A DNA stretch of 63,942 nt, filler included, from an uncultured Ignavibacteriales bacterium (GTDB lineage: Bacteria > Zixibacteria > MSB-5A5 > GN15 > JAAZOE01), in NCBI GenBank assembly GCA_964611355.1. It is 7 parts of 6 records of this genome, joined end to end, with 100 filler letters (N's around TTAATTAATTAA, not from the genome) between each part and the next. Parts side by side here need not be neighbours in the genome. Positions count along the whole stretch, not along the records: positions 54,661 to 63,942 come from CAZSYD010000073.1; 6 more parts are not named here. One strand, 5' to 3'. Numbering within the stretch: the first letter of the stretch is position 1; each line of letters begins with the position of its first letter. Shown here in pieces: positions 1 through 63,942 of this stretch. Below the pieces are notes generated by a model. That model saw only the letters and a program-made list of their open reading frames with translations. It had not been told where the DNA came from and did not search any database. The translations under genes were made by a program, and so were the position numbers.

Positions 1-2483
1 AGCCCAAGGTACTCGTTGACGCCCATGTAATAGGCCTGGTTGATGCGCGACAGGCGGCGGGTCAGCGTTCGGCCCCATAGACTATTCTTGGCAATATCGA
101 GCTCTTCGGAAGTGGGGCCTTCGTTTTTAAGCTTCTCTATTTCGGTCAGGATGCCGTCGCGGGCCGTTTCAAAATTGTCCGCTCCGGTTCCCATAGCACA
201 GACGTACCAGCCGAAATCACGGTCAAAAGTCGCCCCCGCTCCGACCGAATAAGCCAGCCCCTGTTTTTCCCTCAGTTGTTGCTGCAGGCGGCTTGACAAT
301 ACCGCCGCCGCCAGTTTGATGGCGACTGCGTCCGGATCGGAAGCTCCCGGAAGCATATTGCCGAGGTAAATATAAACCTGCTCCTTTTCCATCTCCTGAT
401 GCGCACCCTTTATGCCGACTAATGGCGGGCCGGGTTTGGCCGAAGCGGCCGTAAAATCAACCTTCGGCATGTCCGCAAAGGCTTCTTTAATCATTGCTAT
501 CATCGTGTCGGCGTCGTAATTAGTGCCGACGGTTATAATCATATTGCCGGCGGAATAGAATTTTTTGTGATAGTTAATCAGATCGTTTCCGGTTATCGAG
601 GCGACTGTCCGCGGCGAACCGTTGATTGTCTTAGCATAGACTTCGCCCTCAAACAGAGTTGAATAGAACAGGTTCCGGCAGGCATCGATAGTTGACCCCG
701 ACTGGCGGCCGATCAGTCCCATCAGCATCCGGCGGGTATTTTCAATTTCGGTCGAATCGAAGGCCGGATTTTTAATCATGTCAGCAAAAAGCGTTAGTCC
801 CTCGTCGGTGAACTCATCGATGGTCTCGAACTTCATGAACGAATACTGCCGGGTGGTATAGAAATCATCATGGGACAGCCATGGCAGATCGCCGAGGGTG
901 ACTTTAGCCCCGATCGAAGCCAGTTTCTGTGACAACTCTTCGGCGTTATAAGTTGTCGTCCCTTTTTTGATCGTCCGGTTGACAAAATCGGTGATGCCGG
1001 TTTTGCCGGTCGGTTCCGACGCCGACCGGTTTTTCCCGATAACATTAAGAGCAAAAACGCGGCTGTCGGGATTCGATTTGATAACTACCGTCAGGCCGTT
1101 CGGCAAAACCTCTTTTCTGTAAGTCGTATGCTCTGTCTTTCCTTCCTCCGGGGTGGTTTCCTTTTTGGGATAGAATACGGTGGCGATGTATGCCAGGTTT
1201 TTCAGCCACCTGTCCGACGCCCGGACAAGCATGGTCGGGTTGACCTTGTCGATGGCGTCGAGGTACGATTCCATGAAATCCCAGCCGGTAGCAACCAACA
1301 GCGGCGCGACAATAAAGCCGTAATAATGCAGTTTTTCGCGCATATAGATTTCGCCGGTCTTTTTGGAGACCTTGATACCGTGAAGGATTTCAGGCGGCGG
1401 CTGGTAATCTTTGAAGTTTTCCAATACTTCTTCGACACCGGCAATAATCGGTTCGGCATAGTTTTCATTATCAGTAATGACATGAATTATCAGCCGGGAA
1501 AACTCCTCGGCGGTTTCCAGTTCAGCAGAAAATGACTGGTACAACGGCCGACCGGAGCTGTCAACCAGCACCCCTGTTAGCGGTGAGTTTTCATTCGAGT
1601 TGAGATAATCGGCTATCAGGTCGAAAGCGAAGTAATCGGGGTCGGTAAAATGCGGGGCGTCAATAGCCATATAAAGATAGGTCATTTTGGTGTTGCCGGC
1701 TTTGCGGTAAACCTTTTTTCCCTCCGGCGGGAAATAACCGACCTCCGGCGGCGAAGGCAGATCAACCGGAGGTATGACGCCAAAGACCGACCGGTACAGT
1801 TCAATCATTTCGTCGGTGTCAAAATCACCGATGACCAGGGCAATCATGTTATTGGGCGCATAATATCCTTTCCAGTACTCAATAACTCTTTCTCTTGGAA
1901 TAGAGGCTATGATATTTTTATATCCCAGAACCGGTCGTCCATAACCGGTTCCGGCCATCGATTTGGAACTGAAGAAATAGTAGGCCAGGTCGGCATCGTT
2001 ATCGTTACCCTGCTGTATTTCTTCGATGACGACTTTGCGTTCCTTGGCCACTTCCTCTTCGGGGAAAATGGAGTTAAACAGTTGATCGGCCTGGATATCG
2101 AGGCCGGATTCGATATATTCCTTCGGCATCAGCACAAGATAGGCGGTAAGGTCTTTGCGGGTAAAAGCATTGATGTAGCCGCCGTGGTTTCTTATTCCTT
2201 CTGAAATCTCTTTGCGGGACCGGTTTTGGGTGCCGTCAAAAAGCAGATGTTCCAGGAAATGGGTAACGCCGTTATTGAATTCATTTTCATACTTTGCCCC
2301 GGCCCTGACAAAGACAATCGAGGTAATCATCGGCGAACTATGATTTTCTTTGAAGATTACCTCCATGCCGTTCTCAAACGTCACCCTGGTGGTCCTGGCC
2401 GCCGTAAGACCGGATAACAGGAAAGAAACAAGGAGAATACAAGGCAGGTAACAGCGCAGGTATTTCAGTTTATTTTCAAACAT
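1..2483 (-). CDS. M16 (pitrilysin/insulinase) family zinc protease, secreted; 3' end runs off the window
   Basis: Manual translation from ATG at 2483 gives MFENKLKYLRCYLPCILLVSFLLSGLTAA (signal-like), then TRVTFENGMEV...NNGVTHFLEHLLFDGT (HxxEH inverted zincin motif). Absent from the ORF track because it runs off the window. Confidence 0.9.
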   Translation of the reverse strand, partial: MFENKLKYLRCYLPCILLVSFLLSGLTAARTTRVTFENGMEVIFKENHSSPMITSIVFVRAGAKYENEFNNGVTHFLEHLLFDGTQNRSRKEISEGIRNHGGYINAFTRKDLTAYLVLMPKEYIESGLDIQADQLFNSIFPEEEVAKERKVVIEEIQQGNDNDADLAYYFFSSKSMAGTGYGRPVLGYKNIIASIPRERVIEYWKGYYAPNNMIALVIGDFDTDEMIELYRSVFGVIPPVDLPSPPEVGYFPPEGKKVYRKAGNTKMTYLYMAIDAPHFTDPDYFAFDLIADYLNSNENSPLTGVLVDSSGRPLYQSFSAELETAEEFSRLIIHVITDNENYAEPIIAGVEEVLENFKDYQPPPEILHGIKVSKKTGEIYMREKLHYYGFIVAPLLVATGWDFMESYLDAIDKVNPTMLVRASDRWLKNLAYIATVFYPKKETTPEEGKTEHTTYRKEVLPNGLTVVIKSNPDSRVFALNVIGKNRSASEPTGKTGITDFVNRTIKKGTTTYNAEELSQKLASIGAKVTLGDLPWLSHDDFYTTRQYSFMKFETIDEFTDEGLTLFADMIKNPAFDSTEIENTRRMLMGLIGRQSGSTIDACRNLFYSTLFEGEVYAKTINGSPRTVASITGNDLINYHKKFYSAGNMIITVGTNYDADTMIAMIKEAFADMPKVDFTAASAKPGPPLVGIKGAHQEMEKEQVYIYLGNMLPGASDPDAVAIKLAAAVLSSRLQQQLREKQGLAYSVGAGATFDRDFGWYVCAMGTGADNFETARDGILTEIEKLKNEGPTSEELDIAKNSLWGRTLTRRLSRINQAYYMGVNEYLG

Positions 2484-2601
2484 TTCCGCCACTCCTTACC
2501 GGGGGAAACCCGACCATACATGATTTTACAACCTATTATTGAATAATTGTTTAACCTATTGCAACGGTAATTAAATGTCAAGTATCGGATTTATAAAACA
2601 A

Positions 2602-2629
2602 TTGACATGGCCGGCATTTGTAGTATATT
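2602..2629 (+). promoter_or_regulatory. sigma70-like promoter TTGACA-N16-TATATT
   Basis: Near-consensus -35/-10 about 50 nt upstream of the ATG at 2679. Confidence 0.5.
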
Positions 2630-2678
2630 TGGGCTTCGTTTATCGGACAAAGTTTTTCGAAAAGGAAGAAGTCGAGAA

Positions 2679-2744
2679 ATGAGCAGAACACAGACATGGC
2701 GAGTCGTTATCACGTTGATTATGATCGTCGCCGCCATCTACTAC
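2679..2744 (+). CDS. N-terminal fragment of a membrane protein, possibly SecD; cut by contig end
   Basis: MSRTQTWRVVITLIMIVAAIYY resembles SecD N-termini; only 22 codons visible. Confidence 0.35.
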
Positions 2745-2844
2745 NNNNNNNNNNNNNNNNNNNNNNNNNNNNNNNNNNNNNNNNNNNNTTAATTAATTAA
2801 NNNNNNNNNNNNNNNNNNNNNNNNNNNNNNNNNNNNNNNNNNNN
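2745..2844. other. Artificial contig spacer (N run with TTAATTAATTAA); same spacer at 13253-13352, 30224-30323, 42541-42640, 51674-51773 and 54561-54660
   Basis: 100-nt N block with a central all-frame-stop linker. Confidence 0.98.
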
Positions 2845-3590
2845 TAGATTTCATCAAGTTCCGCCTGGTTGACCTGGTCGATATTCTTATCGTCGGCTAT
2901 ATTATTTACAAGCTTCTAAATCTTATGAGAGGGACCCGCTCGGCCCAGATGATTACCGGCCTGGTGCTGGTATTCCTTTTGGCTTTTATCGCCTTCTGGT
3001 TACGGCTGGAAGGTCTGATGTGGCTTTTTTCAAATCTTGCCACGGTCGGTCTAATCGTGCTGGTGATTATCTTTCAGCCGGAACTGCGCGGCATGCTGGG
3101 CCAGATGGGGCATTCACGGCTCTTCAGAGTGCTGGGGAAATTCGAAGGTTCCAAAACAATCGAGGAAGTCGCTCGGGCCGCTATCAGATTAGCGGAACTG
3201 AAATATGGCGGGTTGATGGTTATCGAACGGGCGGTAGGATTGAAGAACTTTATAGAAACCGGCAAGCTGCTGGATGCCCGGCTGTCGGCGGAAGTGATAA
3301 CCACCATGTTCACGCCATACACGCCGCTTCATGACGGCGCGATTATTATATCGGGCGAATATATTTCGGCGGCCGCATGCACGCTGCCGTTGACCAAGAA
3401 TCCGCGCTACCGCAAACTCTACGGCATGCGGCATAAGGCGGCTATCGGCGTCACCGAGGAATCGGATGCCATTGCCGTGGTGATTTCCGAGGAAAACGGC
3501 GATATATCGATTGCGTATCAGGGTCTTCTCAAGCGCGGCATCGACCGCAACGAACTGCGGGATGTGTTGGCGGATTATTTTAAGAAGTAG
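2845..3590 (+). CDS. cdaA: Diadenylate cyclase CdaA/DacA (5' truncated by contig edge)
   Basis: N-terminal TM helices, IFQPELR, PLHDGA and GMRHKAA DAC motifs. Confidence 0.92.
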
Positions 3591-3618
3591 CGTATAAATC
3601 CATGCATTGAACGGGGTA

Positions 3619-4137
3619 TTAGTGATTCTTTTGTTTATCGATCAAATTATAATTTGAGATAATTTCTACAAGAGCTTCTCGTGCGTCCTCTATCGTGGGC
3701 AGGGCATTTTCAATAACTGTTATTGTCAAATCCTCGCCGACATTTCCATAGTTTCTGATTAAGCAGGCGAGTTGCGATGATGCGGTTTGCATTTTATCTC
3801 TGACGCTTGATGGGAAATAAGGATACCACAAGTCTATATAATTACGAGCTTGTTCCATTCCGTTTTGAATTGATGAATCGGCTTTTTGGGCACCCTCTGA
3901 TCTTAACCTTAAAACTGTTGTTGCCTGTTGACTGAGTCTCAAGTACGCTCCTCTCATCGCCTTCATTGAGTCGGCGGTTACCATTTTTTCGATTTCAAAT
4001 AACCTTCCTCTATCAATGTCTTTAAGATCTAATTCCTTCAGTCTTCGGTTATGCTTTAAGCTATAAAGGGGCACGACTATCGCAACTGCATAAGGTGCAA
4101 TCGCTATAATTAAATCGAATACATCCTTCCATAACAT
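3619..4137 (-). CDS. Hypothetical protein with N-terminal TM helix, AT-rich
   Basis: 172-aa ORF with SD-like GGCGGG upstream; no recognisable motif. Confidence 0.65.
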   Translation of the reverse strand: MLWKDVFDLIIAIAPYAVAIVVPLYSLKHNRRLKELDLKDIDRGRLFEIEKMVTADSMKAMRGAYLRLSQQATTVLRLRSEGAQKADSSIQNGMEQARNYIDLWYPYFPSSVRDKMQTASSQLACLIRNYGNVGEDLTITVIENALPTIEDAREALVEIISNYNLIDKQKNH

Positions 4138-4219
4138 GAGTTGTACCCGCCTTAGTTAATTTCGATTTGGTTAAATTTTTGGCCATCATGTACGTGACTT
4201 GGCCATATCCGTTTATGAA

Positions 4220-4624
4220 TTATGTCCCTTTCGATTCGGTCTTCAATGTATCTTCGGCTTTCTTTTCCGGCGAAGTTCTTTCCTCCCCCGGTTTATATAG
4301 TATCAAGTGCCGGGTGACGAGCGGGTGTTGCAGGTTGCCGATGTATTCGAAATTTAATACGCCCGGTTCGTAGCCTTCTTTTTCGAAGTAGATATTATGT
4401 TCCTCGCATGAAACGTCGTCGAGGTGGAAAAAGCCAAGCGAATCGGTAAACGTACTCAGCTTTTTATGAGATTTCTCGAAGACCTTGACATCGGCCAAAT
4501 AGATGCTGGTATCCGAGGCGGTTACCCGGCCGGTCAGGACGGCGTATTTCTCGTGTTTTTCTCCGCACGAGAGCAATATCAGGGCGCAAGTTACAATGCA
4601 CGCGAAAATTATTGTGGTTCGCAT
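4220..4624 (-). CDS. Lipoprotein with carboxypeptidase-regulatory-like (CarboxypepD_reg) domain
   Basis: Lipobox ILLSC, then LTGRV...TDSLGFF...FEKEGY beta-sandwich pattern; GGAGA SD before ATG 4624. Confidence 0.7.
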   Translation of the reverse strand: MRTTIIFACIVTCALILLSCGEKHEKYAVLTGRVTASDTSIYLADVKVFEKSHKKLSTFTDSLGFFHLDDVSCEEHNIYFEKEGYEPGVLNFEYIGNLQHPLVTRHLILYKPGEERTSPEKKAEDTLKTESKGT

Positions 4625-4783
4625 ATTCTCTCCTTGTAATAGGTTTAATTTAAGAATGCAGGGCGTTACAGGAAACAAAAAAGTGATGGATTTCGGTCGA
4701 AATTTGGGATATATTTCGACACCGCACGCGGGGGCCTGAGATTACCGTGCGAAAAACACCGGCTCCGGCCGGTTGGTTTGTGA

Positions 4784-6863
<2,080 letters not shown>

Positions 6864-6864
6864 T

Positions 6865-7134
6865 ATGATCGAAAAGAAGGTGACCGTTGCTAATAAACTT
6901 GGGTTGCATGCCCGTCCGTCTGCCAGGGTTGTTCAGACGGCATCGCGATTTAAATCGGAAATCATGTTCACGAAGGGGAACATGACCATCAATGCCAAAT
7001 CAATGCTCGGTGTCATGGCGCTGGCGGCCGAATATGGCTCTGAACTGATAGTGCGGATTGAGGGCGAAGACGAAAAGGAAGCGGCTACGGAGATGGTCAG
7101 GCTTTTCAAAAAGAAGTTCAAGGATGTTTATTGA
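6865..7134 (+). CDS. ptsH: Phosphocarrier protein HPr
   Basis: GLHARP (His15) and NAKSMLGVM (Ser46). Confidence 0.96.
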   Translation: MIEKKVTVANKLGLHARPSARVVQTASRFKSEIMFTKGNMTINAKSMLGVMALAAEYGSELIVRIEGEDEKEAATEMVRLFKKKFKDVY

Positions 7135-7208
7135 GAAAGGGAACCGTTCTTAAAAGGAAGCCGGGCGGTCAGACTTTTGCCCGGCATGTTTGAATATCGA
7201 GTGAAGAT

Positions 7209-8987
7209 ATGTCCACAGAGAACATCATTATAAAAGGCGTGCCGGTTTCACCGGGCGTGGCCATGGGCGAAGCCCAGGTTCTGCGTGACCGGATGTTTTG
7301 CGTTGTCCGCCGGCATGTTCCGGCATCGCTGGTCAAAAACGAAATCAACCGCCTTAAGAGTGCCTCTCAGAAAGTCATCGAGGAGCTGAAAACGTCAAAA
7401 GAAGGGGCGGTCAGGGCAATCGGGGAGCCGGGAGCCAATGTCTTCGAGGCGCAGGTTATGATCGCTTCGGATCGGCAGTTTTTCGATTCCGTCGCCGCTC
7501 GCATTGCCCGCGATCGGGTCAACGCCGAATTTGCCTATCAGGAGGCGTTGGCGGAGACGTTAAACCGGCTCGAAAAATCAGAGGATACTTATCTGCGGCA
7601 GATGGTTCATGACATCAGGTCGGTTTCCGAACGCGTTCTTTCGTTTCTTCTTGGTGTCCGGGACGGTAGTATAAATGGCTTTGACCATCCGACTATTCTG
7701 GTTGGACGCATTTTCAGTCCCGGCAGGATTATGACTTACTCCCAAAAGAACCTGGCAGGGCTGGTAACCGAGGAAGGCGGTCCGACTTCCCATATGGGGT
7801 TGATTGCCCGTTCTCTCGGCATCCCGACCGTAATGGGCGATTTCAATACCGCGGGGGCTCTGACTTCCGGAACCCAGCTTATCATTGACGGCAATAATGG
7901 CGAAGTGATAATAAATCCCGATGCGGCCACCTGGCGTAATTACCGGCGTATTCGCCTGAGAAAGCGTTCCCAGCCGTTTGCCGTTTTAGTTAAGAGCCGT
8001 TCCATTGAACCGGTGTGTCTTGACGGCAAGCGGGTAACTCTGGCGGCCAACCTTGAGATTCCCGGGCCGCTCGATGAACATCTGGTCAGGCTCGGCATCG
8101 GCGTCGGGCTTTATCGCACTGAATTCCTCTATTTCAAGAACCAGGCTTTTCCTGACGAGGATCAGCAGTTTGAGATTTATTCCCGAATTGCCCGGCGGTT
8201 TCATCCCCTGCCGGTGACTCTGCGAACCTTCGATCTCGGCGGCGACAAATACGCAGAAGAACTGGGCGCTATTCGCGAAGATAACCCGGCTCTTGGCTGG
8301 CGGGGTATCAGGGTTTCGCTTGACGCCGCGAGATTATTCAGGATACAACTCAGGGCGATACTTCGTGCCTCGGTTATGGGTAATATCCGTATCCTGCTGC
8401 CGATGGTTTCCGATGCTCGTGAGATCGGCGAAGCGCGTGATATAATCGGCAGGATCAAGCGGGAATTGCGGCGGAGCAGAGTTCCGTTTGATAAAGACGT
8501 CCGGGTGGGAGCGATGATTGAGATTCCGTCGGCGGCGATGGCTGCCGATTTCCTGGCCGAAAAGTCCGATTTTTTCTCTATTGGCACCAATGACCTGATC
8601 CAGTATACCATGGCCGCCGATCGCGGCAACCATCGCGTGGCAAGGTATTACACGGGCCATCACCCTGCGGTGCTGAAACTGATTCAAATGACGATTCAGG
8701 CGGCTCACAACAACGGCATCCCTGTGTCGGTCTGCGGGGAAATGGCCGGCTTCAGGACCATGACGCCTTTTCTGGTGGGGTTGGGAGTGGATGAACTGTC
8801 GATGACTCCAACCCAATTGCCGATCATAGCGGACTGGATATCCCGTTTCTCGTATTACGATGCGAAACGGTTTAGTTCGCGGGTGATGAGACTTCACTCG
8901 ACCGAAAAAGTTTCCCGGGCGCTAAGTGAGGCTTACGACTACGTCAAGAAGCAGAAAAAGGGAGGATGGCTTGAACAGGCTCGATAA
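7209..8987 (+). CDS. ptsI: PEP-protein phosphotransferase (PTS enzyme I)
   Basis: GGPTSHMGLIAR phospho-His, GLYRTEF, DNPALGWRG, FSIGTNDL, CGEMAG. Confidence 0.95.
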   Translation: MSTENIIIKGVPVSPGVAMGEAQVLRDRMFCVVRRHVPASLVKNEINRLKSASQKVIEELKTSKEGAVRAIGEPGANVFEAQVMIASDRQFFDSVAARIARDRVNAEFAYQEALAETLNRLEKSEDTYLRQMVHDIRSVSERVLSFLLGVRDGSINGFDHPTILVGRIFSPGRIMTYSQKNLAGLVTEEGGPTSHMGLIARSLGIPTVMGDFNTAGALTSGTQLIIDGNNGEVIINPDAATWRNYRRIRLRKRSQPFAVLVKSRSIEPVCLDGKRVTLAANLEIPGPLDEHLVRLGIGVGLYRTEFLYFKNQAFPDEDQQFEIYSRIARRFHPLPVTLRTFDLGGDKYAEELGAIREDNPALGWRGIRVSLDAARLFRIQLRAILRASVMGNIRILLPMVSDAREIGEARDIIGRIKRELRRSRVPFDKDVRVGAMIEIPSAAMAADFLAEKSDFFSIGTNDLIQYTMAADRGNHRVARYYTGHHPAVLKLIQMTIQAAHNNGIPVSVCGEMAGFRTMTPFLVGLGVDELSMTPTQLPIIADWISRFSYYDAKRFSSRVMRLHSTEKVSRALSEAYDYVKKQKKGGWLEQAR

Positions 8988-10041
8988 TATAACCGGCATC
9001 AACTTAGTCGACCCGTGCGGTATGTACGACGCGATCAAGTCATTTCCCAACCAGATACGCAAGGCGGTTCGGATAGGGAACGAAATCAACGTCAACAGTT
9101 CCGACTACAAAGATATTAAGAATATCGTCCTCTGCGGCATGGGCGGCTCGGCTATCGGAGGCGATCTGGCTCGTTCGCTTTTGCAAGGGGATATGACTGC
9201 CTCGATGCAGATTTGCCGCAATTATAATCTTCCCGGATACACAGGGCCGGATACTCTGGCGATCGGTTCTTCGTATTCGGGAGATACCGAGGAAACTCTG
9301 TCGGCGTTCAAGCAGGCGCAGAAAAAGGAATGCCGGCTTTTTGTCCTGACCACCGGCGGACAATTGAAAGAAATTGCCGAAAGGGGACGTATTCCTCTGG
9401 CCGTTCTTCCAGGCGGCCTGAAGCCGCGGGCGGCGCTGGGGTATTCTTTTGTGCCACTCATGCTGTTCTTCAATAGAATTGGATTATCGTTCCGGGACGC
9501 GGACTCCTTTGAAAGCCTGGCCGATTTTCTTGAAAAACGCCTGGACTCATTTGCCCTGGAGACCGATTCGGATAAGAACCGAGCCAAGCAATTGGCTATG
9601 CGGTTGTATGGCCGCATCCCGATAATATATTCCGGGCCGGAACTGACGGACGCCGTCGGGACGCGGATAAAAGGCCAGATATGCGAGAACGCCGAAATGC
9701 TGGCTTTTGCCAACCAATTCCCGGAATTTAATCATAACGAACTTGTCGGCTGGCAAATTATTAATTCTATGCGTGATTATTTACGGGTGATAATTCTCCG
9801 CGACCGGGACGATCATCCCCGTGTCGCGGCCCGAATGGATATCGTCAGGAAGATGATCGAAAAACAGGGGGTTGACGTAATTGAAATCAATTCGGAAGGC
9901 GAAAACCGTCTGGAACGGATTTTTTCGCTGATACAACTTGGCGATTTCGTCAGCTTATACTTAGCCCTGCTAAACAAAGTCGATCCTACGCTGGCCGAGC
10001 CTATTGAGATGCTCAAGCGTGAACTGGCCGGCTTGGAATAA
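8971..10041 (+). CDS. Bifunctional phosphoglucose/phosphomannose isomerase (SIS domain)
   Basis: GMGGSAIGGD, SYSGDTEETL, PEFNHNE; TTG start after GGAGG. Confidence 0.9.
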   Translation: MNRLDNITGINLVDPCGMYDAIKSFPNQIRKAVRIGNEINVNSSDYKDIKNIVLCGMGGSAIGGDLARSLLQGDMTASMQICRNYNLPGYTGPDTLAIGSSYSGDTEETLSAFKQAQKKECRLFVLTTGGQLKEIAERGRIPLAVLPGGLKPRAALGYSFVPLMLFFNRIGLSFRDADSFESLADFLEKRLDSFALETDSDKNRAKQLAMRLYGRIPIIYSGPELTDAVGTRIKGQICENAEMLAFANQFPEFNHNELVGWQIINSMRDYLRVIILRDRDDHPRVAARMDIVRKMIEKQGVDVIEINSEGENRLERIFSLIQLGDFVSLYLALLNKVDPTLAEPIEMLKRELAGLE

Positions 10042-10202
10042 TATAATAGATTAAGGCCAATCGAATGGCGGGCCGTCCTCCGTTAATAATCTAAAAAGGG
10101 AAGCCGATACTACCTAAGAACCGGGATCAAAAGCAATTGTCCGGCGATTCGGGTATGGTTCCGCTCGACTCGGCCGAGTCGCCCGATAATGATGATTAAA
10201 GA

Positions 10203-10964
10203 ATGAGGCCGGAATTGGCTGAGATACTGCTTATCCATAATAACGATGATTCCGCGAAGATGCTTCGGGAGATTCTTGAAAAGAACCGCCATGAAATCCA
10301 TTACGCTCATTCCCTTGAAAAAGGGATATCACAACTGCAATCAAATTATTCGATTGACCTGATCATAGTAGAGGCGGTACAGTGTTCTTCCAGGTTGAAT
10401 CTGTTTGAAATTTTGCGCGGTAGTCCGAAATATCGTTTTATGCCGGTTATGGTAATCTGCGATGATTGTGATGAAACAGTAATACATCATTGCATAAGTC
10501 TCGGGGCAAAAAATATTGTATTGTATCCCTGTCCGGAAGGGCTTCTTGTCGAAAAGATCGATATGGTTGTTTCAAATGGTAAGCCGGTAGTTCTTATCGT
10601 AGAAGAGAATAACCTGTTGCTTGGTAATCTTACATATGTTGCCGAATTGGAAGGATTTAAGGCCCTTGCCGTGGAATCCGGAGAAAAGGCTCTTGATCTT
10701 TTGAAGACGAGCAAAATAGCCGCCGTGGTGACCGATAGCCGGTTACCGAAAATGTCCGTCCCTGATCTTATGGCCGGCGTCAGAAATATCAATCCGGATG
10801 TTCCAATGATAATGATGGGTAATTATAAAAGTCAGTTTACCCGGGAAGATGCCGAGTCGGCCGGTGTCAACGGTTTTTTGACCAAGCCGTTTAAGAATAC
10901 TGAGTTTGCCGGTCTCCTGCGGCGTCTTGTACTGAAAAAGGAGAAGCTCCCCGCTGTTTGTTAA
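10203..10964 (+). CDS. Tandem receiver-domain protein with no output domain
   Basis: Two REC-like folds; the second has VVTD..P and FLTKPF, the first is degenerate. Confidence 0.8.
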   Translation: MRPELAEILLIHNNDDSAKMLREILEKNRHEIHYAHSLEKGISQLQSNYSIDLIIVEAVQCSSRLNLFEILRGSPKYRFMPVMVICDDCDETVIHHCISLGAKNIVLYPCPEGLLVEKIDMVVSNGKPVVLIVEENNLLLGNLTYVAELEGFKALAVESGEKALDLLKTSKIAAVVTDSRLPKMSVPDLMAGVRNINPDVPMIMMGNYKSQFTREDAESAGVNGFLTKPFKNTEFAGLLRRLVLKKEKLPAVC

Positions 10965-11130
10965 ATAGCTCGGTTTGTCGCGGAACAGGCTGTCCCGAAA
11001 GCTCGCAAGCAACAGTCCTTCAATTGGTTTGGATTAACGGATATTCGTATTCTCTATACTTGCCGTCGCCGGCAACGATCAATATTCGGTTGTATTTTAC
11101 AACTGAAATCGGTATTATCCCAAAAGTAGC

Positions 11131-11155
11131 GAAACCGGTTTGGCTGCAGGCCGTA
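11131..11155 (+). promoter_or_regulatory. ECF (SigW-type) promoter GAAAC-N16-CGTA
   Basis: Exact SigW-like -35/-10 spacing ending 21 nt before the ECF sigma start codon. Confidence 0.6.
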
Positions 11156-11176
11156 ACTTATATTAAGGGCAAAAAT

Positions 11177-11743
11177 TTGCCTGAGGTTGACGATAAACTG
11201 ATAAAAGGAGCTCTCCGGGGCGATCAGAAAGCCTTCAAAGAACTGGTTGCCCGACACAGGGCGTCGGTATTTCATATTATCTTCCGGCTCGTCCGGAACA
11301 GGGAACTGGCCGACGACCTAGTACAGGAGACCTTTATGAAAGCTTTCAGTTCTTTGAAAACGTATCGTTCCGAATACCGGTTTTCGACCTGGCTGTACAA
11401 AATCGCGGCCAACTCGTCGATTGACCATCTGCGGAAAAAGCGGATTCGAGCGCTGTCGCTGGACAATCCGATTCGAACCGATGATGGCGAGATAGGGATA
11501 GACGTCGCCGATTACCGGCGTCATCCCGAAGAGGAAATGGTCCGCCGGGAACAAGCCGTTTCCATAGACGAGGCCATTGAAACCCTGCCGATAAAATATC
11601 GGCGGGTAATAATAGCCCGGCACAAGGAAGAAAAATCGTACGAGGAGATTGCCCGTGAACTGGGCGTGCCGGTCGGGACGGTCAAAGCTCGTATCTTTCG
11701 CGCCCGTGAACTTCTCAAAAAGAGGCTCCGGGGGATAAGGTAG
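11177..11743 (+). CDS. ECF RNA polymerase sigma factor (SigW/RpoE-like)
   Basis: DLVQETFMKAF, FSTWLYKIAAN, SYEEIA...VGTVKARIFRAR; TTG start chosen. Confidence 0.93.
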   Translation: MPEVDDKLIKGALRGDQKAFKELVARHRASVFHIIFRLVRNRELADDLVQETFMKAFSSLKTYRSEYRFSTWLYKIAANSSIDHLRKKRIRALSLDNPIRTDDGEIGIDVADYRRHPEEEMVRREQAVSIDEAIETLPIKYRRVIIARHKEEKSYEEIARELGVPVGTVKARIFRARELLKKRLRGIR

Positions 11744-11754
11744 GAGACAACGCG

Positions 11755-12828
11755 ATGATGTTACCTCGATCTATCATATTAGGCGCAGCCCTTCTCATGT
11801 TATCGTCAGCGGTTCCGGCCGGCAAGACTTATCAGTATGAGTATCAGAAGATAGTCAATGTGGAGCCGACTCTTGAGCTAACCATTAACAACGCCAACGG
11901 CAACGTGGTTGTAACGAGCAACGACGAAAACAAGCTGAAAGTCGAAGCCGTTAAAAAAATCCATGCCGACAGCAAGGAAGAGGCTGATATGGTCTCCGAT
12001 CACGTCCAGATCAACGTTACCGCTGCCGAAGGACATTTTACCATCGAGCCGCAGTTTTTACGAATTCATGACCGGTCGCCGTCTTTTTGGGAAAAGCTGC
12101 TGGGCAAATCGGGCGAGCCGTCGTATGGATCGGTTGATTTTATTATTTCCGTTCCGGTTGACTGCAATGCCGATATTTATAACAGTGCGGGTGATATCGA
12201 GGTGGCCGGAATGCGGGGGAAGCTTGGCTTGTCAAACGCGGGCGGCGACGTCAGCGCTCGGGATATTTTGGGAGAGATGGATATTACCACCACGTCGGCA
12301 AAGATCTCACTCACCGATATTGAAGGAACCGTCCGCATAAACGCCACCGGTTCGCAGATTTCCTTTTTTACGGTTAATGGTGATTTGGAAATCAAGAACA
12401 ACTCGGGAAAGATCATCGGTGAATACCTCATCGGCGATCTGGTTATGACGAAGATGGTCGGCGGTGTTGATCTGAAACACGTAGAAGGGGATATCAGAAT
12501 AAAGTCAATCTCCGGGGATATCAGCATTGGCCAGGATTTCGGCGCTTTGGATATTGCCAATGAATCGGGTGACATCACAATCACAACAGAGTTGAATTCG
12601 CCCAGGGATTATTATGTGGAAACCGTTTCCGGGTCGATCAAATTTATGGTTCCGGAAGATTCCAGTGGAAAGATAACGATGGAGGTGGGTTCCGGTAATA
12701 TCGACACGCGAATACCGATTGCGATAGATTCTTTTTCGAAAAAGCGCATTACAGGTTCTTTCGGCAGCAATGGTCCGAAGATATCGCTGGCGACCCAGTC
12801 GGGAGATATTATTCTGGCTGAATTTTAG
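11755..12828 (+). CDS. DUF4097 beta-strand-repeat (adhesin-like) secreted protein
   Basis: Signal peptide, repeated (S/N)GD(I/V) units, C-terminal LATQSGDI. Confidence 0.8.
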   Translation: MMLPRSIILGAALLMLSSAVPAGKTYQYEYQKIVNVEPTLELTINNANGNVVVTSNDENKLKVEAVKKIHADSKEEADMVSDHVQINVTAAEGHFTIEPQFLRIHDRSPSFWEKLLGKSGEPSYGSVDFIISVPVDCNADIYNSAGDIEVAGMRGKLGLSNAGGDVSARDILGEMDITTTSAKISLTDIEGTVRINATGSQISFFTVNGDLEIKNNSGKIIGEYLIGDLVMTKMVGGVDLKHVEGDIRIKSISGDISIGQDFGALDIANESGDITITTELNSPRDYYVETVSGSIKFMVPEDSSGKITMEVGSGNIDTRIPIAIDSFSKKRITGSFGSNGPKISLATQSGDIILAEF

Positions 12829-12837
12829 ACCTCGGTA

Positions 12838-13252
12838 GTGATGAATAGAATGCGACAGGTATTAATTATATTTCTTCTTGCTTTAATGTCGGTTCCGGCC
12901 GTCGGCCAGGAAGAATCCGGTCAGAAATTTATCAGGATAACGCACTCCGTCGATGGCACTATGGCCGTCGATTCCGCCGGCGATACATGGTTTTACGAGT
13001 CCGATCAGGGTGAATTTGTCAAGGCCGATGAGTATGGAAAAAGGAGATCGGCAGGGTCTTCCTGGCGGGATGAAGATGAAGCGGGCGTCGATGATATTAT
13101 TCTGCCGCCCGAGGAACGCTGCAACGATATTCATTATGGCGATATCACCGATTTCCTGAATGACATTGTCGTTGAAGTTGATGAGCGCGTTGAGGGTTCG
13201 GTCACCGGCGGTCGCGATGTTATTATCAGGGGTCTGGTAACCGGCAATGTCG
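12838..13252 (+). CDS. Secreted protein, possibly polymer-forming/bactofilin-like repeat; truncated
   Basis: Signal peptide, then VEGSV..GRDVIIRGLVTGNV repeats; cut by spacer. Confidence 0.55.
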
Positions 13253-13352
13253 NNNNNNNNNNNNNNNNNNNNNNNNNNNNNNNNNNNNNNNNNNNNTTAA
13301 TTAATTAANNNNNNNNNNNNNNNNNNNNNNNNNNNNNNNNNNNNNNNNNNNN

Positions 13353-13421
13353 TTTAAGGTTCTTTTACGGTAGTTATCAAACTCAGCTGCCAGCCTTAAA
13401 TATTTGCGTTGATAGTTCCAT
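13353..13421 (-). pseudogene. GrpE-like fragment, apparently frameshifted or start-less, at contig edge
   Basis: Reads QRKYLRLAAEFDNYRKRTL (GrpE signature); the ATG at 13421 with SD is one base out of frame. Confidence 0.55.
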
Positions 13422-13612
13422 ATTATGTTCCCCGCTATAAGCTCAAAGGCAGTTAAAATAACATACTTACGGCTTAACGTACCCGGTATCTAATTTTTAA
13501 ATATTAATCATATTAGATTTATTGTCAATAATCAAATAGACGGTCATCGCTTAAAGTAAGCAATTATATATGGTTCATAAGTCACATACAGAAAAAAGGG
13601 GGGCTTGGCTAC

Positions 13613-13897
13613 TTATAGTTTCTTTAACTCAACAACCGTAGCGCCCCATCCGCCGCCTGTGCCGCCCTCGTGACGATATGACAAAACGGCCGGGTGTTTT
13701 TTCAGGATGGAACGTACAATCTCGCGCTGGACGCCGATTCCTTTGCCGTGAATGATGCGAATCCGGTAAATCCCTTTTTCCAGACAGCAATCGATATAAT
13801 CGAGGACAACATCTTTGACTTCGTTCGGTTGAAACTGATGAAGGTCAAGGACGCCGTCGATCGGATATTCTATCGGTTCCCGGTTGTTCTCGTGCAT
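13613..13897 (-). CDS. Stand-alone Smr/MutS2 C-terminal domain protein
   Basis: LDLH, RIIHGKGIGV, GGWGATVVEL. Confidence 0.9.
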   Translation of the reverse strand: MHENNREPIEYPIDGVLDLHQFQPNEVKDVVLDYIDCCLEKGIYRIRIIHGKGIGVQREIVRSILKKHPAVLSYRHEGGTGGGWGATVVELKKL

Positions 13898-13961
13898 ATC
13901 AATAACAATCAAACCGGCAGATAAGTACATATGCCGGTCACCGGATAAATACAATTAGGGA

Positions 13962-14004
13962 GTCGGGTTTCTCTCCGCCTGTGGCGGATCGGAACACCGA
14001 CCTG
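13962..14004. repeat. Intergenic REP-like imperfect palindrome
   Basis: GTCGGGTTTC..TCCGCC TGT GGCGGA..GGAACACCGAC nested hairpin. Confidence 0.5.
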
Positions 14005-14023
14005 CCGGTAGTCGCAGCAAAAT

Positions 14024-14443
14024 TTATTCGGATGCTTCTTCGGATTTCTCCTGCGTTTTGTCCGATTTATCGCCGTCGTCGGACTTTTTTATTTTGCCTT
14101 TGAGATTCATGATCTTTTTGACGACGCCGGGAATCGCCTCCACCAGCGAATCGATTTTGCCCGGTTTGGCAGGAAGAAGCGATATGCCGGTTTTGTCCAT
14201 TATGATGAACGCGGCCGGTTCGACGATGCACCCCCCGCCGCCGCCGGCCCCGTATCCGCCAGAGCTTTTTTCCTTTTCGCCTTCGCCGCCGCCGGCGCCG
14301 AAACCGACCGTTATCTTAACGATCGGCACCACGGTTTTATCGCCAACGGTAACCGCTTCTCCTATTACCGACTCGGCCGAGGCTATATTTTTAAGCTGAC
14401 CGACGATTCCGCTAATGACTTCCATGACATTATTGGTCATCAT
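14024..14443 (-). CDS. GerW/YtfJ family protein
   Basis: VIGEAVTVGDKTVVP..GFGAGGGEG...GGGGG..VEPAAF. Confidence 0.88.
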   Translation of the reverse strand: MMTNNVMEVISGIVGQLKNIASAESVIGEAVTVGDKTVVPIVKITVGFGAGGGEGEKEKSSGGYGAGGGGGCIVEPAAFIIMDKTGISLLPAKPGKIDSLVEAIPGVVKKIMNLKGKIKKSDDGDKSDKTQEKSEEASE

Positions 14444-15081
14444 CCACCTCTTCTTAATATGCTTGACTTTACTATTTTTCTTATCGGCAGGTCGCCAAAC
14501 AGCCGGTAGCCAATACGGATAACCTGCCGGTTTTTTATCGAAAGGGTCAGATGACCCGTCCATTCGCTTTTTTCCGCGCCAAAGTCCGGAACCAGGTTGA
14601 CCGTCCGGCGGGCGCCAGGGAAAATACCATAAAACGCCTGACCAAAACCGTAAAGCATGCCGGCCAGGGCCGGGTCGGCAAAGACCGGCCGGGTTTCAAG
14701 TTTCCCTTCGTCATAATGCAGACGCGAAAGAAAGCGGGCGGCAAAAAGCAACGCCGCTTTACAAATCTTTACGCGACTGGAAAGAGGAAGTTTCTTCCAC
14801 CAGGTTTTAGCCGCTGGTTTGGGCCCGGCTTTTTTCTTTTCGGTTTTTCCCGCAGTAATTTTCCCAGAGCGTGATTTGAAAAAGCATTTAAATCGTCCGC
14901 AAACAATTCCCAATCTGCCTTGTCCGGGATCATACAGTAAGCCGCAACCGATAATAGTCAGCGAAACGGTCGAATCGCCTTCACGGTGGGACGCATAAAG
15001 AACCAGCCGCGTGGTGACAATCAGTATCGCGGCAACCGCGACCGCCAAAGCTACAATAATCAGTACAATCGTCATGACCAC
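14440..15081 (-). CDS. DUF2953-like membrane protein (usual YtfJ partner)
   Basis: N-terminal TM, DPALAGMLYG motif, overlaps the ytfJ-like gene. Confidence 0.7.
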   Translation of the reverse strand: MVMTIVLIIVALAVAVAAILIVTTRLVLYASHREGDSTVSLTIIGCGLLYDPGQGRLGIVCGRFKCFFKSRSGKITAGKTEKKKAGPKPAAKTWWKKLPLSSRVKICKAALLFAARFLSRLHYDEGKLETRPVFADPALAGMLYGFGQAFYGIFPGARRTVNLVPDFGAEKSEWTGHLTLSIKNRQVIRIGYRLFGDLPIRKIVKSSILRRGG

Positions 15082-15201
15082 CGTCGGTATTTATCGGACG
15101 GTTTGAACGGAAACCGGCCATTTATTATATCGGGCTAACGCAGCGGTCACGTAACCCGGATGTGAGCATTGATTTTAGCAGTGATCGCACGGAAGGTCAA
15201 A

Positions 15202-15459
15202 TTAATACCGGCGTTCATCGTCGTCGAGGGCGCTGTTTTCAATATCATCGGCGAGGGATAAGCCGCTATCCTTGTCCTCTACTTCTTCGTCTTCCTCTTC
15301 ACCAACTTCTTCGGGATCGTCAAGGATATCTTCGCCCAGTGGCATCGTCTCGCCCTCCTCCATGGCATCCGAACATTCCAACGAGCAAAAGCACATGCCG
15401 TCCTTATAGAATGGGTGACCCTCAATTTCTTCTCCGCAAAAATCGCACCGCATAAACAA
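15202..15459 (-). CDS. Small Cys-motif (TRASH-like) protein with acidic tail
   Basis: CDFCG...FCSLEC, then D/E-rich C-terminus. Confidence 0.65.
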   Translation of the reverse strand: MFMRCDFCGEEIEGHPFYKDGMCFCSLECSDAMEEGETMPLGEDILDDPEEVGEEEDEEVEDKDSGLSLADDIENSALDDDERRY

Positions 15460-15568
15460 ACCCCGAGCTATTTAAGAAACAACTCCAACCGATTATTCGG
15501 CCGGAATAAACAAAAGGTTTATCTAAATGCAAGCACTTTTTGACGAAAGAAACGCGTAATAAATTCGG

Positions 15569-16354
15569 CTATATCACCTGGTCATCCCGGAGCTTCTTAA
15601 ACAGTTTTTCGGCGATTTCCTCCGGCGTCTCGCCCTCGATTATTTCGCCTTTCTGGCGCGGCGGAGGGGACACGGCGGCTACCAGTTTAGACGGAGAATT
15701 CCGGCCAACCGCGTCGGGAGAAATCTCCAGATCATCGGCCGTCCAGGTTATAATCGGCGCTTTCCTGGCCGCCATTTTACCCTTGAGGGAAGGAAGCCGC
15801 GGCTCATTTATTTCCTTGACGACCGAGACCACCGCCGGCAGCGATGTACTTACGACATCATGCCCTTCTTCGGTGGTGCGTTCAAAGACGGCTTCCAACT
15901 CGGAGATATCGGCCGTCCTGCGTACGAAAAGTATCTGCGGCCAATCCAGACGGGCCGCCAGCGCCGCCGGTACCTGTGCCGAATCATCATCGATCGCCTG
16001 TTTGCCGGCCAAAACCAGGTATACGTCGCCAATCTTTTTAATTGCTGCCGCCAGTATCAGGGCTACCGCCTGTGGGTCGCTATCCTCAAAGCCGGGATCG
16101 GCAACCAGGATCGCCTCATCAACGCCGACCGAGAGCGCCTGACGCAGGGCTGACTGGGCCCTTTCACTGCCGACAGTCAGCGCCGTGACTTTGCCACCGA
16201 CCTTTTCCCTTATCCTGAGCCCTTCTTCGATTGCATATTCATCAAAGGGGTTGACGACTCCGGGGCCGGATGGAAGCGTAACCTTACCCACCGCTTCATC
16301 AACGCGGATCAGTTCTATTTCCGGAACCTGCTTTATGATGGCAACTATATTCAT
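15569..16354 (-). CDS. etfB: Electron transfer flavoprotein beta subunit
   Basis: KQVP, NPFDEYAIEE, GKQAIDDD, NEPRLPSL. Confidence 0.95.
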   Translation of the reverse strand: MNIVAIIKQVPEIELIRVDEAVGKVTLPSGPGVVNPFDEYAIEEGLRIREKVGGKVTALTVGSERAQSALRQALSVGVDEAILVADPGFEDSDPQAVALILAAAIKKIGDVYLVLAGKQAIDDDSAQVPAALAARLDWPQILFVRRTADISELEAVFERTTEEGHDVVSTSLPAVVSVVKEINEPRLPSLKGKMAARKAPIITWTADDLEISPDAVGRNSPSKLVAAVSPPPRQKGEIIEGETPEEIAEKLFKKLRDDQVI

Positions 16355-16467
16355 TTTTTCTCCTTGCCTTCGGTCCTGTTGGAAAAACCTTTGTTTTATT
16401 CCGCTTTTAGTAACGACCGGAATCTAATTAAAGAGGGGCATCATGTCAAATTAAGAAGGCCGACTTT

Positions 16468-17217
16468 TTACGGGGCTTTAAGTTTTGCCAGGGCTTCGGC
16501 GGCTGCCTTCTGTTCGGCGTCCTTTTTGGTCAATCCGGTGCCGCTGCCGATCCGGATTCCATTGGAATAAACCGCCACGGTAAAGATCTTATCGTGATCT
16601 GGACCGCTTTCGCTGGTGACCTCATACCGTGGCATACTCTTAGCCGCGGCCTGCAAGAATTCGAGCAGGTCGCCTTTATAATTATAGACCGCGCTGTCGG
16701 AGGCAATTCGGTCCATTTTTGAGAGAAGGACACGACTAATCAACTGCCTGACCGCCTCAAGCCCGCCGTCGAGATATATGCCGCCGATTACCGCCTCAAA
16801 AGCGTCGGCATTTATTGAAGCCAGTTTCCGTCCTCCGGCGCGATCCTCATCCGGGGAAAGCAGAATATATTTCCCCAGTTTCAGCTCATCGGCGACGCGA
16901 TGAAGAGCGGCCTCATTGACCAGCAGAGATTTCTTCTTGGTAAGTCCGCCTTCGAGTTTGTCCGGATAACGGCCATAGAGAAAATCAGCCGTCACCAGCC
17001 CCAGCACCGAATCGCCCAAAAATTCCAGCCGCTCGTTCGACGGCAGCCATTCCTTTTTCTGCGATTTGGCGTACGACCGGTGTGTAAGGGCAACCAAAAG
17101 CAGTGTGGGATTTTCGAAATGATAACCTAACTTTGCCTGGAACTCCTGAAAAAGCCTGTCTGATTTTTTGGATACGCCAACCCCCAAAAAAGATTTAACC
17201 TTATGCCAGATTCCCAT
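16468..17217 (-). CDS. rnc: Ribonuclease III
   Basis: NERLEFLGDSVL, dsRBD with GPDH. Confidence 0.97.
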   Translation of the reverse strand: MGIWHKVKSFLGVGVSKKSDRLFQEFQAKLGYHFENPTLLLVALTHRSYAKSQKKEWLPSNERLEFLGDSVLGLVTADFLYGRYPDKLEGGLTKKKSLLVNEAALHRVADELKLGKYILLSPDEDRAGGRKLASINADAFEAVIGGIYLDGGLEAVRQLISRVLLSKMDRIASDSAVYNYKGDLLEFLQAAAKSMPRYEVTSESGPDHDKIFTVAVYSNGIRIGSGTGLTKKDAEQKAAAEALAKLKAP

Positions 17218-17223
17218 ATCGGA

Positions 17224-18468
17224 TCAGGATGAATTGACGTCTGCAAATACCAGGCTGGCATTGTGCCCGCCGAACCCGAACGAATTGCTGATGGCGCGGT
17301 TGATCTTCATTTTCCGGGTGGTGTTGGCCAGATAGTCCAGATCGCAATCCGGGTCGGGGTTGTCCAGGTTGATCGTCGGATGCAGGACACTCTCCTGAAT
17401 CGATTTGATGGTCACGATTGACTCCACCGCACCGGCGGCGCCCAAAAGATGTCCGGTCATCGACTTGGTTGAATTAATAGCCAATTTATATGCATAATCG
17501 CCAAAGACGGTCTTGAGCGCCCTGGTCTCAGCAATATCACCCAGTCCTGTGGCCGTGCCATGGCTGTTGACGTAATCCAGATCCTCCGGCTTAATGCCGG
17601 CATCATTTATGGCCGCCTGCATGGCAAGAGCGGCGCCGCGGCCATCCGGAAGAGGCGCCGTGATATGATGCGCGTCGCAGGTCATACCACAACCGATGAT
17701 TTCAGCGTAAATTCGGGAGCCGCGTGCTCTGGCCGATTCCAGGGATTCCAGAACAAGAATCCCCGCCCCCTCGCCCATAACAAAACCGTCGCGATCCCTG
17801 TCAAACGGCCGGCTGGCCTTCTGCGGTTCATCGTTGCGGCGCGAAATCGCCCGCGCGGAACAGAAACCGGCCATCGACAGCGGCGTAATAGCCGCCTCGG
17901 CGCCTCCCGTCATCATTATATCCGCTTCGCCGCGCTGAATTATCCGGAAAGAGTCGGCAATGGCATTGGCCGATGAAGCACATGCGGAAACAGTCGCATA
18001 GTTAGGCCCCTTGAAATCGAATCGCATGGCCGTCATTCCGGCGCACATATCGATAATCATCATCGGAATGAAAAACGGCGAAACCCGTTTTGCTCCTCGA
18101 TCAAGCATGGTCTTATGCTGATCTTCAAACGTTCTTATACCGCCTATACCCGACCCAATGATAACCCCGCACCGGTCCCGATTCAGGTTGTTTTGCCCCA
18201 AACCGGCATCATCGTACGCCATTTGTGCCGCCGATAGACCCAATTGTTCATTTCGGTCCATCCGCCGCAGGGTTTTTGGATCTATATATTGCTCCGGGGC
18301 AAATCCCTTTACCTCGGCGGCGATAGTTGTCGACAAGCCATCGGTTGGAAAAGCCGATATGGTATCAACACCGGACTTCCCGGCCAATAGGTTTTTCCAA
18401 GTATCGGCGAGATTATTCCCCAATGGCGTAACTACGCCCATACCTGTGATAACAACCCTAATTCCCAT
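17224..18468 (-). CDS. fabF: Beta-ketoacyl-ACP synthase II
   Basis: SACAS, HGTAT, GHLLGAAG, SFGFGGHN. Confidence 0.97.
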   Translation of the reverse strand: MGIRVVITGMGVVTPLGNNLADTWKNLLAGKSGVDTISAFPTDGLSTTIAAEVKGFAPEQYIDPKTLRRMDRNEQLGLSAAQMAYDDAGLGQNNLNRDRCGVIIGSGIGGIRTFEDQHKTMLDRGAKRVSPFFIPMMIIDMCAGMTAMRFDFKGPNYATVSACASSANAIADSFRIIQRGEADIMMTGGAEAAITPLSMAGFCSARAISRRNDEPQKASRPFDRDRDGFVMGEGAGILVLESLESARARGSRIYAEIIGCGMTCDAHHITAPLPDGRGAALAMQAAINDAGIKPEDLDYVNSHGTATGLGDIAETRALKTVFGDYAYKLAINSTKSMTGHLLGAAGAVESIVTIKSIQESVLHPTINLDNPDPDCDLDYLANTTRKMKINRAISNSFGFGGHNASLVFADVNSS

Positions 18469-18489
18469 CTGTAATTGTTTCCCTGGTTA

Positions 18490-18726
18490 CTATTCCTTGA
18501 AATTCGCCTTTATATAGTTAACAGCCTGACCTACCGTGGTAATATTTTCCGAATCCTTGTCCGAAATCTGCAGATTGAATTCATCTTCCAGCGCCAGAAC
18601 AAGTTCCGCCTGATCGAGTGAATCAGCGCCAAGATCCTCAACAAACGACGCTTCAATGGTAATCTGATCAGCAGTCACATTCAGTTTGTCCATCACGATT
18701 CCTTTGACTTTCTCTTCAACTGACAT
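18490..18726 (-). CDS. acpP: Acyl carrier protein
   Basis: DLGADSLD motif. Confidence 0.97.
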
Positions 18727-18765
18727 TCGCTTCTCCTTCTATATATTCAATTGGTTTTCCATTTA

Positions 18766-19509
18766 TCACATTAACAAACCGCCGTCCACCTGCAAAACCT
18801 GCCCGGTGATATAATCGGCCTCCGGGGAAGCCAGAAAGGCTACCGCCGCGGCGACATCCTCTGCAGCGCCGACCCGCCTAAGCGGAATGGCCTTTAAAAA
18901 TGCCTCCCTTGCCGCTTCCGGCAAATCCTCCGTCATCTGGGTTGCTATGTATCCCGGGGCGACGGCATTAACCGTGATTCCCCGTCCGCCCAGTTCTTTG
19001 GCCAGTGATTTCGTCAGCCCGATAAGACCCGCCTTGGAGGCGGCATAATTGCTCTGACCGGCGTTGCCCATCAGGCCAACCACGGAAGATATATTTATAA
19101 TTTTCCCGTGTCTGGCTTTCATCATGATTCTTGAAACCGCCTGAGTAGTCAAAAACGCCCCTTTAAGATTAATCTCCATCACCTGATCCCAACTTTCGGA
19201 GGTTTGCCGAATCAAAAGACCATCACGCGTTATCCCGGCGTTGTTGACGAGTATGTCAAGCGATCTAAACTCATCCAGGGCGGTTTTCACCATACGGTCG
19301 ATATCATCCGACTTTGTAACGTCGCAGCCGACGGCAAGGGCCTGGTAACCTTTCGCAGCCATCTCTGCGGCCGTTTCTTCGGCCTGATCGGCCAGTATAT
19401 CGGAGATAACCATTCGGGCGCCGAGAGAACCGAGCTTTTCGACTATCGCTTTACCGATGCCGCGTGCGGAACCGGTGACAATAGCCGTTTTCCCTTCTAA
19501 TGGTTTCAT
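18766..19509 (-). CDS. fabG: 3-oxoacyl-ACP reductase
   Basis: TGSARGIG, NNAGITRD, YAASK. Confidence 0.97.
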   Translation of the reverse strand: MKPLEGKTAIVTGSARGIGKAIVEKLGSLGARMVISDILADQAEETAAEMAAKGYQALAVGCDVTKSDDIDRMVKTALDEFRSLDILVNNAGITRDGLLIRQTSESWDQVMEINLKGAFLTTQAVSRIMMKARHGKIINISSVVGLMGNAGQSNYAASKAGLIGLTKSLAKELGGRGITVNAVAPGYIATQMTEDLPEAAREAFLKAIPLRRVGAAEDVAAAVAFLASPEADYITGQVLQVDGGLLM

Positions 19510-19530
19510 AATAGTCCAGCCTTATGATAC

Positions 19531-20454
19531 CTATGCCACAACCTTTTCCAGGTCGGCAAGGAGATCAATATTTTCTATGGCGATTCCCGGCATATCGCGC
19601 CTGGCCAGCCCGGAAAGCACCCTGCCGGGTCCCAATTCAATCAAGCTTTCCACCCCGGCATTCCTAAAGAATTCCATGGTATCCCGCCATCGTACGGGAG
19701 AAGTTATCTGCTCAACCAGCAAACGGCGTATTTCATCTGCCTTCCAGACCGGTTCACCCGTAACATTTGGTATTATCGGTGGCTTAGCATCTTTAATACT
19801 AATTTTATCCAGACAGGCCGCCATACCGCCGGTGGCCGAGGCCATAAGCGGTGAATGGAAGGCGCCGCCAACTTCAAGTAAAACGGCTCTTTTGGCGCCA
19901 GCTTCCCTGGCCAGGCGGCAAGCTTCTTCGACAGCCGCCAGTTCGCCGGATACGACCGCCTGTATAGATGAGTTTAGATTAGCCACCGTTATTACGCCTT
20001 TGGCCGAAGCGGCCCGGCAGACCTCATCCAGCTTTTCGTCGGATAATGCCAGAATGGCTGCCATTGCGCCCGGGTTATTGACGCACGCTTCTTCCATTAA
20101 TCTTGCGCGGGTGCAAATGGCTGTTACCGCATCCTCAAAGCTTAAAGACCCGCAGCATACCAGGGCAGTATATTCACCCAAACTATGCCCGGCCGCGAAA
20201 ACAGGCCTGGGCAGATTATCACCCAGAATCTCCAACAGGGCCAGCGAATGGATTAGTATGGCCGGCTGAGTGAATTTTGTCTGTTTGAGCTTTTCTGCCG
20301 GTCCCTTAAACGAAATCTTGGCCAGATCCTCGCCCAGAAGCTCCGAAGCCTGATCGTAAAGGCTTCTGACCCTGTCAGACTTGTCGAAAAGCTCCTGCCC
20401 CATCCCGACATACTGCGAAGCCTGTCCCGGAAATATGTAAGCGATTTTATTCAA
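19531..20454 (-). CDS. fabD: Malonyl-CoA:ACP transacylase
   Basis: FPGQASQ, GHSLGEY, AFHS. Confidence 0.97.
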   Translation of the reverse strand: MNKIAYIFPGQASQYVGMGQELFDKSDRVRSLYDQASELLGEDLAKISFKGPAEKLKQTKFTQPAILIHSLALLEILGDNLPRPVFAAGHSLGEYTALVCCGSLSFEDAVTAICTRARLMEEACVNNPGAMAAILALSDEKLDEVCRAASAKGVITVANLNSSIQAVVSGELAAVEEACRLAREAGAKRAVLLEVGGAFHSPLMASATGGMAACLDKISIKDAKPPIIPNVTGEPVWKADEIRRLLVEQITSPVRWRDTMEFFRNAGVESLIELGPGRVLSGLARRDMPGIAIENIDLLADLEKVVA

Positions 20455-20457
20455 ATC

Positions 20458-21441
20458 TCACCAGCGGATAGCCACCGCGCCCCACGTCAAACCTCCGCCG
20501 AAGGCGACGCTGACGATATTGTCGCCTTTTTTAATACGTCCCTCCCGCACGGCATGATCAAGAGCCAGCGGCACGGACGCCGACGAGGTGTTTCCGAATT
20601 TATCGATATTAACGTAAACCCTTTCCATGGGTATGCCCAGCCTTCTGGCAGTGGCTTTGATTATGCGAATATTGGCCTGATGAGGCACCAGGAGATCGAC
20701 CTGATCCGGTGTCAAACCGGCGTCATCCACCACTTTCAAAGCGGCATCCCCCATAAACCGAACGGCGTGTTTGAAAATTTCATTACCGTTCATGTGGAGG
20801 CAGGTCAGACGATGATCGAAGTTGCCGTTTCGTCCGAAAGGAAGGTGAGTGCCTCCCCCGGGAATATTGAGCAACGAATCAAGTGTGCCGTCCGACTTCA
20901 GATATGTTGCCAGTATCCCGCTGTCATCATCAGAGGCGGCCAGGATGGCAACCCCGGCGCCGTCGCCAAACAGGACACAGGTGTTGCGATCCGAATAATC
21001 GGTAATGGAACTGAGTCTTTCGGCGCCGATAACCATTATCCTTTTGAAGGTGCCTGCATTGATAAATGCCTGGGCCATTGACAAGCCATAGATAAACCCG
21101 GCACAGGCGGCGGCCACATCCATAGCGGCTGCATTTATTAAGCCCATTTTCTTCTGAATCACGCAGGCCAGCGACGGCAGACGAAAGTCTGGAGTTACCG
21201 TGGCAGCGACCACCAGGTCGATATCAGCCGGTTTCAGGCCGGCCGATTCCAGCGCCCTTTCCGCCCCCCGCACGCACATATCGGAAGTATCCTCGCCATC
21301 AGCGCAGACCCGCCGCTCTGATATTCCGGTCCGCGTGATAATCCATTCATCCGACGTATTAACCATTTTCTCAAAGTCGGCATTCGTCAGTACCTTTTCG
21401 GGAACATATGATCCGATGCCGATAATCTTTGCTCTGATCAT
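20458..21441 (-). CDS. fabH: Beta-ketoacyl-ACP synthase III
   Basis: AACAGF, PHQAN, GNTSSAS; start set at MIRAKII. Confidence 0.96.
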   Translation of the reverse strand: MIRAKIIGIGSYVPEKVLTNADFEKMVNTSDEWIITRTGISERRVCADGEDTSDMCVRGAERALESAGLKPADIDLVVAATVTPDFRLPSLACVIQKKMGLINAAAMDVAAACAGFIYGLSMAQAFINAGTFKRIMVIGAERLSSITDYSDRNTCVLFGDGAGVAILAASDDDSGILATYLKSDGTLDSLLNIPGGGTHLPFGRNGNFDHRLTCLHMNGNEIFKHAVRFMGDAALKVVDDAGLTPDQVDLLVPHQANIRIIKATARRLGIPMERVYVNIDKFGNTSSASVPLALDHAVREGRIKKGDNIVSVAFGGGLTWGAVAIRW

Positions 21442-21449
21442 TTTTGGGT

Positions 21450-22547
21450 TCACGCGTTGTCTTCTCCTTGCAAGCGGTTGTCGTCGATCGCATCCTCGGC
21501 GATGCAGCCAACCGACGCGGCCGCTTTTGTCCGATCCGATAAAAGCTCCAACTCGATTTGCCGGTTTACCTGATGGTGAACCATCTCGCGCGCCACCGTC
21601 AGGGCCTTCCGGATAGCCTTGCTTGACGACCCACCGTGGCAGATGATGCATATACCGTTGACGCCCAAAAGAGGAACGCCGCCATATTCGGAATAGTCAA
21701 AGGTGTTGCGCAATCTGCGTAGAAACGGCGACATCAGTATGGCGCCGGCGCGCGAAAACGGATTCGACGATACCTGTCGCCGTATCGAAGCGGTCAGAAA
21801 ACCCTCCACAGACTCGGCCAATTTAAGGACTATGTTGCCGACAAAACCGTCGGTGACGACCACGTCGGCCCCGCCTTTCAAGATATCCCGACCCTCAATG
21901 TTGCCGATAAAATTAAGCCTTTTATCCTTTTCCAATAGTGGATAAGTTTCCAGTATCAGGTCGTTCCCTTTGCTTTTTTCTTCACCGATCGATAAAAGTC
22001 CGATCCGGGGCCGTTTGATCCGGCACATACGGGTCGACATCACCGAACCCATTATGGCGAACTGGTGCAGATTAATCGGTTTGCATTCCGAATTGGCTCC
22101 AACGTCAAGGACTACTGTCGTAGTCCTTTTAATGGTCGGGAAAAATGAGGCGATAGCCGGCCGCTTTACTCCGCGCAGGCGGCCGAGGTTAAGCATCGCC
22201 GTTCCCATCACGGCACCGGTATTCCCCGGTGAAACCAGCGCATCCACCTTGTTCTCTCTATGCAGCCGGATAGCCACGGCGATGGACGTATCTTTCCGGC
22301 GGAATGCCTCGGCCGGGATATCGGCCATGGCGACCTGTTCGTCGGCGTGGTACACATCAACGTTCTGGGGAAGCTGCCGATATTTTTTCAGTTTCGCCTC
22401 AATCAGATCCCGGCGGCCGACGAGAACGATCCTTGTGTCGGGACCGAAGTCCCTTGCGGCCTGCACGCCGCCGCTGATAATAGTACCGGGGCCGTTGTCA
22501 GTCCCCATCACATCAAGAGCCAGTTTTGTTATATTTTTATCTGCCAT
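21450..22547 (-). CDS. plsX: Phosphate acyltransferase PlsX
   Basis: ALDVMGTD, GNTGA, DGFVGN, HGGS. Confidence 0.96.
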   Translation of the reverse strand: MADKNITKLALDVMGTDNGPGTIISGGVQAARDFGPDTRIVLVGRRDLIEAKLKKYRQLPQNVDVYHADEQVAMADIPAEAFRRKDTSIAVAIRLHRENKVDALVSPGNTGAVMGTAMLNLGRLRGVKRPAIASFFPTIKRTTTVVLDVGANSECKPINLHQFAIMGSVMSTRMCRIKRPRIGLLSIGEEKSKGNDLILETYPLLEKDKRLNFIGNIEGRDILKGGADVVVTDGFVGNIVLKLAESVEGFLTASIRRQVSSNPFSRAGAILMSPFLRRLRNTFDYSEYGGVPLLGVNGICIICHGGSSSKAIRKALTVAREMVHHQVNRQIELELLSDRTKAAASVGCIAEDAIDDNRLQGEDNA

Positions 22548-22574
22548 TACGTCAACGGTCTTATAAACGCCCGG

Positions 22575-22751
22575 TTACTTTACGGGTACAACCTCGGAAT
22601 CCTTATAATAACCGCAATTGGGGCAGATGTGATGCGCCAATTTCGGCTGATGGCAGTTGCTGCACTCAACGACCGCGGGCGGCTGCAACTTCCAATGCGT
22701 GCGGCGCTTACGCCCCCTGGCGCGGGAATGTCTTCTTTTCTGTACAGCCAT
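22575..22751 (-). CDS. rpmF: 50S ribosomal protein L32
   Basis: Manual translation MAVQKRRHSRARGRKRRTHWKL...CSNC...HHICPNCGYY (58 aa; below the ORF-track cutoff). Confidence 0.96.
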   Translation of the reverse strand: MAVQKRRHSRARGRKRRTHWKLQPPAVVECSNCHQPKLAHHICPNCGYYKDSEVVPVK

Positions 22752-22790
22752 GGTATCTCCTTGTCAAACTTGTTCGGGCAGGACTCGTTA

Positions 22791-23300
22791 TCACGATAGT
22801 CCGCGAAGCCCGTCCCAGCGAGCGTCGGTCGTTTCCACTTTGCAGTTGCATTCCTGTTCGTTCAGGTTGACGCCGCAACGGGGACAAAGCCCGCGGCAAT
22901 CCGGGTCACAGAGCGGTTTGAGAGGTATTTCCAGAATGAGAGTTTCCCGTACCTGATCGCTGATGTCAACCCGCGACGAGTTGGCGGGAATAATAATCCG
23001 GCTATCCGGTCCTTCAACCCCGTCGGGATACCGCATTTCACCAGCTTCATGAATCGAGAAGTCAATCCGGCCCTGAAGCGTCAGGGGGTACTTTTTCAGA
23101 CAACGGGAACACTGCAAGAGGACGTTGCAATTAACCTCGCCGGTGCAATAATAGATATGATCGCTTTGCAAAACGTCAAGTTCCACCCTTGCTTTGCCTT
23201 GGAATGAAACGCCGTCAACGGAAATTTCCAGTCGCTCAGCCTCTTCCTCAAGCAAAACATGGGTCTGCAATTCCCCAAAATCTCTCAAATCAAGCATCAT
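22791..23300 (-). CDS. yceD: YceD/DUF177 family protein
   Basis: CSRCL, PLCDPDCRGLCPRCGVNLN, DARW; upstream of rpmF. Confidence 0.93.
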   Translation of the reverse strand: MMLDLRDFGELQTHVLLEEEAERLEISVDGVSFQGKARVELDVLQSDHIYYCTGEVNCNVLLQCSRCLKKYPLTLQGRIDFSIHEAGEMRYPDGVEGPDSRIIIPANSSRVDISDQVRETLILEIPLKPLCDPDCRGLCPRCGVNLNEQECNCKVETTDARWDGLRGLS

Positions 23301-23647
23301 AGCCTATAAAACTACTGCATAAGTTTGTCCCTGTCAAGCACTTTCTATCCCGTGTATCCGTTGCGACATATCAGCTTACGGGTATTTACAAGACATCGGT
23401 ACGGTTTACCGAGCCAAAGTCATGCGGCATGGATCACATTTCCCAAGCGCTGCTTCTTTGTGATACGTTTTATACCGCTTAAATGCTGCGGCCCTGATTT
23501 TGTTCCCTCGAAAGGATTCATTTATCGATTAAATCCCGGCCTGCGGGTATAACTTTCCCGGAATGACTTCTCCCCGCCGAGGGCCGAATCCTATTCCCGC
23601 GTCGTCCGTGGTCTGCCGACAAAAATCATATCTTACTTCACACATTA

Positions 23648-23676
23648 AAAAAGCCGGGAAACTGAACTTCCCGGCT
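23648..23676 (-). terminator. Intrinsic terminator of the FadL-esterase operon
   Basis: On the minus strand AGCCGGGAAG-TTCAG-TTTCCCGGCT, then a T tract. Confidence 0.75.
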
Positions 23677-23711
23677 CAGGCCTTTCAAGCAAATCATTCA
23701 ATCCTTATTTC

Positions 23712-25103
23712 TTACTCCCCGAAATTATTAGAGTGGAAGATCAAAATATCCTCCAGCAGATCATAAATACAATGATCCGCCGTTCCGGAAAGCAACTCAT
23801 TTCCCACGAAAGCCGTCAATTGATAATTCATCGCATTAGCGTTTAAAAACTGCACAAAGCCGTCCATCTGTTCATCATAGTGAAACCGGGCACCGTCCGA
23901 TCTAATCAGCAGTTTTGGCATATTATCAAAATAGATCGCATTGCCAGGGTCGGCGTTGCCATAAAGCGATTCGATATTATTATCCATCCATAACTGCCAG
24001 ATGAAATCGTCGCGCGCTCCGGTGGAGTCAAACGGCACATGAACGTCGTGATCAGGCAGATAACTCTTAAAATCATCGGTAAGGGTGTCAGTCACCGTAG
24101 TCGATATCACCTGCACGTCAAACGCGTCGTAATAAACCGAATCGACATCAAAAGCCGTGTGGTGTGAAGAAAAAGCCGCCGCCGCAGAGACGGTTAATAC
24201 CATTTCCGGATCCGCAGCTATAATCGGTTCCATATTCTGATTGAGTAAGACCGTATCAACGCCGAAGCCAAGCGTGTCCAACTCAACGATCGTAGTGTCA
24301 ATACTAATTATCGAATCGGGGGGATCGACGGCAAAAGTAGTGTCTATTTGCAGAAGCGAATCGAGATATATCCACTGTGTTCCGGCAGGAAATACTTCCT
24401 GAAACAGCGAAAGAAACCCTCCCGAACCGGCGCCGTCAAAATCGAGCGGGGCATTTACGGCCGACACCGAACCGAATAAATCGGTCTTGATGGCGGCCCT
24501 GAAGGCGCCATAGCCGCCTATACCCACGCCGCCGATGGCGCGATGTTCCCTATCCCTGATGGCTCGAACCCAGGGGGTTGCATTCGCTTCACTTCCTTCA
24601 ATCTTGGTTATCAACGCCCGGCCTATAATACCCCAGGTTTCAAATCCATAAAAATCGTAGAAAAGGGCATCGAAGAAATTCCCCTGACGCGGCGAATTGA
24701 CGTAGAACGACCCGCCCAAATAGGAACGACCGTCAAAAGTAACAATAATCATCGGTTGAATTTTGCCTTCGGCGATCAAACGATCCGCCACAGTCTTCAA
24801 ACCATGCTCAAAAAAGTACCGCTCGTCGGCGCGAAACGGCGACAGAAGGTAAAGAGTCGGGTAGTGTCTACCGCCATCCAAGCCATAACCTGGCGGAAGA
24901 TAAAACCTCACCCCCCGATGTCCAAGATCAGGGACGGTGGACATGGTAATGGCATAGAATCGATCGTTTGCCTGCATCTCCACTCCCTCCGGGATCATCG
25001 ATCGAATGGGATTATCCTTGGTTTTGTCGGTGCAGCCGACGAGACCGGCGGCAATCAGCAGTATAGCGATCGCAATTAATATATTTCTTGGATTCATTGT
25101 CAC
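23712..25103 (-). CDS. Esterase-family (alpha/beta hydrolase fold) lipoprotein lacking the nucleophile Ser
   Basis: Lipobox LVGC; YLPPGY, YPTLYLL, IQPMIIV; RAIGGVGIGGYGA in place of GxSxG. Confidence 0.75.
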   Translation of the reverse strand: MTMNPRNILIAIAILLIAAGLVGCTDKTKDNPIRSMIPEGVEMQANDRFYAITMSTVPDLGHRGVRFYLPPGYGLDGGRHYPTLYLLSPFRADERYFFEHGLKTVADRLIAEGKIQPMIIVTFDGRSYLGGSFYVNSPRQGNFFDALFYDFYGFETWGIIGRALITKIEGSEANATPWVRAIRDREHRAIGGVGIGGYGAFRAAIKTDLFGSVSAVNAPLDFDGAGSGGFLSLFQEVFPAGTQWIYLDSLLQIDTTFAVDPPDSIISIDTTIVELDTLGFGVDTVLLNQNMEPIIAADPEMVLTVSAAAAFSSHHTAFDVDSVYYDAFDVQVISTTVTDTLTDDFKSYLPDHDVHVPFDSTGARDDFIWQLWMDNNIESLYGNADPGNAIYFDNMPKLLIRSDGARFHYDEQMDGFVQFLNANAMNYQLTAFVGNELLSGTADHCIYDLLEDILIFHSNNFGE

Positions 25104-25109
25104 CCTCCG

Positions 25110-26600
25110 CTAAAACCGGACCGTAAATTGCACTATCGATTCCCAGGCCGAACCGTCATAGGTTCCGGCCATGTTATCCATAATCTCATCAACTTCCCCG
25201 TTGCTTTCCAGATACATATTCCCGCCCTGAACCGTTTCGGGATAACTGATGTACTGAGTTGCGAAATCAAGCATGACGTCTTCGAACACAAGGCCCAGCC
25301 CTGCGCTGAAGCTGTGCTTCAGACCGGGGTCAAAAAAGGCCGGATGAAGGATAAACGCCTCATCAAGCTCCTGCGAGGCCGGCGACTGGTCGGCTGAATA
25401 ACCGGCACGAAGCTGGACTACATCGCTGTAGGCGTACTGCAGGCCAATCGAGCCCCTGAAGGTGTTTGACCAGTCGACCGGAACGTTCATATCCTCGGCC
25501 ATCCACACGTTGAGCGTATCATTACGTGTGATATTCTCATCAAGGAAAGTATAGTCAAAATAGTACCCTTTGAACTGGGACCAGAAAGTGTATTCCAGAG
25601 CACCGGCGACAAGCAGCCGGTCGGTAACCTTGTAGGCAACACCGCCAGCCAACTGCCCGGGAAGGGTAATCTCCGTTTTGAAATTGGCGTATCCCATATA
25701 TCTGGCGCCGGAGGACAGAATGTAATTCATGGCACCCGGATATGTACGAACATCTTCCCGAGTGTGATAATCAAAGATATCAGGCATGTGGAAGTAGAAG
25801 TAAGAATTGCCCTCCAGAGTCACTTTCGTCTTGTAGGCGAAAGAGGCGCCGAAGTTTAGATCCGGAGTAGCCTTAAACAACAACCCCGCGCGGAAATTGG
25901 GAGCCAGACCATCGCCGCTTGAATGCTGCCATTCGGTAATCAGTTCATTGGGCCGGCCCGCGATCAGGTCATAATAAGGTTCATCAGGATTGGCGGGATT
26001 GGGACGGAGGAAAAAGCCGCCGTAAGCCAGATCAGCCTTGAGTAACCCGGCCGACCAGCCGACGCTGAGACGATCTTCCATCAACTCTAGAGCGCCGACC
26101 CAGTTGACGGCGATGGCATCGAAGTTATGCTCCATCTGCTGCCCGGGAAGCTGAAACTCGTTATTCAGCGGCTGGAAAACCTGCCAGGAAACATTCATAT
26201 CAAACGGCTGAAAGAGGGCCACGCCGGTCACAAAATCATTGCCGCTCACCGGTATTCTAAAAAACCCGCCCAGAGTCGGAGTTGTCAGGATTTTATGGCG
26301 GTTATAGATTTTGCCCTCGTAAAAACCGATCTGATAATCGCCCAGATTAACCGACGGGGTATAAGAGAAACAATTATGAGTTATAACCTCATTAAAGGTT
26401 ACCTGGTTTTTCGTTACATAAAACAGGCCTGCCGGGTTGTAGTATGCCGCCGACCAGTCATTGGCAATAGCATGGAAGGCGCCACCCATACCTTTGGCTT
26501 TGGCCCCGACCGCCCAGATACTCATGCCTCCGCCCCGGGCTGACGGAACCAGGCACATCATGAGAAACAGGCATAATAAAGCAACCGTAGCTTTTCTCAT
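25110..26600 (-). CDS. OmpP1/FadL family outer-membrane transporter
   Basis: Signal peptide, GAKAKGMGGA..A.ANDWSAAYYNPAGL, C-terminal Phe. Confidence 0.88.
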   Translation of the reverse strand: MRKATVALLCLFLMMCLVPSARGGGMSIWAVGAKAKGMGGAFHAIANDWSAAYYNPAGLFYVTKNQVTFNEVITHNCFSYTPSVNLGDYQIGFYEGKIYNRHKILTTPTLGGFFRIPVSGNDFVTGVALFQPFDMNVSWQVFQPLNNEFQLPGQQMEHNFDAIAVNWVGALELMEDRLSVGWSAGLLKADLAYGGFFLRPNPANPDEPYYDLIAGRPNELITEWQHSSGDGLAPNFRAGLLFKATPDLNFGASFAYKTKVTLEGNSYFYFHMPDIFDYHTREDVRTYPGAMNYILSSGARYMGYANFKTEITLPGQLAGGVAYKVTDRLLVAGALEYTFWSQFKGYYFDYTFLDENITRNDTLNVWMAEDMNVPVDWSNTFRGSIGLQYAYSDVVQLRAGYSADQSPASQELDEAFILHPAFFDPGLKHSFSAGLGLVFEDVMLDFATQYISYPETVQGGNMYLESNGEVDEIMDNMAGTYDGSAWESIVQFTVRF

Positions 26601-26909
26601 CCTCAACTCCAACTCTATTGTATGCTGACTATCTTCCATTCATCAGCCAATTGTACCCTTGCATCTTTCATACATAGTCCGTGTGAAAAAACGCAAAATA
26701 TGAACTGAAATATTACTATATCAACCGTATTTTGTCAAGTCTGCGCCTTATTTTTTTAGCCAGGCCATTATATGTCAACCAATAGACGAACCAGAGTCGT
26801 TTTTTTTCCAATGACCTGGAAATTTTTTCCATTCCAGGCGTCAAATCATTCCGGCCCTGTCAGAGAAATACGCGCAGGAACCCGCGAATATCCCACTTAA
26901 CTATTTAAC

Positions 26910-26956
26910 TATCAATTAATTACGATGTTTTTTGCCGATTTGGCACTTGGAATGCA
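26910..26956 (+). promoter_or_regulatory. sigma54 (-24/-12) promoter with upstream IHF-like site
   Basis: TGGCACTTGGAATGCA at 26941-26956 (GG-N10-GC); TATCAATTAATTA at 26910-26922 fits WATCAANNNNTTR. Confidence 0.6.
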
Positions 26957-26988
26957 ATGCTTGACGGAAAACCAGGGAAGGTTGACGT

Positions 26989-29343
26989 ATGAAAAAATCA
27001 ATTATATTTGGCGCGCTGATTATAATCTTGGTTTTTATCAATTGGTTCGTTGACGGCTTTGCCCAGACAACCGAAGAACAGCTCAAACTCCGCGGGCAGC
27101 AACCCGATTACAGTCCGATGCAACCGTATCAGTCTCCCCCGATATATGATGAGGACGGCGAACTGGTAAACGATTCACTCCTGACGCTTCACCGTCAGAA
27201 GGGCACTGATACGACCCGGCTTTTCCAACCGGAGGATGAACGCTATCGGCGGCTTCACCTATTGGCGGCCGATTCAGCCGATACCGAAGAACCACATCAA
27301 TTGATTCTTCCCAAAAGAAGCGAAGTCGAACGTTTCGGGACAAACCTGTTTAAAAATCGGCACGTCGGCGAGGTCAACACTTCGCAGATACCCGACGATT
27401 ATCTTCTCGGGCCGGGGGACAATATTATCATCAGCCTGTGGGGGCGGGTTCAGCAGGAATGGAACGTCACGGTTGACCGGCAGGGGGGAATTTTTATACC
27501 CAAAGTGGGAGAAATCACCGCCTGGGGGATGACTCTGCCCGAATTCGAAGAACGTCTTGACGCCCAGCTTTCAAAGGCTTACACCGGTTATAAACGAAAA
27601 ATTACCCTCGGTAAAATCCGGACCATCAGGGTCTTTGTATATGGTGAGGTGCGCGAACCGGGCGGTTATGCCGTTTCCGCCCTTTCGACTTTATTTAACG
27701 CTCTATATATGGCCGGCGGCCCTAACGAAAACGGCTCTTTCAGGCAAATTAGGCTGATCCGAAACAATAAAACCATCCTGGTCGATCTGTACGATTTTCT
27801 TATAAAAGGAGACAGGCATTGCGATCTCCCTCTTGTTTCCGGCGACGTCATATTTGTTCCGCTGGTCGGGGCCCAGGCAACAATCAGGGGCGAAGTCAAG
27901 CGGCCGGCCATCTATGAACTGACCGGCGTGGGAAATATCTCCGATCTGATCGCTCTGGCCGGCGGTCCCACCGCCGACGCCCACCTCGGGCGGTTGATGC
28001 TGGATCGTATCTCGGAGGATGATTCCAGGAAGGTAATAGATCTCGATTTTGCCGCCGAAGAGAAACAGGACTTGCTTCTGGCCGATGGCGATGATCTTTC
28101 AATTTTCTCCATCTACCAGATGCGGCAAAACATTGTCTGGATTACCGGCGAAGTCAAACATCCGGGAACGTTTGAAAGAACCGAAAATATGCGGATTTCC
28201 GATTTGCTCGAAAATGCACAGCTTCTTCCCAATAACGTGTACAAGGAAAGGGCCGATCTGTATCGCCGTCTTTCAAACGGCCGCATCGAAATCAGGGCTG
28301 TTAGTCTAAAAAGCATCCTCGAAGGGAATAATAAGGATAACATCCCGCTGGCCGATCTTGATTCGTTGCAAATCTATTGCACCGACAGCGTGGCGCGAGA
28401 AAAACACGTTTATATCGACGGCATGGTGAAAAACCCGGGGAGATACCAGCTTTATGATAATATGACCGTGTCCGACCTGATATTTCTGGCGGGCAATTTC
28501 AATGAAAGCGCCTATATGCTTCAAGCAGAGTTGGCACGCATTGACAGCAATGGAAATACCAATGTTCTATATGTTCCACTTAATAACCGCAACAACATGA
28601 TCCTGACAGAAAACGATCAGCTTTTTGTGAGGAAAATTCCGGGTTATCAACTGCACCGGACGGTAACCGTAGAAGGAGAGATTCTTTTCCCGGGGCGATA
28701 CTCTCTTACGCAAAAGAATGAAACCCTCTGGGAACTTCTTGGTCGGGCAGGCGGCTTTACCCGAAAAGCCTTTCCGATTGGGGTCGTATTTAAGCGTAGG
28801 GCGATTATCGAAGACTTGAAACGGAAAAACATCGCCGGCATTATTGAAAGCTCCCTTCCTCTTCTGGCGGATTCGACCGGCATTCTTAAACCGGTGAAGA
28901 CTATCAGCTTCGAGCCCGAAAGCATGGATCGTATCATCGTCGATATGGAGCAGCTTATCGCCACCGGTGGAGCCGAAGGCGATTTCAAATTACAAGCCGG
29001 CGACTATATTTTCGTTCCGGAGATGCCCACCGGCGTCACCGTTATGGGGGAAGTATGCGCCAGCGGCACGATTACCTATGAACCGGGGGAAAAGGTCAAA
29101 CATTATCTGGAGCAGGCCGGCGGTTTTACCAGGCGGGCCGATAAGGGACAAACGCGGCTGGTCAAGGCCAATGGCCGCGTCTATGCCTCCGGAACGGCCC
29201 CGAGTAAAAAGGCTGAGCTGGGTGACGTGATTATTGTTCCAACCGAAATAAAGAAAGAGAGAGACTGGCTCAAGTATTTTACGACGGGCGCCTCGATCCT
29301 GACCGGCGTGGCCACGACGTTTCTGATCTTCGACCGCCTGTGA
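26989..29343 (+). CDS. Polysaccharide export protein, SLBB-repeat (KpsD/Wza-like)
   Basis: DYLLGPGD Poly_export motif and multiple GEV..PG.Y SLBB repeats. Confidence 0.9.
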   Translation: MKKSIIFGALIIILVFINWFVDGFAQTTEEQLKLRGQQPDYSPMQPYQSPPIYDEDGELVNDSLLTLHRQKGTDTTRLFQPEDERYRRLHLLAADSADTEEPHQLILPKRSEVERFGTNLFKNRHVGEVNTSQIPDDYLLGPGDNIIISLWGRVQQEWNVTVDRQGGIFIPKVGEITAWGMTLPEFEERLDAQLSKAYTGYKRKITLGKIRTIRVFVYGEVREPGGYAVSALSTLFNALYMAGGPNENGSFRQIRLIRNNKTILVDLYDFLIKGDRHCDLPLVSGDVIFVPLVGAQATIRGEVKRPAIYELTGVGNISDLIALAGGPTADAHLGRLMLDRISEDDSRKVIDLDFAAEEKQDLLLADGDDLSIFSIYQMRQNIVWITGEVKHPGTFERTENMRISDLLENAQLLPNNVYKERADLYRRLSNGRIEIRAVSLKSILEGNNKDNIPLADLDSLQIYCTDSVAREKHVYIDGMVKNPGRYQLYDNMTVSDLIFLAGNFNESAYMLQAELARIDSNGNTNVLYVPLNNRNNMILTENDQLFVRKIPGYQLHRTVTVEGEILFPGRYSLTQKNETLWELLGRAGGFTRKAFPIGVVFKRRAIIEDLKRKNIAGIIESSLPLLADSTGILKPVKTISFEPESMDRIIVDMEQLIATGGAEGDFKLQAGDYIFVPEMPTGVTVMGEVCASGTITYEPGEKVKHYLEQAGGFTRRADKGQTRLVKANGRVYASGTAPSKKAELGDVIIVPTEIKKERDWLKYFTTGASILTGVATTFLIFDRL

Positions 29344-29376
29344 TCGGTCGCATAACATATAACGGGGTGCAAGATT

Positions 29377-30223
29377 ATGGCTGACCTGACTTTCCTGCCA
29401 TACGGCAAACATCAGATTACCGAAGAAGACATAGACGCCGTTTCAGACGTATTGCGCTCCGACTGGCTAACACAGGGTCCGGCGGTAACGGATTTTGAAG
29501 ACGCACTGGCTGACTTTACAGGCGCAAAAGAGATAATAACCTGCTCCAGCGGCACCGCGGCATTGCACTTGGCCATGCTGGCGCTGGGATTGGGCAAAGG
29601 CGATGTCGTTATCATACCTTCCAATTCTTTCGTGGCCGCGACCAATTGCGCCCGCTTTGTCGGAGCCTCCGTCCGCTTCGCCGATATCGATCCCGAAACA
29701 GGTCTTATAGATCCGAAAAACGTGGCCCGTCTGCTTGAGGAAGACGCGGATCGAAAGATCAAGGCCGTCATCCCGTTTCATTTTGCCGGGCAGCCGGTTG
29801 ATTTGCCGGTTATCTACGATATGGCCAAAAGGCACGGCGCCTGGGTTATCGATGACGCCGGTCACGCCATCGGAGCTTCATACGATCACAACGGCAATAC
29901 CTATCGCCCGGGTGGAAACCCTCACAGCGATCTCACGGTGTTCTCCTTCCATGCCAATATGCACATTGCTATGGGCGAAGGCGGGGCCGTGGCGACAAAT
30001 CATACCGAACCGGCCGGAAGGATACGGCTGTTGCGCAATCACGGCCTGCGGCGGAATCAATTCGTAAACGGTGAATTGTCTCGTTCGCCTGACGGCGTTC
30101 CTAACCCGTGGTATTACGAAATAAGCGAGACGGGGTATAATTTTCGCCTGACCGATATCCAGGCGGCTCTGGGTCTGTCACAGATGAAACGTTTACCGTC
30201 GTCGCTCGAGCGTCGTCGCGAAA
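29377..30223 (+). CDS. DegT/PseC-like nucleotide-sugar aminotransferase (truncated by contig end); PLP Lys replaced by Met
   Basis: LPYGKHQI, SDWLTQGP, SSGTAALH, DDAGHAIG, SFHANMHIAMGEGG, GYNFRLTDIQAALG. Confidence 0.85.
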
Positions 30224-30348
30224 NNNNNNNNNNNNNNNNNNNNNNNNNNNNNNNNNNNNNNNNNNNNTTAATTAATTAANNNNNNNNNNNNNNNNNNNNN
30301 NNNNNNNNNNNNNNNNNNNNNNNTTTAGTCTATATACGGGAAAGTCTC

Positions 30349-30386
30349 AACCCGCCGGATCACCAGATGGTCCGGCGGGTTTTTTT
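30349..30386 (+). terminator. Intrinsic terminator
   Basis: AACCCGCCGGA-loop-TCCGGCGGGTTTTTT. Confidence 0.7.
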
Positions 30387-30456
30387 ATTACTATGATCCG
30401 GACCGAACGCTTAAGCGAACCCCGGCAAAGTCCGGGGTCGGCAAACGGAGAAAGCC

Positions 30457-32259
30457 ATGGATTTAGCTTACTACGAAGATGACCGGCGGGACGATATCAG
30501 TTCCCGCAGGGCGTTCGGGCGGCTGTTGCCGCTTTTGAAGCCGCACCGCAAATGGTTGGTGATATGCCTTTTACTGCTGGCGGCCTCCAAGGTAATTTAC
30601 CTGATCGGGCCGAATTTGGTCCGGCGCGCCATTGATGTAGATATTACGGCTTCCGATTATCGCGGCTTGCTGGTAACGGTGGCGCTCTATGTCATAACCC
30701 AGGGAGCGTTTCTGGTTATCAATTATATCTTTCGGATCAGGATGGAGATTATCGGCCAGCAGGTGATGATCGGCCTGCGCAAAAGGCTGTTCGGCCATAT
30801 TCTGCGGATGGCGGTCTCGTTTTTCGACCGCAACCCGGCCGGTCGGTTGATGGCCCGGGTTGAATCGGACACCGAAGCGCTGCGGATGATGTTCACCAAC
30901 ACCGTGGTGGCTATGATCGGTTCGATCCTTCTGGTCGTTGGGATGTTTTTCTGGATGTTTATCGTTTCGCCCCGGTTGACGCTGGTTGTGGCGGTTTTCA
31001 TTCCGGTTATCATGGCGGTGCTCTATTTCTACCACCGCCTTACCACTCCCAAATGGCTGGAGATACGCAAACGGATGGCCGACGTAACCGCTTCGCTGAC
31101 CGAGTTCATCCAGGGAATGCAGATTATCCAGATTTTCGACCGGGCTCGCGAGGTGCGCCGGCGCATGAATGAGGTCAACCGCAGGAAATATCTACCCGAA
31201 TTGAAGGCAGAGCTTTTCGTGGTGGCCATGTTCAACTTCGTCTTCTTCATGGAGACGTTGATCATCGCATTGGTCCTTTATGCCGGGGCGCACTGGGCCG
31301 GAGTGAGCGGACTTACTATCGGCGTTCTGGTGATGTTTATCAGTTACGTCCGGATGCTCTTCGAGCCGATCCACATGGCCGCCGAAGAGATCGCCGTAGT
31401 GCAGAAGGCGATAGCCGGCGCCAAGCGTATTTTCGGATTGATTGATACTGACGAAACGATTCCCGAACCGATGCATCCGGTTGTATGGTCCGGGCTGAAA
31501 GAGGGGATCACCTTCGAAAACGTCTGGTTTTCATATACCGGCGATGACAATTACGCTCTGCGGGACGTGTCTTTACACATACCGAAGGGCAAACGTTTCG
31601 CATTGGCCGGGGTGACCGGCGGCGGCAAAACGACCATTGTAAATCTTCTGCTTCGTTTTTACGATGTGCAGAAGGGGCGCATTATTGTCGACGGAATCGA
31701 CATTCGCGATATCGAAATCGAGGATCTGCGCGATAAGATCGGCCTGGTGCTTCAGGATATATTTCTTTTTCCCGGCAACGTGGCCGCCAATGTATCGCTT
31801 TCGGCCGACGGCTCGGATCGCCGACAGGTGATCGACGCCTGCCGGATGGTCGCCGCCGACCGGTTTATCGAGCGGATGCCGGATCAGTATGAAACGGAAT
31901 TATCCGAACGGGGCGGTAACCTGAGCCGCGGCGAGAGACAGCTTCTGTCGTTTGCGCGGGCGCTGATTTTTGATCCGCAGATACTGATTCTGGATGAAGC
32001 CACCAGTTCGGTCGATCCGGAAACGGAGCGTTTAATACAGGAAGGGCTGACGACGCTCATGAAGGGACGGACTTCGATTATCGTCGCCCATCGGTTGTCC
32101 ACCATCCTGAACGTCGACCGGATTCTGGTCATCCGCGAAGGCGGCATCATCGAGCAGGGCACGCACAACGAACTTCTGGCTCAGGACGGATATTATTCCA
32201 AGCTGTTTAAGCTGCAGTTCGTGCAGAACAACGCCAATGGAGTGAAAAAAGCATGTTAG
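30457..32259 (+). CDS. ABC exporter, fused TMD+NBD (MdlB-like)
   Basis: GVTGGGKT, LSRGERQ, ILDEATS. Confidence 0.93.
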   Translation: MDLAYYEDDRRDDISSRRAFGRLLPLLKPHRKWLVICLLLLAASKVIYLIGPNLVRRAIDVDITASDYRGLLVTVALYVITQGAFLVINYIFRIRMEIIGQQVMIGLRKRLFGHILRMAVSFFDRNPAGRLMARVESDTEALRMMFTNTVVAMIGSILLVVGMFFWMFIVSPRLTLVVAVFIPVIMAVLYFYHRLTTPKWLEIRKRMADVTASLTEFIQGMQIIQIFDRAREVRRRMNEVNRRKYLPELKAELFVVAMFNFVFFMETLIIALVLYAGAHWAGVSGLTIGVLVMFISYVRMLFEPIHMAAEEIAVVQKAIAGAKRIFGLIDTDETIPEPMHPVVWSGLKEGITFENVWFSYTGDDNYALRDVSLHIPKGKRFALAGVTGGGKTTIVNLLLRFYDVQKGRIIVDGIDIRDIEIEDLRDKIGLVLQDIFLFPGNVAANVSLSADGSDRRQVIDACRMVAADRFIERMPDQYETELSERGGNLSRGERQLLSFARALIFDPQILILDEATSSVDPETERLIQEGLTTLMKGRTSIIVAHRLSTILNVDRILVIREGGIIEQGTHNELLAQDGYYSKLFKLQFVQNNANGVKKAC

Positions 32260-34056
32260 CCAAATACATAAAATGGTTCTGGCGGTATTACCGCTATCAC
32301 AAACGAGCCTTAACGGTTTTCCTTACTTTTTCCTTTCTCTCCAGCGCCTTGTTTGTGGTCCAGCCGATTCTGCTGAAGAACGTTTTCGACCTGCTGCAGT
32401 CGGGAAACATCCGCACGACCAGTCTGCCGTTTTTAACAGAATGGATTGAACATCTGGGCGCCGGTCAGATCAGCAATTACGTTATCATGATGATAATCTT
32501 CGGACTGGCTGCGTTTGCCGTCCATACCTTTCTGGTCGGACATAGGGCATACATGAATATCAAACTGGAATGGGAGTTCCGGCAACACGCCTTTACCGAT
32601 ATCACGGCGAAAGGGCCTGATTTCTTCAACCGGTTCAGCACCGGCGACCTGGTAACTCGCATGACCGACGATGTTTCGGAAAAGCTGTCGTGGTTTGCCT
32701 GCAGCGGCATTTTCCGCTTTTACGAGGCGTTGACGATGATTTTGTTCAGCCTGATAATGATGCTCTCGATTCATCCGATGTTGACGCTCTGGACGGTCGG
32801 GCCCCTGCCGATTCTGGTTCTGGTTTATATGAAGAGTTCGACGCTTCTGGATCGGCGGTTTGATTTTCTGCAGAAAAAAATATCGGCCGTCAACGATACT
32901 ATGGAAACCTGCTTCTCCGGTATCCGGGTGATTAAGGCGTACAACCGGGAGAAAGACCATAAAGAACGTTTCGCCAACGTGGCCCGGAATCGACTAAAGG
33001 CGGAAATATCGGCGGTCAAGACGCATACCATTATAGAGTCGCTCTGGATGTATATCTGGCAGTTGGGGATCGTGATCGTTCTTCTGGCCGGCGGATATTA
33101 TGTCATCAATGGCAGCCTGTCGATCGGCGAATTTATCGCCTTCGATTCGTACGTGCTGTTTTTGATCTACCCGATGTTTGACGTAGGTAACTTCCTTGTT
33201 AAAGGATTACGCGCCGGAGTATCGGTCAAGCGGCTGATGGAACTGGAGGAACATCCGCCTATGGTCGATCAAAGCGATGGCGATCAACGCTTTTCCGAAA
33301 AACCGCGCATTCGGGTCGAATTCGACCGGGTATCGTTCCGCTTCTCGGGTCAGGGGCGGGAGATCCTTTCGGATATTTCTTTCGCGGTCGAACCGGGCGA
33401 GCGCGCGGCCCTGGTGGGCAAAGTCGGTTGCGGCAAAAGTTGGGCGGTGCGGTTGATACCAAGGCTGGTTAACCCGACTTCAGGAAGAGTTCTTCTTGAT
33501 AGCGTTGACCTCCGGAAATACGATATTGGAGAACTGCGCCGACATATCGGGTATGTGCCGCAGGAACCGATTCTGTTTTCCGACACTGTCGAGAATAACG
33601 TCCGGTTCAATCGACGCGGCGTCACCGATGAAACCCTGAACTGGGCCATCGACGTTTCGCAGTTGCGCGAAGAGCTCGATTCGTTTCCCAAAGGCCTTCA
33701 GACCAGGATCGGCGTCCGGGGCGTGTCGATATCGGGGGGACAGAAACAGCGTCTGGCCCTGGCGCGGGCGTTGGTCGGCCGGCCGAAGATACTGATCCTC
33801 GACGATTGCACTTCGGCCCTTGACGCCGATACCGAAGCCGCTTTGTGGGAGAGACTGTATGATGTGATGCCGGATTTGACCTGCTTTATCATTACCCATC
33901 GTCCGGCGACGCTGGAGCGGTCGGATAAAGTCATCGTTCTTGACGAAGGAAGAATTGTCGAAAGTGGCCGCCACGTCGAACTGATTCTGCAGGAAGGTCT
34001 CTATTGCAAACTGTATCATCGCATTGTGCTGGAGGAAGCGGTCGGCGGGGCGACGG
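32253..34056 (+). CDS. ABC exporter, fused TMD+NBD (MdlA-like); 3' end lies in the N gap
   Basis: GKVGCGKS, ISGGQKQR, ILDDCTSA. Confidence 0.92.
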
Positions 34057-34171
34057 NNNNNNNNNNNNNNNNNNNNNNNNNNNNNNNNNNNNNNNNNNNN
34101 NNNNNNNNNNNNNNNNNNNNNNNNNNNNNNNNNNNNNNNNNNNNNNNNNNNNNNNNTGCACGGGAGAGTTG

Positions 34172-34648
34172 ATGGAAGAATCCGGCCCGATTCATATATC
34201 CGAAGAAGGATACGGGAAACTCAAAGCGGAACTGCATAAGCTCAAGTATGTCGATCGTCCAGCCATAGTGGCCGAAATCAAACGAGCCCGGGAAATGGGC
34301 GACCTCGCGGAAAACGCAGAGTATCATGCCGCCAGGGAGGCGCAAACTCATCTGGAGCGCCAGATCGCCGAACTGGAATTCAAGCTGTCGCGGGTTGTAA
34401 TAGTCAACAAGGACGATGTCGCCAAAGATAAAGCCTACCTGTTTGCCAGGGTGACGGTAGTCGATCTGGACGACGACGAGGAAGAAATCTATACGCTGGC
34501 ATCGGCTGAGGAAACCGACCCGGAAAAGAATCATATCTCCATTAAATCACCCATCGGTAAAGGGCTTCTGGGTAAATCCGTCGGCGATGAAGTCGAAATC
34601 AGTGTCCCCGCCGGAACTCTCAGATATAAAATCACCAAAATAGAATAG
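34172..34648 (+). CDS. greA: Transcription elongation factor GreA
   Basis: GDLAENAEYHAAR, SPIGKGLLG. Confidence 0.96.
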   Translation: MEESGPIHISEEGYGKLKAELHKLKYVDRPAIVAEIKRAREMGDLAENAEYHAAREAQTHLERQIAELEFKLSRVVIVNKDDVAKDKAYLFARVTVVDLDDDEEEIYTLASAEETDPEKNHISIKSPIGKGLLGKSVGDEVEISVPAGTLRYKITKIE

Positions 34649-34715
34649 AGGGGATTAACTCTCTTCCCACTTCCTTCATAGATTTCGTGTTGGATAGAAT
34701 ACGAACCGTAAAATC

Positions 34716-35801
34716 TTAGCGGCCATTCAAAAGCGACAAAAACCGGCCGACTGATCTGATCTGAATATTCCGCAGAAAACCACGCACCCTGGCGCCGGGA
34801 TTTTCCATTTTCCTGCAAATCGCATGGTCGGCCTTAATCACTTTTTCAATAAAATCCGTAATTAGATTGCGCTCAGTAATAACCGCCACCGTTTCCTGAA
34901 AGAAGCGACTGCTGAAGCAGTCGAAATTGGACGATCCTGCTATCAGGTGCTTTTCATCTATCAGCATCGCTTTCAGGTGAGTCATCCGATCGGGATAGAG
35001 CCGGAGATCGAACCCGGAGCGGGCCGCTTCCCAGCGGATATACGACCGCATCGGCTTCTTATTGTTGTGTACCGGCGTAACCACCGTTACATGGACGCCC
35101 CGGCGGGAGGCCCGGCGCAGGCGGTCGCTGAAAGGAAAAGACAAATAAGGGCTTTGAACATATATCGATAAGCGGGCCTCATCGATAAGGCGCAGAATCG
35201 GCTCGTAGGCGGTAGGGTTGCTTTTGCCGTCGAGTGAATAAATCTCAATCGGCCCGAAACTCTTACGTCCGCCAAACTGGCTGCCTTTCCAGGTAATCAG
35301 GAAATCACTTGCCAGATAATCAGCGATCTCTTCGTTTTCTATGCGAATCATCATGTCGTGCCAGTGGAAATTATGCTCGCTGAAATTTATCCCGCCGATA
35401 TAGCTGATCTTGTCGTCGATGACGATGATCTTCTTATGATTGCGTCCGGCAAAGCGCACCATAAATGGGCCGACCGGATTGACGAATTTGACTTTTGTCC
35501 CCCCGGCGATCATGTCGGCGATCATTTTGGCGGTCGCCTTTTTCTCGCGCCTGAGATCAAAATCGAACAGGTTTTTCGGCGAGTAGATAAATTTGTCGCT
35601 CAGGACATATTTGGTATAATAATCGATTATAATTCTTTTGTCGGTCGCACGTGAAGCGATAATCCGATCAGTCAGTTCCCGGCCGACGCTGTCGCCTTCA
35701 AAGGTGAGCGTCTGGAGATAGATACGCCCGGTTGCGGAAGCGATATCTTTCTTAAACCGCTCCCAGAAGGCCTTAGAATCTATTAGAAGTTCCATTTTCA
35801 T
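34716..35801 (-). CDS. Phospholipase D family / cardiolipin synthase-like enzyme
   Basis: Two HKD motifs (NHKKIIVID, THLKAMLID). Confidence 0.9.
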   Translation of the reverse strand: MKMELLIDSKAFWERFKKDIASATGRIYLQTLTFEGDSVGRELTDRIIASRATDKRIIIDYYTKYVLSDKFIYSPKNLFDFDLRREKKATAKMIADMIAGGTKVKFVNPVGPFMVRFAGRNHKKIIVIDDKISYIGGINFSEHNFHWHDMMIRIENEEIADYLASDFLITWKGSQFGGRKSFGPIEIYSLDGKSNPTAYEPILRLIDEARLSIYVQSPYLSFPFSDRLRRASRRGVHVTVVTPVHNNKKPMRSYIRWEAARSGFDLRLYPDRMTHLKAMLIDEKHLIAGSSNFDCFSSRFFQETVAVITERNLITDFIEKVIKADHAICRKMENPGARVRGFLRNIQIRSVGRFLSLLNGR

Positions 35802-35949
35802 ACTGTTTTTGGCGCATCGGTTTCCGGATTATGCGGCGGGAATGTAATATAAATGTACTCGAATGGCAAGGCGGCATGGAGTATCTGCCGGCCGATTGAC
35901 CGGGAGATTGTTTGTGAGTTAAGGCAATTTGTCCGGGCGATATTTTGTT

Positions 35950-36918
35950 TTACTCGTAGTCCGATTCGAGGTAATCTTGAACCGTGCTGGCGCGGGCAAG
36001 GCGCTCGGTTAGGCGGCGAGAGAAATCCTGTGCCGAATGCTCGCCGTAAATCTTCAATATACTATTCATGGCGATCACCTCAGAGATAACCGTAATATTT
36101 TTCCCCGGGGAAACCGGAATAACCACCAGCGGGATTTCCACACCCAGAATACTCGTATATTTATCCTCGATGCCAAGCCGTTCGTAGTTGGCGGTATCTT
36201 CCCAGTATTGCAGGCGTACCTCGACCTCGATCCGCTTTTGCAAGCGAACCGCCCGGATGCCAAAGAGGGCTTCGATATCGATGATTCCGATGCCGCGAAC
36301 CTCCATATGCTGGCCGAGAAGCTCCGACGATGTGCCGACGATATAATTGACTGATTTGCGGGTGATTTTAATGACGTCGTCTGCAACCAGCCGGTGGCCG
36401 CGTTCGATCAGGTCGAGAGCGCATTCCGATTTGCCGACTCCCGATTTGCCGGTGTAAAGCAGGCCGACGCCGTAAACGTCAACCAGCGTGCCATGGACAG
36501 TTATGGTCGGAGCGAACTGGTTGTCGAGAAACGACCCAAGGCGGCTGATCAATTCGGTCGTGGAGAGGCTTGAAGAAAAAACGGCCGTTTTCTTCCGGTC
36601 GGCCATGGCCAGAAGTTCCGAAGGAGGCATGATGCCCTTGGAAATAATTATCCAGGATATGTCAAAGGCAAATATTTTTTCTAAGACGGGGATCAGTTTT
36701 TCCTTGGGGAGACTCTGGATAAAGGCCATTTCGGTCTGGCCGAGGACCTGCGTCCGCTTGTGAGGGAAACGCTCCAGGAAACCGCCAAGAGCCAGCCCCG
36801 GACGGTGGATTTCAGCACTATAGATTTTTTTTCTGAGCCCTTCCTCGGAGTTGAGAAGGGCCAGCATCAGGTAATCTTTCCGTTCGCGAAAGGCGGTTTC
36901 AACCATGATTTCGGGCAA
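35950..36918 (-). CDS. hprK: HPr kinase/phosphorylase
   Basis: GKSGVGKSE, HRLVADD, MEVRGIGII. Confidence 0.96.
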   Translation of the reverse strand: MPEIMVETAFRERKDYLMLALLNSEEGLRKKIYSAEIHRPGLALGGFLERFPHKRTQVLGQTEMAFIQSLPKEKLIPVLEKIFAFDISWIIISKGIMPPSELLAMADRKKTAVFSSSLSTTELISRLGSFLDNQFAPTITVHGTLVDVYGVGLLYTGKSGVGKSECALDLIERGHRLVADDVIKITRKSVNYIVGTSSELLGQHMEVRGIGIIDIEALFGIRAVRLQKRIEVEVRLQYWEDTANYERLGIEDKYTSILGVEIPLVVIPVSPGKNITVISEVIAMNSILKIYGEHSAQDFSRRLTERLARASTVQDYLESDYE

Positions 36919-36929
36919 TTAGAACCTCC

Positions 36930-37289
36930 TTAGAAATCGACCGAATCCTCATCGGTTTTTGGTTTGGAGGCCTCGGATCGGAAGCCGCTGATCCGCCGGG
37001 GATCTTTATGCTTGAGCTTGCCTTTGTATTTTATGAGTTGCGCACGCGCCTTGTCAAAGACCGATTCGATCGAGGCGTACATTTCATCAGTTTCCTCGGT
37101 TGATTTTAGCGTCTGGCCATAAACCTCTATCTGTAATTCGGCCAGTTTCCGGTGCCTTTCCACATCCAGGATCAAATGGCACGAGACAATATTTTCATAA
37201 AATCTTTGAAGGGAGGCGAAGTTTTCTTCCGCAAGAGATTTGATCTCGTCGGTAAGTTCAAAGTGGCGAGCGGTAACTTTTGTGTTCAT
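36930..37289 (-). CDS. hpf: Ribosome hibernation promoting factor (RaiA/HPF)
   Basis: TARHFELT...MYASIE; located downstream of rpoN. Confidence 0.9.
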   Translation of the reverse strand: MNTKVTARHFELTDEIKSLAEENFASLQRFYENIVSCHLILDVERHRKLAELQIEVYGQTLKSTEETDEMYASIESVFDKARAQLIKYKGKLKHKDPRRISGFRSEASKPKTDEDSVDF

Positions 37290-37612
37290 ATACGACCTCC
37301 TATTTCTTCTACGCCGCAAAGCGGCGGCATTTCGACCTATAATCAGAAAAGTATTGAGTCTTAGCGTCGTCGACGGCGCCGACGAAGGGCTTGGCGGTAG
37401 CGTAAAATATGGCTTTGATCTCCCTCGCTACAAACGGCTTATACATCCGAAAAGCATCAGAATTACCTCAGAATACAACTCTATCGTTTCGCTTTTTCCC
37501 TCCTGATTGCACAGCCTCGAGTGCCATACGATATTTTGCGGGTTTTCGACCACTAATTATTATACACTGAGACAGGATAGTTTTCAAATAATATTTTTGT
37601 CGCCACAGGCAT

Positions 37613-39031
37613 TTATACTGATCGGCGGCGGAAACGGGCCGGCAGAATCTTGACTTCCTCACGGTACTTCGTAACGGTCCGGCGGGCCAGCTTGATCCCT
37701 TCTTCCTGCAAACGCCTGTATATTTCCTGGTCGGAAAGCGGCTTTTCCGGATTTTCGTCGTTTATGATTTCCTCGATCCGTTTTTTGACATGGCGCTTCG
37801 AGATTTCTCCGCCGTCGTTTCGGGAAATGCCGGTATTGAAGAAATACTTGATCTCAAAGACGCCATGGGGCGTCTGTACGTATTTGCTGTTGGAAACCCG
37901 GGAAATAGTGGCCACGTTCATCTCGACGATCCGAGCTACATCTTCCATGATAAGCGGCTTTAGATATTCGGTTCCTTTTTCAAAGAATTCCCGCTGCTGC
38001 TCAACAATTACCTGCATCACCCGAATCATTGTGTTACGACGCTGATTGATGGAGTTAATCAACCAGCGGGCCTGCTCCAGTTTTTGGCGGATATAGTTCT
38101 TGGTATCTTTGGATGAGGCTTTTCCCTTTTTAACCAGCGATCGGTACGATGGATTAATCCTTAAATGGGGCAGGTTACGGTCGTTGTGGAAAATTACGAA
38201 ATCATCTCCGACCCGCTCCACGATCAAATCCGGAACGATTATGGCCGCGCCGCTGTCGAAACGTCCGTGAGTCGGGGTGGGGGAAAGACCCTTGATCACA
38301 TCCAAAGCCGCCTGAGCTTTCTCAAACGGCACACGCATAATTTTGGAAATCTGAAGAATCGATTTCTTTTCCAGTTCATAAAGGTGTTCATCGACTATCC
38401 GGTAAGCCAGCGTATCATCAAGGCCGCGTTCTCTCAACTGGATTAGAAGCGATTCCCTCAAATCGCGCGAACCGACACCGATCGGGTCGAATTTCCTGAT
38501 CTTTTCCAGGATTTTTTCAATTTTTTCAACCGGGACTTTCAACTCCTCGGCCATTTCGCCCGGCGACACCACCAGATACCCGGAGGAATTGATATTCCCC
38601 AGAATGTATTCGCCGATCTGATGCTCATCATCCGTAAGACGGAGAAAGGAAAGCTGTTCGTTAAGATAATCGTAGAGTGTTTTTTCCGGCGCAGCGGTAG
38701 CCAGAAAGGAATCATCCCGTTTTTCCTTTGCTTGGCGTACTTTATATTCTGAATCATCATAATTGTTTAGATAATCTTCCCAGTCGATCTTGTCGAGCTT
38801 GGGATCGATACTTTCGGATTCGCTGCCCTCACTGGCGGCCACGTCGAATTCAGGTTCCTCATCAAGCTGATCGTTTTCCGGATCCTCGGCTTCCTCCAGC
38901 AGAGGGTTGGTGGCCAACTCGTGACGCAGTGTCTGCTCCAGCTTCAGAATCGGCATCTGGAGCATCTTCAAAGACTGAATCAACTGCGGCGCCAGAGTCT
39001 GCTTAAGCTTTAACTGAAGTTCCAGTCTCAT
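37613..39031 (-). CDS. rpoN: RNA polymerase sigma-54
   Basis: Q-rich region I, ATISRV, RpoN box ARRTVTKYRE. Confidence 0.97.
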   Translation of the reverse strand: MRLELQLKLKQTLAPQLIQSLKMLQMPILKLEQTLRHELATNPLLEEAEDPENDQLDEEPEFDVAASEGSESESIDPKLDKIDWEDYLNNYDDSEYKVRQAKEKRDDSFLATAAPEKTLYDYLNEQLSFLRLTDDEHQIGEYILGNINSSGYLVVSPGEMAEELKVPVEKIEKILEKIRKFDPIGVGSRDLRESLLIQLRERGLDDTLAYRIVDEHLYELEKKSILQISKIMRVPFEKAQAALDVIKGLSPTPTHGRFDSGAAIIVPDLIVERVGDDFVIFHNDRNLPHLRINPSYRSLVKKGKASSKDTKNYIRQKLEQARWLINSINQRRNTMIRVMQVIVEQQREFFEKGTEYLKPLIMEDVARIVEMNVATISRVSNSKYVQTPHGVFEIKYFFNTGISRNDGGEISKRHVKKRIEEIINDENPEKPLSDQEIYRRLQEEGIKLARRTVTKYREEVKILPARFRRRSV

Positions 39032-39149
39032 TGTTTATCCTGTTGCAATATACAGACTTATCATAACTCAGAGGTTCCTCTGTATTCTATATCGGCTTAT
39101 TTTCGTCCAAGCTCATCCCTATTTCAAATTATGCACACTCCGGTCCCGG

Positions 39150-39875
39150 TCAATCGAGCCGGAACTTTTCCCCCAGGTATATTTTCCTGGCTTCCGGGTT
39201 ATTGACCAGAAATTCCGATGTGCCGGAGGTCAGGATCTTCCCCTCGCATATAATATATGCCCGGTTACATATAGATAATATTTCCCGGACGTTGTGATCC
39301 GTTATCAGGATTCCCAGGCCCTTTTCCGTCAGTCCGGTAATAATTCTCTGGATATCCTCAACGGCAATTGGGTCGATTCCGGCAAACGGCTCATCCAGAA
39401 GCATATATGACGGTTCTGTCGCCAAAGCCCGGGTTATTTCCAGTCGCCTGCGTTCGCCGCCCGACAGCGTATAAGCCTTGGACTTGCGCAAATGCCAAAT
39501 GTCCAGTTCATTCAGGAGGTCTTTGAGCCGCCTTTTGGTTTCATTGCGGTTTAGTCTTTGAAGTTCCAGAATCGATAATACATTGTCTTCTACGGATAGC
39601 TTGCGAAAGACCGAGTTCTCCTGAGACAAATACCCGATTCCTTTTCGAGCCCGACGATACATGGGAAGCCCGGTCAGCCTTTCCTCCCCAAGGTAAACTT
39701 CGCCGAAAACAGGTTTAATAAAACCCATAATCATGTAAAAGGTAGTAGTTTTCCCCGCTCCGTTCGGCCCGAGAAGCCCTACTACTTCGCCCGGTTTTAC
39801 ATCGATTGAAACCCCGGCCACTACCTTTCTATGGCTGTAAATCTTGACCAGGTTTTCAGCTCTGAGGACCACCAT
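39150..39875 (-). CDS. lptB: LPS export ABC ATPase LptB
   Basis: [29 protein letters not shown]. Confidence 0.96.
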
Positions 39876-40030
39876 ATAAAAAATATAAGGGATTGACCTG
39901 TTTTTCCAACATAAATCCTCGTTTTAGCATAATATTTGCATTCCTTCAAAAAATCCTTAAATTCCAACCATGCTTGGGACAGGTTGCACAAACTTAATGT
40001 ATATATGACAGGATTCTTTGGGAGAAAACC

Positions 40031-42205
40031 ATGAGACGATTATCTTTTTGTCTGATAATACCGCTTCTTTTGATTATTGCCGGTTGCGGAAGATCGGTTG
40101 AAGACAAGTGGCGAGATATTCAGAGACTTCTTGATGTTGGCCGGTTTTCGGAAGCCGAGCAGGAAATAGATAAAATTGCCGCAACCGATTCCCTCTCTAC
40201 CGGCGCTTTTTACGGCAGGGCGCTTCTCGATGAATACCACGGCTACGTATGGGACGCCTATATTTCCTGTTTTGAAGCGGTAAAACCGGACAAGGAGTTT
40301 GTCCCCGCCCTGAAAAAATATATTCGTCTTGGAATCGAACTTGGTTCTCTCGATGCGGCGCGCCAGGCAACCGGTATGCTAATCTCACGATGCGAGCAGG
40401 ATCCCGACGGATACTTGTATCTGGCCGAGATCGACATGCTGGAGAATCAGCTTGACAGCGCTCGCGCGGCCGTTGACAAAGCAGCTTCCTTCAGCGATGA
40501 CGATCCAACGATCCGGCTGTACAAGGCGGAACTTGATTTACATTCATATGATTCCACGGCCATCCGCGCGACGCTTGACCGCCTTTCCGAGACAGAATAC
40601 ACCAAACCTGATCACTTTTCTCACCTGGCGCGACTTTTTGCCTATCTGAATATGGGCGACTCCGCCGCTTTTTATGTAAGAAAGGCTCTTGAACTGGATA
40701 AGGAAAACATCCGGCTTAAGCTTCAACTGGCTCGATACCTGTATGACGACATGTTCCTGAAGGAAGCATGGGATATTACTGAAAAGCTGATCGCCGAGGC
40801 CGGGCAGTTCGGCCCGGCCTATATTCTGGCCGCCAATATAAAGGGGGTCATAAATAAACCGTATGACGGCCTGGAGTATATTTCGAATTTCATTAATTTC
40901 AAGAAGTTTTCCCCTATCGGAATAGAAGCGCAGGCTGACTACTTCTTTCTTTTTCAGAATAAATATATGGCCATAACAGAGTATGACAGAGCTTACAGCT
41001 CGGCGGTCAATTTAGGATATCCCGCCGAGTATCTTCGTCCCCTCTGTTACAAAGTGCAAAATTGCTGCCTGGAAAAGAGTGATATCGATGTGGCCATGGA
41101 ATTGTTAAAGGAAGACTATCGACTCGATCCTGAAGGGCTTGAGCCCGATTTTATCAAGGCGGAACTGATGCTGAGATTTCCGGAGGTACGAGATTCCGCC
41201 CGAATCCTGGTGGATGATCGGTTGACGGAAAACTCAGGTAATCGCGCGTGGCTGGAACTGGCCGCCAGATATTACTCACGAACCCGCCGGATCGAAAAGG
41301 CAGTCGAAATCTATTACCTGCTCCTTGATTTGCCGTATCCCAAACAAGAATACTTCGCCGGCCTGCTGGAGCTGTACAAGCGAGAAAAAAATATCGCGGC
41401 GGCCGACAGCCTTGCGGAGATATTACCTTTGCGCTTCGAAGAAAGCCGCGAACTGGCCAAACGCTTTTACGATCTATACGACGCTTTCGGCCAAAATGAG
41501 AAGGCTGTTTTTTACGCCGAAAAGCTGTATCGTAAATCACCCGGGTATCTGCCGTACGTGACGACTCTTGCCGAGCTGTATGCCGCGCAGAACAGGTACG
41601 AAGACGGCCTTGCGCTTATTGACCGATATGTGCGGACTTATCCTGACGACCCCGAAGGTCATTATCGGTTGGGCGGTTACGCGCTGGATAACGGCAGGTA
41701 CCAATCAGTCCTGCAATGCAGCGAACGGTCCCTGTCAATAGACAGCGCCTACGGCTCGGCCTATGAACTGAAAGGACTATATTTCAGGGAAAAGGGAAAT
41801 GTCGATTCAGCCATTTACTATTTCCGTCGGACGGTGATGCTTAAATGGCCTACGCCGCTGCCATATTATTACCTTGGGGAATATCTCCTGCAGCAAAGAG
41901 ACAGTCTGAACCGCGCCGCCGGCCTGGGAATGGCTGCCGTGCGGTATTTTGACCGTGACCCCCGCGGATATCATCTCCTTGGCCGAGTCTATTTGACGCA
42001 GAAAAAGTATAAACTGGCCCGGTCGCAGTTTTTCAAAGGCTTGAAGTTCGCCCCGGAGGATGCGGAACTGAATTTTCTTCTTGGAAAAACGTGCGTAATA
42101 TTGGGCAGAAATGCGGAAGCGAAAAAACATATCAATAAAGCCCTGAAAAATAATCTGCCGTCACCGCAGAGAGAAGAGGCAAGAAAACTCTTAATGCAAT
42201 TGTAA
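40031..42205 (+). CDS. TPR-repeat lipoprotein
   Basis: Lipobox IAGC; many TPR-like helical repeats. Confidence 0.8.
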   Translation: MRRLSFCLIIPLLLIIAGCGRSVEDKWRDIQRLLDVGRFSEAEQEIDKIAATDSLSTGAFYGRALLDEYHGYVWDAYISCFEAVKPDKEFVPALKKYIRLGIELGSLDAARQATGMLISRCEQDPDGYLYLAEIDMLENQLDSARAAVDKAASFSDDDPTIRLYKAELDLHSYDSTAIRATLDRLSETEYTKPDHFSHLARLFAYLNMGDSAAFYVRKALELDKENIRLKLQLARYLYDDMFLKEAWDITEKLIAEAGQFGPAYILAANIKGVINKPYDGLEYISNFINFKKFSPIGIEAQADYFFLFQNKYMAITEYDRAYSSAVNLGYPAEYLRPLCYKVQNCCLEKSDIDVAMELLKEDYRLDPEGLEPDFIKAELMLRFPEVRDSARILVDDRLTENSGNRAWLELAARYYSRTRRIEKAVEIYYLLLDLPYPKQEYFAGLLELYKREKNIAAADSLAEILPLRFEESRELAKRFYDLYDAFGQNEKAVFYAEKLYRKSPGYLPYVTTLAELYAAQNRYEDGLALIDRYVRTYPDDPEGHYRLGGYALDNGRYQSVLQCSERSLSIDSAYGSAYELKGLYFREKGNVDSAIYYFRRTVMLKWPTPLPYYYLGEYLLQQRDSLNRAAGLGMAAVRYFDRDPRGYHLLGRVYLTQKKYKLARSQFFKGLKFAPEDAELNFLLGKTCVILGRNAEAKKHINKALKNNLPSPQREEARKLLMQL

Positions 42206-42216
42206 GATTCATTTGC

Positions 42217-42248
42217 AAACAAAGGAGGCCGAATCGGTCTCCTTTGTT
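42217..42248 (+). terminator. Bidirectional hairpin terminator
   Basis: AACAAAGGAGGCCG-AAT-CGGTCTCCTTTGTT. Confidence 0.65.
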
Positions 42249-42257
42249 CAAACACCC

Positions 42258-42290
42258 CCCGGTAGGGATAGCGGTAGCCGTCCCTACGGG
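42258..42290. repeat. GTAG-type REP-like palindrome
   Basis: GTAGGGATAGCGGTAGCCGTCCCTAC hairpin; related element at about 42451-42486. Confidence 0.5.
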
Positions 42291-42640
42291 TGAAAACCCA
42301 ACCCTCCCTATCGACCCCTCTACCAGCCACGGATAATATAATCCACCCCCCTGACAGATCCTGTCAGTGGGAAATATAAAATTTTATAAAAATCGCATTT
42401 TCAAAAGTAAATTCCATCAAATCCATATCAGGAGAGGCCCGTTGTCCGAGGCGCGGGTCAATCGCGCCTATTTTGATCCGCCCTACGCGACCGGTTTTTT
42501 GATTAGATACCCGCTCACGGAAATTTCATGTATCATGCTGNNNNNNNNNNNNNNNNNNNNNNNNNNNNNNNNNNNNNNNNNNNNTTAATTAATTAANNNN
42601 NNNNNNNNNNNNNNNNNNNNNNNNNNNNNNNNNNNNNNNN

Positions 42641-42695
<55 letters not shown>

Positions 42696-42843
42696 CTTTA
42701 CAATTCGAATATACATCACATACGATAATATTGTCAATAATTTTTGCGCCCTTCCACTGTCATAATCGGCTTTCCCATTATTATGCTTTACCGTCTTTTC
42801 ATTTAACCGGTTATAGCCGTATATCAATCATGATCTTGGGGAA

Positions 42844-44712
42844 TTACCTGATATTTTTCTCGGCGTCGAGGATGGGCAGATACCATGGCGCTAAAGAGGC
42901 TACCCGCGACCTACATGCAAGGGCCGCCTTTGTATGTCCCATGTATTCTTCGAACAAATGGAGATTACAATACGCCTCGACAACCAGCGTGTCATCCCGA
43001 ACCAGTCGTTGAAGCGCTAAATAGCCGCGGGTAGGATCTTTTAACTCTTTGTAACTTAATGCAATACAATAATATATATATGGATAGACCGGAGCCGGCG
43101 AAAACCCAATAGCTCGATCAAGCGCCTTCAGTGCGTTTCTATAATCGCCTTTGACCCAAAGGGTAAGTCCGAGGTTGTATTGCTTTTCAAACTCCGGGCT
43201 TACATCTCTTTCCACCGGCAAGCTTATGGCATAGTATCTCTTGTAAACCTGGTTAAGATACCCTCCAAAAAGAAAAGGTATCGTTCTATAGTTATTAAGA
43301 AACCCGCTATATAGAAAAAGCGCCCTTTCTGCGGGCGCCGAGGCCCTCATTCCGGTCGAAAATAGGATATAATCCGGCTGACGGGAAAGAACGTATCGGC
43401 TGTTGAAATGCGATTCACGCCAGGTAGTCTCCATACCCTTGACCGGCGGTTCCGGATGACGGGCAATAGTCGAATCGGTCAATCCCAAAAGATCAATTAC
43501 CGTATGATCCATCAGGCGATACCCGACCACGCCGATCGTGCTGACCGCAATGGAAAAGTTTGATTGATCGACGGCCAGAAGGTTATCCATTAACCTGTTC
43601 ATCTTCCACGCCAACGCGTTTTCTTTGTTATGGAATGTGGTTACGTAATGGTATGGAAAATACAACTGCCAGCAGAGTAAAACCACCAGACAGGGTGCAA
43701 TTACCAACCCACGTTTCGAAACGGCATAAAAGCCAAATAATACGGAAAGAACTGCAAAAGGTAAAAGCGGTACAAAAAACCGGTGCACCTTCAACACGTC
43801 GCCACCAATCAGAATAATATATAAAGTATAAACCAGCAGAAAAATCATACTCAGCTTCTGCCCCGACGATGACTTCCGAAAAGTCAGAAGCGCCGGTACA
43901 ACAAACAAACCCGCCCCCAAATAATGCCAAAAAAACTGTCCTGTGTATTCAAGACCGTTGACCGCCTGCTGAAGATCAAAACTCGTCTTGGCGTAAAACG
44001 GATTCGGCAAAAGAGATTTGTAATAGAACAGCTTGAAAACGCCGAAAGGCAATAAAAAGATAACAAATAAAACTCCTGTTATCATTGCATACCGGGTCAG
44101 CGAACGATGCCGTATTATCTCATAGATGAAAAGAAACAAAAACACCAGCCCGCCTTCGGGACGAAAAAGCAGCGACAACACCACAGAAGGAATTACCAAT
44201 AGCGAACGCCGCAGATAAAAGAAAATAGAAGCCAATACCATAAAGCCGAAAGCTGCCGTCTCCAATCCCGCCACCGCCCAGTAGGCAAATGAATAAATCG
44301 AACCCACCAAAAGACAACACGTCCCTGCCAGTATCGACCGAGTTGACTTTGACACGCCGGCAAAGACTTCAATGGCCAGAAAATAAAGCATAATGATTGT
44401 AGCCAGCCCGAACAGGACGCCGAGTATTTTTGAAAAAAGAACGAAATCGATTCCGGCCCGACCGCCGACGGTCATGAAAATCGTCCAGAGGAAATTAGTA
44501 TATCCTTCCACTCTTTCGCCGATGTCATACACCAGCCCGTGACCATTGAGATAATTGGCAGCGTATCGGAAAGTGATATAAGCATCATCCTGCGTGAAAT
44601 TGAAGTGAAAGATCAGATAGAAATAAACGACCAAGGCCAATATCAAAAGGACAATCCCAATCGGCTTCAGATTCGTTTTGGCCTTGCCTGGCCTTTTTTG
44701 CTTTGGAGTCAT
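42844..44712 (-). CDS. GT-C/AftB-like membrane glycosyltransferase with C-terminal TPR-like region (copy A)
   Basis: QDDAYITFRYA, GERVEGYTNFLW, GLET, RPEG, LPNPFYAK, DLLGLTD; multiple TMs. Confidence 0.75.
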   Translation of the reverse strand: MTPKQKRPGKAKTNLKPIGIVLLILALVVYFYLIFHFNFTQDDAYITFRYAANYLNGHGLVYDIGERVEGYTNFLWTIFMTVGGRAGIDFVLFSKILGVLFGLATIIMLYFLAIEVFAGVSKSTRSILAGTCCLLVGSIYSFAYWAVAGLETAAFGFMVLASIFFYLRRSLLVIPSVVLSLLFRPEGGLVFLFLFIYEIIRHRSLTRYAMITGVLFVIFLLPFGVFKLFYYKSLLPNPFYAKTSFDLQQAVNGLEYTGQFFWHYLGAGLFVVPALLTFRKSSSGQKLSMIFLLVYTLYIILIGGDVLKVHRFFVPLLPFAVLSVLFGFYAVSKRGLVIAPCLVVLLCWQLYFPYHYVTTFHNKENALAWKMNRLMDNLLAVDQSNFSIAVSTIGVVGYRLMDHTVIDLLGLTDSTIARHPEPPVKGMETTWRESHFNSRYVLSRQPDYILFSTGMRASAPAERALFLYSGFLNNYRTIPFLFGGYLNQVYKRYYAISLPVERDVSPEFEKQYNLGLTLWVKGDYRNALKALDRAIGFSPAPVYPYIYYCIALSYKELKDPTRGYLALQRLVRDDTLVVEAYCNLHLFEEYMGHTKAALACRSRVASLAPWYLPILDAEKNIR

Positions 44713-46598
44713 AGACTATAATCAAGTGCTTATTTCATAATCCGCAACCGGTTAATCCCTATGAACGCCTCAATCCTGTTTACAGGCGTTATTCCACGAC
44801 CTTTGACAAGAGGTAATCGACCTCGTCCACGTGCCACGGAACCAGTCCCGCCATTTTGGCCCTATAATAGGCCGCGGCCTCGGAATTGTTCATCATATAT
44901 TCAAACACATAAAGATCCTTGTAAGCTTCATAAATCAGCGTATCGATCTCGACAAGTTTCCGAAGCATGCCGTAGCTAACATCGTAATTCCCCATTCTCC
45001 GGTTGATTTCTGCAATGAAATAATATATGTAAGGATATTCAAGCTTGGGTGAATACCTAAGAGTCGAATCCAGTACAGCCAGCGCCTCTTCATATTCGTC
45101 TCTCGAGAACAGGTTAATGGCCCGGTTGTAACCCTGAACGAAATTCACATCCACGTCACGCCTGATTTCTTCCTCAATCGGGTAGTAACGTTTATAAATC
45201 CCGTTCAAATCCCCCCCGTAGTAGAAAGTAAAGTCGATTATCCGATAGTAATTGATAAAACCACTGTAAAGAAAAAGGGCCCTTTCCGCCGGAGCCGATG
45301 GTTTGAACCCGGTGGAGAATAGGATATAATCCGGCTGACGGGAAAGAACGTATCGGCTGTTGAAATGCGATTCACGCCAGGTAGTCTCCATACCCTTGAC
45401 CGGCGGTTCCGGATGACGGGCAATAGTCGAATCGGTCAATCCCAAAAGATCAATTACCGTATGATCCATCAGGCGATACCCGACCACGCCGATCGTGCTG
45501 ACCGCAATGGAAAAGTTTGATTGATCGACGGCCAGAAGGTTATCCATTAACCTGTTCATCTTCCACGCCAACGCGTTTTCTTTGTTATGGAATGTGGTTA
45601 CGTAATGGTATGGAAAATACAACTGCCAGCAGAGTAAAACCACCAGACAGGGTGCAATTACCAACCCACGTTTCGAAACGGCATAAAAGCCAAATAATAC
45701 GGAAAGAACTGCAAAAGGTAAAAGCGGTACAAAAAACCGGTGCACCTTCAACACGTCGCCACCAATCAGAATAATATATAAAGTATAAACCAGCAGAAAA
45801 ATCATACTCAGCTTCTGCCCCGACGATGACTTCCGAAAAGTCAGAAGCGCCGGTACAACAAACAAACCCGCCCCCAAATAATGCCAAAAAAACTGTCCTG
45901 TGTATTCAAGACCGTTGACCGCCTGCTGAAGATCAAAACTCGTCTTGGCGTAAAACGGATTCGGCAAAAGAGATTTGTAATAGAACAGCTTGAAAACGCC
46001 GAAAGGCAATAAAAAGATAACAAATAAAACTCCTGTTATCATTGCATACCGGGTCAGCGAACGATGCCGTATTATCTCATAGATGAAAAGAAACAAAAAC
46101 ACCAGCCCGCCTTCGGGACGAAAAAGCAGCGACAACACCACAGAAGGAATTACCAATAGCGAACGCCGCAGATAAAAGAAAATAGAAGCCAATACCATAA
46201 AGCCGAAAGCTGCCGTCTCCAATCCCGCCACCGCCCAGTAGGCAAATGAATAAATCGAACCCACCAAAAGACAACACGTCCCTGCCAGTATCGACCGAGT
46301 TGACTTTGACACGCCGGCAAAGACTTCAATGGCCAGAAAATAAAGCATAATGATTGTAGCCAGCCCGAACAGGACGCCGAGTATTTTTGAAAAAAGAACG
46401 AAATCGATTCCGGCCCGACCGCCGACGGTCATGAAAATCGTCCAGAGGAAATTAGTATATCCTTCCACTCTTTCGCCGATGTCATACACCAGCCCGTGAC
46501 CATTGAGATAATTGGCAGCGTATCGGAAAGTGATATAAGCATCATCCTGCGTGAAATTGAAGTGAAAGATCAGATAGAAATAAACGACCAAGGCCAAT
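43361..46598. repeat. Direct repeat of about 1281 bp: 43361-44641 and 45318-46598 (offset 1957)
   Basis: Identical translations in all listed frames and identical DNA wherever compared by eye; sharp boundaries. Confidence 0.92.
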
Positions 46599-46669
46599 GC
46601 CAGCAGGAGAAGACCGGTATATTTCAGACCGGATACGGCCTGGCGGCGCTTTTTTATTTTAAGGGACAT
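44789..46669 (-). CDS. GT-C/AftB-like membrane glycosyltransferase with C-terminal TPR-like region (copy B)
   Basis: Same core as copy A with a divergent N-tip and C-terminal ~170 aa. Confidence 0.75.
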   Translation of the reverse strand: MSLKIKKRRQAVSGLKYTGLLLLALALVVYFYLIFHFNFTQDDAYITFRYAANYLNGHGLVYDIGERVEGYTNFLWTIFMTVGGRAGIDFVLFSKILGVLFGLATIIMLYFLAIEVFAGVSKSTRSILAGTCCLLVGSIYSFAYWAVAGLETAAFGFMVLASIFFYLRRSLLVIPSVVLSLLFRPEGGLVFLFLFIYEIIRHRSLTRYAMITGVLFVIFLLPFGVFKLFYYKSLLPNPFYAKTSFDLQQAVNGLEYTGQFFWHYLGAGLFVVPALLTFRKSSSGQKLSMIFLLVYTLYIILIGGDVLKVHRFFVPLLPFAVLSVLFGFYAVSKRGLVIAPCLVVLLCWQLYFPYHYVTTFHNKENALAWKMNRLMDNLLAVDQSNFSIAVSTIGVVGYRLMDHTVIDLLGLTDSTIARHPEPPVKGMETTWRESHFNSRYVLSRQPDYILFSTGFKPSAPAERALFLYSGFINYYRIIDFTFYYGGDLNGIYKRYYPIEEEIRRDVDVNFVQGYNRAINLFSRDEYEEALAVLDSTLRYSPKLEYPYIYYFIAEINRRMGNYDVSYGMLRKLVEIDTLIYEAYKDLYVFEYMMNNSEAAAYYRAKMAGLVPWHVDEVDYLLSKVVE

Positions 46670-48152
46670 AAACCGGTCTGGCTTTGACCATCGCTTTCCG
46701 GTAAAGTTCAACATATTTCCGGGCCGAACTTGCCCAGGAAAAATCCTGCCGCATCCCTTCTTTCATCACCGCCCGCCATAAGCGCTTTTTGCCATACAGA
46801 TTTACCGCTCGTTCTATCGCACGTAATAAATCTTCAGGATCATAATCATTGAAGACAAAACCGGTTCCGGAGTCGGCGGCGGGGTCAACGTCAGCGACAG
46901 TATCAGCCAGGCCGCCGGTGGCGCGGACAATCGGGACAGTGCCGTATTTCAGGCTGTACATCTGGTTCAATCCGCACGGCTCATATCTGGACGGCATCAG
47001 AAAGGCATCGGCCCCGGCCTCAATCCAGTGGGCCATATTGTTGTCATAGATCAAAAGCGGCCTTAGCTTATCCGGATATTTGGCCCGAAGACTGGTGAAT
47101 AAATCGTGATATTTTTTATCACCGGTGCCGAGGACTATCATCTGCAAATCAAGGCTCAGAATATCGTCGGCTGCCGACGCTATGATATCAAGCCCTTTTT
47201 GATCAACCAACCGGGTAATCATACCGATCAGCGGTGCTTGCTCCCGGTACGGTAAACCAAGCCTGCCGACAAGTTCGACCTTATTCTTTCTCTTGCCCGA
47301 CAGGTTAGACAGGCTGTACTTGTAAGGAATGAGTTTATCCTTCGAAGGAGACCAGATATTGTAATCAACTCCGTTGACAATTCCATAAAGGTCGTTATTG
47401 CGCGAGCGCAGGACACCTTCCAAACCGCAGCCGAATTCATCCGATGATTGAATCTCCACCGCGTATCGTTCCGAGACAGTATTGATGACATCGGAATAGC
47501 CGATTGCGGATTTCATAAAATTCACCTTACCCCAGAACTCAAACGGCCCCGTTGGGTAAAAAAGAGCCTTCGGCAGCTCAAGTTTGTCAAACGATTCAGC
47601 CGGAAATATCCCCTGGTATCCCATGTTGTGAATGGTAAAAACCGTATGGCTGGCGGCAAAGAAAGGATCATCCTTTTTACCCGCCGATAAGAAAGCAGGC
47701 AAAAGGCCTGTCTGCCAGTCATTGGCATGGACAATATCCGGCATCCATTCAAGAGTCTTCATTGCTTCCAGGGCAACGCGGCAAAAAAATATAAAACGGT
47801 CGTCATTGTCGGTATAGTCAAGACCGGTGTCAGGATCGACATAAAGTCCGGGACGATCGAAATAGGGAGCATAATCCACAAATAAAATTTCATAAGAGAT
47901 TTCCGGATCTCTCAGGCGGACGATATTCGCCGTTTCAGTTTTTCCGCCGGTAGTAGTTTCGATGGAAGGGCCGTCGGTTACGTCTTCCAGCAGTAATGGA
48001 GAAATACCAGCGTACTTCGGCATAATCACTTTGACCTCGTGCCCCATTTCAGCCAGCACACGGGGAAGAATGCCGGACACGTCGGCCAGTCCGCCGGTTT
48101 TGGCGTAAGGAACAACCTCAGGTGACGCGAAAAGCACCTTCAGTTTTTCCAT
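46659..48152 (-). CDS. glgA: Glycogen synthase
   Basis: KTGGLADV, HANDWQT, PSRYEPCGLNQ. Confidence 0.96.
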   Translation of the reverse strand: MEKLKVLFASPEVVPYAKTGGLADVSGILPRVLAEMGHEVKVIMPKYAGISPLLLEDVTDGPSIETTTGGKTETANIVRLRDPEISYEILFVDYAPYFDRPGLYVDPDTGLDYTDNDDRFIFFCRVALEAMKTLEWMPDIVHANDWQTGLLPAFLSAGKKDDPFFAASHTVFTIHNMGYQGIFPAESFDKLELPKALFYPTGPFEFWGKVNFMKSAIGYSDVINTVSERYAVEIQSSDEFGCGLEGVLRSRNNDLYGIVNGVDYNIWSPSKDKLIPYKYSLSNLSGKRKNKVELVGRLGLPYREQAPLIGMITRLVDQKGLDIIASAADDILSLDLQMIVLGTGDKKYHDLFTSLRAKYPDKLRPLLIYDNNMAHWIEAGADAFLMPSRYEPCGLNQMYSLKYGTVPIVRATGGLADTVADVDPAADSGTGFVFNDYDPEDLLRAIERAVNLYGKKRLWRAVMKEGMRQDFSWASSARKYVELYRKAMVKARPVYVP

Positions 48153-48170
48153 CAGCAGGTACTCCCTTAC

Positions 48171-49190
48171 CTAAACTGATATCTTTTCCCGGGAAATGAT
48201 CAGTTCCCTTAGGAATTGGGCGGCATCTTCTGGTCGAGTGGGATTGATATAAAAACCGGTTCCCCATTCGAACCCCGCCACCCTGGTAAGTTTCGGTATT
48301 ATCTCTATATGCCAGTGATAAAATTCCCGATACTCCTCACCTACCGGAGCCGTATGGATGACATAATTATAAGACGGGTTGGCCAATCCAATTTTCAGCC
48401 TCGTCAGCACATCCTTCAAAATGGCGGCCATTTCCTCATACATTTCAATATCGGTTTCAATATAATTGCTGATGTGCGCTTTGGGCATGAGCCAGGTTTC
48501 AAACGGAAACCGGCTGGCATACGGTTCAAAGGCAATAAATGATTCCGATTCGGAAACGATTCGGTCCTGATCGCTGATTTCCTGCCGGATGATATCGCAA
48601 AATATGCACCGCTCCTTATAATCATGGTATTTCCTGGCGCCCAAGAGTTCCTCGGCTACGCGCTTGGGAATAATCGGCGTGGCAATAAGCTGACTATGGG
48701 TGTGTTCCACCGACGCTCCGGCCGCTTTGCCATGATTTTTGAATAGCAGAATATACTTAAAACGGTGATCGCGCTGCAAGTCAAGACAGCGTTCCCGATA
48801 GGCCCACAGCACATTCCTGACCTCCTTCACGGGCAGATCAGGCAGATCAAGATCGTGGCTCGGCGATTCGATGATTACCTCGTGAGCGCCGATTCCGTTC
48901 ATCCGGTCATAAATCCCCATTGGCTCCCGCGTCAAGTCACCCTCGATTATAAGAGCCGGATACTTATTGGAGACCACCCGCAGCGTCCACCCTGGGGTAT
49001 TCGGTTCCGAACCATCCGGCCGGTAGGCGATTATTTCTTTGGGCGTGGCTGATTCATTGCCGGGACAAAAGGGGCAGACTTTGGGAGAAATTCTTTTTTC
49101 CGTCCGTCCAAAGTCGGAGGGTCGTTTTCCTCGTTCGGTTGAGATTATTACCCACCGGCCAATAATGGGGTCCTTACGCAACTCAGGCAT
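48171..49190 (-). CDS. galT: Galactose-1-phosphate uridylyltransferase family (GalT-like)
   Basis: ELRKDP, CPFCPGNE, NKYPAL, GASVEHTHSQ. Confidence 0.88.
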   Translation of the reverse strand: MPELRKDPIIGRWVIISTERGKRPSDFGRTEKRISPKVCPFCPGNESATPKEIIAYRPDGSEPNTPGWTLRVVSNKYPALIIEGDLTREPMGIYDRMNGIGAHEVIIESPSHDLDLPDLPVKEVRNVLWAYRERCLDLQRDHRFKYILLFKNHGKAAGASVEHTHSQLIATPIIPKRVAEELLGARKYHDYKERCIFCDIIRQEISDQDRIVSESESFIAFEPYASRFPFETWLMPKAHISNYIETDIEMYEEMAAILKDVLTRLKIGLANPSYNYVIHTAPVGEEYREFYHWHIEIIPKLTRVAGFEWGTGFYINPTRPEDAAQFLRELIISREKISV

Positions 49191-49330
49191 GTAATTATCT
49201 CTCATGGTGTCAAACCCGCGTCTAAAATATAGTCTAACCTATCCGCCGTCAAGGAATTACCCCCTACATCCACGCTATCGGCATCCGGCGCAAAAGGCTT
49301 TACGTGGTATTCCACAGCGTCCCGGCTTTT

Positions 49331-50596
49331 TTAGTCACTCCTGCCGGCTTGATTGAAAATCATTGCAAAAAGCCGCTCGTCATATTCCGTAAATTCCACC
49401 TTACGGCGCGACATCGTTACTTGCGCCACCTCCATGGCTTTATCCAGACGATAGACATCATAGCCGGTTTCGTCTCCCCAACTGAACGATGGGACTTCAC
49501 GCGAGGTAATCAGCGTTCCGCCGAAGATATTACACGAAAAGCCGATAGACACCCCTGTATTAATCAACGTTCCTATGCCGGTCTTGGAATGATCGCCGAT
49601 AAACGAACCAACCTTCATCAATCCGGTATTAATTATCTCGCCGTTCAAGCAAACTTCGATATTATTGTAGTTATTCTTGAGGTCCGAATTGGTCGTCATG
49701 GCCCCGAGATTTACCCAGCTGCCGAGATAAGCGTGTCCCATGAAACCGTCGTGATATTTGTTGGTATATTCCTGGAAAATCGACTGCTCAACCTCGCCGC
49801 CAACCCGGCAGTACGGCCCGAATGAGCAACCTTCACGGATATTGCCCCGGAATATCCTGGTATTCTCTCCTATATAACAGGGCCCTTCAATATATGACAG
49901 AGGCCCGATTATGGCGTCCTTATCGATCACCACCGGGCCGTGACGGTTATCGATAACAGCCCCCGCGCCAATTTCGGCGCCCGGAGCAATATACAGGTTA
50001 CTCTCCGACAATATCCGAACCGACGAATCGATCCGAGACTGCTCGATCATCCTGTTCAAATCGACGCCATCGATAAGAGCAGAGTAATCAGCCGTTATCT
50101 CTTTTCCGTTCAGGTCAACCAGATCCCAGAGATAATCATAGAAATCAAATTCGCTTTCGACGATATCGGCCTTTACCCCGAGATTCGCGGAAGCATCCTC
50201 ACCCGTGAATTGCATCGATGGCGGCGGAGCTTTCTGAAGCGGCTCGGCGATCACAAATGCAGCCGTTACTTTACCATGATGATACATGCGATTGTCGGTT
50301 GTTGTTTTTAGCTCCCTTGTTAATTGCTCACTCAGGCGTAATCTGCCGTTGACAAAAACCAACCGATCGCCTTCGCGGTAATCGATTTGGTTTACCTTCT
50401 TGCCGGTGCGGGCCTCGACCAGTTCAGCCAGTTCGGACCGGCAGGCAAGGGATACTTCGTAGCCGGGGAATTGGCGGGTGATCTTTTCCCGAAGCGTTCC
50501 CGCGCCGCAGCGCAGCTCAAATACGGGACGGCTGAGAGTCAACGGGTAAAAATCACGGTACCTGCCGTCTTCGAAAATGATCAATTTGTCAGCCAT
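49331..50596 (-). CDS. GlmU-like putative sugar nucleotidyltransferase with hexapeptide repeats
   Basis: FYPLTLSRPVFELRCG, NKYHDGFMGHAYLG, SDLKNNY. Confidence 0.8.
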   Translation of the reverse strand: MADKLIIFEDGRYRDFYPLTLSRPVFELRCGAGTLREKITRQFPGYEVSLACRSELAELVEARTGKKVNQIDYREGDRLVFVNGRLRLSEQLTRELKTTTDNRMYHHGKVTAAFVIAEPLQKAPPPSMQFTGEDASANLGVKADIVESEFDFYDYLWDLVDLNGKEITADYSALIDGVDLNRMIEQSRIDSSVRILSESNLYIAPGAEIGAGAVIDNRHGPVVIDKDAIIGPLSYIEGPCYIGENTRIFRGNIREGCSFGPYCRVGGEVEQSIFQEYTNKYHDGFMGHAYLGSWVNLGAMTTNSDLKNNYNNIEVCLNGEIINTGLMKVGSFIGDHSKTGIGTLINTGVSIGFSCNIFGGTLITSREVPSFSWGDETGYDVYRLDKAMEVAQVTMSRRKVEFTEYDERLFAMIFNQAGRSD

Positions 50597-50711
50597 ATTA
50601 TCCTGCCCGGTTTCCGATTAATCCTCTTCATTTATGAATACGGATGACTCCGTCGGAGATTCAGGCTTTTAAGTTGCCGAATAACCTATAAGCGGCGGGA
50701 ACCGGTGTCAA

Positions 50712-51188
50712 TTAAAATTGTTTTCCCTTTCTCAGGAGGTACTTCAGAAGCGGGTAACCAAGAACATAGCAAACAACCGCCTGCCCGAAGGCAATACTGA
50801 TGACGAACAACCAGTAAGGTTCTTTGAAAAAAAGATGAAGATAAGCCGAAACGCCGAATGCGTTGATGACAATCGGCGGAATCGGCGCCAGTATCGGTTT
50901 GCCGGTTTTTCTCAGAAGAAACGTCAGATAAGCCGCAATAAGCGTCAGAAGCGACCCGAAGACAACGTCCTGAATTCCGACCGGCCCGAAAAGATTGGCC
51001 AGCAGGCAGCCGACGAAAACGCCCCCAATAGCGCCAGGATAAATAAACGGCAGAACCGTCAGCGCCTCGGCAATACGAAACTGTACCAGCCCGTAACTGA
51101 TAGCGTTGATCCCCGGTGTGATGGTAATAACGAAATAAACCGCCGCTATCGCCCCGGCTATTGATATCTGCTTGGCGTTGTATTTCAT
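50712..51188 (-). CDS. queT: QueT family transporter
   Basis: IAAVY, ISYGLVQFRIAEAL, GCLLANL. Confidence 0.85.
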   Translation of the reverse strand: MKYNAKQISIAGAIAAVYFVITITPGINAISYGLVQFRIAEALTVLPFIYPGAIGGVFVGCLLANLFGPVGIQDVVFGSLLTLIAAYLTFLLRKTGKPILAPIPPIVINAFGVSAYLHLFFKEPYWLFVISIAFGQAVVCYVLGYPLLKYLLRKGKQF

Positions 51189-51253
51189 GGTGGAAGATTA
51201 ATAAGATATTTACCATATGTCAAATGGCAAATGCCTCATACTAAATCTGTGCG

Positions 51254-51314
51254 CGGCACATACCCACATTTGCCGAGAAAGTATATTTCCGTTGCCAAAT
51301 GTGAGTATCTGCCG
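51254..51314. repeat. Long imperfect inverted repeat, possible terminator of the upstream peptidase gene
   Basis: CGGCACATACCCACATTTG ... CAAATGTGAGTATCTGCCG. Confidence 0.55.
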
Positions 51315-51358
51315 GGAACGGAAGACTTTTTTTAAATAATTGAGTTAACTTATACTAT

Positions 51359-51673
51359 TTAAATACGATATATCTCCCCAAACTTTTTATTCATGTAATC
51401 CATCAGCGGTTTGTGCGACAGAGGCGAGCCGGTGACCCGTTGGCATAATTTATTGGCGCGGTAACGCAATCCGTGTTTATGGATATTTTCCCGCAGCCAT
51501 TCGCGCAGCGTCAGGAAATCGCCCGACTCGAAACGCTTTTCCAGATCCGGGATATCTTCGTTGGCTTTGGCATAGAACTGCGCCGAATAAATATTACCAA
51601 GCGTATATGTCGGGAAATATCCAAAAAGCCCCGAAGACCAGTGCACGTCCTGAAGACAGCCGTTGGCGTCGTT
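51359..51673 (-). CDS. Carboxypeptidase M32 (Taq family), C-terminal part
   Basis: GCLQDVHWS.GLFGYFPTYTLGN; 5' part cut by spacer. Confidence 0.9.
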   Translation of the reverse strand, partial: NDANGCLQDVHWSSGLFGYFPTYTLGNIYSAQFYAKANEDIPDLEKRFESGDFLTLREWLRENIHKHGLRYRANKLCQRVTGSPLSHKPLMDYMNKKFGEIYRI

Positions 51674-51773
51674 NNNNNNNNNNNNNNNNNNNNNNNNNNN
51701 NNNNNNNNNNNNNNNNNTTAATTAATTAANNNNNNNNNNNNNNNNNNNNNNNNNNNNNNNNNNNNNNNNNNNN

Positions 51774-51860
51774 AAAAAAATAGAGGGTGCACTCTGGTTG
51801 GGTAGAGGGGGCTAGGAAACTACCCAGGGACAGCAGAATGTCACCCTCGAAATTCGACAA
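51774..51860 (-). ncRNA. Candidate small structured RNA
   Basis: Nested hairpin GAGGGUG/CACCCUC, CAUUCUG/CAGAGUG, UGGGUAG/CUACCCA with a C/U-rich loop, then a U tract; TTGACT -35 upstream. Confidence 0.4.
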
Positions 51861-51996
51861 CAATAATTAAGCTAAATAACGTAAATAGTCAAGAAAAAGA
51901 TTCTATTTTTTACCGCTAATTCGCCGTCCGGCGGAGCATGTCGGGACGGGGACGGTACGCGACCGCATGGAATTATGCCGTGGATGTATCCATTTG

Positions 51997-52698
51997 TTAG
52001 AGCTTGTTCAATTTTATCGGAACCGCTACCCGGAAAGCGTCTTTTCTGACGACTTCGATCACCAGACAACGGTAGTGTGGTCCTTCGGGAAGGCGTTCCC
52101 ATATGGGAGATACGGTTATTTCTTTCTCGGCTTTTCCTTTGAGCGTAAAGCTTGTTTCGGAGACGGCTAATGAAGAATCATTGTCGATGTACATAGTAAA
52201 TTCGGTTTTTTCGTCTTCGAGGTTTTTTATGGTAAATACCTGTTTTCCCTTGCCGACGATGAACGCGGTCGAGGAAGGCGATATCGTTATGGTTTTCGGG
52301 GCGCGAGCGACCGCCGACATGAAATAAAGGTGCATCTCCGGATTGGGTTCGTAATCGGTGACAATGCGAATATCCCGGTTGGTTTCCCCGACGTAGGTTT
52401 TGGTATCGAATAAGACCTGAAAATTGTATGATTCGCCAGGGGCAATGGAAACGGGTGCTCTTGATGTATGGGTGCAGTCGCACCCCGGTTCTATCCGTTC
52501 GATAGTCACCGTATCGGTATGGCTATTGGTCAGAACGTAGTGATGACATACCTGGGCGTCACGGGGTATAAATCCAAACAGCCAGTTGAATTCCGATGGA
52601 GCCAGCGGCGGTTCAGGGACGGTTGATTTCTTCTTATCGGCCAGAATCGTGCCGGTTAATAGCAGAACGATGATCAGAAAGGCAAGACCAGCTTTCAT
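51997..52698 (-). CDS. DUF1573 domain secreted protein
   Basis: Signal peptide, PGCDCT, IAPGES..V.FDT. Confidence 0.8.
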   Translation of the reverse strand: MKAGLAFLIIVLLLTGTILADKKKSTVPEPPLAPSEFNWLFGFIPRDAQVCHHYVLTNSHTDTVTIERIEPGCDCTHTSRAPVSIAPGESYNFQVLFDTKTYVGETNRDIRIVTDYEPNPEMHLYFMSAVARAPKTITISPSSTAFIVGKGKQVFTIKNLEDEKTEFTMYIDNDSSLAVSETSFTLKGKAEKEITVSPIWERLPEGPHYRCLVIEVVRKDAFRVAVPIKLNKL

Positions 52699-53684
52699 AC
52701 CTTTCCGGCCTCCATTGTCTTAAACCCGTGTTTTATCATCCACCGGTCGGAAAAGCATTTTGACAGGTACCTGATCGCCGAATCGGGGAATATGACTACG
52801 ACAATGCTTTCCGGATTGATGTTCTTGGCCAGTCCGAAGGCGGCGTAGGCGGCCGTTCCGGAAGAGCCGCCCGCCATGATTCCGTAGCGGCGGGTGAGCA
52901 TGCGGGCGATGGCAAAGGAATCCTCATCCGATACGGTTACCACATCGTCGATAACGGCAGGGTCGAGAGACTTGGTGACCATATCCGATCCGATTCCCTC
53001 GACGAGGTAGGTTGAAGTCGGGCCGGTCTTGCCGCTTTTGATATAGTCGGCGAACAACGAACCGGGGGGATCAACGGCGATTGCCTTTACTTCGGGATTT
53101 TGCTCTTTGAGATATTGGGCCGTTCCGGACAGGGTGCCGCCGGTGCCGATGCCAGCCACAAGATGGGTGATTTTGCCATCGGTCTGCCGCCATATCTCCG
53201 GCCCGGTGGTATAGTAGTGCGCCATGGGATTGTCGATATTGTCATACTGGTTGAAATAGAAATACCCTTTTTCTTCGGCCAGGCGTTTGGCGGTCTGATA
53301 ACAGCTTCGGGGATCGTCCCAGGCCGCCTCGGTCGGCGTGATAATAACCTCGGCGCCAAGCGCTCGCAACAGGTCGATTTTCTCCTGGCTCGTTTTTTCA
53401 GCAGTGGTAAAGATCGTTTTCAACCCATACGCCGCGGCAACCATAGCCACCCCGATACCGGTATTGCCGGAGGTATTATCGATTATGGTATCGCCTTTTT
53501 TTAGCTTTCCTTCCTTGAGCGCCTTTTCGATGATATACTTGCCGATGCGGTCTTTGACCGAACCGCCCGGATTAAGATATTCCAACTTGGCCAGAATCAA
53601 CGGCTTGGGGCGGTCGGGATCATCCGTAATCTGCAACAAAGGGGTGTTGCCAATCAGGTCGGGGTTGTTTTTGTAATATTCCAT
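52695..53684 (-). CDS. cysK: Cysteine synthase / cystathionine beta-synthase family PLP enzyme
   Basis: IGNTPL, NPGGSVKDR, TSGNTG, GTGGT. Confidence 0.88.
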   Translation of the reverse strand: MEYYKNNPDLIGNTPLLQITDDPDRPKPLILAKLEYLNPGGSVKDRIGKYIIEKALKEGKLKKGDTIIDNTSGNTGIGVAMVAAAYGLKTIFTTAEKTSQEKIDLLRALGAEVIITPTEAAWDDPRSCYQTAKRLAEEKGYFYFNQYDNIDNPMAHYYTTGPEIWRQTDGKITHLVAGIGTGGTLSGTAQYLKEQNPEVKAIAVDPPGSLFADYIKSGKTGPTSTYLVEGIGSDMVTKSLDPAVIDDVVTVSDEDSFAIARMLTRRYGIMAGGSSGTAAYAAFGLAKNINPESIVVVIFPDSAIRYLSKCFSDRWMIKHGFKTMEAGKV

Positions 53685-53768
53685 TGTCTAAAAATTCCTT
53701 TCCCGTTTCCAAATATTATTATACAAACAATAATCTAATACAACTGTTTTTTAATGCCCGGTAATTTC

Positions 53769-53797
53769 TTGACAAAGGTGTTCAACAGACATATTAT
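53769..53797 (+). promoter_or_regulatory. sigma70-like promoter TTGACA-N17-TATTAT
   Basis: Near-perfect consensus upstream of the SPOR gene with GGAGG SD. Confidence 0.6.
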
Positions 53798-53818
53798 TCA
53801 TAAAACAGAGGAGGTTTA

Positions 53819-54289
53819 ATGTATCGTGTATTCGTAGTGGCCATGCTTATCGTCGGTCTGACGTTTGCCGGATGCAGCAAGAAAGAAGAGGATGTCAAGG
53901 CTATTGAGCAGGAAGCTGTAGAAGGTGAAGCGGCGGAGGTAATGGATTCACTCGAACGAACCGGCACGGAAGCCGAGACATACCAGGAAGCCGCCGCCGG
54001 GGCCACCGAAACGGAAACCTACTCCGAGGCAGCGCCAACCGATTATTCCGGCCTGGAAGGGTTTGTGGTTCAAATCGGAAGTTATGCCGACTATAACTTT
54101 GCCCGGATGATGGCTGAAAAGTATCAAAACCGGGATTATCCCGCCTTTGTGCAAACGATTGAAATCGACGGCAAAATTTATTATCGGCTGCGCGTTGGAG
54201 TGTATGAAACACTTGAAGATGCCAAAACAATCGGCGAGCTTCTCAAGGACAGATATTCGGCGGAATACTGGATCGATATGAATAGATGA
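53819..54289 (+). CDS. SPOR-domain lipoprotein
   Basis: Lipobox FAGC; VQIGSY...YYRLRVG. Confidence 0.88.
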   Translation: MYRVFVVAMLIVGLTFAGCSKKEEDVKAIEQEAVEGEAAEVMDSLERTGTEAETYQEAAAGATETETYSEAAPTDYSGLEGFVVQIGSYADYNFARMMAEKYQNRDYPAFVQTIEIDGKIYYRLRVGVYETLEDAKTIGELLKDRYSAEYWIDMNR

Positions 54290-54423
54290 AGCTCCGTACC
54301 GAATACCTGACTCTTGACGCCAGTTCTCGCCGCGAGTATATCAATATCACCTTAAGTGAAGACAAAGCCTTGGCCCGATCCGGAATCAAAGAGGGGATGG
54401 TTCTGGTGTCGGTCGTGAAGTAG
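54286..54423 (+). pseudogene. Truncated YjbQ/UPF0047-family remnant
   Basis: MKLRTEYLTLDASSRREYINIT...SGIKEGMVLVS then a stop, before the usual HxTA motif. Confidence 0.6.
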
Positions 54424-54460
54424 TCATTCCGGTTACTGAAAACGGATACTATCCGCCCCC

Positions 54461-54485
54461 AAAAGCCCGCTATAGTGCGGGTTTT
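54461..54485 (+). terminator. Bidirectional terminator hairpin
   Basis: AAAAGCCCGC-TATAGT-GCGGGTTTT. Confidence 0.6.
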
Positions 54486-54660
54486 CTTGGTTTATATATT
54501 TGATTCTTAGGATTCATCCTTCAGGTATTTGGAGAAGAAATCAACCATTCTCCGGTACATNNNNNNNNNNNNNNNNNNNNNNNNNNNNNNNNNNNNNNNN
54601 NNNNTTAATTAATTAANNNNNNNNNNNNNNNNNNNNNNNNNNNNNNNNNNNNNNNNNNNN

Positions 54661-55189
54661 ATCCAAAGATTTCTTTCATAGCCATCCAATCGAAGGTTTT
54701 ACCGGCGGCTCCGCCAATACCGCCCCAGAAGTCGGACTTTCCTTTCTGTTTTCCAAGAGTCAGGGCTATCAGCCGGTCAAGGTTTCTCATTCGCATCTGC
54801 TCGCCCATTATCGAGCCGTACTGGTACGCTTTGGCATACCCCAGTTCCGATTCGCCGATAGCCGTAGCACCCGCTCGCATAACTGGAGCAACCACATCAG
54901 CCTGATAATATCCCGGCGCCTCTCCGGCTCCGTGAATTCCCCTGCTCGCCAGATCCGCCTCAAAGGCTTCGGTTGAGACTGGTAGCCGCGATAGCAATTC
55001 TGACATCTGGCCCCTGAGTGATCGATCAAAGGCACTCTTGTCCGGCAGAAAACCGCTATAATTGCTTTTTTCATACTCTTTCCGCACAAGCTCCATAAGT
55101 TCGTCCATATCGCCTGAGCCGCCGCCGAAAAGGCCACCAAGCAATGACGTAGCCACGTTTGCCGCGCCATATATCAGTAAAGGGTCCAT
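54661..55189 (-). CDS. Putative internal virion / DNA-ejection protein (truncated)
   Basis: MDPL..Gly/Ala-rich N-terminus, helical body, Gly-rich C-terminal segment; lies after the nozzle gene. Confidence 0.55.
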
Positions 55190-55190
55190 G

Positions 55191-55661
55191 CTATTCTCCT
55201 TCCACCATAACCCGAACCGTGCCGGTATCTGTGCTGTCGCTGGATATGATGATAAACTGCGTCCCGGAAATCGGGATTATCCGGTAACTGCTTTCGTTGT
55301 CTGCATCCAGCGACCACACCCTGCCGAAATAAGTCGTATGGTCAATAAAGCTCAAATCCTGCCGACCGTCAGAGATCGAAGAATTGACTGTGATTGTATC
55401 GTAGCCGCTTCCGCCCAACTTGATTTCCCTTACCGCCCGGTGATACCCCTTTGCATGTTCCGATTGATTTACCGGCCTGCCTGTTCCGATGTCATATACT
55501 GTTTTGACCCGGCCCTCTACCGCTGGGGGGGCTGGTAGCGGCTCAACGAGCCGGGCCGCAGGGATGGAATCATTCTCCCGCTTATCTGCGGAATTCACAA
55601 AGCCAGGCAAGCCGGTAATTACCAAGAACCAAAAGAGAAAGAGATATTTAATCTTTTTCAT
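55191..55661 (-). CDS. Phage hypothetical protein with signal peptide
   Basis: MKKIKYLFLFWFLVITGLPGFVNSA; beta-rich C-terminal part. Confidence 0.65.
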   Translation of the reverse strand: MKKIKYLFLFWFLVITGLPGFVNSADKRENDSIPAARLVEPLPAPPAVEGRVKTVYDIGTGRPVNQSEHAKGYHRAVREIKLGGSGYDTITVNSSISDGRQDLSFIDHTTYFGRVWSLDADNESSYRIIPISGTQFIIISSDSTDTGTVRVMVEGE

Positions 55662-58378
55662 CGAATCCGCCCCTTGTCTGACGGCAAATAGCCGATAGTG
55701 TATCCGGTTATCGTGTAATCCCCGGCCCCCTGATCGGCTATCCTGACCGAAAGGTCTTTTACTATTTCCTTGACCACGAACCGCTGGATTTCTTTTTCGG
55801 TGAAATCAACCGCCCTACTGACGGTCTTGACGGAATCCTGACCTTTGAGATCGAAAAAGGTCAACGAAAGCATATCGCACGATCCCGTTCCCTGCAAATC
55901 GACATAAAATATCTGCTCCCGATTGTTGCCGTTGTCGAAAAAAGACTTGGATTGATAAACCGCAAAAATAGAATCGGTTCCGTCCAGCGAAGTATCAGCA
56001 TAATTCCAGTCGTAAAGAGTATCGTTATCGGCGATGAATACCCATCGGGTTGTCCGGTAATCAGCCGCGTCGCTTTCGTAGTCATAAGGCACGCCGTCGA
56101 TGATCCCGAAGGTGTAGCACTTCCAATGCGGAAAAGGCACGAATGAATAAATGTAGATTTTTGAGTTAATAGAATCGCCCGGGGGGTTTTCACCGGGCCC
56201 GGGTTGAGGTCTCGGGATCGCACCGGAAAACCAGTATTCGTCTCCGACCACTCCACCCCAAGCCGACATAAGATTATCGCCTATTGAGTCCAGAGAGTTT
56301 TCGATTGTCCACGAAATCGGATTGTCCCAGTTATCGCCCGGGAAGGAATAAATCCCGGTATTATGCGCCCAAAAAGCCCGGTTATATCCGCCGGCAAGAC
56401 TCCGGGGGGCGGTCAGTCCTATATCGGCGCTCAATTCTTTGATCTGGTACTGGTAAAAGCTCTGGCCAGCAAACCCGACGAATGAATTTTGCCTGAACGC
56501 CAATAGCCAGTCTCCCATAGAGAGAAGGCCGTTAAACCAGTCGCCCTTTTGGGATGGGATGTTTATGTGCTTGTCCCGATGCCAATTCGTTGGTTCCCCA
56601 AAATCTGAAAAATATAGACAGCTCTTGTTCCATGGATTGCCGATGGCGAATAGCCTTGATTGATGAAGGGCGATGTCAGAAGGGCAAAAGGATATTACGG
56701 AATCGTCATTGCAGTAACCCTCAATGGCACCCAAAACTGTCGAATCTTCGTTAAAGACGTGACGGTAATAATATGAGTATCCACTATACGGCTCGGCTTG
56801 GTGATATATGCAAGTATCGCCCGCCGAATCTGTTTCCAGTTTAATATCCAACATGGAGCCGTACTGCCTGTAAGTAAATTCACCGTGTTTTTCGCCAAGC
56901 CATTTGAAAGGTATCGTGTCGGTATAAGTCGTTGTTTCCGGGTCAAGTTCAGCCACCATGTAAAATCGACCTATTTTGTTTTCGACATAACCGAATCGGA
57001 GGTTTCGCTCACCCAATATCTGATATACGTTGCCGTCATCTTCGCCTCTATAGTTTGGGTCGAGATACATTCTTAATAAATATTTTTTGGTTATAGAGGA
57101 TGAACCAAATCCAACCGGTACTAAAATATTGGATATATTTGCGATGATGATGGTATCTATATCTTCGTCAAAAGGTTCCCACGCCGGATAGTTGCCCCTC
57201 CTTGTGGTGGGCGTTGAGATATAACTATACCTTCCCGCTGAGTCTTTATAAACGACGGAATAGGATACAAAATAACCGCCGGTGTCTCTATAATCGGAAA
57301 CGGAACAAATGTCTGTCCCGAAGCCGTTTTCGGTTAAATCTATACCATAAGGATAATGAGCGTATGGATAATAGGCGGCGATAAGATAACTCGTATCCCC
57401 AGCACTATCAATTAGAACCCAAGGTCGTTCTTCCCGGTCAAAATCAACCATTAAACCACCGGGGGCGCATGAATCGTTGTCTATACTACTCCCCGTTGAG
57501 TTTGGGAAAAACACTGGTGTCAGGGTATCGGTTATATTCGCCGCCGAATCCATTGAAACGCTGTCCACAAAGCTCGTAGCGTAGATGCTTTTAATGAGAT
57601 GCCAAGCACCATCCTCGTTGTCTTGGCGATATATTTCGATGCTATCCCCGGCTGACGGCACTATCATTCCCTCAATCCAGACTTTGCCGTTATTTACATA
57701 GACGGGGAACGAAGGGACGGACGCGTCGGGACAGTTGGCGTTTGTGAATATATAACGATATTGCACCGTCCCGTTAATAGAACCAATGCCGTCGAGCGGA
57801 GAGACCCTCGGTTGGCCGGGCCCATACGGTCTGGCTGGCATTGATTTATTCCCATCAAAGACCACCATATCGCTACTCGTGCTGGCTATGATTAGATTTT
57901 CATTCACAATCGCCGATCTTTCGTTGTACGGAAGGCTTAGATGGCGGCGGCCAAGATAATAATTCCATCCGATAAAGGTCGTGCAGGTGCCGCCGCTCTC
58001 ATCATCACAAAGAAATAAAGAAGCCAAATTGAGTGCAGGTTCCGCGAGTCCGTAATCACCGCCCCGCGTTGTATCGTTTCTGACAACCAGAAAGCCCTTG
58101 CCTATGCTGCGGCCATAATAGCCGAAAACGGCTTGGCCTATTTGTTCGGAGAGGCTGTCAATGTAGTATTGCCGAAAACCGTTTCTGCGTTTTAACGCCC
58201 CATATCCGTCAATATCAAAATTATCAAGGACAATCGCCTGGTTGTCTTTCATCAGGGAATTGCTGATCGAGTTCACCAGCCCGCCGGAGAAATCATTTAC
58301 AGGATATTCTTCAATCTCCTGCGATGACAGAGGCGCCGTCAGTAATAACGTCAGGATTATGAAAAGACAGCGAATCAT
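55658..58378 (-). CDS. Phage tail nozzle / tail tubular protein B-like (P22 gp10/T7 gp12 class) with N-terminal signal peptide
   Basis: After MIRCLFIILTLLLTAPLSS comes DFSGGL...DNQAIVLDNFDID..GALKRRNG; later HQSRLF...LYFSDFGEPTNW beta-propeller patterns. Confidence 0.7.
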   Translation of the reverse strand: MIRCLFIILTLLLTAPLSSQEIEEYPVNDFSGGLVNSISNSLMKDNQAIVLDNFDIDGYGALKRRNGFRQYYIDSLSEQIGQAVFGYYGRSIGKGFLVVRNDTTRGGDYGLAEPALNLASLFLCDDESGGTCTTFIGWNYYLGRRHLSLPYNERSAIVNENLIIASTSSDMVVFDGNKSMPARPYGPGQPRVSPLDGIGSINGTVQYRYIFTNANCPDASVPSFPVYVNNGKVWIEGMIVPSAGDSIEIYRQDNEDGAWHLIKSIYATSFVDSVSMDSAANITDTLTPVFFPNSTGSSIDNDSCAPGGLMVDFDREERPWVLIDSAGDTSYLIAAYYPYAHYPYGIDLTENGFGTDICSVSDYRDTGGYFVSYSVVYKDSAGRYSYISTPTTRRGNYPAWEPFDEDIDTIIIANISNILVPVGFGSSSITKKYLLRMYLDPNYRGEDDGNVYQILGERNLRFGYVENKIGRFYMVAELDPETTTYTDTIPFKWLGEKHGEFTYRQYGSMLDIKLETDSAGDTCIYHQAEPYSGYSYYYRHVFNEDSTVLGAIEGYCNDDSVISFCPSDIALHQSRLFAIGNPWNKSCLYFSDFGEPTNWHRDKHINIPSQKGDWFNGLLSMGDWLLAFRQNSFVGFAGQSFYQYQIKELSADIGLTAPRSLAGGYNRAFWAHNTGIYSFPGDNWDNPISWTIENSLDSIGDNLMSAWGGVVGDEYWFSGAIPRPQPGPGENPPGDSINSKIYIYSFVPFPHWKCYTFGIIDGVPYDYESDAADYRTTRWVFIADNDTLYDWNYADTSLDGTDSIFAVYQSKSFFDNGNNREQIFYVDLQGTGSCDMLSLTFFDLKGQDSVKTVSRAVDFTEKEIQRFVVKEIVKDLSVRIADQGAGDYTITGYTIGYLPSDKGRIR

Positions 58379-59019
58379 TTACCGCTCCCAGCCGAAACCT
58401 TTATTCCCATGTCCTGCCGGACAATAGCATTAAGCAACTGAAAGACGGCGTGGTTCTTTTTCGCCTGCTCATAGTAACTGACGGCTTCTTCGATGATAAA
58501 AACGTGCAGATCGTCGGGGACATAGCAACTATCCGTCCGAGCATCCATATTCGGAGCCCGGGCAAGGTAATGAATCCTTACGGTCTGATCGGTGTAGAAA
58601 TAGCTGCCCTTCAAATAAAGCTCGGCTTGATCGGCATTTTCCCACCAGATAAAATACTGGTATTTATCCACATCCGTAATAAAGCCCGGATTGTTGACGG
58701 CCGCATGCCATTGCTCTCCATCATAGGCAACAACCATACTACATCTCTTGAAATCTGTCGGCAGGGAGTATTTCATCGAATCCGGGGAATAGGCAATATC
58801 GCAACGCTGTGGCAAAAATCCGCCGAACGGCACTACCTTATCCATTGCCATATCGAGAAACCGCATCGCCGCCGTATCGGAAATAATCGAGCTGCCGCTG
58901 TCCGGTTCCCCTATTCTCTGCCGGAAACCCCAGAGAAGATCGTCCAACGTAGCCGCTTCGACAAAATGAGCCGCGAAAGTCAGGATTATCAACCAGAGAA
59001 GGATACGCTTCAGCATCAA
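58375..59019 (-). CDS. Phage head-tail adaptor-like protein 2 with N-terminal signal peptide
   Basis: MMLKRILLWLIILTFAAHFVEA, then TLDDL..FRQRIGEP...YSLPTDF...IHYLARAP...VPDDLH. Confidence 0.7.
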   Translation of the reverse strand: MMLKRILLWLIILTFAAHFVEAATLDDLLWGFRQRIGEPDSGSSIISDTAAMRFLDMAMDKVVPFGGFLPQRCDIAYSPDSMKYSLPTDFKRCSMVVAYDGEQWHAAVNNPGFITDVDKYQYFIWWENADQAELYLKGSYFYTDQTVRIHYLARAPNMDARTDSCYVPDDLHVFIIEEAVSYYEQAKKNHAVFQLLNAIVRQDMGIKVSAGSGK

Positions 59020-59690
59020 TGCCCCCTTCCGATTTTGTGGCTCAATCGGTTCCGCTTTGAGGTTCTTTGATCCGGGACCATCCGGATATCGGTAATAACC
59101 CGGCCAATATCCTCCTGATAATGACCGAGTTTTCTCAGGTAGATATGAGCATCAACTTCGGCTGTCGTAAAGAATTCCGGCAACGAAGCGCGAACCCCGC
59201 GCATCAATAGAGACCATTCTTCAATCGCGTCTATGTCGTTTTCCGTCGGCTCGCGGTAATACTCGAACTTGTAAGTGCATGAGGTTGAGGCCTCATCTGC
59301 CAGAACCAGATAGTTTCCCCTGCCGTCGGAACCGTCATGATTGAACTCAATGTAGCACATATTGGCGGCTGCGGGCGCATTGTTTTCAATCGTATGCAGG
59401 ACTTCGGTTTTACCGACAATGTAGATCAGGCGGACGAAGTTGCCGCTGCTATCATATTCGGCGCACGATGTCCGGGCAGTAAAGAAATCGCTGTTGAGCT
59501 TATATTGAAGATCCGTCGTATTGATGGAGATTTCTTGAGTCCGGGAAAGCGTCCGAAACCGGCCGCCGCTCTGCTGGAGCATCTCCAGTGCAACCTCGCC
59601 GACCTTTCGCTCAATCTTTGCCTGGATTTCAGGGCCGGTCTTGCCCGAATCCGAAATCAGCCTATCGACCATAAATGCTCTTGATGCCAT
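59016..59690 (-). CDS. Phage head-tail adaptor-like protein 1 (no signal peptide)
   Basis: Helical N-terminus, QYKLNSDF and YKFEYYREP adaptor-type motifs. Confidence 0.6.
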   Translation of the reverse strand: MASRAFMVDRLISDSGKTGPEIQAKIERKVGEVALEMLQQSGGRFRTLSRTQEISINTTDLQYKLNSDFFTARTSCAEYDSSGNFVRLIYIVGKTEVLHTIENNAPAAANMCYIEFNHDGSDGRGNYLVLADEASTSCTYKFEYYREPTENDIDAIEEWSLLMRGVRASLPEFFTTAEVDAHIYLRKLGHYQEDIGRVITDIRMVPDQRTSKRNRLSHKIGRGH

Positions 59691-59693
59691 TTT

Positions 59694-60224
59694 TTAACCC
59701 CCGTAGGCAGCCATCCTGGGTGTTTGGCGCAGCCTTTTCTTCGCAACCGGATTGAGCTTTTGCAACGGTTCAACGGCCTCTTTTTTCTCTTCCAGCCGCG
59801 TCGCCATTTTGCCGATGCGCTCTTTAACGTCCTTCATGGTGAGAGAGGCCATATCCGCCGATTTGCCTACGCTCACGCAGGTTTTGACTTCCTGTACCTT
59901 GACCATATCGAGTTCACGCCAGAAACCGGTCTCATCTCTTTCGTCGATATTGAAGCCGTGAGAACTTGAGCCGAAGGCGGCATGTTGCAAAAGCAGTTCG
60001 AGGATATTGGAGTTGGTAACTCTCAAGCTACCGGCTTTGAATTTAATCCTGAGCCCTGTTCCGGACGTTGATACATAAGCCTTGCGTACCTGGTCATATA
60101 CATCCTCAAGCGGCTTCAGAATAATTTTGAGGTGTGGAGCATCCTCGGTTGATACGAAAGTGGCGGCGACTTTAAGATCGCTGCCTTTGAATTTCTTCGG
60201 CCCTTTTGTTCTTTCAAACGCCAT
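59694..60224 (-). CDS. Phage hypothetical protein
   Basis: AGGAGA SD; lies within the structural operon. Confidence 0.6.
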   Translation of the reverse strand: MAFERTKGPKKFKGSDLKVAATFVSTEDAPHLKIILKPLEDVYDQVRKAYVSTSGTGLRIKFKAGSLRVTNSNILELLLQHAAFGSSSHGFNIDERDETGFWRELDMVKVQEVKTCVSVGKSADMASLTMKDVKERIGKMATRLEEKKEAVEPLQKLNPVAKKRLRQTPRMAAYGG

Positions 60225-60248
60225 CGCATTCTCTCCTTTTTTAATCAA

Positions 60249-60270
60249 GGGGGCGGGGTTCGCCCGCCCC
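60249..60270 (-). terminator. GC hairpin after the capsid genes (probable partial terminator)
   Basis: GGGGCGGG-CGAAC-CCCGCCCC on the minus strand. Confidence 0.5.
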
Positions 60271-60281
60271 GTTATTAAGGT

Positions 60282-61091
60282 TTAGTAGTTACACCACTGT
60301 TTTCTCCGGTTGACCGAAGGCCCGAAAACCAACGACCGCGCGGCTATGCTGATGCTCGGTGAGGTGATTGCTCCGGAAGCATCGGTGGCCTGGAAGACCA
60401 GCCTCTTGCCCTTTGAAGCCATAATCGGCTCACCGTCCATATCGAAAGTCGTCGCTGTGGCTGTAACCAACGGCATTGTCCTGACCAGAACCGAAGTCCC
60501 GGCAAAGTCATCGCACTCATAGACCTTTATTCCGGCCGTTGCGCCGCCAAAGCTAACATTCGCCTCAACTTGCAGAATCTCATGGAGAACCTGCATATCG
60601 CCGTTGTGAATGTTAAGCGACGGGCCGTTCAGCGTAACCCCGACAGGGAATATCTCCGCCGTTTCCAGCGAAGTGTCATCGAGGATCAATAATCCCGCGT
60701 CTCCCGTGCAATCGTTGTCAGTTCCCTGACCAGTTGCATAGACGGCATTACCCGCCGAGATTTCAATGTCGTTATCCGGACGGTAATCGACCGGCCAAGC
60801 CTCCCAATCGTCGGCAAGATTAATCATGTGATAGAGGTCATAAACCGTCGAAAGGTCGGAAATGTTGATTACGCCGGAAGTTCCGGGATTATCACCGGTT
60901 GTTACGGCCGCCGTTCCGGCCGTAGCACCTTGTTCAAAAGTCAAGTCGCCCGTTGTGGCCCCGACAGAAACAATGCCTGCCGCATAAGGCCCGATACATC
61001 TGATCCCAATTACGACAGACGTATCGACGGCCACCCGCTCGTAGGTACTCCTGATCCAATCCGCAGGAGATACATTTATAATTCCCATCAT
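60282..61091 (-). CDS. Phage structural protein, possibly capsid decoration
   Basis: Directly after the MCP gene, AGGAGG SD, A/T/G/D-rich. Confidence 0.5.
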   Translation of the reverse strand: MMGIINVSPADWIRSTYERVAVDTSVVIGIRCIGPYAAGIVSVGATTGDLTFEQGATAGTAAVTTGDNPGTSGVINISDLSTVYDLYHMINLADDWEAWPVDYRPDNDIEISAGNAVYATGQGTDNDCTGDAGLLILDDTSLETAEIFPVGVTLNGPSLNIHNGDMQVLHEILQVEANVSFGGATAGIKVYECDDFAGTSVLVRTMPLVTATATTFDMDGEPIMASKGKRLVFQATDASGAITSPSISIAARSLVFGPSVNRRKQWCNY

Positions 61092-61098
61092 TACCTCC

Positions 61099-62286
61099 TT
61101 AGAATTCTAATCCTTCGATTATTGACCAGGTTTCCTCCTCGAAATACTCATACCCGAATTGGCCGTAGATTTCACCCTCGTCGGAGTGAACCTCGTCACG
61201 GCTGATCGGATTGTAAGCGATATCGAGGTCTTTCTTTTCCTTGAGCGGTCGGTACATGAATTTCCCCTTCGGAACGAGGAAAATCATTCCCATCAGATAC
61301 GGGTCCTGACTGAGCTTATCGCCCTCAATCAGGTCGTAAATGTGGCCGTTCAGGTTGATGCGCCGAATATCCAGACCCAGTTCTTTGGCGTCTTGGTCCA
61401 TGACAACCTTGTCGTCCGTCCATTGGTTTACCAGGCTGATAAAGTAGGACGAACAAACAATAGCGCCCTGTCCCTTGTAGAAAATCCGCCATTCCAGAAG
61501 AAGGTCAAAGAAGTCCATTCGGCTCATTGTCCCGGAGACATTCGTTACGTTTGTCGTAACAAAATCGTAGATGCCGCTAAAGGTATGGTAGTTCTGGGTG
61601 TAACTGGAGGAATCGGTTTTCTGACCCATGAAAAACAGGCCAGACTCCATTTGGTTTTTAATCCGCATCCACGATTTGTCGAGGTCTTTCTCAAACGGCG
61701 TCATTCCGGAGTATGTCCGCTCGGCAACCTCGGTATCGGTGGCCGAAACGGGATAGCTCACGATGCCGGTCGTAAATGACTTATAGACATCTACGCCGGA
61801 CTGTGGCTTGCCGGTCGTGAAGCCTTCGACCATCTGTGGGGTCAGAAGCAATAGGTGGTCGCCGGTTTTGAGATAATCGGTGGTAGCTCCGCGACCATGG
61901 CAACGGTCAACCGCTGCCGTTGTGTCCGCACTGGCAGGGTCGGCTGTCAGCCGAATAAGTTCCTTCGTCCTGGTGCAAAACAGAACCTGACCCTCAGCAC
62001 AGCGTTCGTAAACGTTGTCGATGGTCAGACCGGTTGCGCCCTGAGAGACCTCATCGTCACCGGTGTACTCAACCCAGTCGGCGAAGGGGGTGTCTTCGGT
62101 GTGGCCGAAGGTGTGGTTGAAGGTTGGTTCGGACGGCAATCCGTTTGCCATGAGCCACGACAGAAGCTGGTTCTGATTCGGGTTGTTCATCCATACCCGA
62201 TCCCCGATGCACAGGGGTTTATCCTGCGCGATAGGATCGTCGGTATCCCGAATCGTCCGTAAAAATGTTGCAGCATTTGGAAGCAA
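61099..62286 (-). CDS. Major capsid protein (SU10/DUF5309-like HK97 fold)
   Basis: 395 aa after the scaffold gene; N-terminal NP...LL, H...ED, ME.GLFF.G...TFSGIYDFV.TN, YRPL, C-terminal GE..G.E pattern. Confidence 0.75.
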   Translation of the reverse strand: MLPNAATFLRTIRDTDDPIAQDKPLCIGDRVWMNNPNQNQLLSWLMANGLPSEPTFNHTFGHTEDTPFADWVEYTGDDEVSQGATGLTIDNVYERCAEGQVLFCTRTKELIRLTADPASADTTAAVDRCHGRGATTDYLKTGDHLLLLTPQMVEGFTTGKPQSGVDVYKSFTTGIVSYPVSATDTEVAERTYSGMTPFEKDLDKSWMRIKNQMESGLFFMGQKTDSSSYTQNYHTFSGIYDFVTTNVTNVSGTMSRMDFFDLLLEWRIFYKGQGAIVCSSYFISLVNQWTDDKVVMDQDAKELGLDIRRINLNGHIYDLIEGDKLSQDPYLMGMIFLVPKGKFMYRPLKEKKDLDIAYNPISRDEVHSDEGEIYGQFGYEYFEEETWSIIEGLEF

Positions 62287-62289
62287 GTG

Positions 62290-63171
62290 TTATCCTTTTT
62301 TGGGTCCTTTCAGGCGCCTCATTGTGTGATCAAAGTCTTCCTTGTTGTGCATATCAAGGCCGCCTGTTTTTTTCGCATTCGCATTGTCTTCGGCGCCGCC
62401 GCTTCCGCCCTTCAAATCGCCTGTGTTCTTTCTGTTAAGTTCCTCGATGTACTCTTCCCGACCAACTTTCTTGGCCGCGTCAAGAGCCGCCGGCAGATTC
62501 GCGCCTTTGGCTGCCAGATGCAGAACCTCGGCCATTTCCATTCGCCCGCTGACCGTCGCCAGTTGAAGCGAGTTACGATCCTGAGACAGTTGGCCCCAGT
62601 CATCGTATTTCCGAGCATACTCCGCTTCCTGCATGGCGTCGATCTTGGAGGCAAACATCGAGGAAAACCGAGCCGTCAATTCGTCGCCGAATTGTTTGAA
62701 TTTGGCATCAAGGTTGGATTCAGAAAGAGCTCCGTCGTCGTCCAGAAGAGCGACTTTCTTCCCTTCGGGAAAGTCGATCTGAACGCCAAATTCTTTGGCA
62801 AGTTTGGCAATGCCTTGTTTGGCGTCTCCGTCGAAAATGCTTTTCAGGGACTTGAAAGATTCAATATCAGACCCCAATCGCCCGACTGAGGTTTTCAACT
62901 TCTCGTTCTCTTCCTTGAGAGAGAGAATCTGAGCATCCCTGTCATCTCCTTTTTTATCAGACGAAGCATCAGGTTTCTTTTTGTTGTCGGCGTCTCCGGC
63001 TTTGCCGGCATCCTGATTACCCGCGTCGGCAGCACCGGCAGCGCCCTTATTGGCGTCGCCCGCGTCCCCAGCGTTGGCCTTGTTTGCCGCATCCTGACCG
63101 GCAGTCCCAGCGTCTCCGCCGGCACCCCCGTCAGAACCTTCATCTAAATAGCGCCGTAAGTGAAGAATCAT
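62290..63171 (-). CDS. Capsid scaffolding protein
   Basis: Low-complexity D/A/G/K N-terminus, coiled coil, lies just before the MCP gene. Confidence 0.7.
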   Translation of the reverse strand: MILHLRRYLDEGSDGGAGGDAGTAGQDAANKANAGDAGDANKGAAGAADAGNQDAGKAGDADNKKKPDASSDKKGDDRDAQILSLKEENEKLKTSVGRLGSDIESFKSLKSIFDGDAKQGIAKLAKEFGVQIDFPEGKKVALLDDDGALSESNLDAKFKQFGDELTARFSSMFASKIDAMQEAEYARKYDDWGQLSQDRNSLQLATVSGRMEMAEVLHLAAKGANLPAALDAAKKVGREEYIEELNRKNTGDLKGGSGGAEDNANAKKTGGLDMHNKEDFDHTMRRLKGPKKG

Positions 63172-63173
63172 AA

Positions 63174-63428
63174 CTACTCCTGTAAAGTGTTTTGTATGTA
63201 AGTTTTAAGCCTGTCGATAAGCTGCGAAAAATGCCGCCTCTTCAGGCTCAGTTCTTTTAATTTGCCTATTTCGCTTTCTTTCAATTCGACGTTTGCCCCC
63301 AATGAGCGGATCATCTCTTCTTTGATTCCGTCAACCTGCTCGTCGAGAAAACCCATCAACAGCTTGAACTCAGACGAAGTTGTAATTGCCTGCATCCGAG
63401 CGGCTTCTGGTGTCTGTTTTCCCCTCAT
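63174..63428 (-). CDS. Small phage protein between portal and scaffold
   Basis: 84-aa helical ORF in a position typical of podoviruses. Confidence 0.6.
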   Translation of the reverse strand: MRGKQTPEAARMQAITTSSEFKLLMGFLDEQVDGIKEEMIRSLGANVELKESEIGKLKELSLKRRHFSQLIDRLKTYIQNTLQE

Positions 63429-63942
63429 GGCGTTACCCCTACGCTGGTAGATCTCTGTCCCTGAGAAATCGCTGCCTGCCCGGTGGATTCCGTCAAGGCA
63501 TTGCTTCTTTGACCCGCCCCGGCCGCCTGAACCCCCATCTGCATCCCGGCCGATTTGTGCTCTTCCGCGTGTTGAGTCATTCGCCTCTTCATGGATTCCG
63601 GCCAGAGTTGATAATCCGGCGTCATCATGTAGGCCGAATGTACCCTGAAGTGATTTTCGTGATCGTTGGCGGGCGACACCCGAACGGTATGCCCCATAGC
63701 CATAATCTGATTTTCAATTTCAGGCGGTATATTCTCGGACTTTTCTGCGGGGTCAACCACGTATTCGTTAAACTCGCGCGGGTCGAGCTTCTTCCACATG
63801 CCCTTAAATAACTTTGTTAGATCAAAATACTGCGGAAACTGTAAAGACCTATCGAGGCCGGTCATATACTGTTGAATACGAATAGCATCATCCTGTAACC
63901 GGGTTGATCCCCGCGCCATGAATTTGCAACTGCCCGTCAGCC
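63425..63942 (-). CDS. Portal protein C-terminal part (starts beyond the window)
   Basis: Frame open to the window end; NDHENHFRVH...HAEEH and a Q/A/G-rich tail typical of P22-like portals. Confidence 0.65.
   Translation of the reverse strand, partial: LTGSCKFMARGSTRLQDDAIRIQQYMTGLDRSLQFPQYFDLTKLFKGMWKKLDPREFNEYVVDPAEKSENIPPEIENQIMAMGHTVRVSPANDHENHFRVHSAYMMTPDYQLWPESMKRRMTQHAEEHKSAGMQMGVQAAGAGQRSNALTESTGQAAISQGQRSTSVGVTP

Follow-up and report, generated by a model that had tools for sequence, protein, structure and literature searches.

Predicted signal peptides and O-glycosylation motifs on the distal tail proteins of a distantly SU10-like podovirus point to tail maturation outside the cytoplasm

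Tail adaptor and nozzle proteins of the T7 and P22 tail machines, T7 gp11/gp12 and P22 gp4/gp10, are cytoplasmic and carry no signal peptide. Host-type signals are found in phage proteins such as spanins and the signal-peptide and SAR endolysins, and the coat proteins of filamentous phages use Sec, these phages being assembled by extrusion without a cytoplasmic head. Virion glycosylation exists in tailed phages as well, for example in mycobacteriophages, where the sugars are attached by cytoplasmic glycosyltransferases that the phage encodes. No tailed phage is known in which a tail from the periplasm is joined to a head from the cytoplasm. In Escherichia phage SU10 (Kuravirus), the C-terminal loop of the adaptor is described as embracing the portal, while its helix bundle binds the nozzle platform (PMC9509320). 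Two envelope traits are described as mainly those of Bacteroidota, namely the Q-rule (PMC5837995) and the O-glycosylation sequon D-(S/T)-(A/I/L/V/M/T) (PMC12871550). According to the latter source, the O-glycosylation system modifies non-cytoplasmic proteins only, an engineered sequon gets glycosylated, and in Bacteroides fragilis E does not substitute for D (PMC12871550).

The window analysed here, a stretch of 63,942 nt in all, consists of contigs of a metagenome-assembled genome (MAG) chained by N..TTAATTAATTAA..N linkers. Its phage part is contig C73 (54661-63942, ~9.3 kb), binned with a 96%-complete Zixibacteria-like MAG; the phage-host link is one of binning only, and the MAG was placed from one protein only. 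Through a 55-nt overlap C73 runs on into contig C85, which carries the portal and a terminase-like ORF. A complete relative of 52,110 bp (G003) has direct terminal repeats and encodes TerL, portal, major capsid protein (MCP), an integrase and a CI-like repressor. Apart from the same signal-bearing tail genes it has no adaptor 2 or nozzle, and Pfam recognised no holin or endolysin in it. The contig is best explained as part of a temperate-type podovirus distantly like SU10. Neither nozzle nor MCP gave a tblastn match in 50,697 deposited phage records.

All phage genes of the window lie on the minus strand. The C-terminal part of the portal gene (63425..63942), continuing on C85 across the overlap, is followed by an 84-aa protein and a 293-aa protein, scaffold-like by position and composition only (62290..63428), the 395-aa MCP (61099..62286; PF17236 SU10_MCP at 2.6e-13), and proteins of 184 and 269 aa without family assignment that are syntenic in L004-L007 (59694..61091); none of those between portal and adaptors has a signal. 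The C85 portal ORF (535 aa) matches phrog_332 at 4e-6. Like the MCP family, the SU10_adaptor family of Pfam matches this lineage, and SU10_portal (PF23899) falls just under its cut-off (29.8 of 30 bits, G003 orthologue). The order TerL-portal-small-scaffold-MCP...adaptor...nozzle-ejection proteins is similar to that of SU10, and the succession of adaptor, nozzle, small protein and internal proteins resembles the order of T7 genes 11-16. At the far end, an ORF of at least 176 aa cut by the contig end (54662..55189), syntenic with 152-218-aa ORFs of L004-L006, has a Gly-rich hydrophobic N-terminus without a positive n-region and is probably, judged by position, an internal or ejection protein.

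Two adaptor paralogues stand in tandem. Adaptor 2 (58375..59019; 214 aa from a TTG, or 213 aa from the ATG at 59016, the start in database gene call P0005) aligns over residues 24-187 with positions 2-163 of PF24175 (SU10_adaptor; 1.3e-5, 26.1 bits, cut-off 27), and its L006 orthologue reaches 44 bits. The AF2 model (pLDDT 81.5) matches adaptor and ring proteins of KHP30, crAss001, A4, SU10, GP4 and N4, with SU10 gp11 (7z4b_DU) among the best, so that the adaptor-like label of the original prediction holds. Adaptor 1 (59016..59690, 224 aa) has neither a hydrophobic N-terminus nor any sequon. Its ESM Atlas score to viral clusters carrying PF24175 is 0.95, its G003 orthologue scores 27.8 bits on that family (cut-off 27; aligned from residue 6), and hhalign relates it to adaptor 2 with a probability of 61% (E 8e-5). 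Adaptor 1 is likely the ring on the portal, a ring order that we infer.

The nozzle protein (55658..58378, 906 aa; AF2 pLDDT 78, pTM 0.79) was likewise named correctly at the outset: every one of its best 32 Foldseek matches in the PDB is a nozzle or tail-hub protein of a podovirus, among them those of A4, crAss001 and Pa223, T7 gp12 and P22 gp10 (9jyz_P of T7 at 8e-16, 7boy_s, and 8eap_D of P22), with SU10 gp17 first (7z4b_DW, E 5e-20). At the position of T7 gp13 lies a small, beta-rich and putatively exported 156-aa protein (55191..55661). It comprises the signal, a linker varying from ~20 to ~100 aa among orthologues, and a conserved beta-rich C-terminal domain of ~105 aa; Pfam and PHROG gave no match to it, and ESM Atlas no usable lead.

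The original prediction described these three coupled genes as each opening with an n-h-c signal peptide, and the reading frames, their starts and the conservation of the feature bear it out. Adaptor 2 starts at GGAAGGGGG..TTGATG, overlapping the TGA of the upstream gene, the nozzle at GGGAG..ATGA and the 156-aa protein at AAGGGG..ATGA, all preceded by a Shine-Dalgarno sequence and stop/start coupled. Signal peptides were called with our own rule-based heuristics, which took the best 10-residue Kyte-Doolittle window, free of charges inside and with K/R ahead of it. The predicted peptides are MMLKRILLWLIILTFAAHFVEA in adaptor 2, cut before ATLDD (58954..59019; K4/R5, an uncharged 15-residue stretch, then VEA|A), MIRCLFIILTLLLTAPLSS in the nozzle, cut before QEIEEY (58322..58378), and MKKIKYLFLFWFLVITGLPGFVNS in the 156-aa protein, cut before ADK (55590..55661), where a site after S24 or A25 is our reading. 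The -1/-3 residues are signal-peptidase-like; the residue exposed is A, E, D or K in adaptor 2 and the 156-aa protein, and only the nozzle, with Q at +1, follows the Q-rule. Exactly these 3 of the 13 phage ORFs on C73 and C85 pass the rule. Portal, TerL-like, TerS-like, 84-aa, scaffold, MCP, 269-aa, 184-aa, adaptor 1 and the cut 176-aa ORF fail it; the original prediction likewise saw no signal in scaffold, MCP, the 269- and 176-aa proteins and adaptor 1. Since the same loose rule passes 17.5% of the MAG ORFs (363/2073), three consecutive passes are unusual without being decisive.

What is decisive for the predicted signals is that the feature, rather than the sequence, is conserved across homologues, hydrophobicity being retained at divergence down to 25-30% identity. 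Among 62 nozzle-family matches at E <= 1e-79 there are 7 fragments in which the N-terminal region is missing; the remaining 55 comprise 49 with the hydrophobic segment whole and 6 that start inside one, and none has a signal-less canonical N-terminus. The design of the adaptor-2 signal recurs in 15/15 orthologues, and a signal peptide is present in 5/5 syntenic orthologues of the 156-aa protein. In relatives, a tailspike (PF13229, phrog_2234) and a 1672-aa protein at the fibre position also bear signals, and the giant internal proteins do not. The signal is a trait of this lineage: distant nozzle homologues are signal-less, as are the SU10 and crAss001 tail proteins. In L101 adaptor and nozzle both lack it, so the two carry or lose the trait in a coordinated way.

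Forty-six nozzles were aligned, picked partly by inspection of the N-terminus; the 17 of 62 omitted were the 7 fragments, the 6 starting inside the segment, 1 extended upstream and 3 that are C-terminally short with a whole hydrophobic N-terminus. In the aligned nozzles the uncharged stretch spans a median 15 residues (range 12-22; at least 19 in only 3/46), and the n-region is net positive in 43/46. A small residue (A/G/S) stands at -1 in 36/46 (background 0.315, binomial p 9e-11), and Q comes first among the polar residues in 27/46 (background 0.106, p 3e-15), p-values that are overstated because the homologues are kin. This geometry reads as that of a cleavable signal, not an anchor. In adaptor 2, A occupies -1 in 11/12 aligned sequences. 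Removal of the signal would give both proteins back their canonical N-terminus, as originally proposed: Pfam SU10_adaptor alignments start at residue 23-24, and the nozzle motif DFSGG lies ~10 residues past the first polar residue, close to the spacing in signal-less distant homologues (Met, 8-14 residues, DFSGG). Early in the mature part, signal-bearing nozzles are more acidic than signal-less ones (mean charge -1.31 vs -0.23; MWU p 7e-4). Three pairs of nozzle cysteine columns are gained and lost pairwise (both/one only/neither 26/2/18, 12/4/30 and 26/3/17, with cross-pairs unlinked); overall, signal-bearing homologues exceed signal-less ones only marginally in cysteine content (0.995% vs 0.71%, p 0.05).

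A new finding is the excess of O-glycosylation sequons in the signal-bearing tail proteins. Compared with shuffled sequences, 13 such proteins from four phages contain 141 sequons where 36.6 are expected (3.9-fold), while in these phages the 21 virion proteins that lack a signal contain 19 vs 35 (0.54) and five control motifs give 0.58-0.99. In the window phage, the nozzle has 18 (3.6 expected), the 156-aa protein 3 (0.7) and adaptor 2 two (0.7), the latter family showing sequon columns filled in 9 and 10 of 12 aligned sequences; the ten signal-less ORFs of this phage total 3. Within G003, only ORFs whose N-terminus is hydrophobic show the excess, and nozzle homologues with such an N-terminus have a median of 1.88 sequons per 100 aa (n=62) vs 0.43 without (n=69; p 3e-13, again overstated by kinship). 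Sequon S/T residues fall in coil at 12 of 18 positions of the nozzle model, a weak preference given 52% coil overall. By the same measures the binned MAG shares this envelope signature: its signal-like proteins have 2.0 times the expected sequons (controls 0.74-1.11; cytoplasmic proteins 1.17) and Q as first polar residue in 21.5% vs 8.2% background. At 2.06 per 100 aa, the signal-bearing tail proteins have about three times the density of the MAG signal-like proteins (0.71). The plant-type glutaminyl cyclase PF05096 was not found in the 96%-complete MAG.

We somewhat favor, with better than even confidence, a distal tail that is exported by Sec, cleaved, glycosylated in the periplasm and then joined to adaptor-1-capped heads. 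The head (portal, scaffold, MCP and two small proteins), adaptor 1 and the internal or ejection proteins would be made and assembled in the cytoplasm. The second adaptor ring, the nozzle and the 156-aa protein, joined in relatives by the tail fibre or tailspike, would be made as Sec preproteins, cross the inner membrane unfolded and be cut by signal peptidase I, the nozzle keeping an N-terminal Gln like substrates of the Bacteroidetes Q-rule. In the periplasm they would fold, probably with disulfides, and be O-glycosylated by the general host system. The matured tail might meet DNA-filled, capped heads only after the inner membrane is breached at lysis, although this time and place are a guess. 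Of the predicted exported tail joined to cytoplasmic heads, the export side gains support from the n-h-c layout, the -1/-3 residues, Q, acidity, the cysteine pairs and, above all, the periplasm-specific sequon, whose strong, motif-specific enrichment is limited to signal-bearing proteins; export and joining alike stay unproven. Points against the favored reading are that the Q-rule is followed by the nozzle alone, that the glutaminyl cyclase was not found, that Q-rule and sequon are mainly Bacteroidota traits while the MAG looks like Zixibacteria, and that G003 has no holin or endolysin recognised by Pfam. Export, cleavage and glycosylation are inferred from sequence features and their distribution. 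If true, a group of uncultured bacterial viruses, with signals and sugar-attachment motifs on the outer tail parts and not on the heads, would differ from all studied tailed phages in maturing the tail outside the cytoplasm, ahead of its encounter with DNA-filled heads.

Signals that are uncleaved or cleaved late would instead tether the tail proteins to the inner membrane on its periplasmic side, where they would assemble in two dimensions until a later cut, or the collapse of the membrane at lysis, set them free. The same N-in/C-out topology follows from the charge of the n-region and the acidity of the early mature part, the sequon enrichment is explained equally well, and a 371-aa tail-region ORF of G003 with a true internal anchor has 10 sequons vs 2.3 expected. 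We regard such tethering as unlikely nonetheless: the uncharged stretch is short for a stable anchor, the small -1 residue and the Q after the segment indicate cleavage by signal peptidase I, and in both families the mature part begins at the canonical N-terminus. Textbook cytoplasmic assembly would be preserved if Sec were blocked late or outrun by oligomerisation, the helices in the virion serving membrane insertion or triggering at the next infection; podovirus tails must cross an envelope, and the AF2 models show residues 2-18 helical. This, however, leaves unexplained the -1/-3 and Q preferences, the paired cysteine columns, and a sequon enrichment confined to signal-bearing tail proteins alongside depletion elsewhere in the virion; eighteen exposed hydrophobic helices per tail would need burying, and solved relatives have no such segment. 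Retention in the cytoplasm is quite improbable on these grounds.

It is very doubtful that the exported proteins are not virion parts at all and form a domesticated or moonlighting envelope module (secretion, DNA transfer, superinfection exclusion or decoy). Prophage genes of unknown function with Q-rule signals in Porphyromonas gingivalis have been read as envelope modifiers (PMC10367356), but in the complete relative there is no other adaptor 2 or nozzle, the genes sit translationally coupled in the canonical position between head and internal-protein genes, and the folds are those of a full-length nozzle and adaptor. The secretion or DNA-transfer machine offered as an alternative in the original prediction is disfavored, the contig reaching a portal and terminase-like ORF and G003 being complete with the same tail genes. 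Wrong start codons, leaving the hydrophobic stretches untranslated, are barely credible. In-frame alternatives past the segments are TTG at codon 25 of adaptor 2 and GTG at codon 35 of the nozzle, with no others, and the six database relatives called from within the segment point the same way; yet the annotated starts have the Shine-Dalgarno sequences and coupling, hydrophobicity survives the divergence, and both alternatives would delete invariant residues of the mature domains.

The SU10 adaptor and nozzle, gp11 and gp17, differ in that they lack both a hydrophobic N-terminus and an excess of sequons (0 vs 0.7 and 2 vs 4.0 expected), and this lineage differs from SU10 in its two tandem adaptor paralogues and in the integrase of its one complete relative. 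Bacteroides phage crAss001, whose host phylum has the O-glycosylation system, provides matches to adaptor 2 in its ring chains (7qoj_D/E/F) and to the nozzle in its muzzle (7qol_P, 7qok_A), and its stacked rings of adaptor fold are a precedent for adaptor 1 followed by adaptor 2. Among 26 crAss001 head, tail and lysis proteins, however, only the lysis proteins gp27 and gp28 have a signal-like N-terminus, and sequons number 42 vs 36.5 expected, so phages of such hosts do not share the trait as a rule. None of the Sec-using phage proteins (endolysins, spanins, filamentous coat proteins and the P. gingivalis Q-rule ORFs) is a tailed-phage adaptor, nozzle or fibre. Unlike in mycobacteriophages, a periplasmic system of the host would act here, which requires export. 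Bacteroidota envelope proteins, as described in PMC5837995, PMC10653852 and PMC12871550, have in common with these tail proteins the signal peptide, the +1 Q (in the nozzle) and densely spaced sequons, with the difference that the substrates here belong to the core of a tailed-phage virion.

The finding is carried by contig C73, which is present in full at positions 54661 to 63942 of the window (9,282 bases). The window chains contigs of the metagenome-assembled genome (MAG) through N..TTAATTAATTAA..N linkers, in which TTAATTAATTAA is a six-frame stop spacer; one linker lies at 54562 to 54660, and another run of N is found near 51.7 kb. Because genes across these joins are not physically linked, the host genes to the left of 54562 are uninformative on the genomic context of the phage. 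The last 55 bases of C73 (63888 to 63942) are also the first of contig C85, as expected of an assembly graph, and together the two contigs provide about 14.1 kb of phage; no overlap of 21 to 127 bases was found between the free end of either and the other contig ends. C85 contributes the missing portion of portal, a terminase-like ORF of 544 aa that is broken by an N-run, and an ORF of 218 aa. The phage genes, all on the minus strand, are arranged in the order 218-aa ORF, TerL-like ORF, portal, 84-aa protein, scaffold-like protein (293 aa), MCP (395 aa), 269-aa protein, 184-aa protein, adaptor 1 (224 aa), adaptor 2 (214 aa, 58375 to 59019), nozzle (906 aa, 55658 to 58378), 156-aa protein (55191 to 55661), and an ORF of at least 176 aa cut by the contig end. 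The phage is linked to its host by binning alone. The rest of the genome looks Zixibacteria-like, judged from one protein; the glycogen synthase encoded in the window has its best matches (55 to 66% identity) mostly in Zixiibacteriota MAGs.

Adaptor 2, the nozzle and the 156-aa protein had been singled out in the original prediction as products of three consecutive genes with signal-like N termini, and this was borne out. Their start codons are preceded by SD sequences and overlap the upstream stop codons (TGATG, ATGA, ATGA), and each product begins with one to three K/R residues followed by an uncharged hydrophobic stretch of ~14 to 17 residues and then by small residues. Using a simple home-made rule (best 10-residue Kyte-Doolittle window, uncharged, with K/R before it), these 3 and no others among the 13 phage ORFs passed. 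The rule is loose, with 363 of 2,073 ORFs of the MAG passing it, so a run of three alone is not decisive. All three proteins carry K/R ahead of the hydrophobic window and hence a positively charged n-region. A Tat signal has the twin-arginine motif S/T-R-R-x-F-L-K; RR is absent from the three proteins, and a few relatives begin with MRRLL and lack the remainder of the motif. A lipoprotein (SPII) signal was likewise rejected, as no lipobox Cys is found at the end of the h-region in any of the three. The nozzle relatives P0015, P0029, and P0034 have a lipobox-like Cys (..LSC, ..AGC) right before Q, and judging by this motif some members of the nozzle family might be lipoproteins instead of SPI substrates. 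The cut ORF (54662 to 55189, minus strand) has a Gly-rich, uncharged hydrophobic N terminus (MDPLLIYGAANVATSLLGGLFGGGSG..) without a positive n-region. ORFs are found at the same position in the related phage loci L004 to L006, and those of L004 and L005 have similar N termini, which both fail the signal rule; by its position, the cut ORF may encode a membrane-active ejection protein.

The labels given to these proteins were upheld by structure prediction. An AF2 model of the 906-aa protein, built from a 46-sequence alignment (pLDDT 78, pTM 0.79), had only podovirus nozzle or tail-hub chains among its top 32 PDB matches in Foldseek, with SU10 first (E = 5e-20; TM about 0.4 over the full length) and with T7 gp12, P22 gp10, and the crAss001 muzzle included; these matches support a fold of platform, beta-propeller and nozzle domain. 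By sequence only, the nozzle matches are weak (phrog_511, 6e-5; PDB profile 9nwi_Y, E = 0.011). The adaptor-like label of the 214-aa protein is likewise sustained by its AF2 model (pLDDT 81.5), which matches the adaptor or ring proteins of KHP30, crAss001, cyanophage A4, SU10, GP4, Pa223, and N4. On Pfam PF24175 (SU10_adaptor) adaptor 2 scores 26.1 bits, just under the gathering cut-off of 27, while its orthologue in L006 scores 44 bits. PF24175 is also listed in a precomputed table for P0005 (213 aa, 100% identical to the window adaptor 2), P0008, P0009, P0156, P0157, and P0159, and the fold match of the model supports membership of adaptor 2 in this family. Sequence-based comparisons identify adaptor 1 as a second, divergent, signal-less adaptor paralogue: it scores 0.95 in the ESM Atlas to viral clusters with PF24175, and hhalign aligns it with adaptor 2 at a probability of 61% (E = 8e-5). 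Its orthologue in G003, a complete relative, scores 27.8 bits on PF24175, aligned from residue 6, and the window copy gave no match to this model. PDB sequence-profile searches with adaptor 1 and adaptor 2 returned no match. The MCP and portal are of the SU10 type by Pfam, the portal just below the cut-off (29.8 of 30 bits), and TerL was confirmed in two relatives (phrog_2, 4e-22 and 3e-20). In the 156-aa protein, a signal is followed by a linker of variable length and then by a conserved, beta-rich domain of about 105 aa. PHROGs and Pfam gave no match for this protein, for the 269-aa and 184-aa proteins, or for three ORFs of G003 (1672, 371, and 180 aa), and for the 156-aa protein the best ESM Atlas score (0.86) provided no usable lead, a Por_Secre_tail cluster at 0.79 being at chance level.

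The signal is conserved in the lineage of this phage. A nozzle profile search of 1.84 billion representatives yielded 2,993 homologues, 71 of them at E <= 1e-30, and we took the 62 at E <= 1e-79 as close relatives. Among these, 43 pass the strict rule and 5 are plainly hydrophobic while failing one criterion; the others are 7 fragments without the N-terminal region, 6 that start inside the hydrophobic segment, and 1 with an upstream extension containing the segment. No signal-less nozzle start was found among the 62. The 46-sequence alignment, a set partly chosen by eye, contains the window nozzle and 45 of these relatives; the 17 left out are the 7 fragments, the 6 truncated N termini, the extended call, and 3 C-terminally short sequences with a whole hydrophobic N terminus. 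The n-region is net positive in 43 of the 46. Distant homologues of about 490 or about 1,000 aa start with Met, mostly 8 to 14 residues and then DFSGG, with no hydrophobic segment. In the 46 nozzles the GG of this motif follows the first polar residue by a median of 14 residues, and the 12 residues ahead of DFSGG are more acidic in signal-bearing nozzles than in signal-less ones (mean charge, -1.31 versus -0.23). From these alignments, the signal is a lineage trait placed ahead of a canonical N terminus. The earlier claim that the familiar N terminus begins right after the cleavage site also holds for adaptor 2, whose residue 24 corresponds to position 2 of the SU10_adaptor profile, and whose L006 orthologue is aligned from residue 23. 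Adaptor 2 bears the signal in 15 of 15 orthologues (12 aligned, 11 of them with A at -1, plus those of G003, L095, and L098), and the 156-aa protein does so in 5 of 5. Both adaptor 2 and the nozzle are signal-bearing in seven phages (the window phage, L004, L005, L006, L095, L098, and G003, the last being the same record as L007), while in L101 a signal-less adaptor precedes a signal-less nozzle. Four distant nozzle homologues (P0092, P0097, P0113, and P0122) show a signal peptide, a long low-complexity Q/E/P-rich linker and then the nozzle domain; on this architecture, the export trait may extend to further tail lineages with another N-terminal design.

For scanning loci, the 46-sequence alignment proved too divergent, and a metagenome scan with a 5-sequence alignment gave only four new loci. 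A nozzle profile search of genome contigs produced 113 pattern matches, none of which was confirmed. Among the 285 species genomes of the MAG's phylum in the collection searched, the nozzle model found only two distant matches besides the MAG, at loci without N termini, and gave no host assignment via prophages.

Four IMG/VR relatives with 10-kb flanks have the same gene order as the window phage. One of them, G003, is complete, with 52,110 bases and direct terminal repeats; it encodes an integrase along with a CI-like repressor, which suggests that the lineage is temperate. In the relatives, the head genes, adaptor 1 and the proteins downstream of the small protein are without a signal. These downstream proteins, of about 200 aa, about 400 aa and, in the case of a giant one, 1,546 to 2,109 aa, are by position probably internal or ejection proteins. 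The genes beyond the giant protein are often signal-bearing, as with a beta-helix tailspike in L006 (PF13229, 1e-14; phrog_2234, 1.6e-14) and a 1,672-aa protein after the giant protein in G003. A Pfam scan of the G003 ORFs (63 + 9) recognised no holin, endolysin, Sec, Dsb or signal-peptidase gene. G003 also has small ORFs with a hydrophobic N terminus or a TM segment (L090:7639-7995, 13016-13558, 13642-14757, and 16026-16316; L091:3823-4137, both loci belonging to G003), and these family-less ORFs could be the missing lysis or assembly factors.

The review PMC12871550 describes a general O-glycosylation sequon of Bacteroidota, D-(S/T)-(A/I/L/V/M/T), which is used in non-cytoplasmic proteins only, does not tolerate E in place of D in B. 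fragilis, and leads to glycosylation when engineered into an exported protein; according to the same review, the oligosaccharyltransferase of the system has not been identified so far. In 13 signal-bearing tail proteins from four phages (the window phage, L004, L006, and G003) we counted 141 sequons against a shuffled expectation of 36.6 (3.85-fold), while five control motifs in this exported set gave ratios of 0.58 to 0.99, and 21 virion proteins of these phages that have no signal contained 19 against 35 expected (ratio, 0.54). For the window phage, observed and expected counts are 18 and 3.6 in the nozzle, 2 and 0.7 in adaptor 2, and 3 and 0.7 in the 156-aa protein, and ten signal-less ORFs have 3 sequons combined. 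Nozzle relatives contain 6 to 24 sequons (median, 17), with seven alignment columns in which at least half of the sequences have one, and adaptor 2 has a median of 5 versus 1 in the signal-less adaptor 1. For nozzle homologues from the 2,993-homologue search with an initial M and a length of 400 aa or more, the median per 100 aa is 1.88 with a hydrophobic N terminus (n = 62) versus 0.43 without (n = 69), and the high outliers of the latter group are close-family calls with truncated starts. The S/T of the sequon lies in coil in 12 of 18 cases in the nozzle model, versus 52% coil overall, a weak trend. In G003, the excess is confined to ORFs with a hydrophobic N terminus, including a membrane-anchored ORF of 371 aa. 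Most of the small hydrophobic ORFs of G003 are sequon-rich (observed versus expected: 371 aa, 10 versus 2.3; 96 aa, 4 versus 0.4; 104 aa, 4 versus 0.4). The sequon would be a second, independent mark of a non-cytoplasmic location, which we infer from the signal peptides only. The depletion in signal-less virion proteins (0.54) is unlike the cytoplasmic proteins of the MAG, which show none (1.17), and in head and internal proteins it may reflect avoidance of glycosylation after the compartments mix at lysis.

A Q-rule of Bacteroidetes, by which Gln is exposed after signal peptidase cleavage, is described in PMC5837995 and PMC10653852. With the cleavage site placed before the first polar residue by our own rule rather than by a trained predictor, the window nozzle (..PLSS|QEIEEY) has Gln at the predicted +1, and the first polar residue is Q in 27 of the 46 nozzles (background, 0.106). 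The Q-rule is obeyed by the nozzle only, and not by adaptor 2 and the 156-aa protein; a search of the MAG, which is 96% complete, for a plant-type glutaminyl cyclase (PF05096) found none. Across the 46 nozzles, three cysteine column pairs are jointly present or absent, with cross-pairs unlinked, suggesting from covariation up to three disulfides; the paired positions are nozzle residues 124/132 and, in the nozzle-family alignment, columns 296/392 and 507/556. In total cysteine content, homologues with a signal differ only marginally from those without (p 0.05), and no more than 23 of the 46 nozzles have an even Cys count; of the cysteine data, only the paired-column pattern is informative. The MAG has the same envelope signature, its host status in this comparison resting on binning: the sequon reaches 2.0 times expectation in its 283 signal-like proteins (controls, 0.74 to 1.11) and 1.17 times in its 1,412 cytoplasmic proteins (controls, 0.79 to 1.21), and in 21.5% of the signal-like proteins the hydrophobic segment is followed by Q as the first polar residue, against a background of 8.2%. 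In the literature, the Q-rule and the sequon are described as mainly or only Bacteroidota traits. Either these traits have a wider range in the FCB group, or the taxonomy, guessed from a single protein, is wrong; in any case, there is a hint of a Bacteroidota-like O-glycosylation signature in a Zixibacteria-like genome.

On balance, these features favor export of the tail proteins with processing and glycosylation. Adaptor 2, the nozzle, the 156-aa protein and the fibres or spikes of the relatives would be Sec substrates cut by signal peptidase I; cleavage of the nozzle would expose Gln in a Q-rule-like manner, and the exported proteins would fold and become O-glycosylated in the periplasm. 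To the joining of head and tail we give less weight, as it is guesswork: adaptor 1 might seal packaged heads inside the cytoplasm, and these might be met by the exported tail once lysis opens the inner membrane. A ring order of portal, adaptor 1, adaptor 2, and nozzle is plausible because crAss001 has stacked adaptor-fold rings. More tentatively, and at somewhat short of an even chance, we may be dealing with a clade of temperate SU10-like FCB podoviruses in which a cytoplasmic head with adaptor 1 is joined at an inner-membrane opening to a periplasmic tail bearing pyroglutamate, disulfides and O-glycans. The periplasmic set would comprise the second ring, the nozzle, fibres or spikes and the small accessory protein, and host envelope-biogenesis enzymes would carry out pyroglutamate capping, disulfide formation and the addition of host-type O-glycans (6 to 24 sequons per nozzle subunit).

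Other explanations have to account for the same N termini. The tail proteins might be exported and then stay tethered by an anchor on the periplasmic face, which would equally give the sequons access to that compartment; the uncharged stretch in the 46 aligned nozzles has a median of 15 residues (range, 12 to 22), shorter than a membrane span, and the residue at -1 is A/G/S in 36 of 46 (background, 0.315; the homologues are kin, and p-values are inflated), with mostly A/V/L/I/S at -3, and we regard tethering as unlikely. That the hydrophobic segments are helices kept in a virion assembled in the cytoplasm would agree with the usual site of assembly, while the sequon excess follows the signal-bearing proteins; this we hold to be quite improbable. 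For a non-virion envelope module the chance seems very slim, as the nozzle and adaptor folds and the shared gene order of the relatives point to a virion tail. Given SD-preceded, stop-coupled starts and close relatives none of which has a signal-less start, wrong start codons are barely credible.

To our knowledge, textbook tailed phages all assemble both heads and tails in the cytoplasm, a rule that an adaptor, a nozzle and fibres routed through Sec would break, raising the question of where and when head and tail join. If confirmed, the assembly pathway would be unprecedented among tailed phages; it would be the first topologically split one in Caudoviricetes, and the tail the first to be glycosylated by a host periplasmic system. 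The co-occurring sequons offer a rationale for the detour: it would open up a modification system that is found only in the periplasm. They predict densely glycosylated tails, which would matter for how virions bind receptors, how stable they are in sediments and how host defences recognise them, as well as for the engineering of phages for Bacteroidota-type hosts, and a host-like glycan coat might aid stability, adhesion or defence evasion. Signal peptide and sequon density are also two cheap sequence markers that sort the virion proteins of such phages into "outside" and "inside."

Our searches of the open-access literature yielded no account of tailed phages whose adaptor, nozzle or fibre proteins have signal peptides and none of host-type O-glycosylation of a phage tail, Bacteroidota phages included. 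The nearest precedent, in PMC10367356, concerns P. gingivalis prophages, in which some genes without a known function follow the Q-rule; these are tabulated in its Supplementary Data 4, which could bear on precedence. A tblastn search with the nozzle and MCP against 50,697 deposited phage records gave no match at E <= 1e-3, and the relation to SU10 and Kuravirus is visible only at the profile and fold level. As negative controls from two podoviruses of solved structure, the adaptor, nozzle, and fibre proteins of SU10 and the adaptor, ring, muzzle, and fibre proteins of crAss001, a phage with a Bacteroides host, have neither a hydrophobic N terminus nor a sequon excess. The podovirus tail machine itself is of a known kind, and what is new is its proposed routing through Sec and its predicted glycosylation.

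What the first reader, a model, noticed from the sequence alone, without database searches (positions are those of the whole stretch)
55191..63171. Signal-bearing phage proteins carry the host's D-(S/T)-(A/I/L/V/M/T) motif; head proteins almost never do
Manual counts of D[ST][AILVMT]: nozzle 18 in 906 aa, 156-aa protein 3, adaptor 2 has 2. Against that: MCP 1 in 395 aa, and adaptor 1, the 269-aa protein and the scaffold 0. Established: this tripeptide is the acceptor sequon of the periplasmic general O-glycosylation system described in Bacteroidetes. Inference: this independently supports real export of these tail proteins and suggests the phage uses host glycosylation on its tail, for stability or camouflage. 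It also argues that the contig belongs to a host of this lineage and is not a binning stray.
Basis: partly seen in the sequence, partly recalled or inferred. Interest (0 to 1): 0.8.

Follow-up and report, generated by a model that had tools for sequence, protein, structure and literature searches.

The report
Exported, sugar-tagged phage tail proteins
A short-tailed phage binned with an uncultured Zixibacteria-like genome puts secretion signals, and about five times the chance number of a bacterial sugar-attachment motif, on its tail proteins but not its head proteins, which suggests that the tail matures outside the cytoplasm, unlike any tailed phage studied so far.

Summary
The nozzle has 18 D-[ST]-[AILVMT] against 3.55 expected; 0 of 5000 shuffles reach 18.

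The excess matches the published sequon position by position (PMC12871550). It tracks the signal peptide:
- 56 full-length relatives: 4.3x; 48 keep a hydrophobic N-terminus.
- 75 signal-less homologues: 1.03x.
- E. coli phage SU10 nozzle: 2 vs 4.2. crAss001 muzzle: 7 vs 4.6.
- Six related phage loci: the same three genes give 138 vs 28.3; 73 signal-less ORFs give 50 vs 64.
- Longer relatives add signal-bearing, sequon-rich fibre/spike genes.

Both refutation tests therefore fail. Export plus host O-glycosylation is well supported, but unproven.

Corrections:
- The window is seven contigs joined by N linkers. Only binning ties the 9,282-bp phage contig to the host.
- The bin is Zixibacteria by earlier notes, not Bacteroidota.
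- Zixibacteria-like exported proteins show 1.9x against 1.15x cytoplasmic; a Phycisphaerae control shows 0.93x. The host link is plausible, not shown.
- The near-empty head proteins are a window extreme.

This scan noted exported, sequon-rich tail fibres on other DNA before. No paper was found.

The parts
55658..58378 (-). Nozzle protein (906 aa), the core tail tube below the adaptor. Signal-peptide-like residues 1-19; 18 sequons spread from residue 74 to 848.
   Evidence: Counts and shuffles. AlphaFold model pLDDT 79.5, pTM 0.80. Best Foldseek PDB matches are the SU10 tail (7z4b_DW, 7z47_G, E 2e-20 to 5e-18), cyanophage A4, the crAss001 muzzle, T7 gp12 and P22 gp10. A 4-nt overlap with the upstream gene recurs in L002-L005.
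58322..58378 (-). Codons 1-19 of the nozzle: predicted Sec/SPI signal peptide with Gln as the first residue after the hydrophobic run.
   Evidence: Sequence. Helix 2-18 in the model. Across the family, 48 of 56 full-length relatives keep a hydrophobic N-terminus. Gln is the first polar residue after it in 29 of 51.
58375..59019 (-). Adaptor 2 (214 aa), SU10-adaptor-like, with signal-peptide-like residues 1-23. It has 2 sequons here; relatives have 5-7.
   Evidence: Pfam SU10_adaptor 26.1 bits against a cut-off of 27. PF24175 is precomputed for this very protein and 3 of 7 relatives. Relatives: 6/1.09, 5/0.76, 7/1.25, 5/1.15, 6/1.41. Alignment.
55191..55661 (-). Small exported tail protein (156 aa): signal peptide, variable linker, conserved beta-rich domain of about 105 aa; 3 sequons. 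Role unknown; a distal tail part by gene position.
   Evidence: Counts. Homologues with signal peptides sit at the same position in L002-L005. No Pfam, PHROG or NCBIfam hit. The model is too poor to search with (pLDDT 52).
59016..59690 (-). Adaptor 1 (224 aa): no signal peptide, 0 sequons. Named by position only.
   Evidence: (no family).
59694..61091 (-). Two signal-less head-module proteins (184 aa and 269 aa), 0 sequons against 0.43 and 1.66 expected.
   Evidence: Conserved synteny.
61099..62286 (-). Major capsid protein (395 aa): no signal peptide, 1 sequon vs 1.9 expected.
   Evidence: Pfam SU10_MCP, E 2.6e-13, above the cut-off. Count.
62290..63171 (-). Scaffold-like protein (293 aa): no signal peptide, 0 sequons vs 0.94 expected.
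   Evidence: Named by position between the portal and the MCP.
63174..63940 (-). An 84-aa protein and the C-terminal end of the portal gene, which is cut by the contig end. Both signal-less, 0 sequons.
   Evidence: Portal identity is inferred from synteny with L001-L005, not aligned.
54662..55189 (-). N-terminal 176 aa of a glycine-rich protein cut by the contig end. Signal-less, 0 sequons. Relatives place ~380-aa and 1500-2100-aa internal-type proteins after it.
54561..54660 (.). Artificial linker (44 N, a 12-base all-frame stop spacer, 44 N) joining the phage contig to an unrelated host contig.
   Evidence: Six such linkers lie in the window.

Best explanation
In this SU10-like podophage lineage the parts of the virion that face the outside are made as Sec substrates. 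These are the second adaptor, the nozzle and a small distal protein, plus the fibre/spike proteins in longer relatives. A cleavable N-terminal signal peptide takes them across the inner membrane. In the periplasm their many D-(S/T)-(A/L/I/V/M/T) sequons are glycosylated by the host's general O-glycosylation system, the kind described in Bacteroidota. Head, portal, adaptor 1 and the internal proteins stay cytoplasmic.

The glycosylated tail would then have to meet the DNA-filled head only when the inner membrane is breached at lysis.

Shown: the signal-like N-termini, the sequon excess, its exact specificity, and its restriction to signal-bearing proteins.

Inferred: export, signal-peptide cleavage, glycan attachment, periplasmic tail assembly, joining at lysis, and the purpose of the glycans (shielding or stability).
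For: 1. Size of the excess. Nozzle 18 vs 3.55, with 0 of 5000 shuffles reaching 18. Four first relatives give 22, 19, 20 and 11 vs 3.5-4.0. 56 full-length representatives pooled give 926 vs 215.1, or 4.31x, range 1.95-6.43.

2. Specificity equals the published sequon. In five nozzles:
- Position -1: only Asp is enriched (90 vs 18.7); Glu is 0.37x.
- Position 0: Ser 6.2x and Thr 3.3x.
- Position +1: A, C, M, L, V, I, T and S are enriched. There are no E, H, K, P, Q, R, W or Y.
The review reports that Asp is required, Glu is not tolerated, Ser is slightly preferred over Thr, and L/I/V/T/A/S/M (rarely C/G/F) follow. It also reports that only noncytoplasmic proteins are modified (PMC12871550).

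3. Not a fold requirement.
- 75 signal-less homologues: 194 vs 188.2, 1.03x.
- Over 425 shared alignment columns: 25 signal-bearing members 3.79x, 37 signal-less members 0.75x.
- At the two best-conserved sequon columns: 23 of 25 signal-bearing members carry a sequon, against 1 of 37 signal-less ones. The latter keep the hydrophobic +1 residue but have D-D, E-D or G-E before it.
- SU10 nozzle: 2 vs 4.16, no signal peptide; 17 SU10 structural proteins: 28 vs 26.8.
- crAss001 muzzle: 7 vs 4.57, no signal peptide.

4. Site turnover. 48 nozzles carry a mean of 16.6 sites spread over 174 alignment columns. Only 262 of 799 sites lie in the 8 columns with 50% or more occupancy, and 350 lie in columns under 25%.

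5. Replication in unrelated proteins.
- Six loci: 16 signal-bearing proteins 138 vs 28.29 (4.88x); 73 signal-less ORFs 50 vs 64.02.
- Longer records, signal-bearing vs signal-less: G005 (complete, 52,110 bp) 74 vs 23.7 against 24 vs 25.2; G004 93 vs 26.9 against 14 vs 25.9; G003 92 vs 20.9 against 18 vs 19.4.
- These records contain a second signal-bearing block of 857-1672-aa proteins. Two of those have beta-helix hits: one above Pfam's cut-off, one weak.

6. Topology. K/R ahead of the hydrophobic run predicts N-in/C-out by the positive-inside rule (established knowledge).

7. No GT2 or GT1 family gene in 4 of 4 related phage records.
Against: - There is no experiment: no glycan, cleavage or localisation data exist.
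- Every tailed phage studied assembles its tail in the cytoplasm. An exported nozzle cannot seal the portal until lysis, so packaged heads would have to hold their DNA with adaptor 1 alone.
- Signal peptides were called with my own heuristic, not SignalP.
- In this window adaptor 2 (P = 0.15) and the 156-aa protein (P = 0.025) are weak on their own.
- Mapping on the model is uninformative. 11 of 18 modified residues are in coil against a 51% coil background. No coordinates were available for solvent exposure.
- The host's machinery cannot be checked, because the oligosaccharyltransferase of this system is still unknown.
- The Zixibacteria-like exported proteins show only about 1.9x, and the +1 preferences differ: Val is 4.5x in the phage and 0.9x in those proteins.
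- Seven distant homologues have hydrophobic N-termini with little excess (32 vs 21.6).
- The close family is one clade, so signal gain and sequon gain may be one historical event for the nozzle.
Confidence: 0.65

Rival explanations
1. The export and glycosylation reading is right, but the host is a Bacteroidota bacterium (or another FCB lineage) and the phage contig is a binning stray in the Zixibacteria bin.
For: - The contig is physically separate.
- The system is documented only in Bacteroidota, and no paper pairs Zixibacteria with O-glycosylation.
- Gln follows the hydrophobic run in 29 of 51 nozzles and 9 of 24 phage signal peptides. The figures are 7 of 44 for Zixibacteria-like and 6 of 31 for Phycisphaerae exported proteins. 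The Q-rule is a Bacteroidetes trait (PMC5837995, abstract and passages).
- A relative was binned into a Phycisphaerae-labelled MAG whose exported proteins show no sequon bias. This shows that the phage family does get mis-binned.
Against: - Tetranucleotide correlation of the phage contig with the host contigs is 0.94, inside the 0.89-0.96 range the host contigs show among themselves. Binning itself uses this signal, so the test is partly circular.
- Exported proteins of the window's host contigs carry 33 vs 14.4 sequons, and cytoplasmic ones 19 vs 18.8.
- In 65 Zixibacteria-like metagenome loci the figures are 1.95x against 1.15x. Bootstrap by locus gives 1.69-2.28 against 0.97-1.35.
- In this window only 1 of the 3 phage signal peptides has the Gln.
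Confidence: 0.35
2. The hydrophobic N-termini are not cleaved export signals. They are membrane-active or anchoring helices used at assembly or at infection. The sequon-like excess then serves something other than periplasmic glycosylation, for example a cytoplasmic modification or a binding motif.
For: - Virion assembly in the cytoplasm is the rule for tailed phages (established knowledge).
- No signal-peptide predictor was run.
- Seven distant homologues have hydrophobic N-termini with only 1.48x, so the two traits can separate.
Against: - The N-termini have the signal-peptide n-h-c layout, with K/R first and hydrophobic runs mostly of 12-17 residues. This predicts that the bulk of the protein is translocated.
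- The excess copies the periplasmic sequon residue by residue.
- It appears on every signal-bearing structural protein and on none of the signal-less ones in three longer records.
- No GT1 or GT2 gene in 4 of 4 phage records.
Confidence: 0.1
3. The excess is a lineage-specific structural or compositional habit of this clade, such as Asp-Ser turns at strand starts, with no modification at all.
For: - Eight sequon columns are conserved in half or more of 48 nozzles.
- Several sites sit at strand or helix starts.
- The nozzle clade is monophyletic.
Against: - Shuffles remove the composition explanation.
- Signal-less homologues with the same fold have 0.75x in the shared columns, and other residues at the conserved sites.
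- Non-homologous proteins (adaptor 2, the small protein, the fibres) show the same bias, and head proteins of the same genomes do not.
- 350 of 799 sites lie in low-occupancy columns.
Confidence: 0.05

Closest known systems
Substrates of the general protein O-glycosylation system of Bacteroidota (review PMC12871550; parts 1-2 read)
   Same: Predicted noncytoplasmic proteins carrying D-(S/T)-(hydrophobic) sequons. The position-specific preferences match: Asp only, Ser over Thr, and aliphatic, Thr, Ser or rarely Cys at +1. An excess over chance in exported proteins is the genomic signature of the system.
   Different: The carriers are phage virion proteins. The density is about 5x chance. The bin is Zixibacteria by earlier notes. 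No glycan has been shown.
Nozzle proteins of podophages: E. coli phage SU10 (PDB 7z4b, 7z47), T7 gp12, P22 gp10, crAss001 muzzle gp44
   Same: Same fold by Foldseek. Same gene position after an SU10-type adaptor. SU10-type capsid protein.
   Different: The SU10 nozzle and the crAss001 muzzle have no hydrophobic N-terminus and chance-level sequon counts: 2 vs 4.16 and 7 vs 4.57. Sequence identity is about 10%. No match in 50,697 deposited phage records.
Signal-peptide proteins of Porphyromonas gingivalis phages that obey the Bacteroidetes Q-rule (PMC10367356, passages read)
   Same: Phage-encoded proteins adapted to the host's Sec/SPI pathway, with Gln after the cleavage site.
   Different: Those are proteins of unknown function thought to modify the host surface. 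Here the proteins are the tail itself. Glycosylation is not mentioned in that paper (0 occurrences of 'glycosyl').
Earlier notes of this scan: exported, sequon-rich tail fibres of crAss-like and other Bacteroidota phages (AI notes, unchecked)
   Same: Signal peptide plus about 3x sequon excess on host-recognition proteins. The longer relatives here have such fibre/spike genes too.
   Different: Here the core tail (adaptor and nozzle) is included. It cannot be added as a late peripheral part. The excess is higher, the phage lineage is SU10-like, and the bin is not Bacteroidota.
Virion glycosylation in mycobacteriophages by phage-encoded cytoplasmic glycosyltransferases (recalled, from no call)
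   Same: A tailed phage with a glycosylated virion surface.
   Different: That route is cytoplasmic and phage-encoded. Here no GT1 or GT2 gene was found in 4 of 4 related records, and the motif is that of a host periplasmic system.

Membership tests
Substrate of the Bacteroidota-type general O-glycosylation system | Protein is noncytoplasmic (signal peptide or membrane topology) | tested here: met
   Signal-like N-termini on the three window proteins and on 48 of 56 full-length nozzle relatives. This rests on my own heuristic only.
Substrate of the Bacteroidota-type general O-glycosylation system | Carries the D-(S/T)-(A/I/L/V/M/T) sequon, with Glu not accepted at -1 | tested here: met
   18, 3 and 2 sequons. 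Asp 4.8x, Glu 0.37x, and a +1 profile as published (PMC12871550).
Substrate of the Bacteroidota-type general O-glycosylation system | The host possesses the system | tested here: inconclusive
   Host unknown. Zixibacteria-like exported proteins show 1.9x against 1.15x cytoplasmic, and 33 vs 14.4 in the window. The transferase is undiscovered, so no marker gene can be sought.
Substrate of the Bacteroidota-type general O-glycosylation system | Glycan attached to the Ser/Thr | not testable with these tools
   Needs glycoproteomics.
Podophage nozzle (T7 gp12 / SU10 nozzle class) | Nozzle fold with beta-propeller core | tested here: met
   Model pTM 0.80. The SU10, A4, crAss001, T7 and P22 tail chains are the top Foldseek hits, E 2e-20 to 1e-12.
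Podophage nozzle (T7 gp12 / SU10 nozzle class) | Gene directly after the adaptor in a capsid-to-tail module | tested here: met
Podophage nozzle (T7 gp12 / SU10 nozzle class) | Hexamer bound under the adaptor ring in the virion | not tested
Pfam SU10_adaptor (PF24175), for the 214-aa protein | Score at or above the gathering cut-off | tested here: inconclusive
   26.1 bits against a cut-off of 27. The collection's precomputed Pfam lists PF24175 for the identical protein and 3 of 7 relatives.
Sec/SPI signal peptide obeying the Bacteroidetes Q-rule | Gln at the first position after cleavage | tested here: inconclusive
   True of the nozzle, but not of adaptor 2 or the 156-aa protein. 29 of 51 nozzle relatives, which share ancestry. 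Cleavage sites were not predicted formally.

The most novel reading that the evidence does not exclude
A lineage of tailed phages builds its whole external tail (second adaptor, nozzle, distal protein, fibres) in the periplasm. The subunits are Sec-exported and glycosylated by the host. DNA-filled heads made in the cytoplasm join the tail only at lysis. In addition, the sequon-directed O-glycosylation system thought to be special to Bacteroidota also operates in Zixibacteria, the likely host.
Probability: 0.35. Interest if true: 0.9.

Novelty: new variant of a known kind. Interest (0 to 1): 0.8.

Why it matters
Tailed-phage morphogenesis is taught as a cytoplasmic process. A tail made of exported, host-glycosylated subunits would add a second compartment to virion assembly and raise three direct questions:
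- How are packaged heads kept closed before the tail arrives?
- When and where do head and tail join?
- What does a dense glycan coat do for a tail: resist proteases, hide from host receptors or antibodies, or bind the host's own glycan-recognition proteins?

It would also make sequon density a cheap host-prediction signal for uncultured phages. It hints that the Bacteroidota-type O-glycosylation system reaches at least one other FCB phylum. That would narrow the search for its still-unknown transferase to genes shared by both.

Tried and rejected
- Composition artefact: rejected by shuffles.
- Structural motif: rejected by signal-less homologues, shared-column counts, SU10 and crAss001.
- Phage-encoded glycosyltransferase: no GT2 (PF00535) or GT1 (PF00534) in 4 of 4 related records. 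Only these two families were searched.
- Host from genomes: one scan of 185,579 species genomes gave 1 locus, in a Phycisphaerae-labelled MAG. Its nozzle is broken into small frames there, and that MAG's exported proteins show no bias.
- Host from cultured phages: no nozzle match in 50,697 deposited phages. The large terminase matches at 33% identity or less over under half its length.
- Alignment A2 (48 sequences) was too diverse for the search for related loci. The 14-sequence A3 was used instead.
- A profile search with adaptor 2 found only 8 close relatives. No signal-less comparison was possible for that protein.
- A profile of the nozzle against PDB sequences gave nothing below E 0.1.
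- Secondary-structure mapping of the sequons did not discriminate.
- The model of the 156-aa protein was too poor (pLDDT 52) to search with.
- Complex prediction for adaptor 1 with adaptor 2 was not available. The protein Atlas was not available. No whole genome is held for the window.
- Literature: six searches found no paper on exported or host-glycosylated tailed-phage tails, nor on O-glycosylation in Zixibacteria. Supplements, and Figure 2A of PMC12871550 (motif enrichment across all bacteria), could not be seen and may already cover Zixibacteria.

Full report
WHAT THE WINDOW IS. The window is not one molecule. Six identical spacers (44 N, a 12-base all-frame stop block, 44 N) cut it into seven contigs. 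The finding lies on the last contig, 54661-63942. This is a complete 9,282-bp contig (one search lists 9,282 as the longest contig for its adaptor protein). No whole genome is held for the window. Earlier notes of this scan call the genome a Zixibacteria MAG. I did not test that taxonomy. The link between phage and host is therefore co-binning only.

THE GENES. All phage genes are on the minus strand. Pfam names the 395-aa protein SU10_MCP (E 2.6e-13). It names the 214-aa protein SU10_adaptor at 26.1 bits, just under the cut-off of 27. The 906-aa protein has only weak PHROG hits. Its AlphaFold model (pLDDT 79.5, pTM 0.80) matches best the tail of E. coli phage SU10 (7z4b, 7z47; E 2e-20 to 5e-18). 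Next come cyanophage A4, the crAss001 muzzle, T7 gp12 and P22 gp10. It is a nozzle, the tube directly under the adaptor ring. Residues 2-18 form a lone helix ahead of the fold. Adaptor 1, the scaffold and the portal end are named from gene order in relatives.

THE OBSERVATION.
- Nozzle: 18 vs 3.55 +/- 1.78; 0 of 5000 composition-preserving shuffles reach 18.
- 156-aa protein: 3 vs 0.68 (P = 0.025).
- Adaptor 2: 2 vs 0.70 (P = 0.15).
- The eight signal-less frames together: 1 vs about 6.6.

SPECIFICITY. I pooled the nozzle and its four first relatives (29-45% identity; 22, 19, 20 and 11 sites vs 3.5-4.0). I then varied each position of the tripeptide in turn.
- Before [ST][AILVMT], only Asp is enriched (90 vs 18.7). 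Glu is at 0.37x, and the next highest residue is Asn at 1.56x.
- Between Asp and the aliphatic residue, Ser is 6.2x and Thr 3.3x.
- After D[ST], the enriched residues are A 7.0x, C 12.5x, M 7.0x, L 5.6x, V 4.5x, I 3.8x, T 2.7x and S 2.2x. There is not one E, H, K, P, Q, R, W or Y.
These five proteins share ancestry, so the counts are not independent. The 2025 review of the Bacteroidota system (PMC12871550, parts 1 and 2 read) describes the same profile. Asp is nearly always present, and Glu is not tolerated in B. fragilis. Ser is slightly preferred over Thr. L/I/V/T/A/S make up about 90% of +1 residues, with M/F/C/G rare. Only noncytoplasmic proteins are modified. The review also says that an excess of the motif in noncytoplasmic proteins is found 'mainly in Bacteroidota', and that the transferase is still undiscovered.

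An exhaustive phmmer search gave 371 hits at E up to 1e-3 and 62 at E up to 1e-30. I analysed the best 150.
- The 56 close, full-length representatives carry 926 sites vs 215.1 expected: 4.31x, range 1.95-6.43.
- 48 of the 56 have a hydrophobic N-terminus directly ahead of the conserved N-terminal block. The other 8 start inside or after it and look N-truncated.
- The 75 distant homologues without a hydrophobic N-terminus carry 194 vs 188.2 (1.03x).
- Seven distant homologues with a hydrophobic N-terminus carry 32 vs 21.6 (1.48x).
In an alignment of 25 signal-bearing and 37 signal-less members (chosen from the 150), the 425 shared columns give 3.79x against 0.75x. At the two best-conserved sequon columns, 23 of 25 signal-bearing members have a sequon, against 1 of 37 signal-less ones. 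The signal-less members keep the hydrophobic +1 residue but have D-D, E-D or G-E before it.

NAMED, SOLVED COMPARATORS.
- SU10 nozzle gp17: 2 vs 4.16, with no hydrophobic N-terminus. All 17 SU10 structural proteins: 28 vs 26.8.
- crAss001 muzzle gp44: 7 vs 4.57. Its ring and spike proteins have no signal peptide. Its one clearly membrane-targeted lysis protein, gp27, has 4 vs 0.33.
The fold does not need the motif.

SITE TURNOVER. In 48 aligned nozzles the mean is 16.6 sites per protein, spread over 174 columns. Eight columns are occupied in half or more of the sequences and hold 262 of 799 sites. 350 sites lie in columns with under 25% occupancy, and 89 columns are singletons. Misalignment in variable regions inflates this somewhat. 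Even so, the pattern is that of selection on density as well as on a few fixed sites.

ACROSS THE PHAGE GENOMES. One locus from a species-genome collection (L001) and four IMG/VR loci (L002-L005) share the whole gene order. The order runs: terminase, portal, small protein, scaffold, MCP, two head-module proteins and adaptor 1. Then come adaptor 2, the nozzle and the small protein. Last come three internal-type proteins, the largest of 1546-2109 aa. After correcting two over-extended starts, and dropping the frameshifted nozzle pieces of L001, the totals are as follows.
- 16 signal-bearing proteins (always the same three genes): 138 vs 28.29, or 4.88x.
- 73 signal-less ORFs: 50 vs 64.02, or 0.78x.
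- By locus, the signal-less class runs 0.16 (this window), 0.93, 1.25, 0.95, 0.45 and 0.82. The window is the extreme, and head proteins are near chance.

LONGER RECORDS (automatic ORF calls). I read the full records of four relatives. G002 is not counted, because its nozzle start was mis-called there.
- G005 (52,110 bp, terminal repeats, rated complete): signal-bearing 74 vs 23.7; signal-less 24 vs 25.2.
- G004: 93 vs 26.9; 14 vs 25.9.
- G003: 92 vs 20.9; 18 vs 19.4.
These records reveal a second signal-bearing, sequon-rich block after the giant internal protein. It holds proteins of 857-1672 aa (37 vs 14.7, 33 vs 9.8, 28 vs 6.7, 20 vs 4.1, 16 vs 4.9). One has a right-handed beta-helix hit above Pfam's cut-off, and one has a weak hit. 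These are probably fibres or spikes. So every externally exposed tail part has a signal, and no head or internal protein has one. None of the four records has a GT2 or GT1 family gene.

THE HOST QUESTION.
- In the window's six host contigs, ORFs with signal-like N-termini carry 33 vs 14.4, and cytoplasmic ones 19 vs 18.8. That heuristic was loose and has at least one false positive, the FabF-like protein. Examples are a lipoprotein esterase (9 vs 1.97), a TPR lipoprotein (9 vs 1.45) and a Wza-like protein (6 vs 2.15).
- With the host's sigma-54 protein I fetched 69 metagenome loci and kept 65; four with under 50% identity were dropped. This gave 533 kb. Exported class 167 vs 85.7 (1.95x), membrane 1.27x, cytoplasmic 1.15x.
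- After removing duplicates the exported class is 1.89x. Bootstrap by locus gives 1.69-2.28 against 0.97-1.35. Asp at -1 is again the only clearly enriched residue, with Glu at 0.47x.
- The same pipeline on 400 kb of the Phycisphaerae-labelled MAG gives 0.93x, 0.97x and 1.14x.
The 65 loci share neighbourhoods and so are not independent, and their taxonomy is inferred from the sigma-54 match only. Still, they suggest that the sequon bias exists in this lineage. No paper pairs Zixibacteria with O-glycosylation.
- For the bin: tetranucleotide correlation of the phage contig with the host contigs is 0.94, within the 0.89-0.96 the host contigs show among themselves. This is circular, because binners use that signal.
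- Against the bin: Gln follows the hydrophobic run in 29 of 51 nozzles and in 9 of 24 phage signal peptides. The figures are 7 of 44 for Zixibacteria-like and 6 of 31 for Phycisphaerae exported proteins. The Q-rule is a Bacteroidetes trait (PMC5837995).
I leave the host open between Zixibacteria and Bacteroidota.

MECHANISM. Shown: signal-like N-termini with K/R first, conserved in character but not in sequence, and coupled to the upstream gene by a 4-nt overlap in five loci. Also shown: a fivefold, residue-exact sequon excess confined to those proteins. Inferred: Sec export, SPI cleavage, O-glycosylation in the periplasm, tail assembly there, and head-tail joining when the inner membrane is breached at lysis. 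The last step is the hard one. A nozzle that cannot reach the portal before lysis leaves adaptor 1 to hold the DNA. No paper found describes this. The P. gingivalis phage paper reports Q-rule signal peptides on phage proteins of unknown function, and does not mention glycosylation. The crAss001 structure paper mentions no signal peptide or glycan, though it does report disulfide bonds in the tail.

EARLIER SCAN NOTES. Eight AI notes on other genomes describe signal-bearing tail fibres with about 3x sequon excess in crAss-like and other Bacteroidota phages. I reached my reading before seeing them, and I did not test them. What this window adds:
- the core tail (adaptor and nozzle), not only peripheral fibres;
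- a signal-less homologue control;
- an SU10-like lineage;
- a non-Bacteroidota bin.

LIMITS. No SignalP was run, and no model coordinates were available for surface mapping. The secondary-structure mapping was uninformative: 11 of 18 sites in coil against a 51% background. Complex prediction and the Atlas were unavailable. The small protein could not be modelled.

Noticed in passing
window 2745-2844, 13253-13352, 30224-30323, 42541-42640, 51674-51773, 54561-54660; also 34057-34156: Six N44 / 12-base stop-spacer / N44 linkers show that the window is seven concatenated contigs of a bin. A separate 100-N scaffold gap lies at 34057. Adjacency across the linkers means nothing.
   Followed up: yes
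window 42844-44712 and 44789-46714 (-): Two tandem paralogues (622 and 641 aa) of a membrane protein with about 7 transmembrane segments. They look letter-for-letter identical over most of the membrane part and differ in the first ~40 residues and in the TPR-like C-terminal part. There are weak TPR hits, plus a weak NCBIfam hit of the N-terminus to a GT-C arabinofuranosyltransferase (E 9e-9, far below the cut-off). This is a candidate envelope or protein glycosyltransferase pair in a lineage with sequon bias.
   Followed up: partly
window 23712-25103 (-), 40031-42205 (+), 26989-29343 (+): Host lipoprotein esterase (9 sequons vs 1.97), TPR lipoprotein (9 vs 1.45) and Wza-like exporter (6 vs 2.15). 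Exported host proteins carry the same motif excess, while 32 cytoplasmic ORFs are at 1.01x.
   Followed up: partly
proteins P0092, P0096, P0100, P0108, P0117, P0129, P0137: Seven hits outside the close family pass the hydrophobic-N-terminus threshold with little sequon excess (32 vs 21.6). Six (P0092, P0096, P0100, P0108, P0117, P0129) are distant nozzle homologues. P0137 is a 132-aa fragment that looks like the N-terminus of a close-family member. Export of the nozzle may exist in phages of hosts that lack this glycosylation system.
   Followed up: no
L001 (Phycisphaerae-labelled MAG contig); G001 contig C21: The only relative in 185,579 species genomes sits in a MAG whose exported proteins show no sequon bias (0.93x). 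Its nozzle is broken into small frames there. The same MAG holds a different phage with a strong SU10_MCP match on another contig.
   Followed up: partly
L108 (Bacteroides phage crAss001) 14094-14696, gp27: The membrane-targeted lysis-regulatory protein of crAss001 has 4 sequons vs 0.33 expected, while its tail proteins have no signal peptide and chance-level counts. This gives a cultured system in which phage-protein O-glycosylation could be tested.
   Followed up: no
six phage loci; crAss001 paper PMC10172136: Signal-bearing phage proteins have more cysteine (1.12 per 100 aa) than signal-less ones (0.64). One Cys of the nozzle (C132) is nearly invariant in 14 relatives, and a second Cys lies a few residues upstream. 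The crAss001 paper reports disulfide bonds stabilising the tail barrel and fibre hubs. Oxidative folding would fit a periplasmic route.
   Followed up: no
L003 21305-21568, L004 20765-21046: A small membrane protein (87-93 aa) sits between the giant internal protein and the signal-bearing fibre block in two relatives. It could be a holin-like or assembly factor at the boundary between cytoplasmic and exported parts.
   Followed up: no
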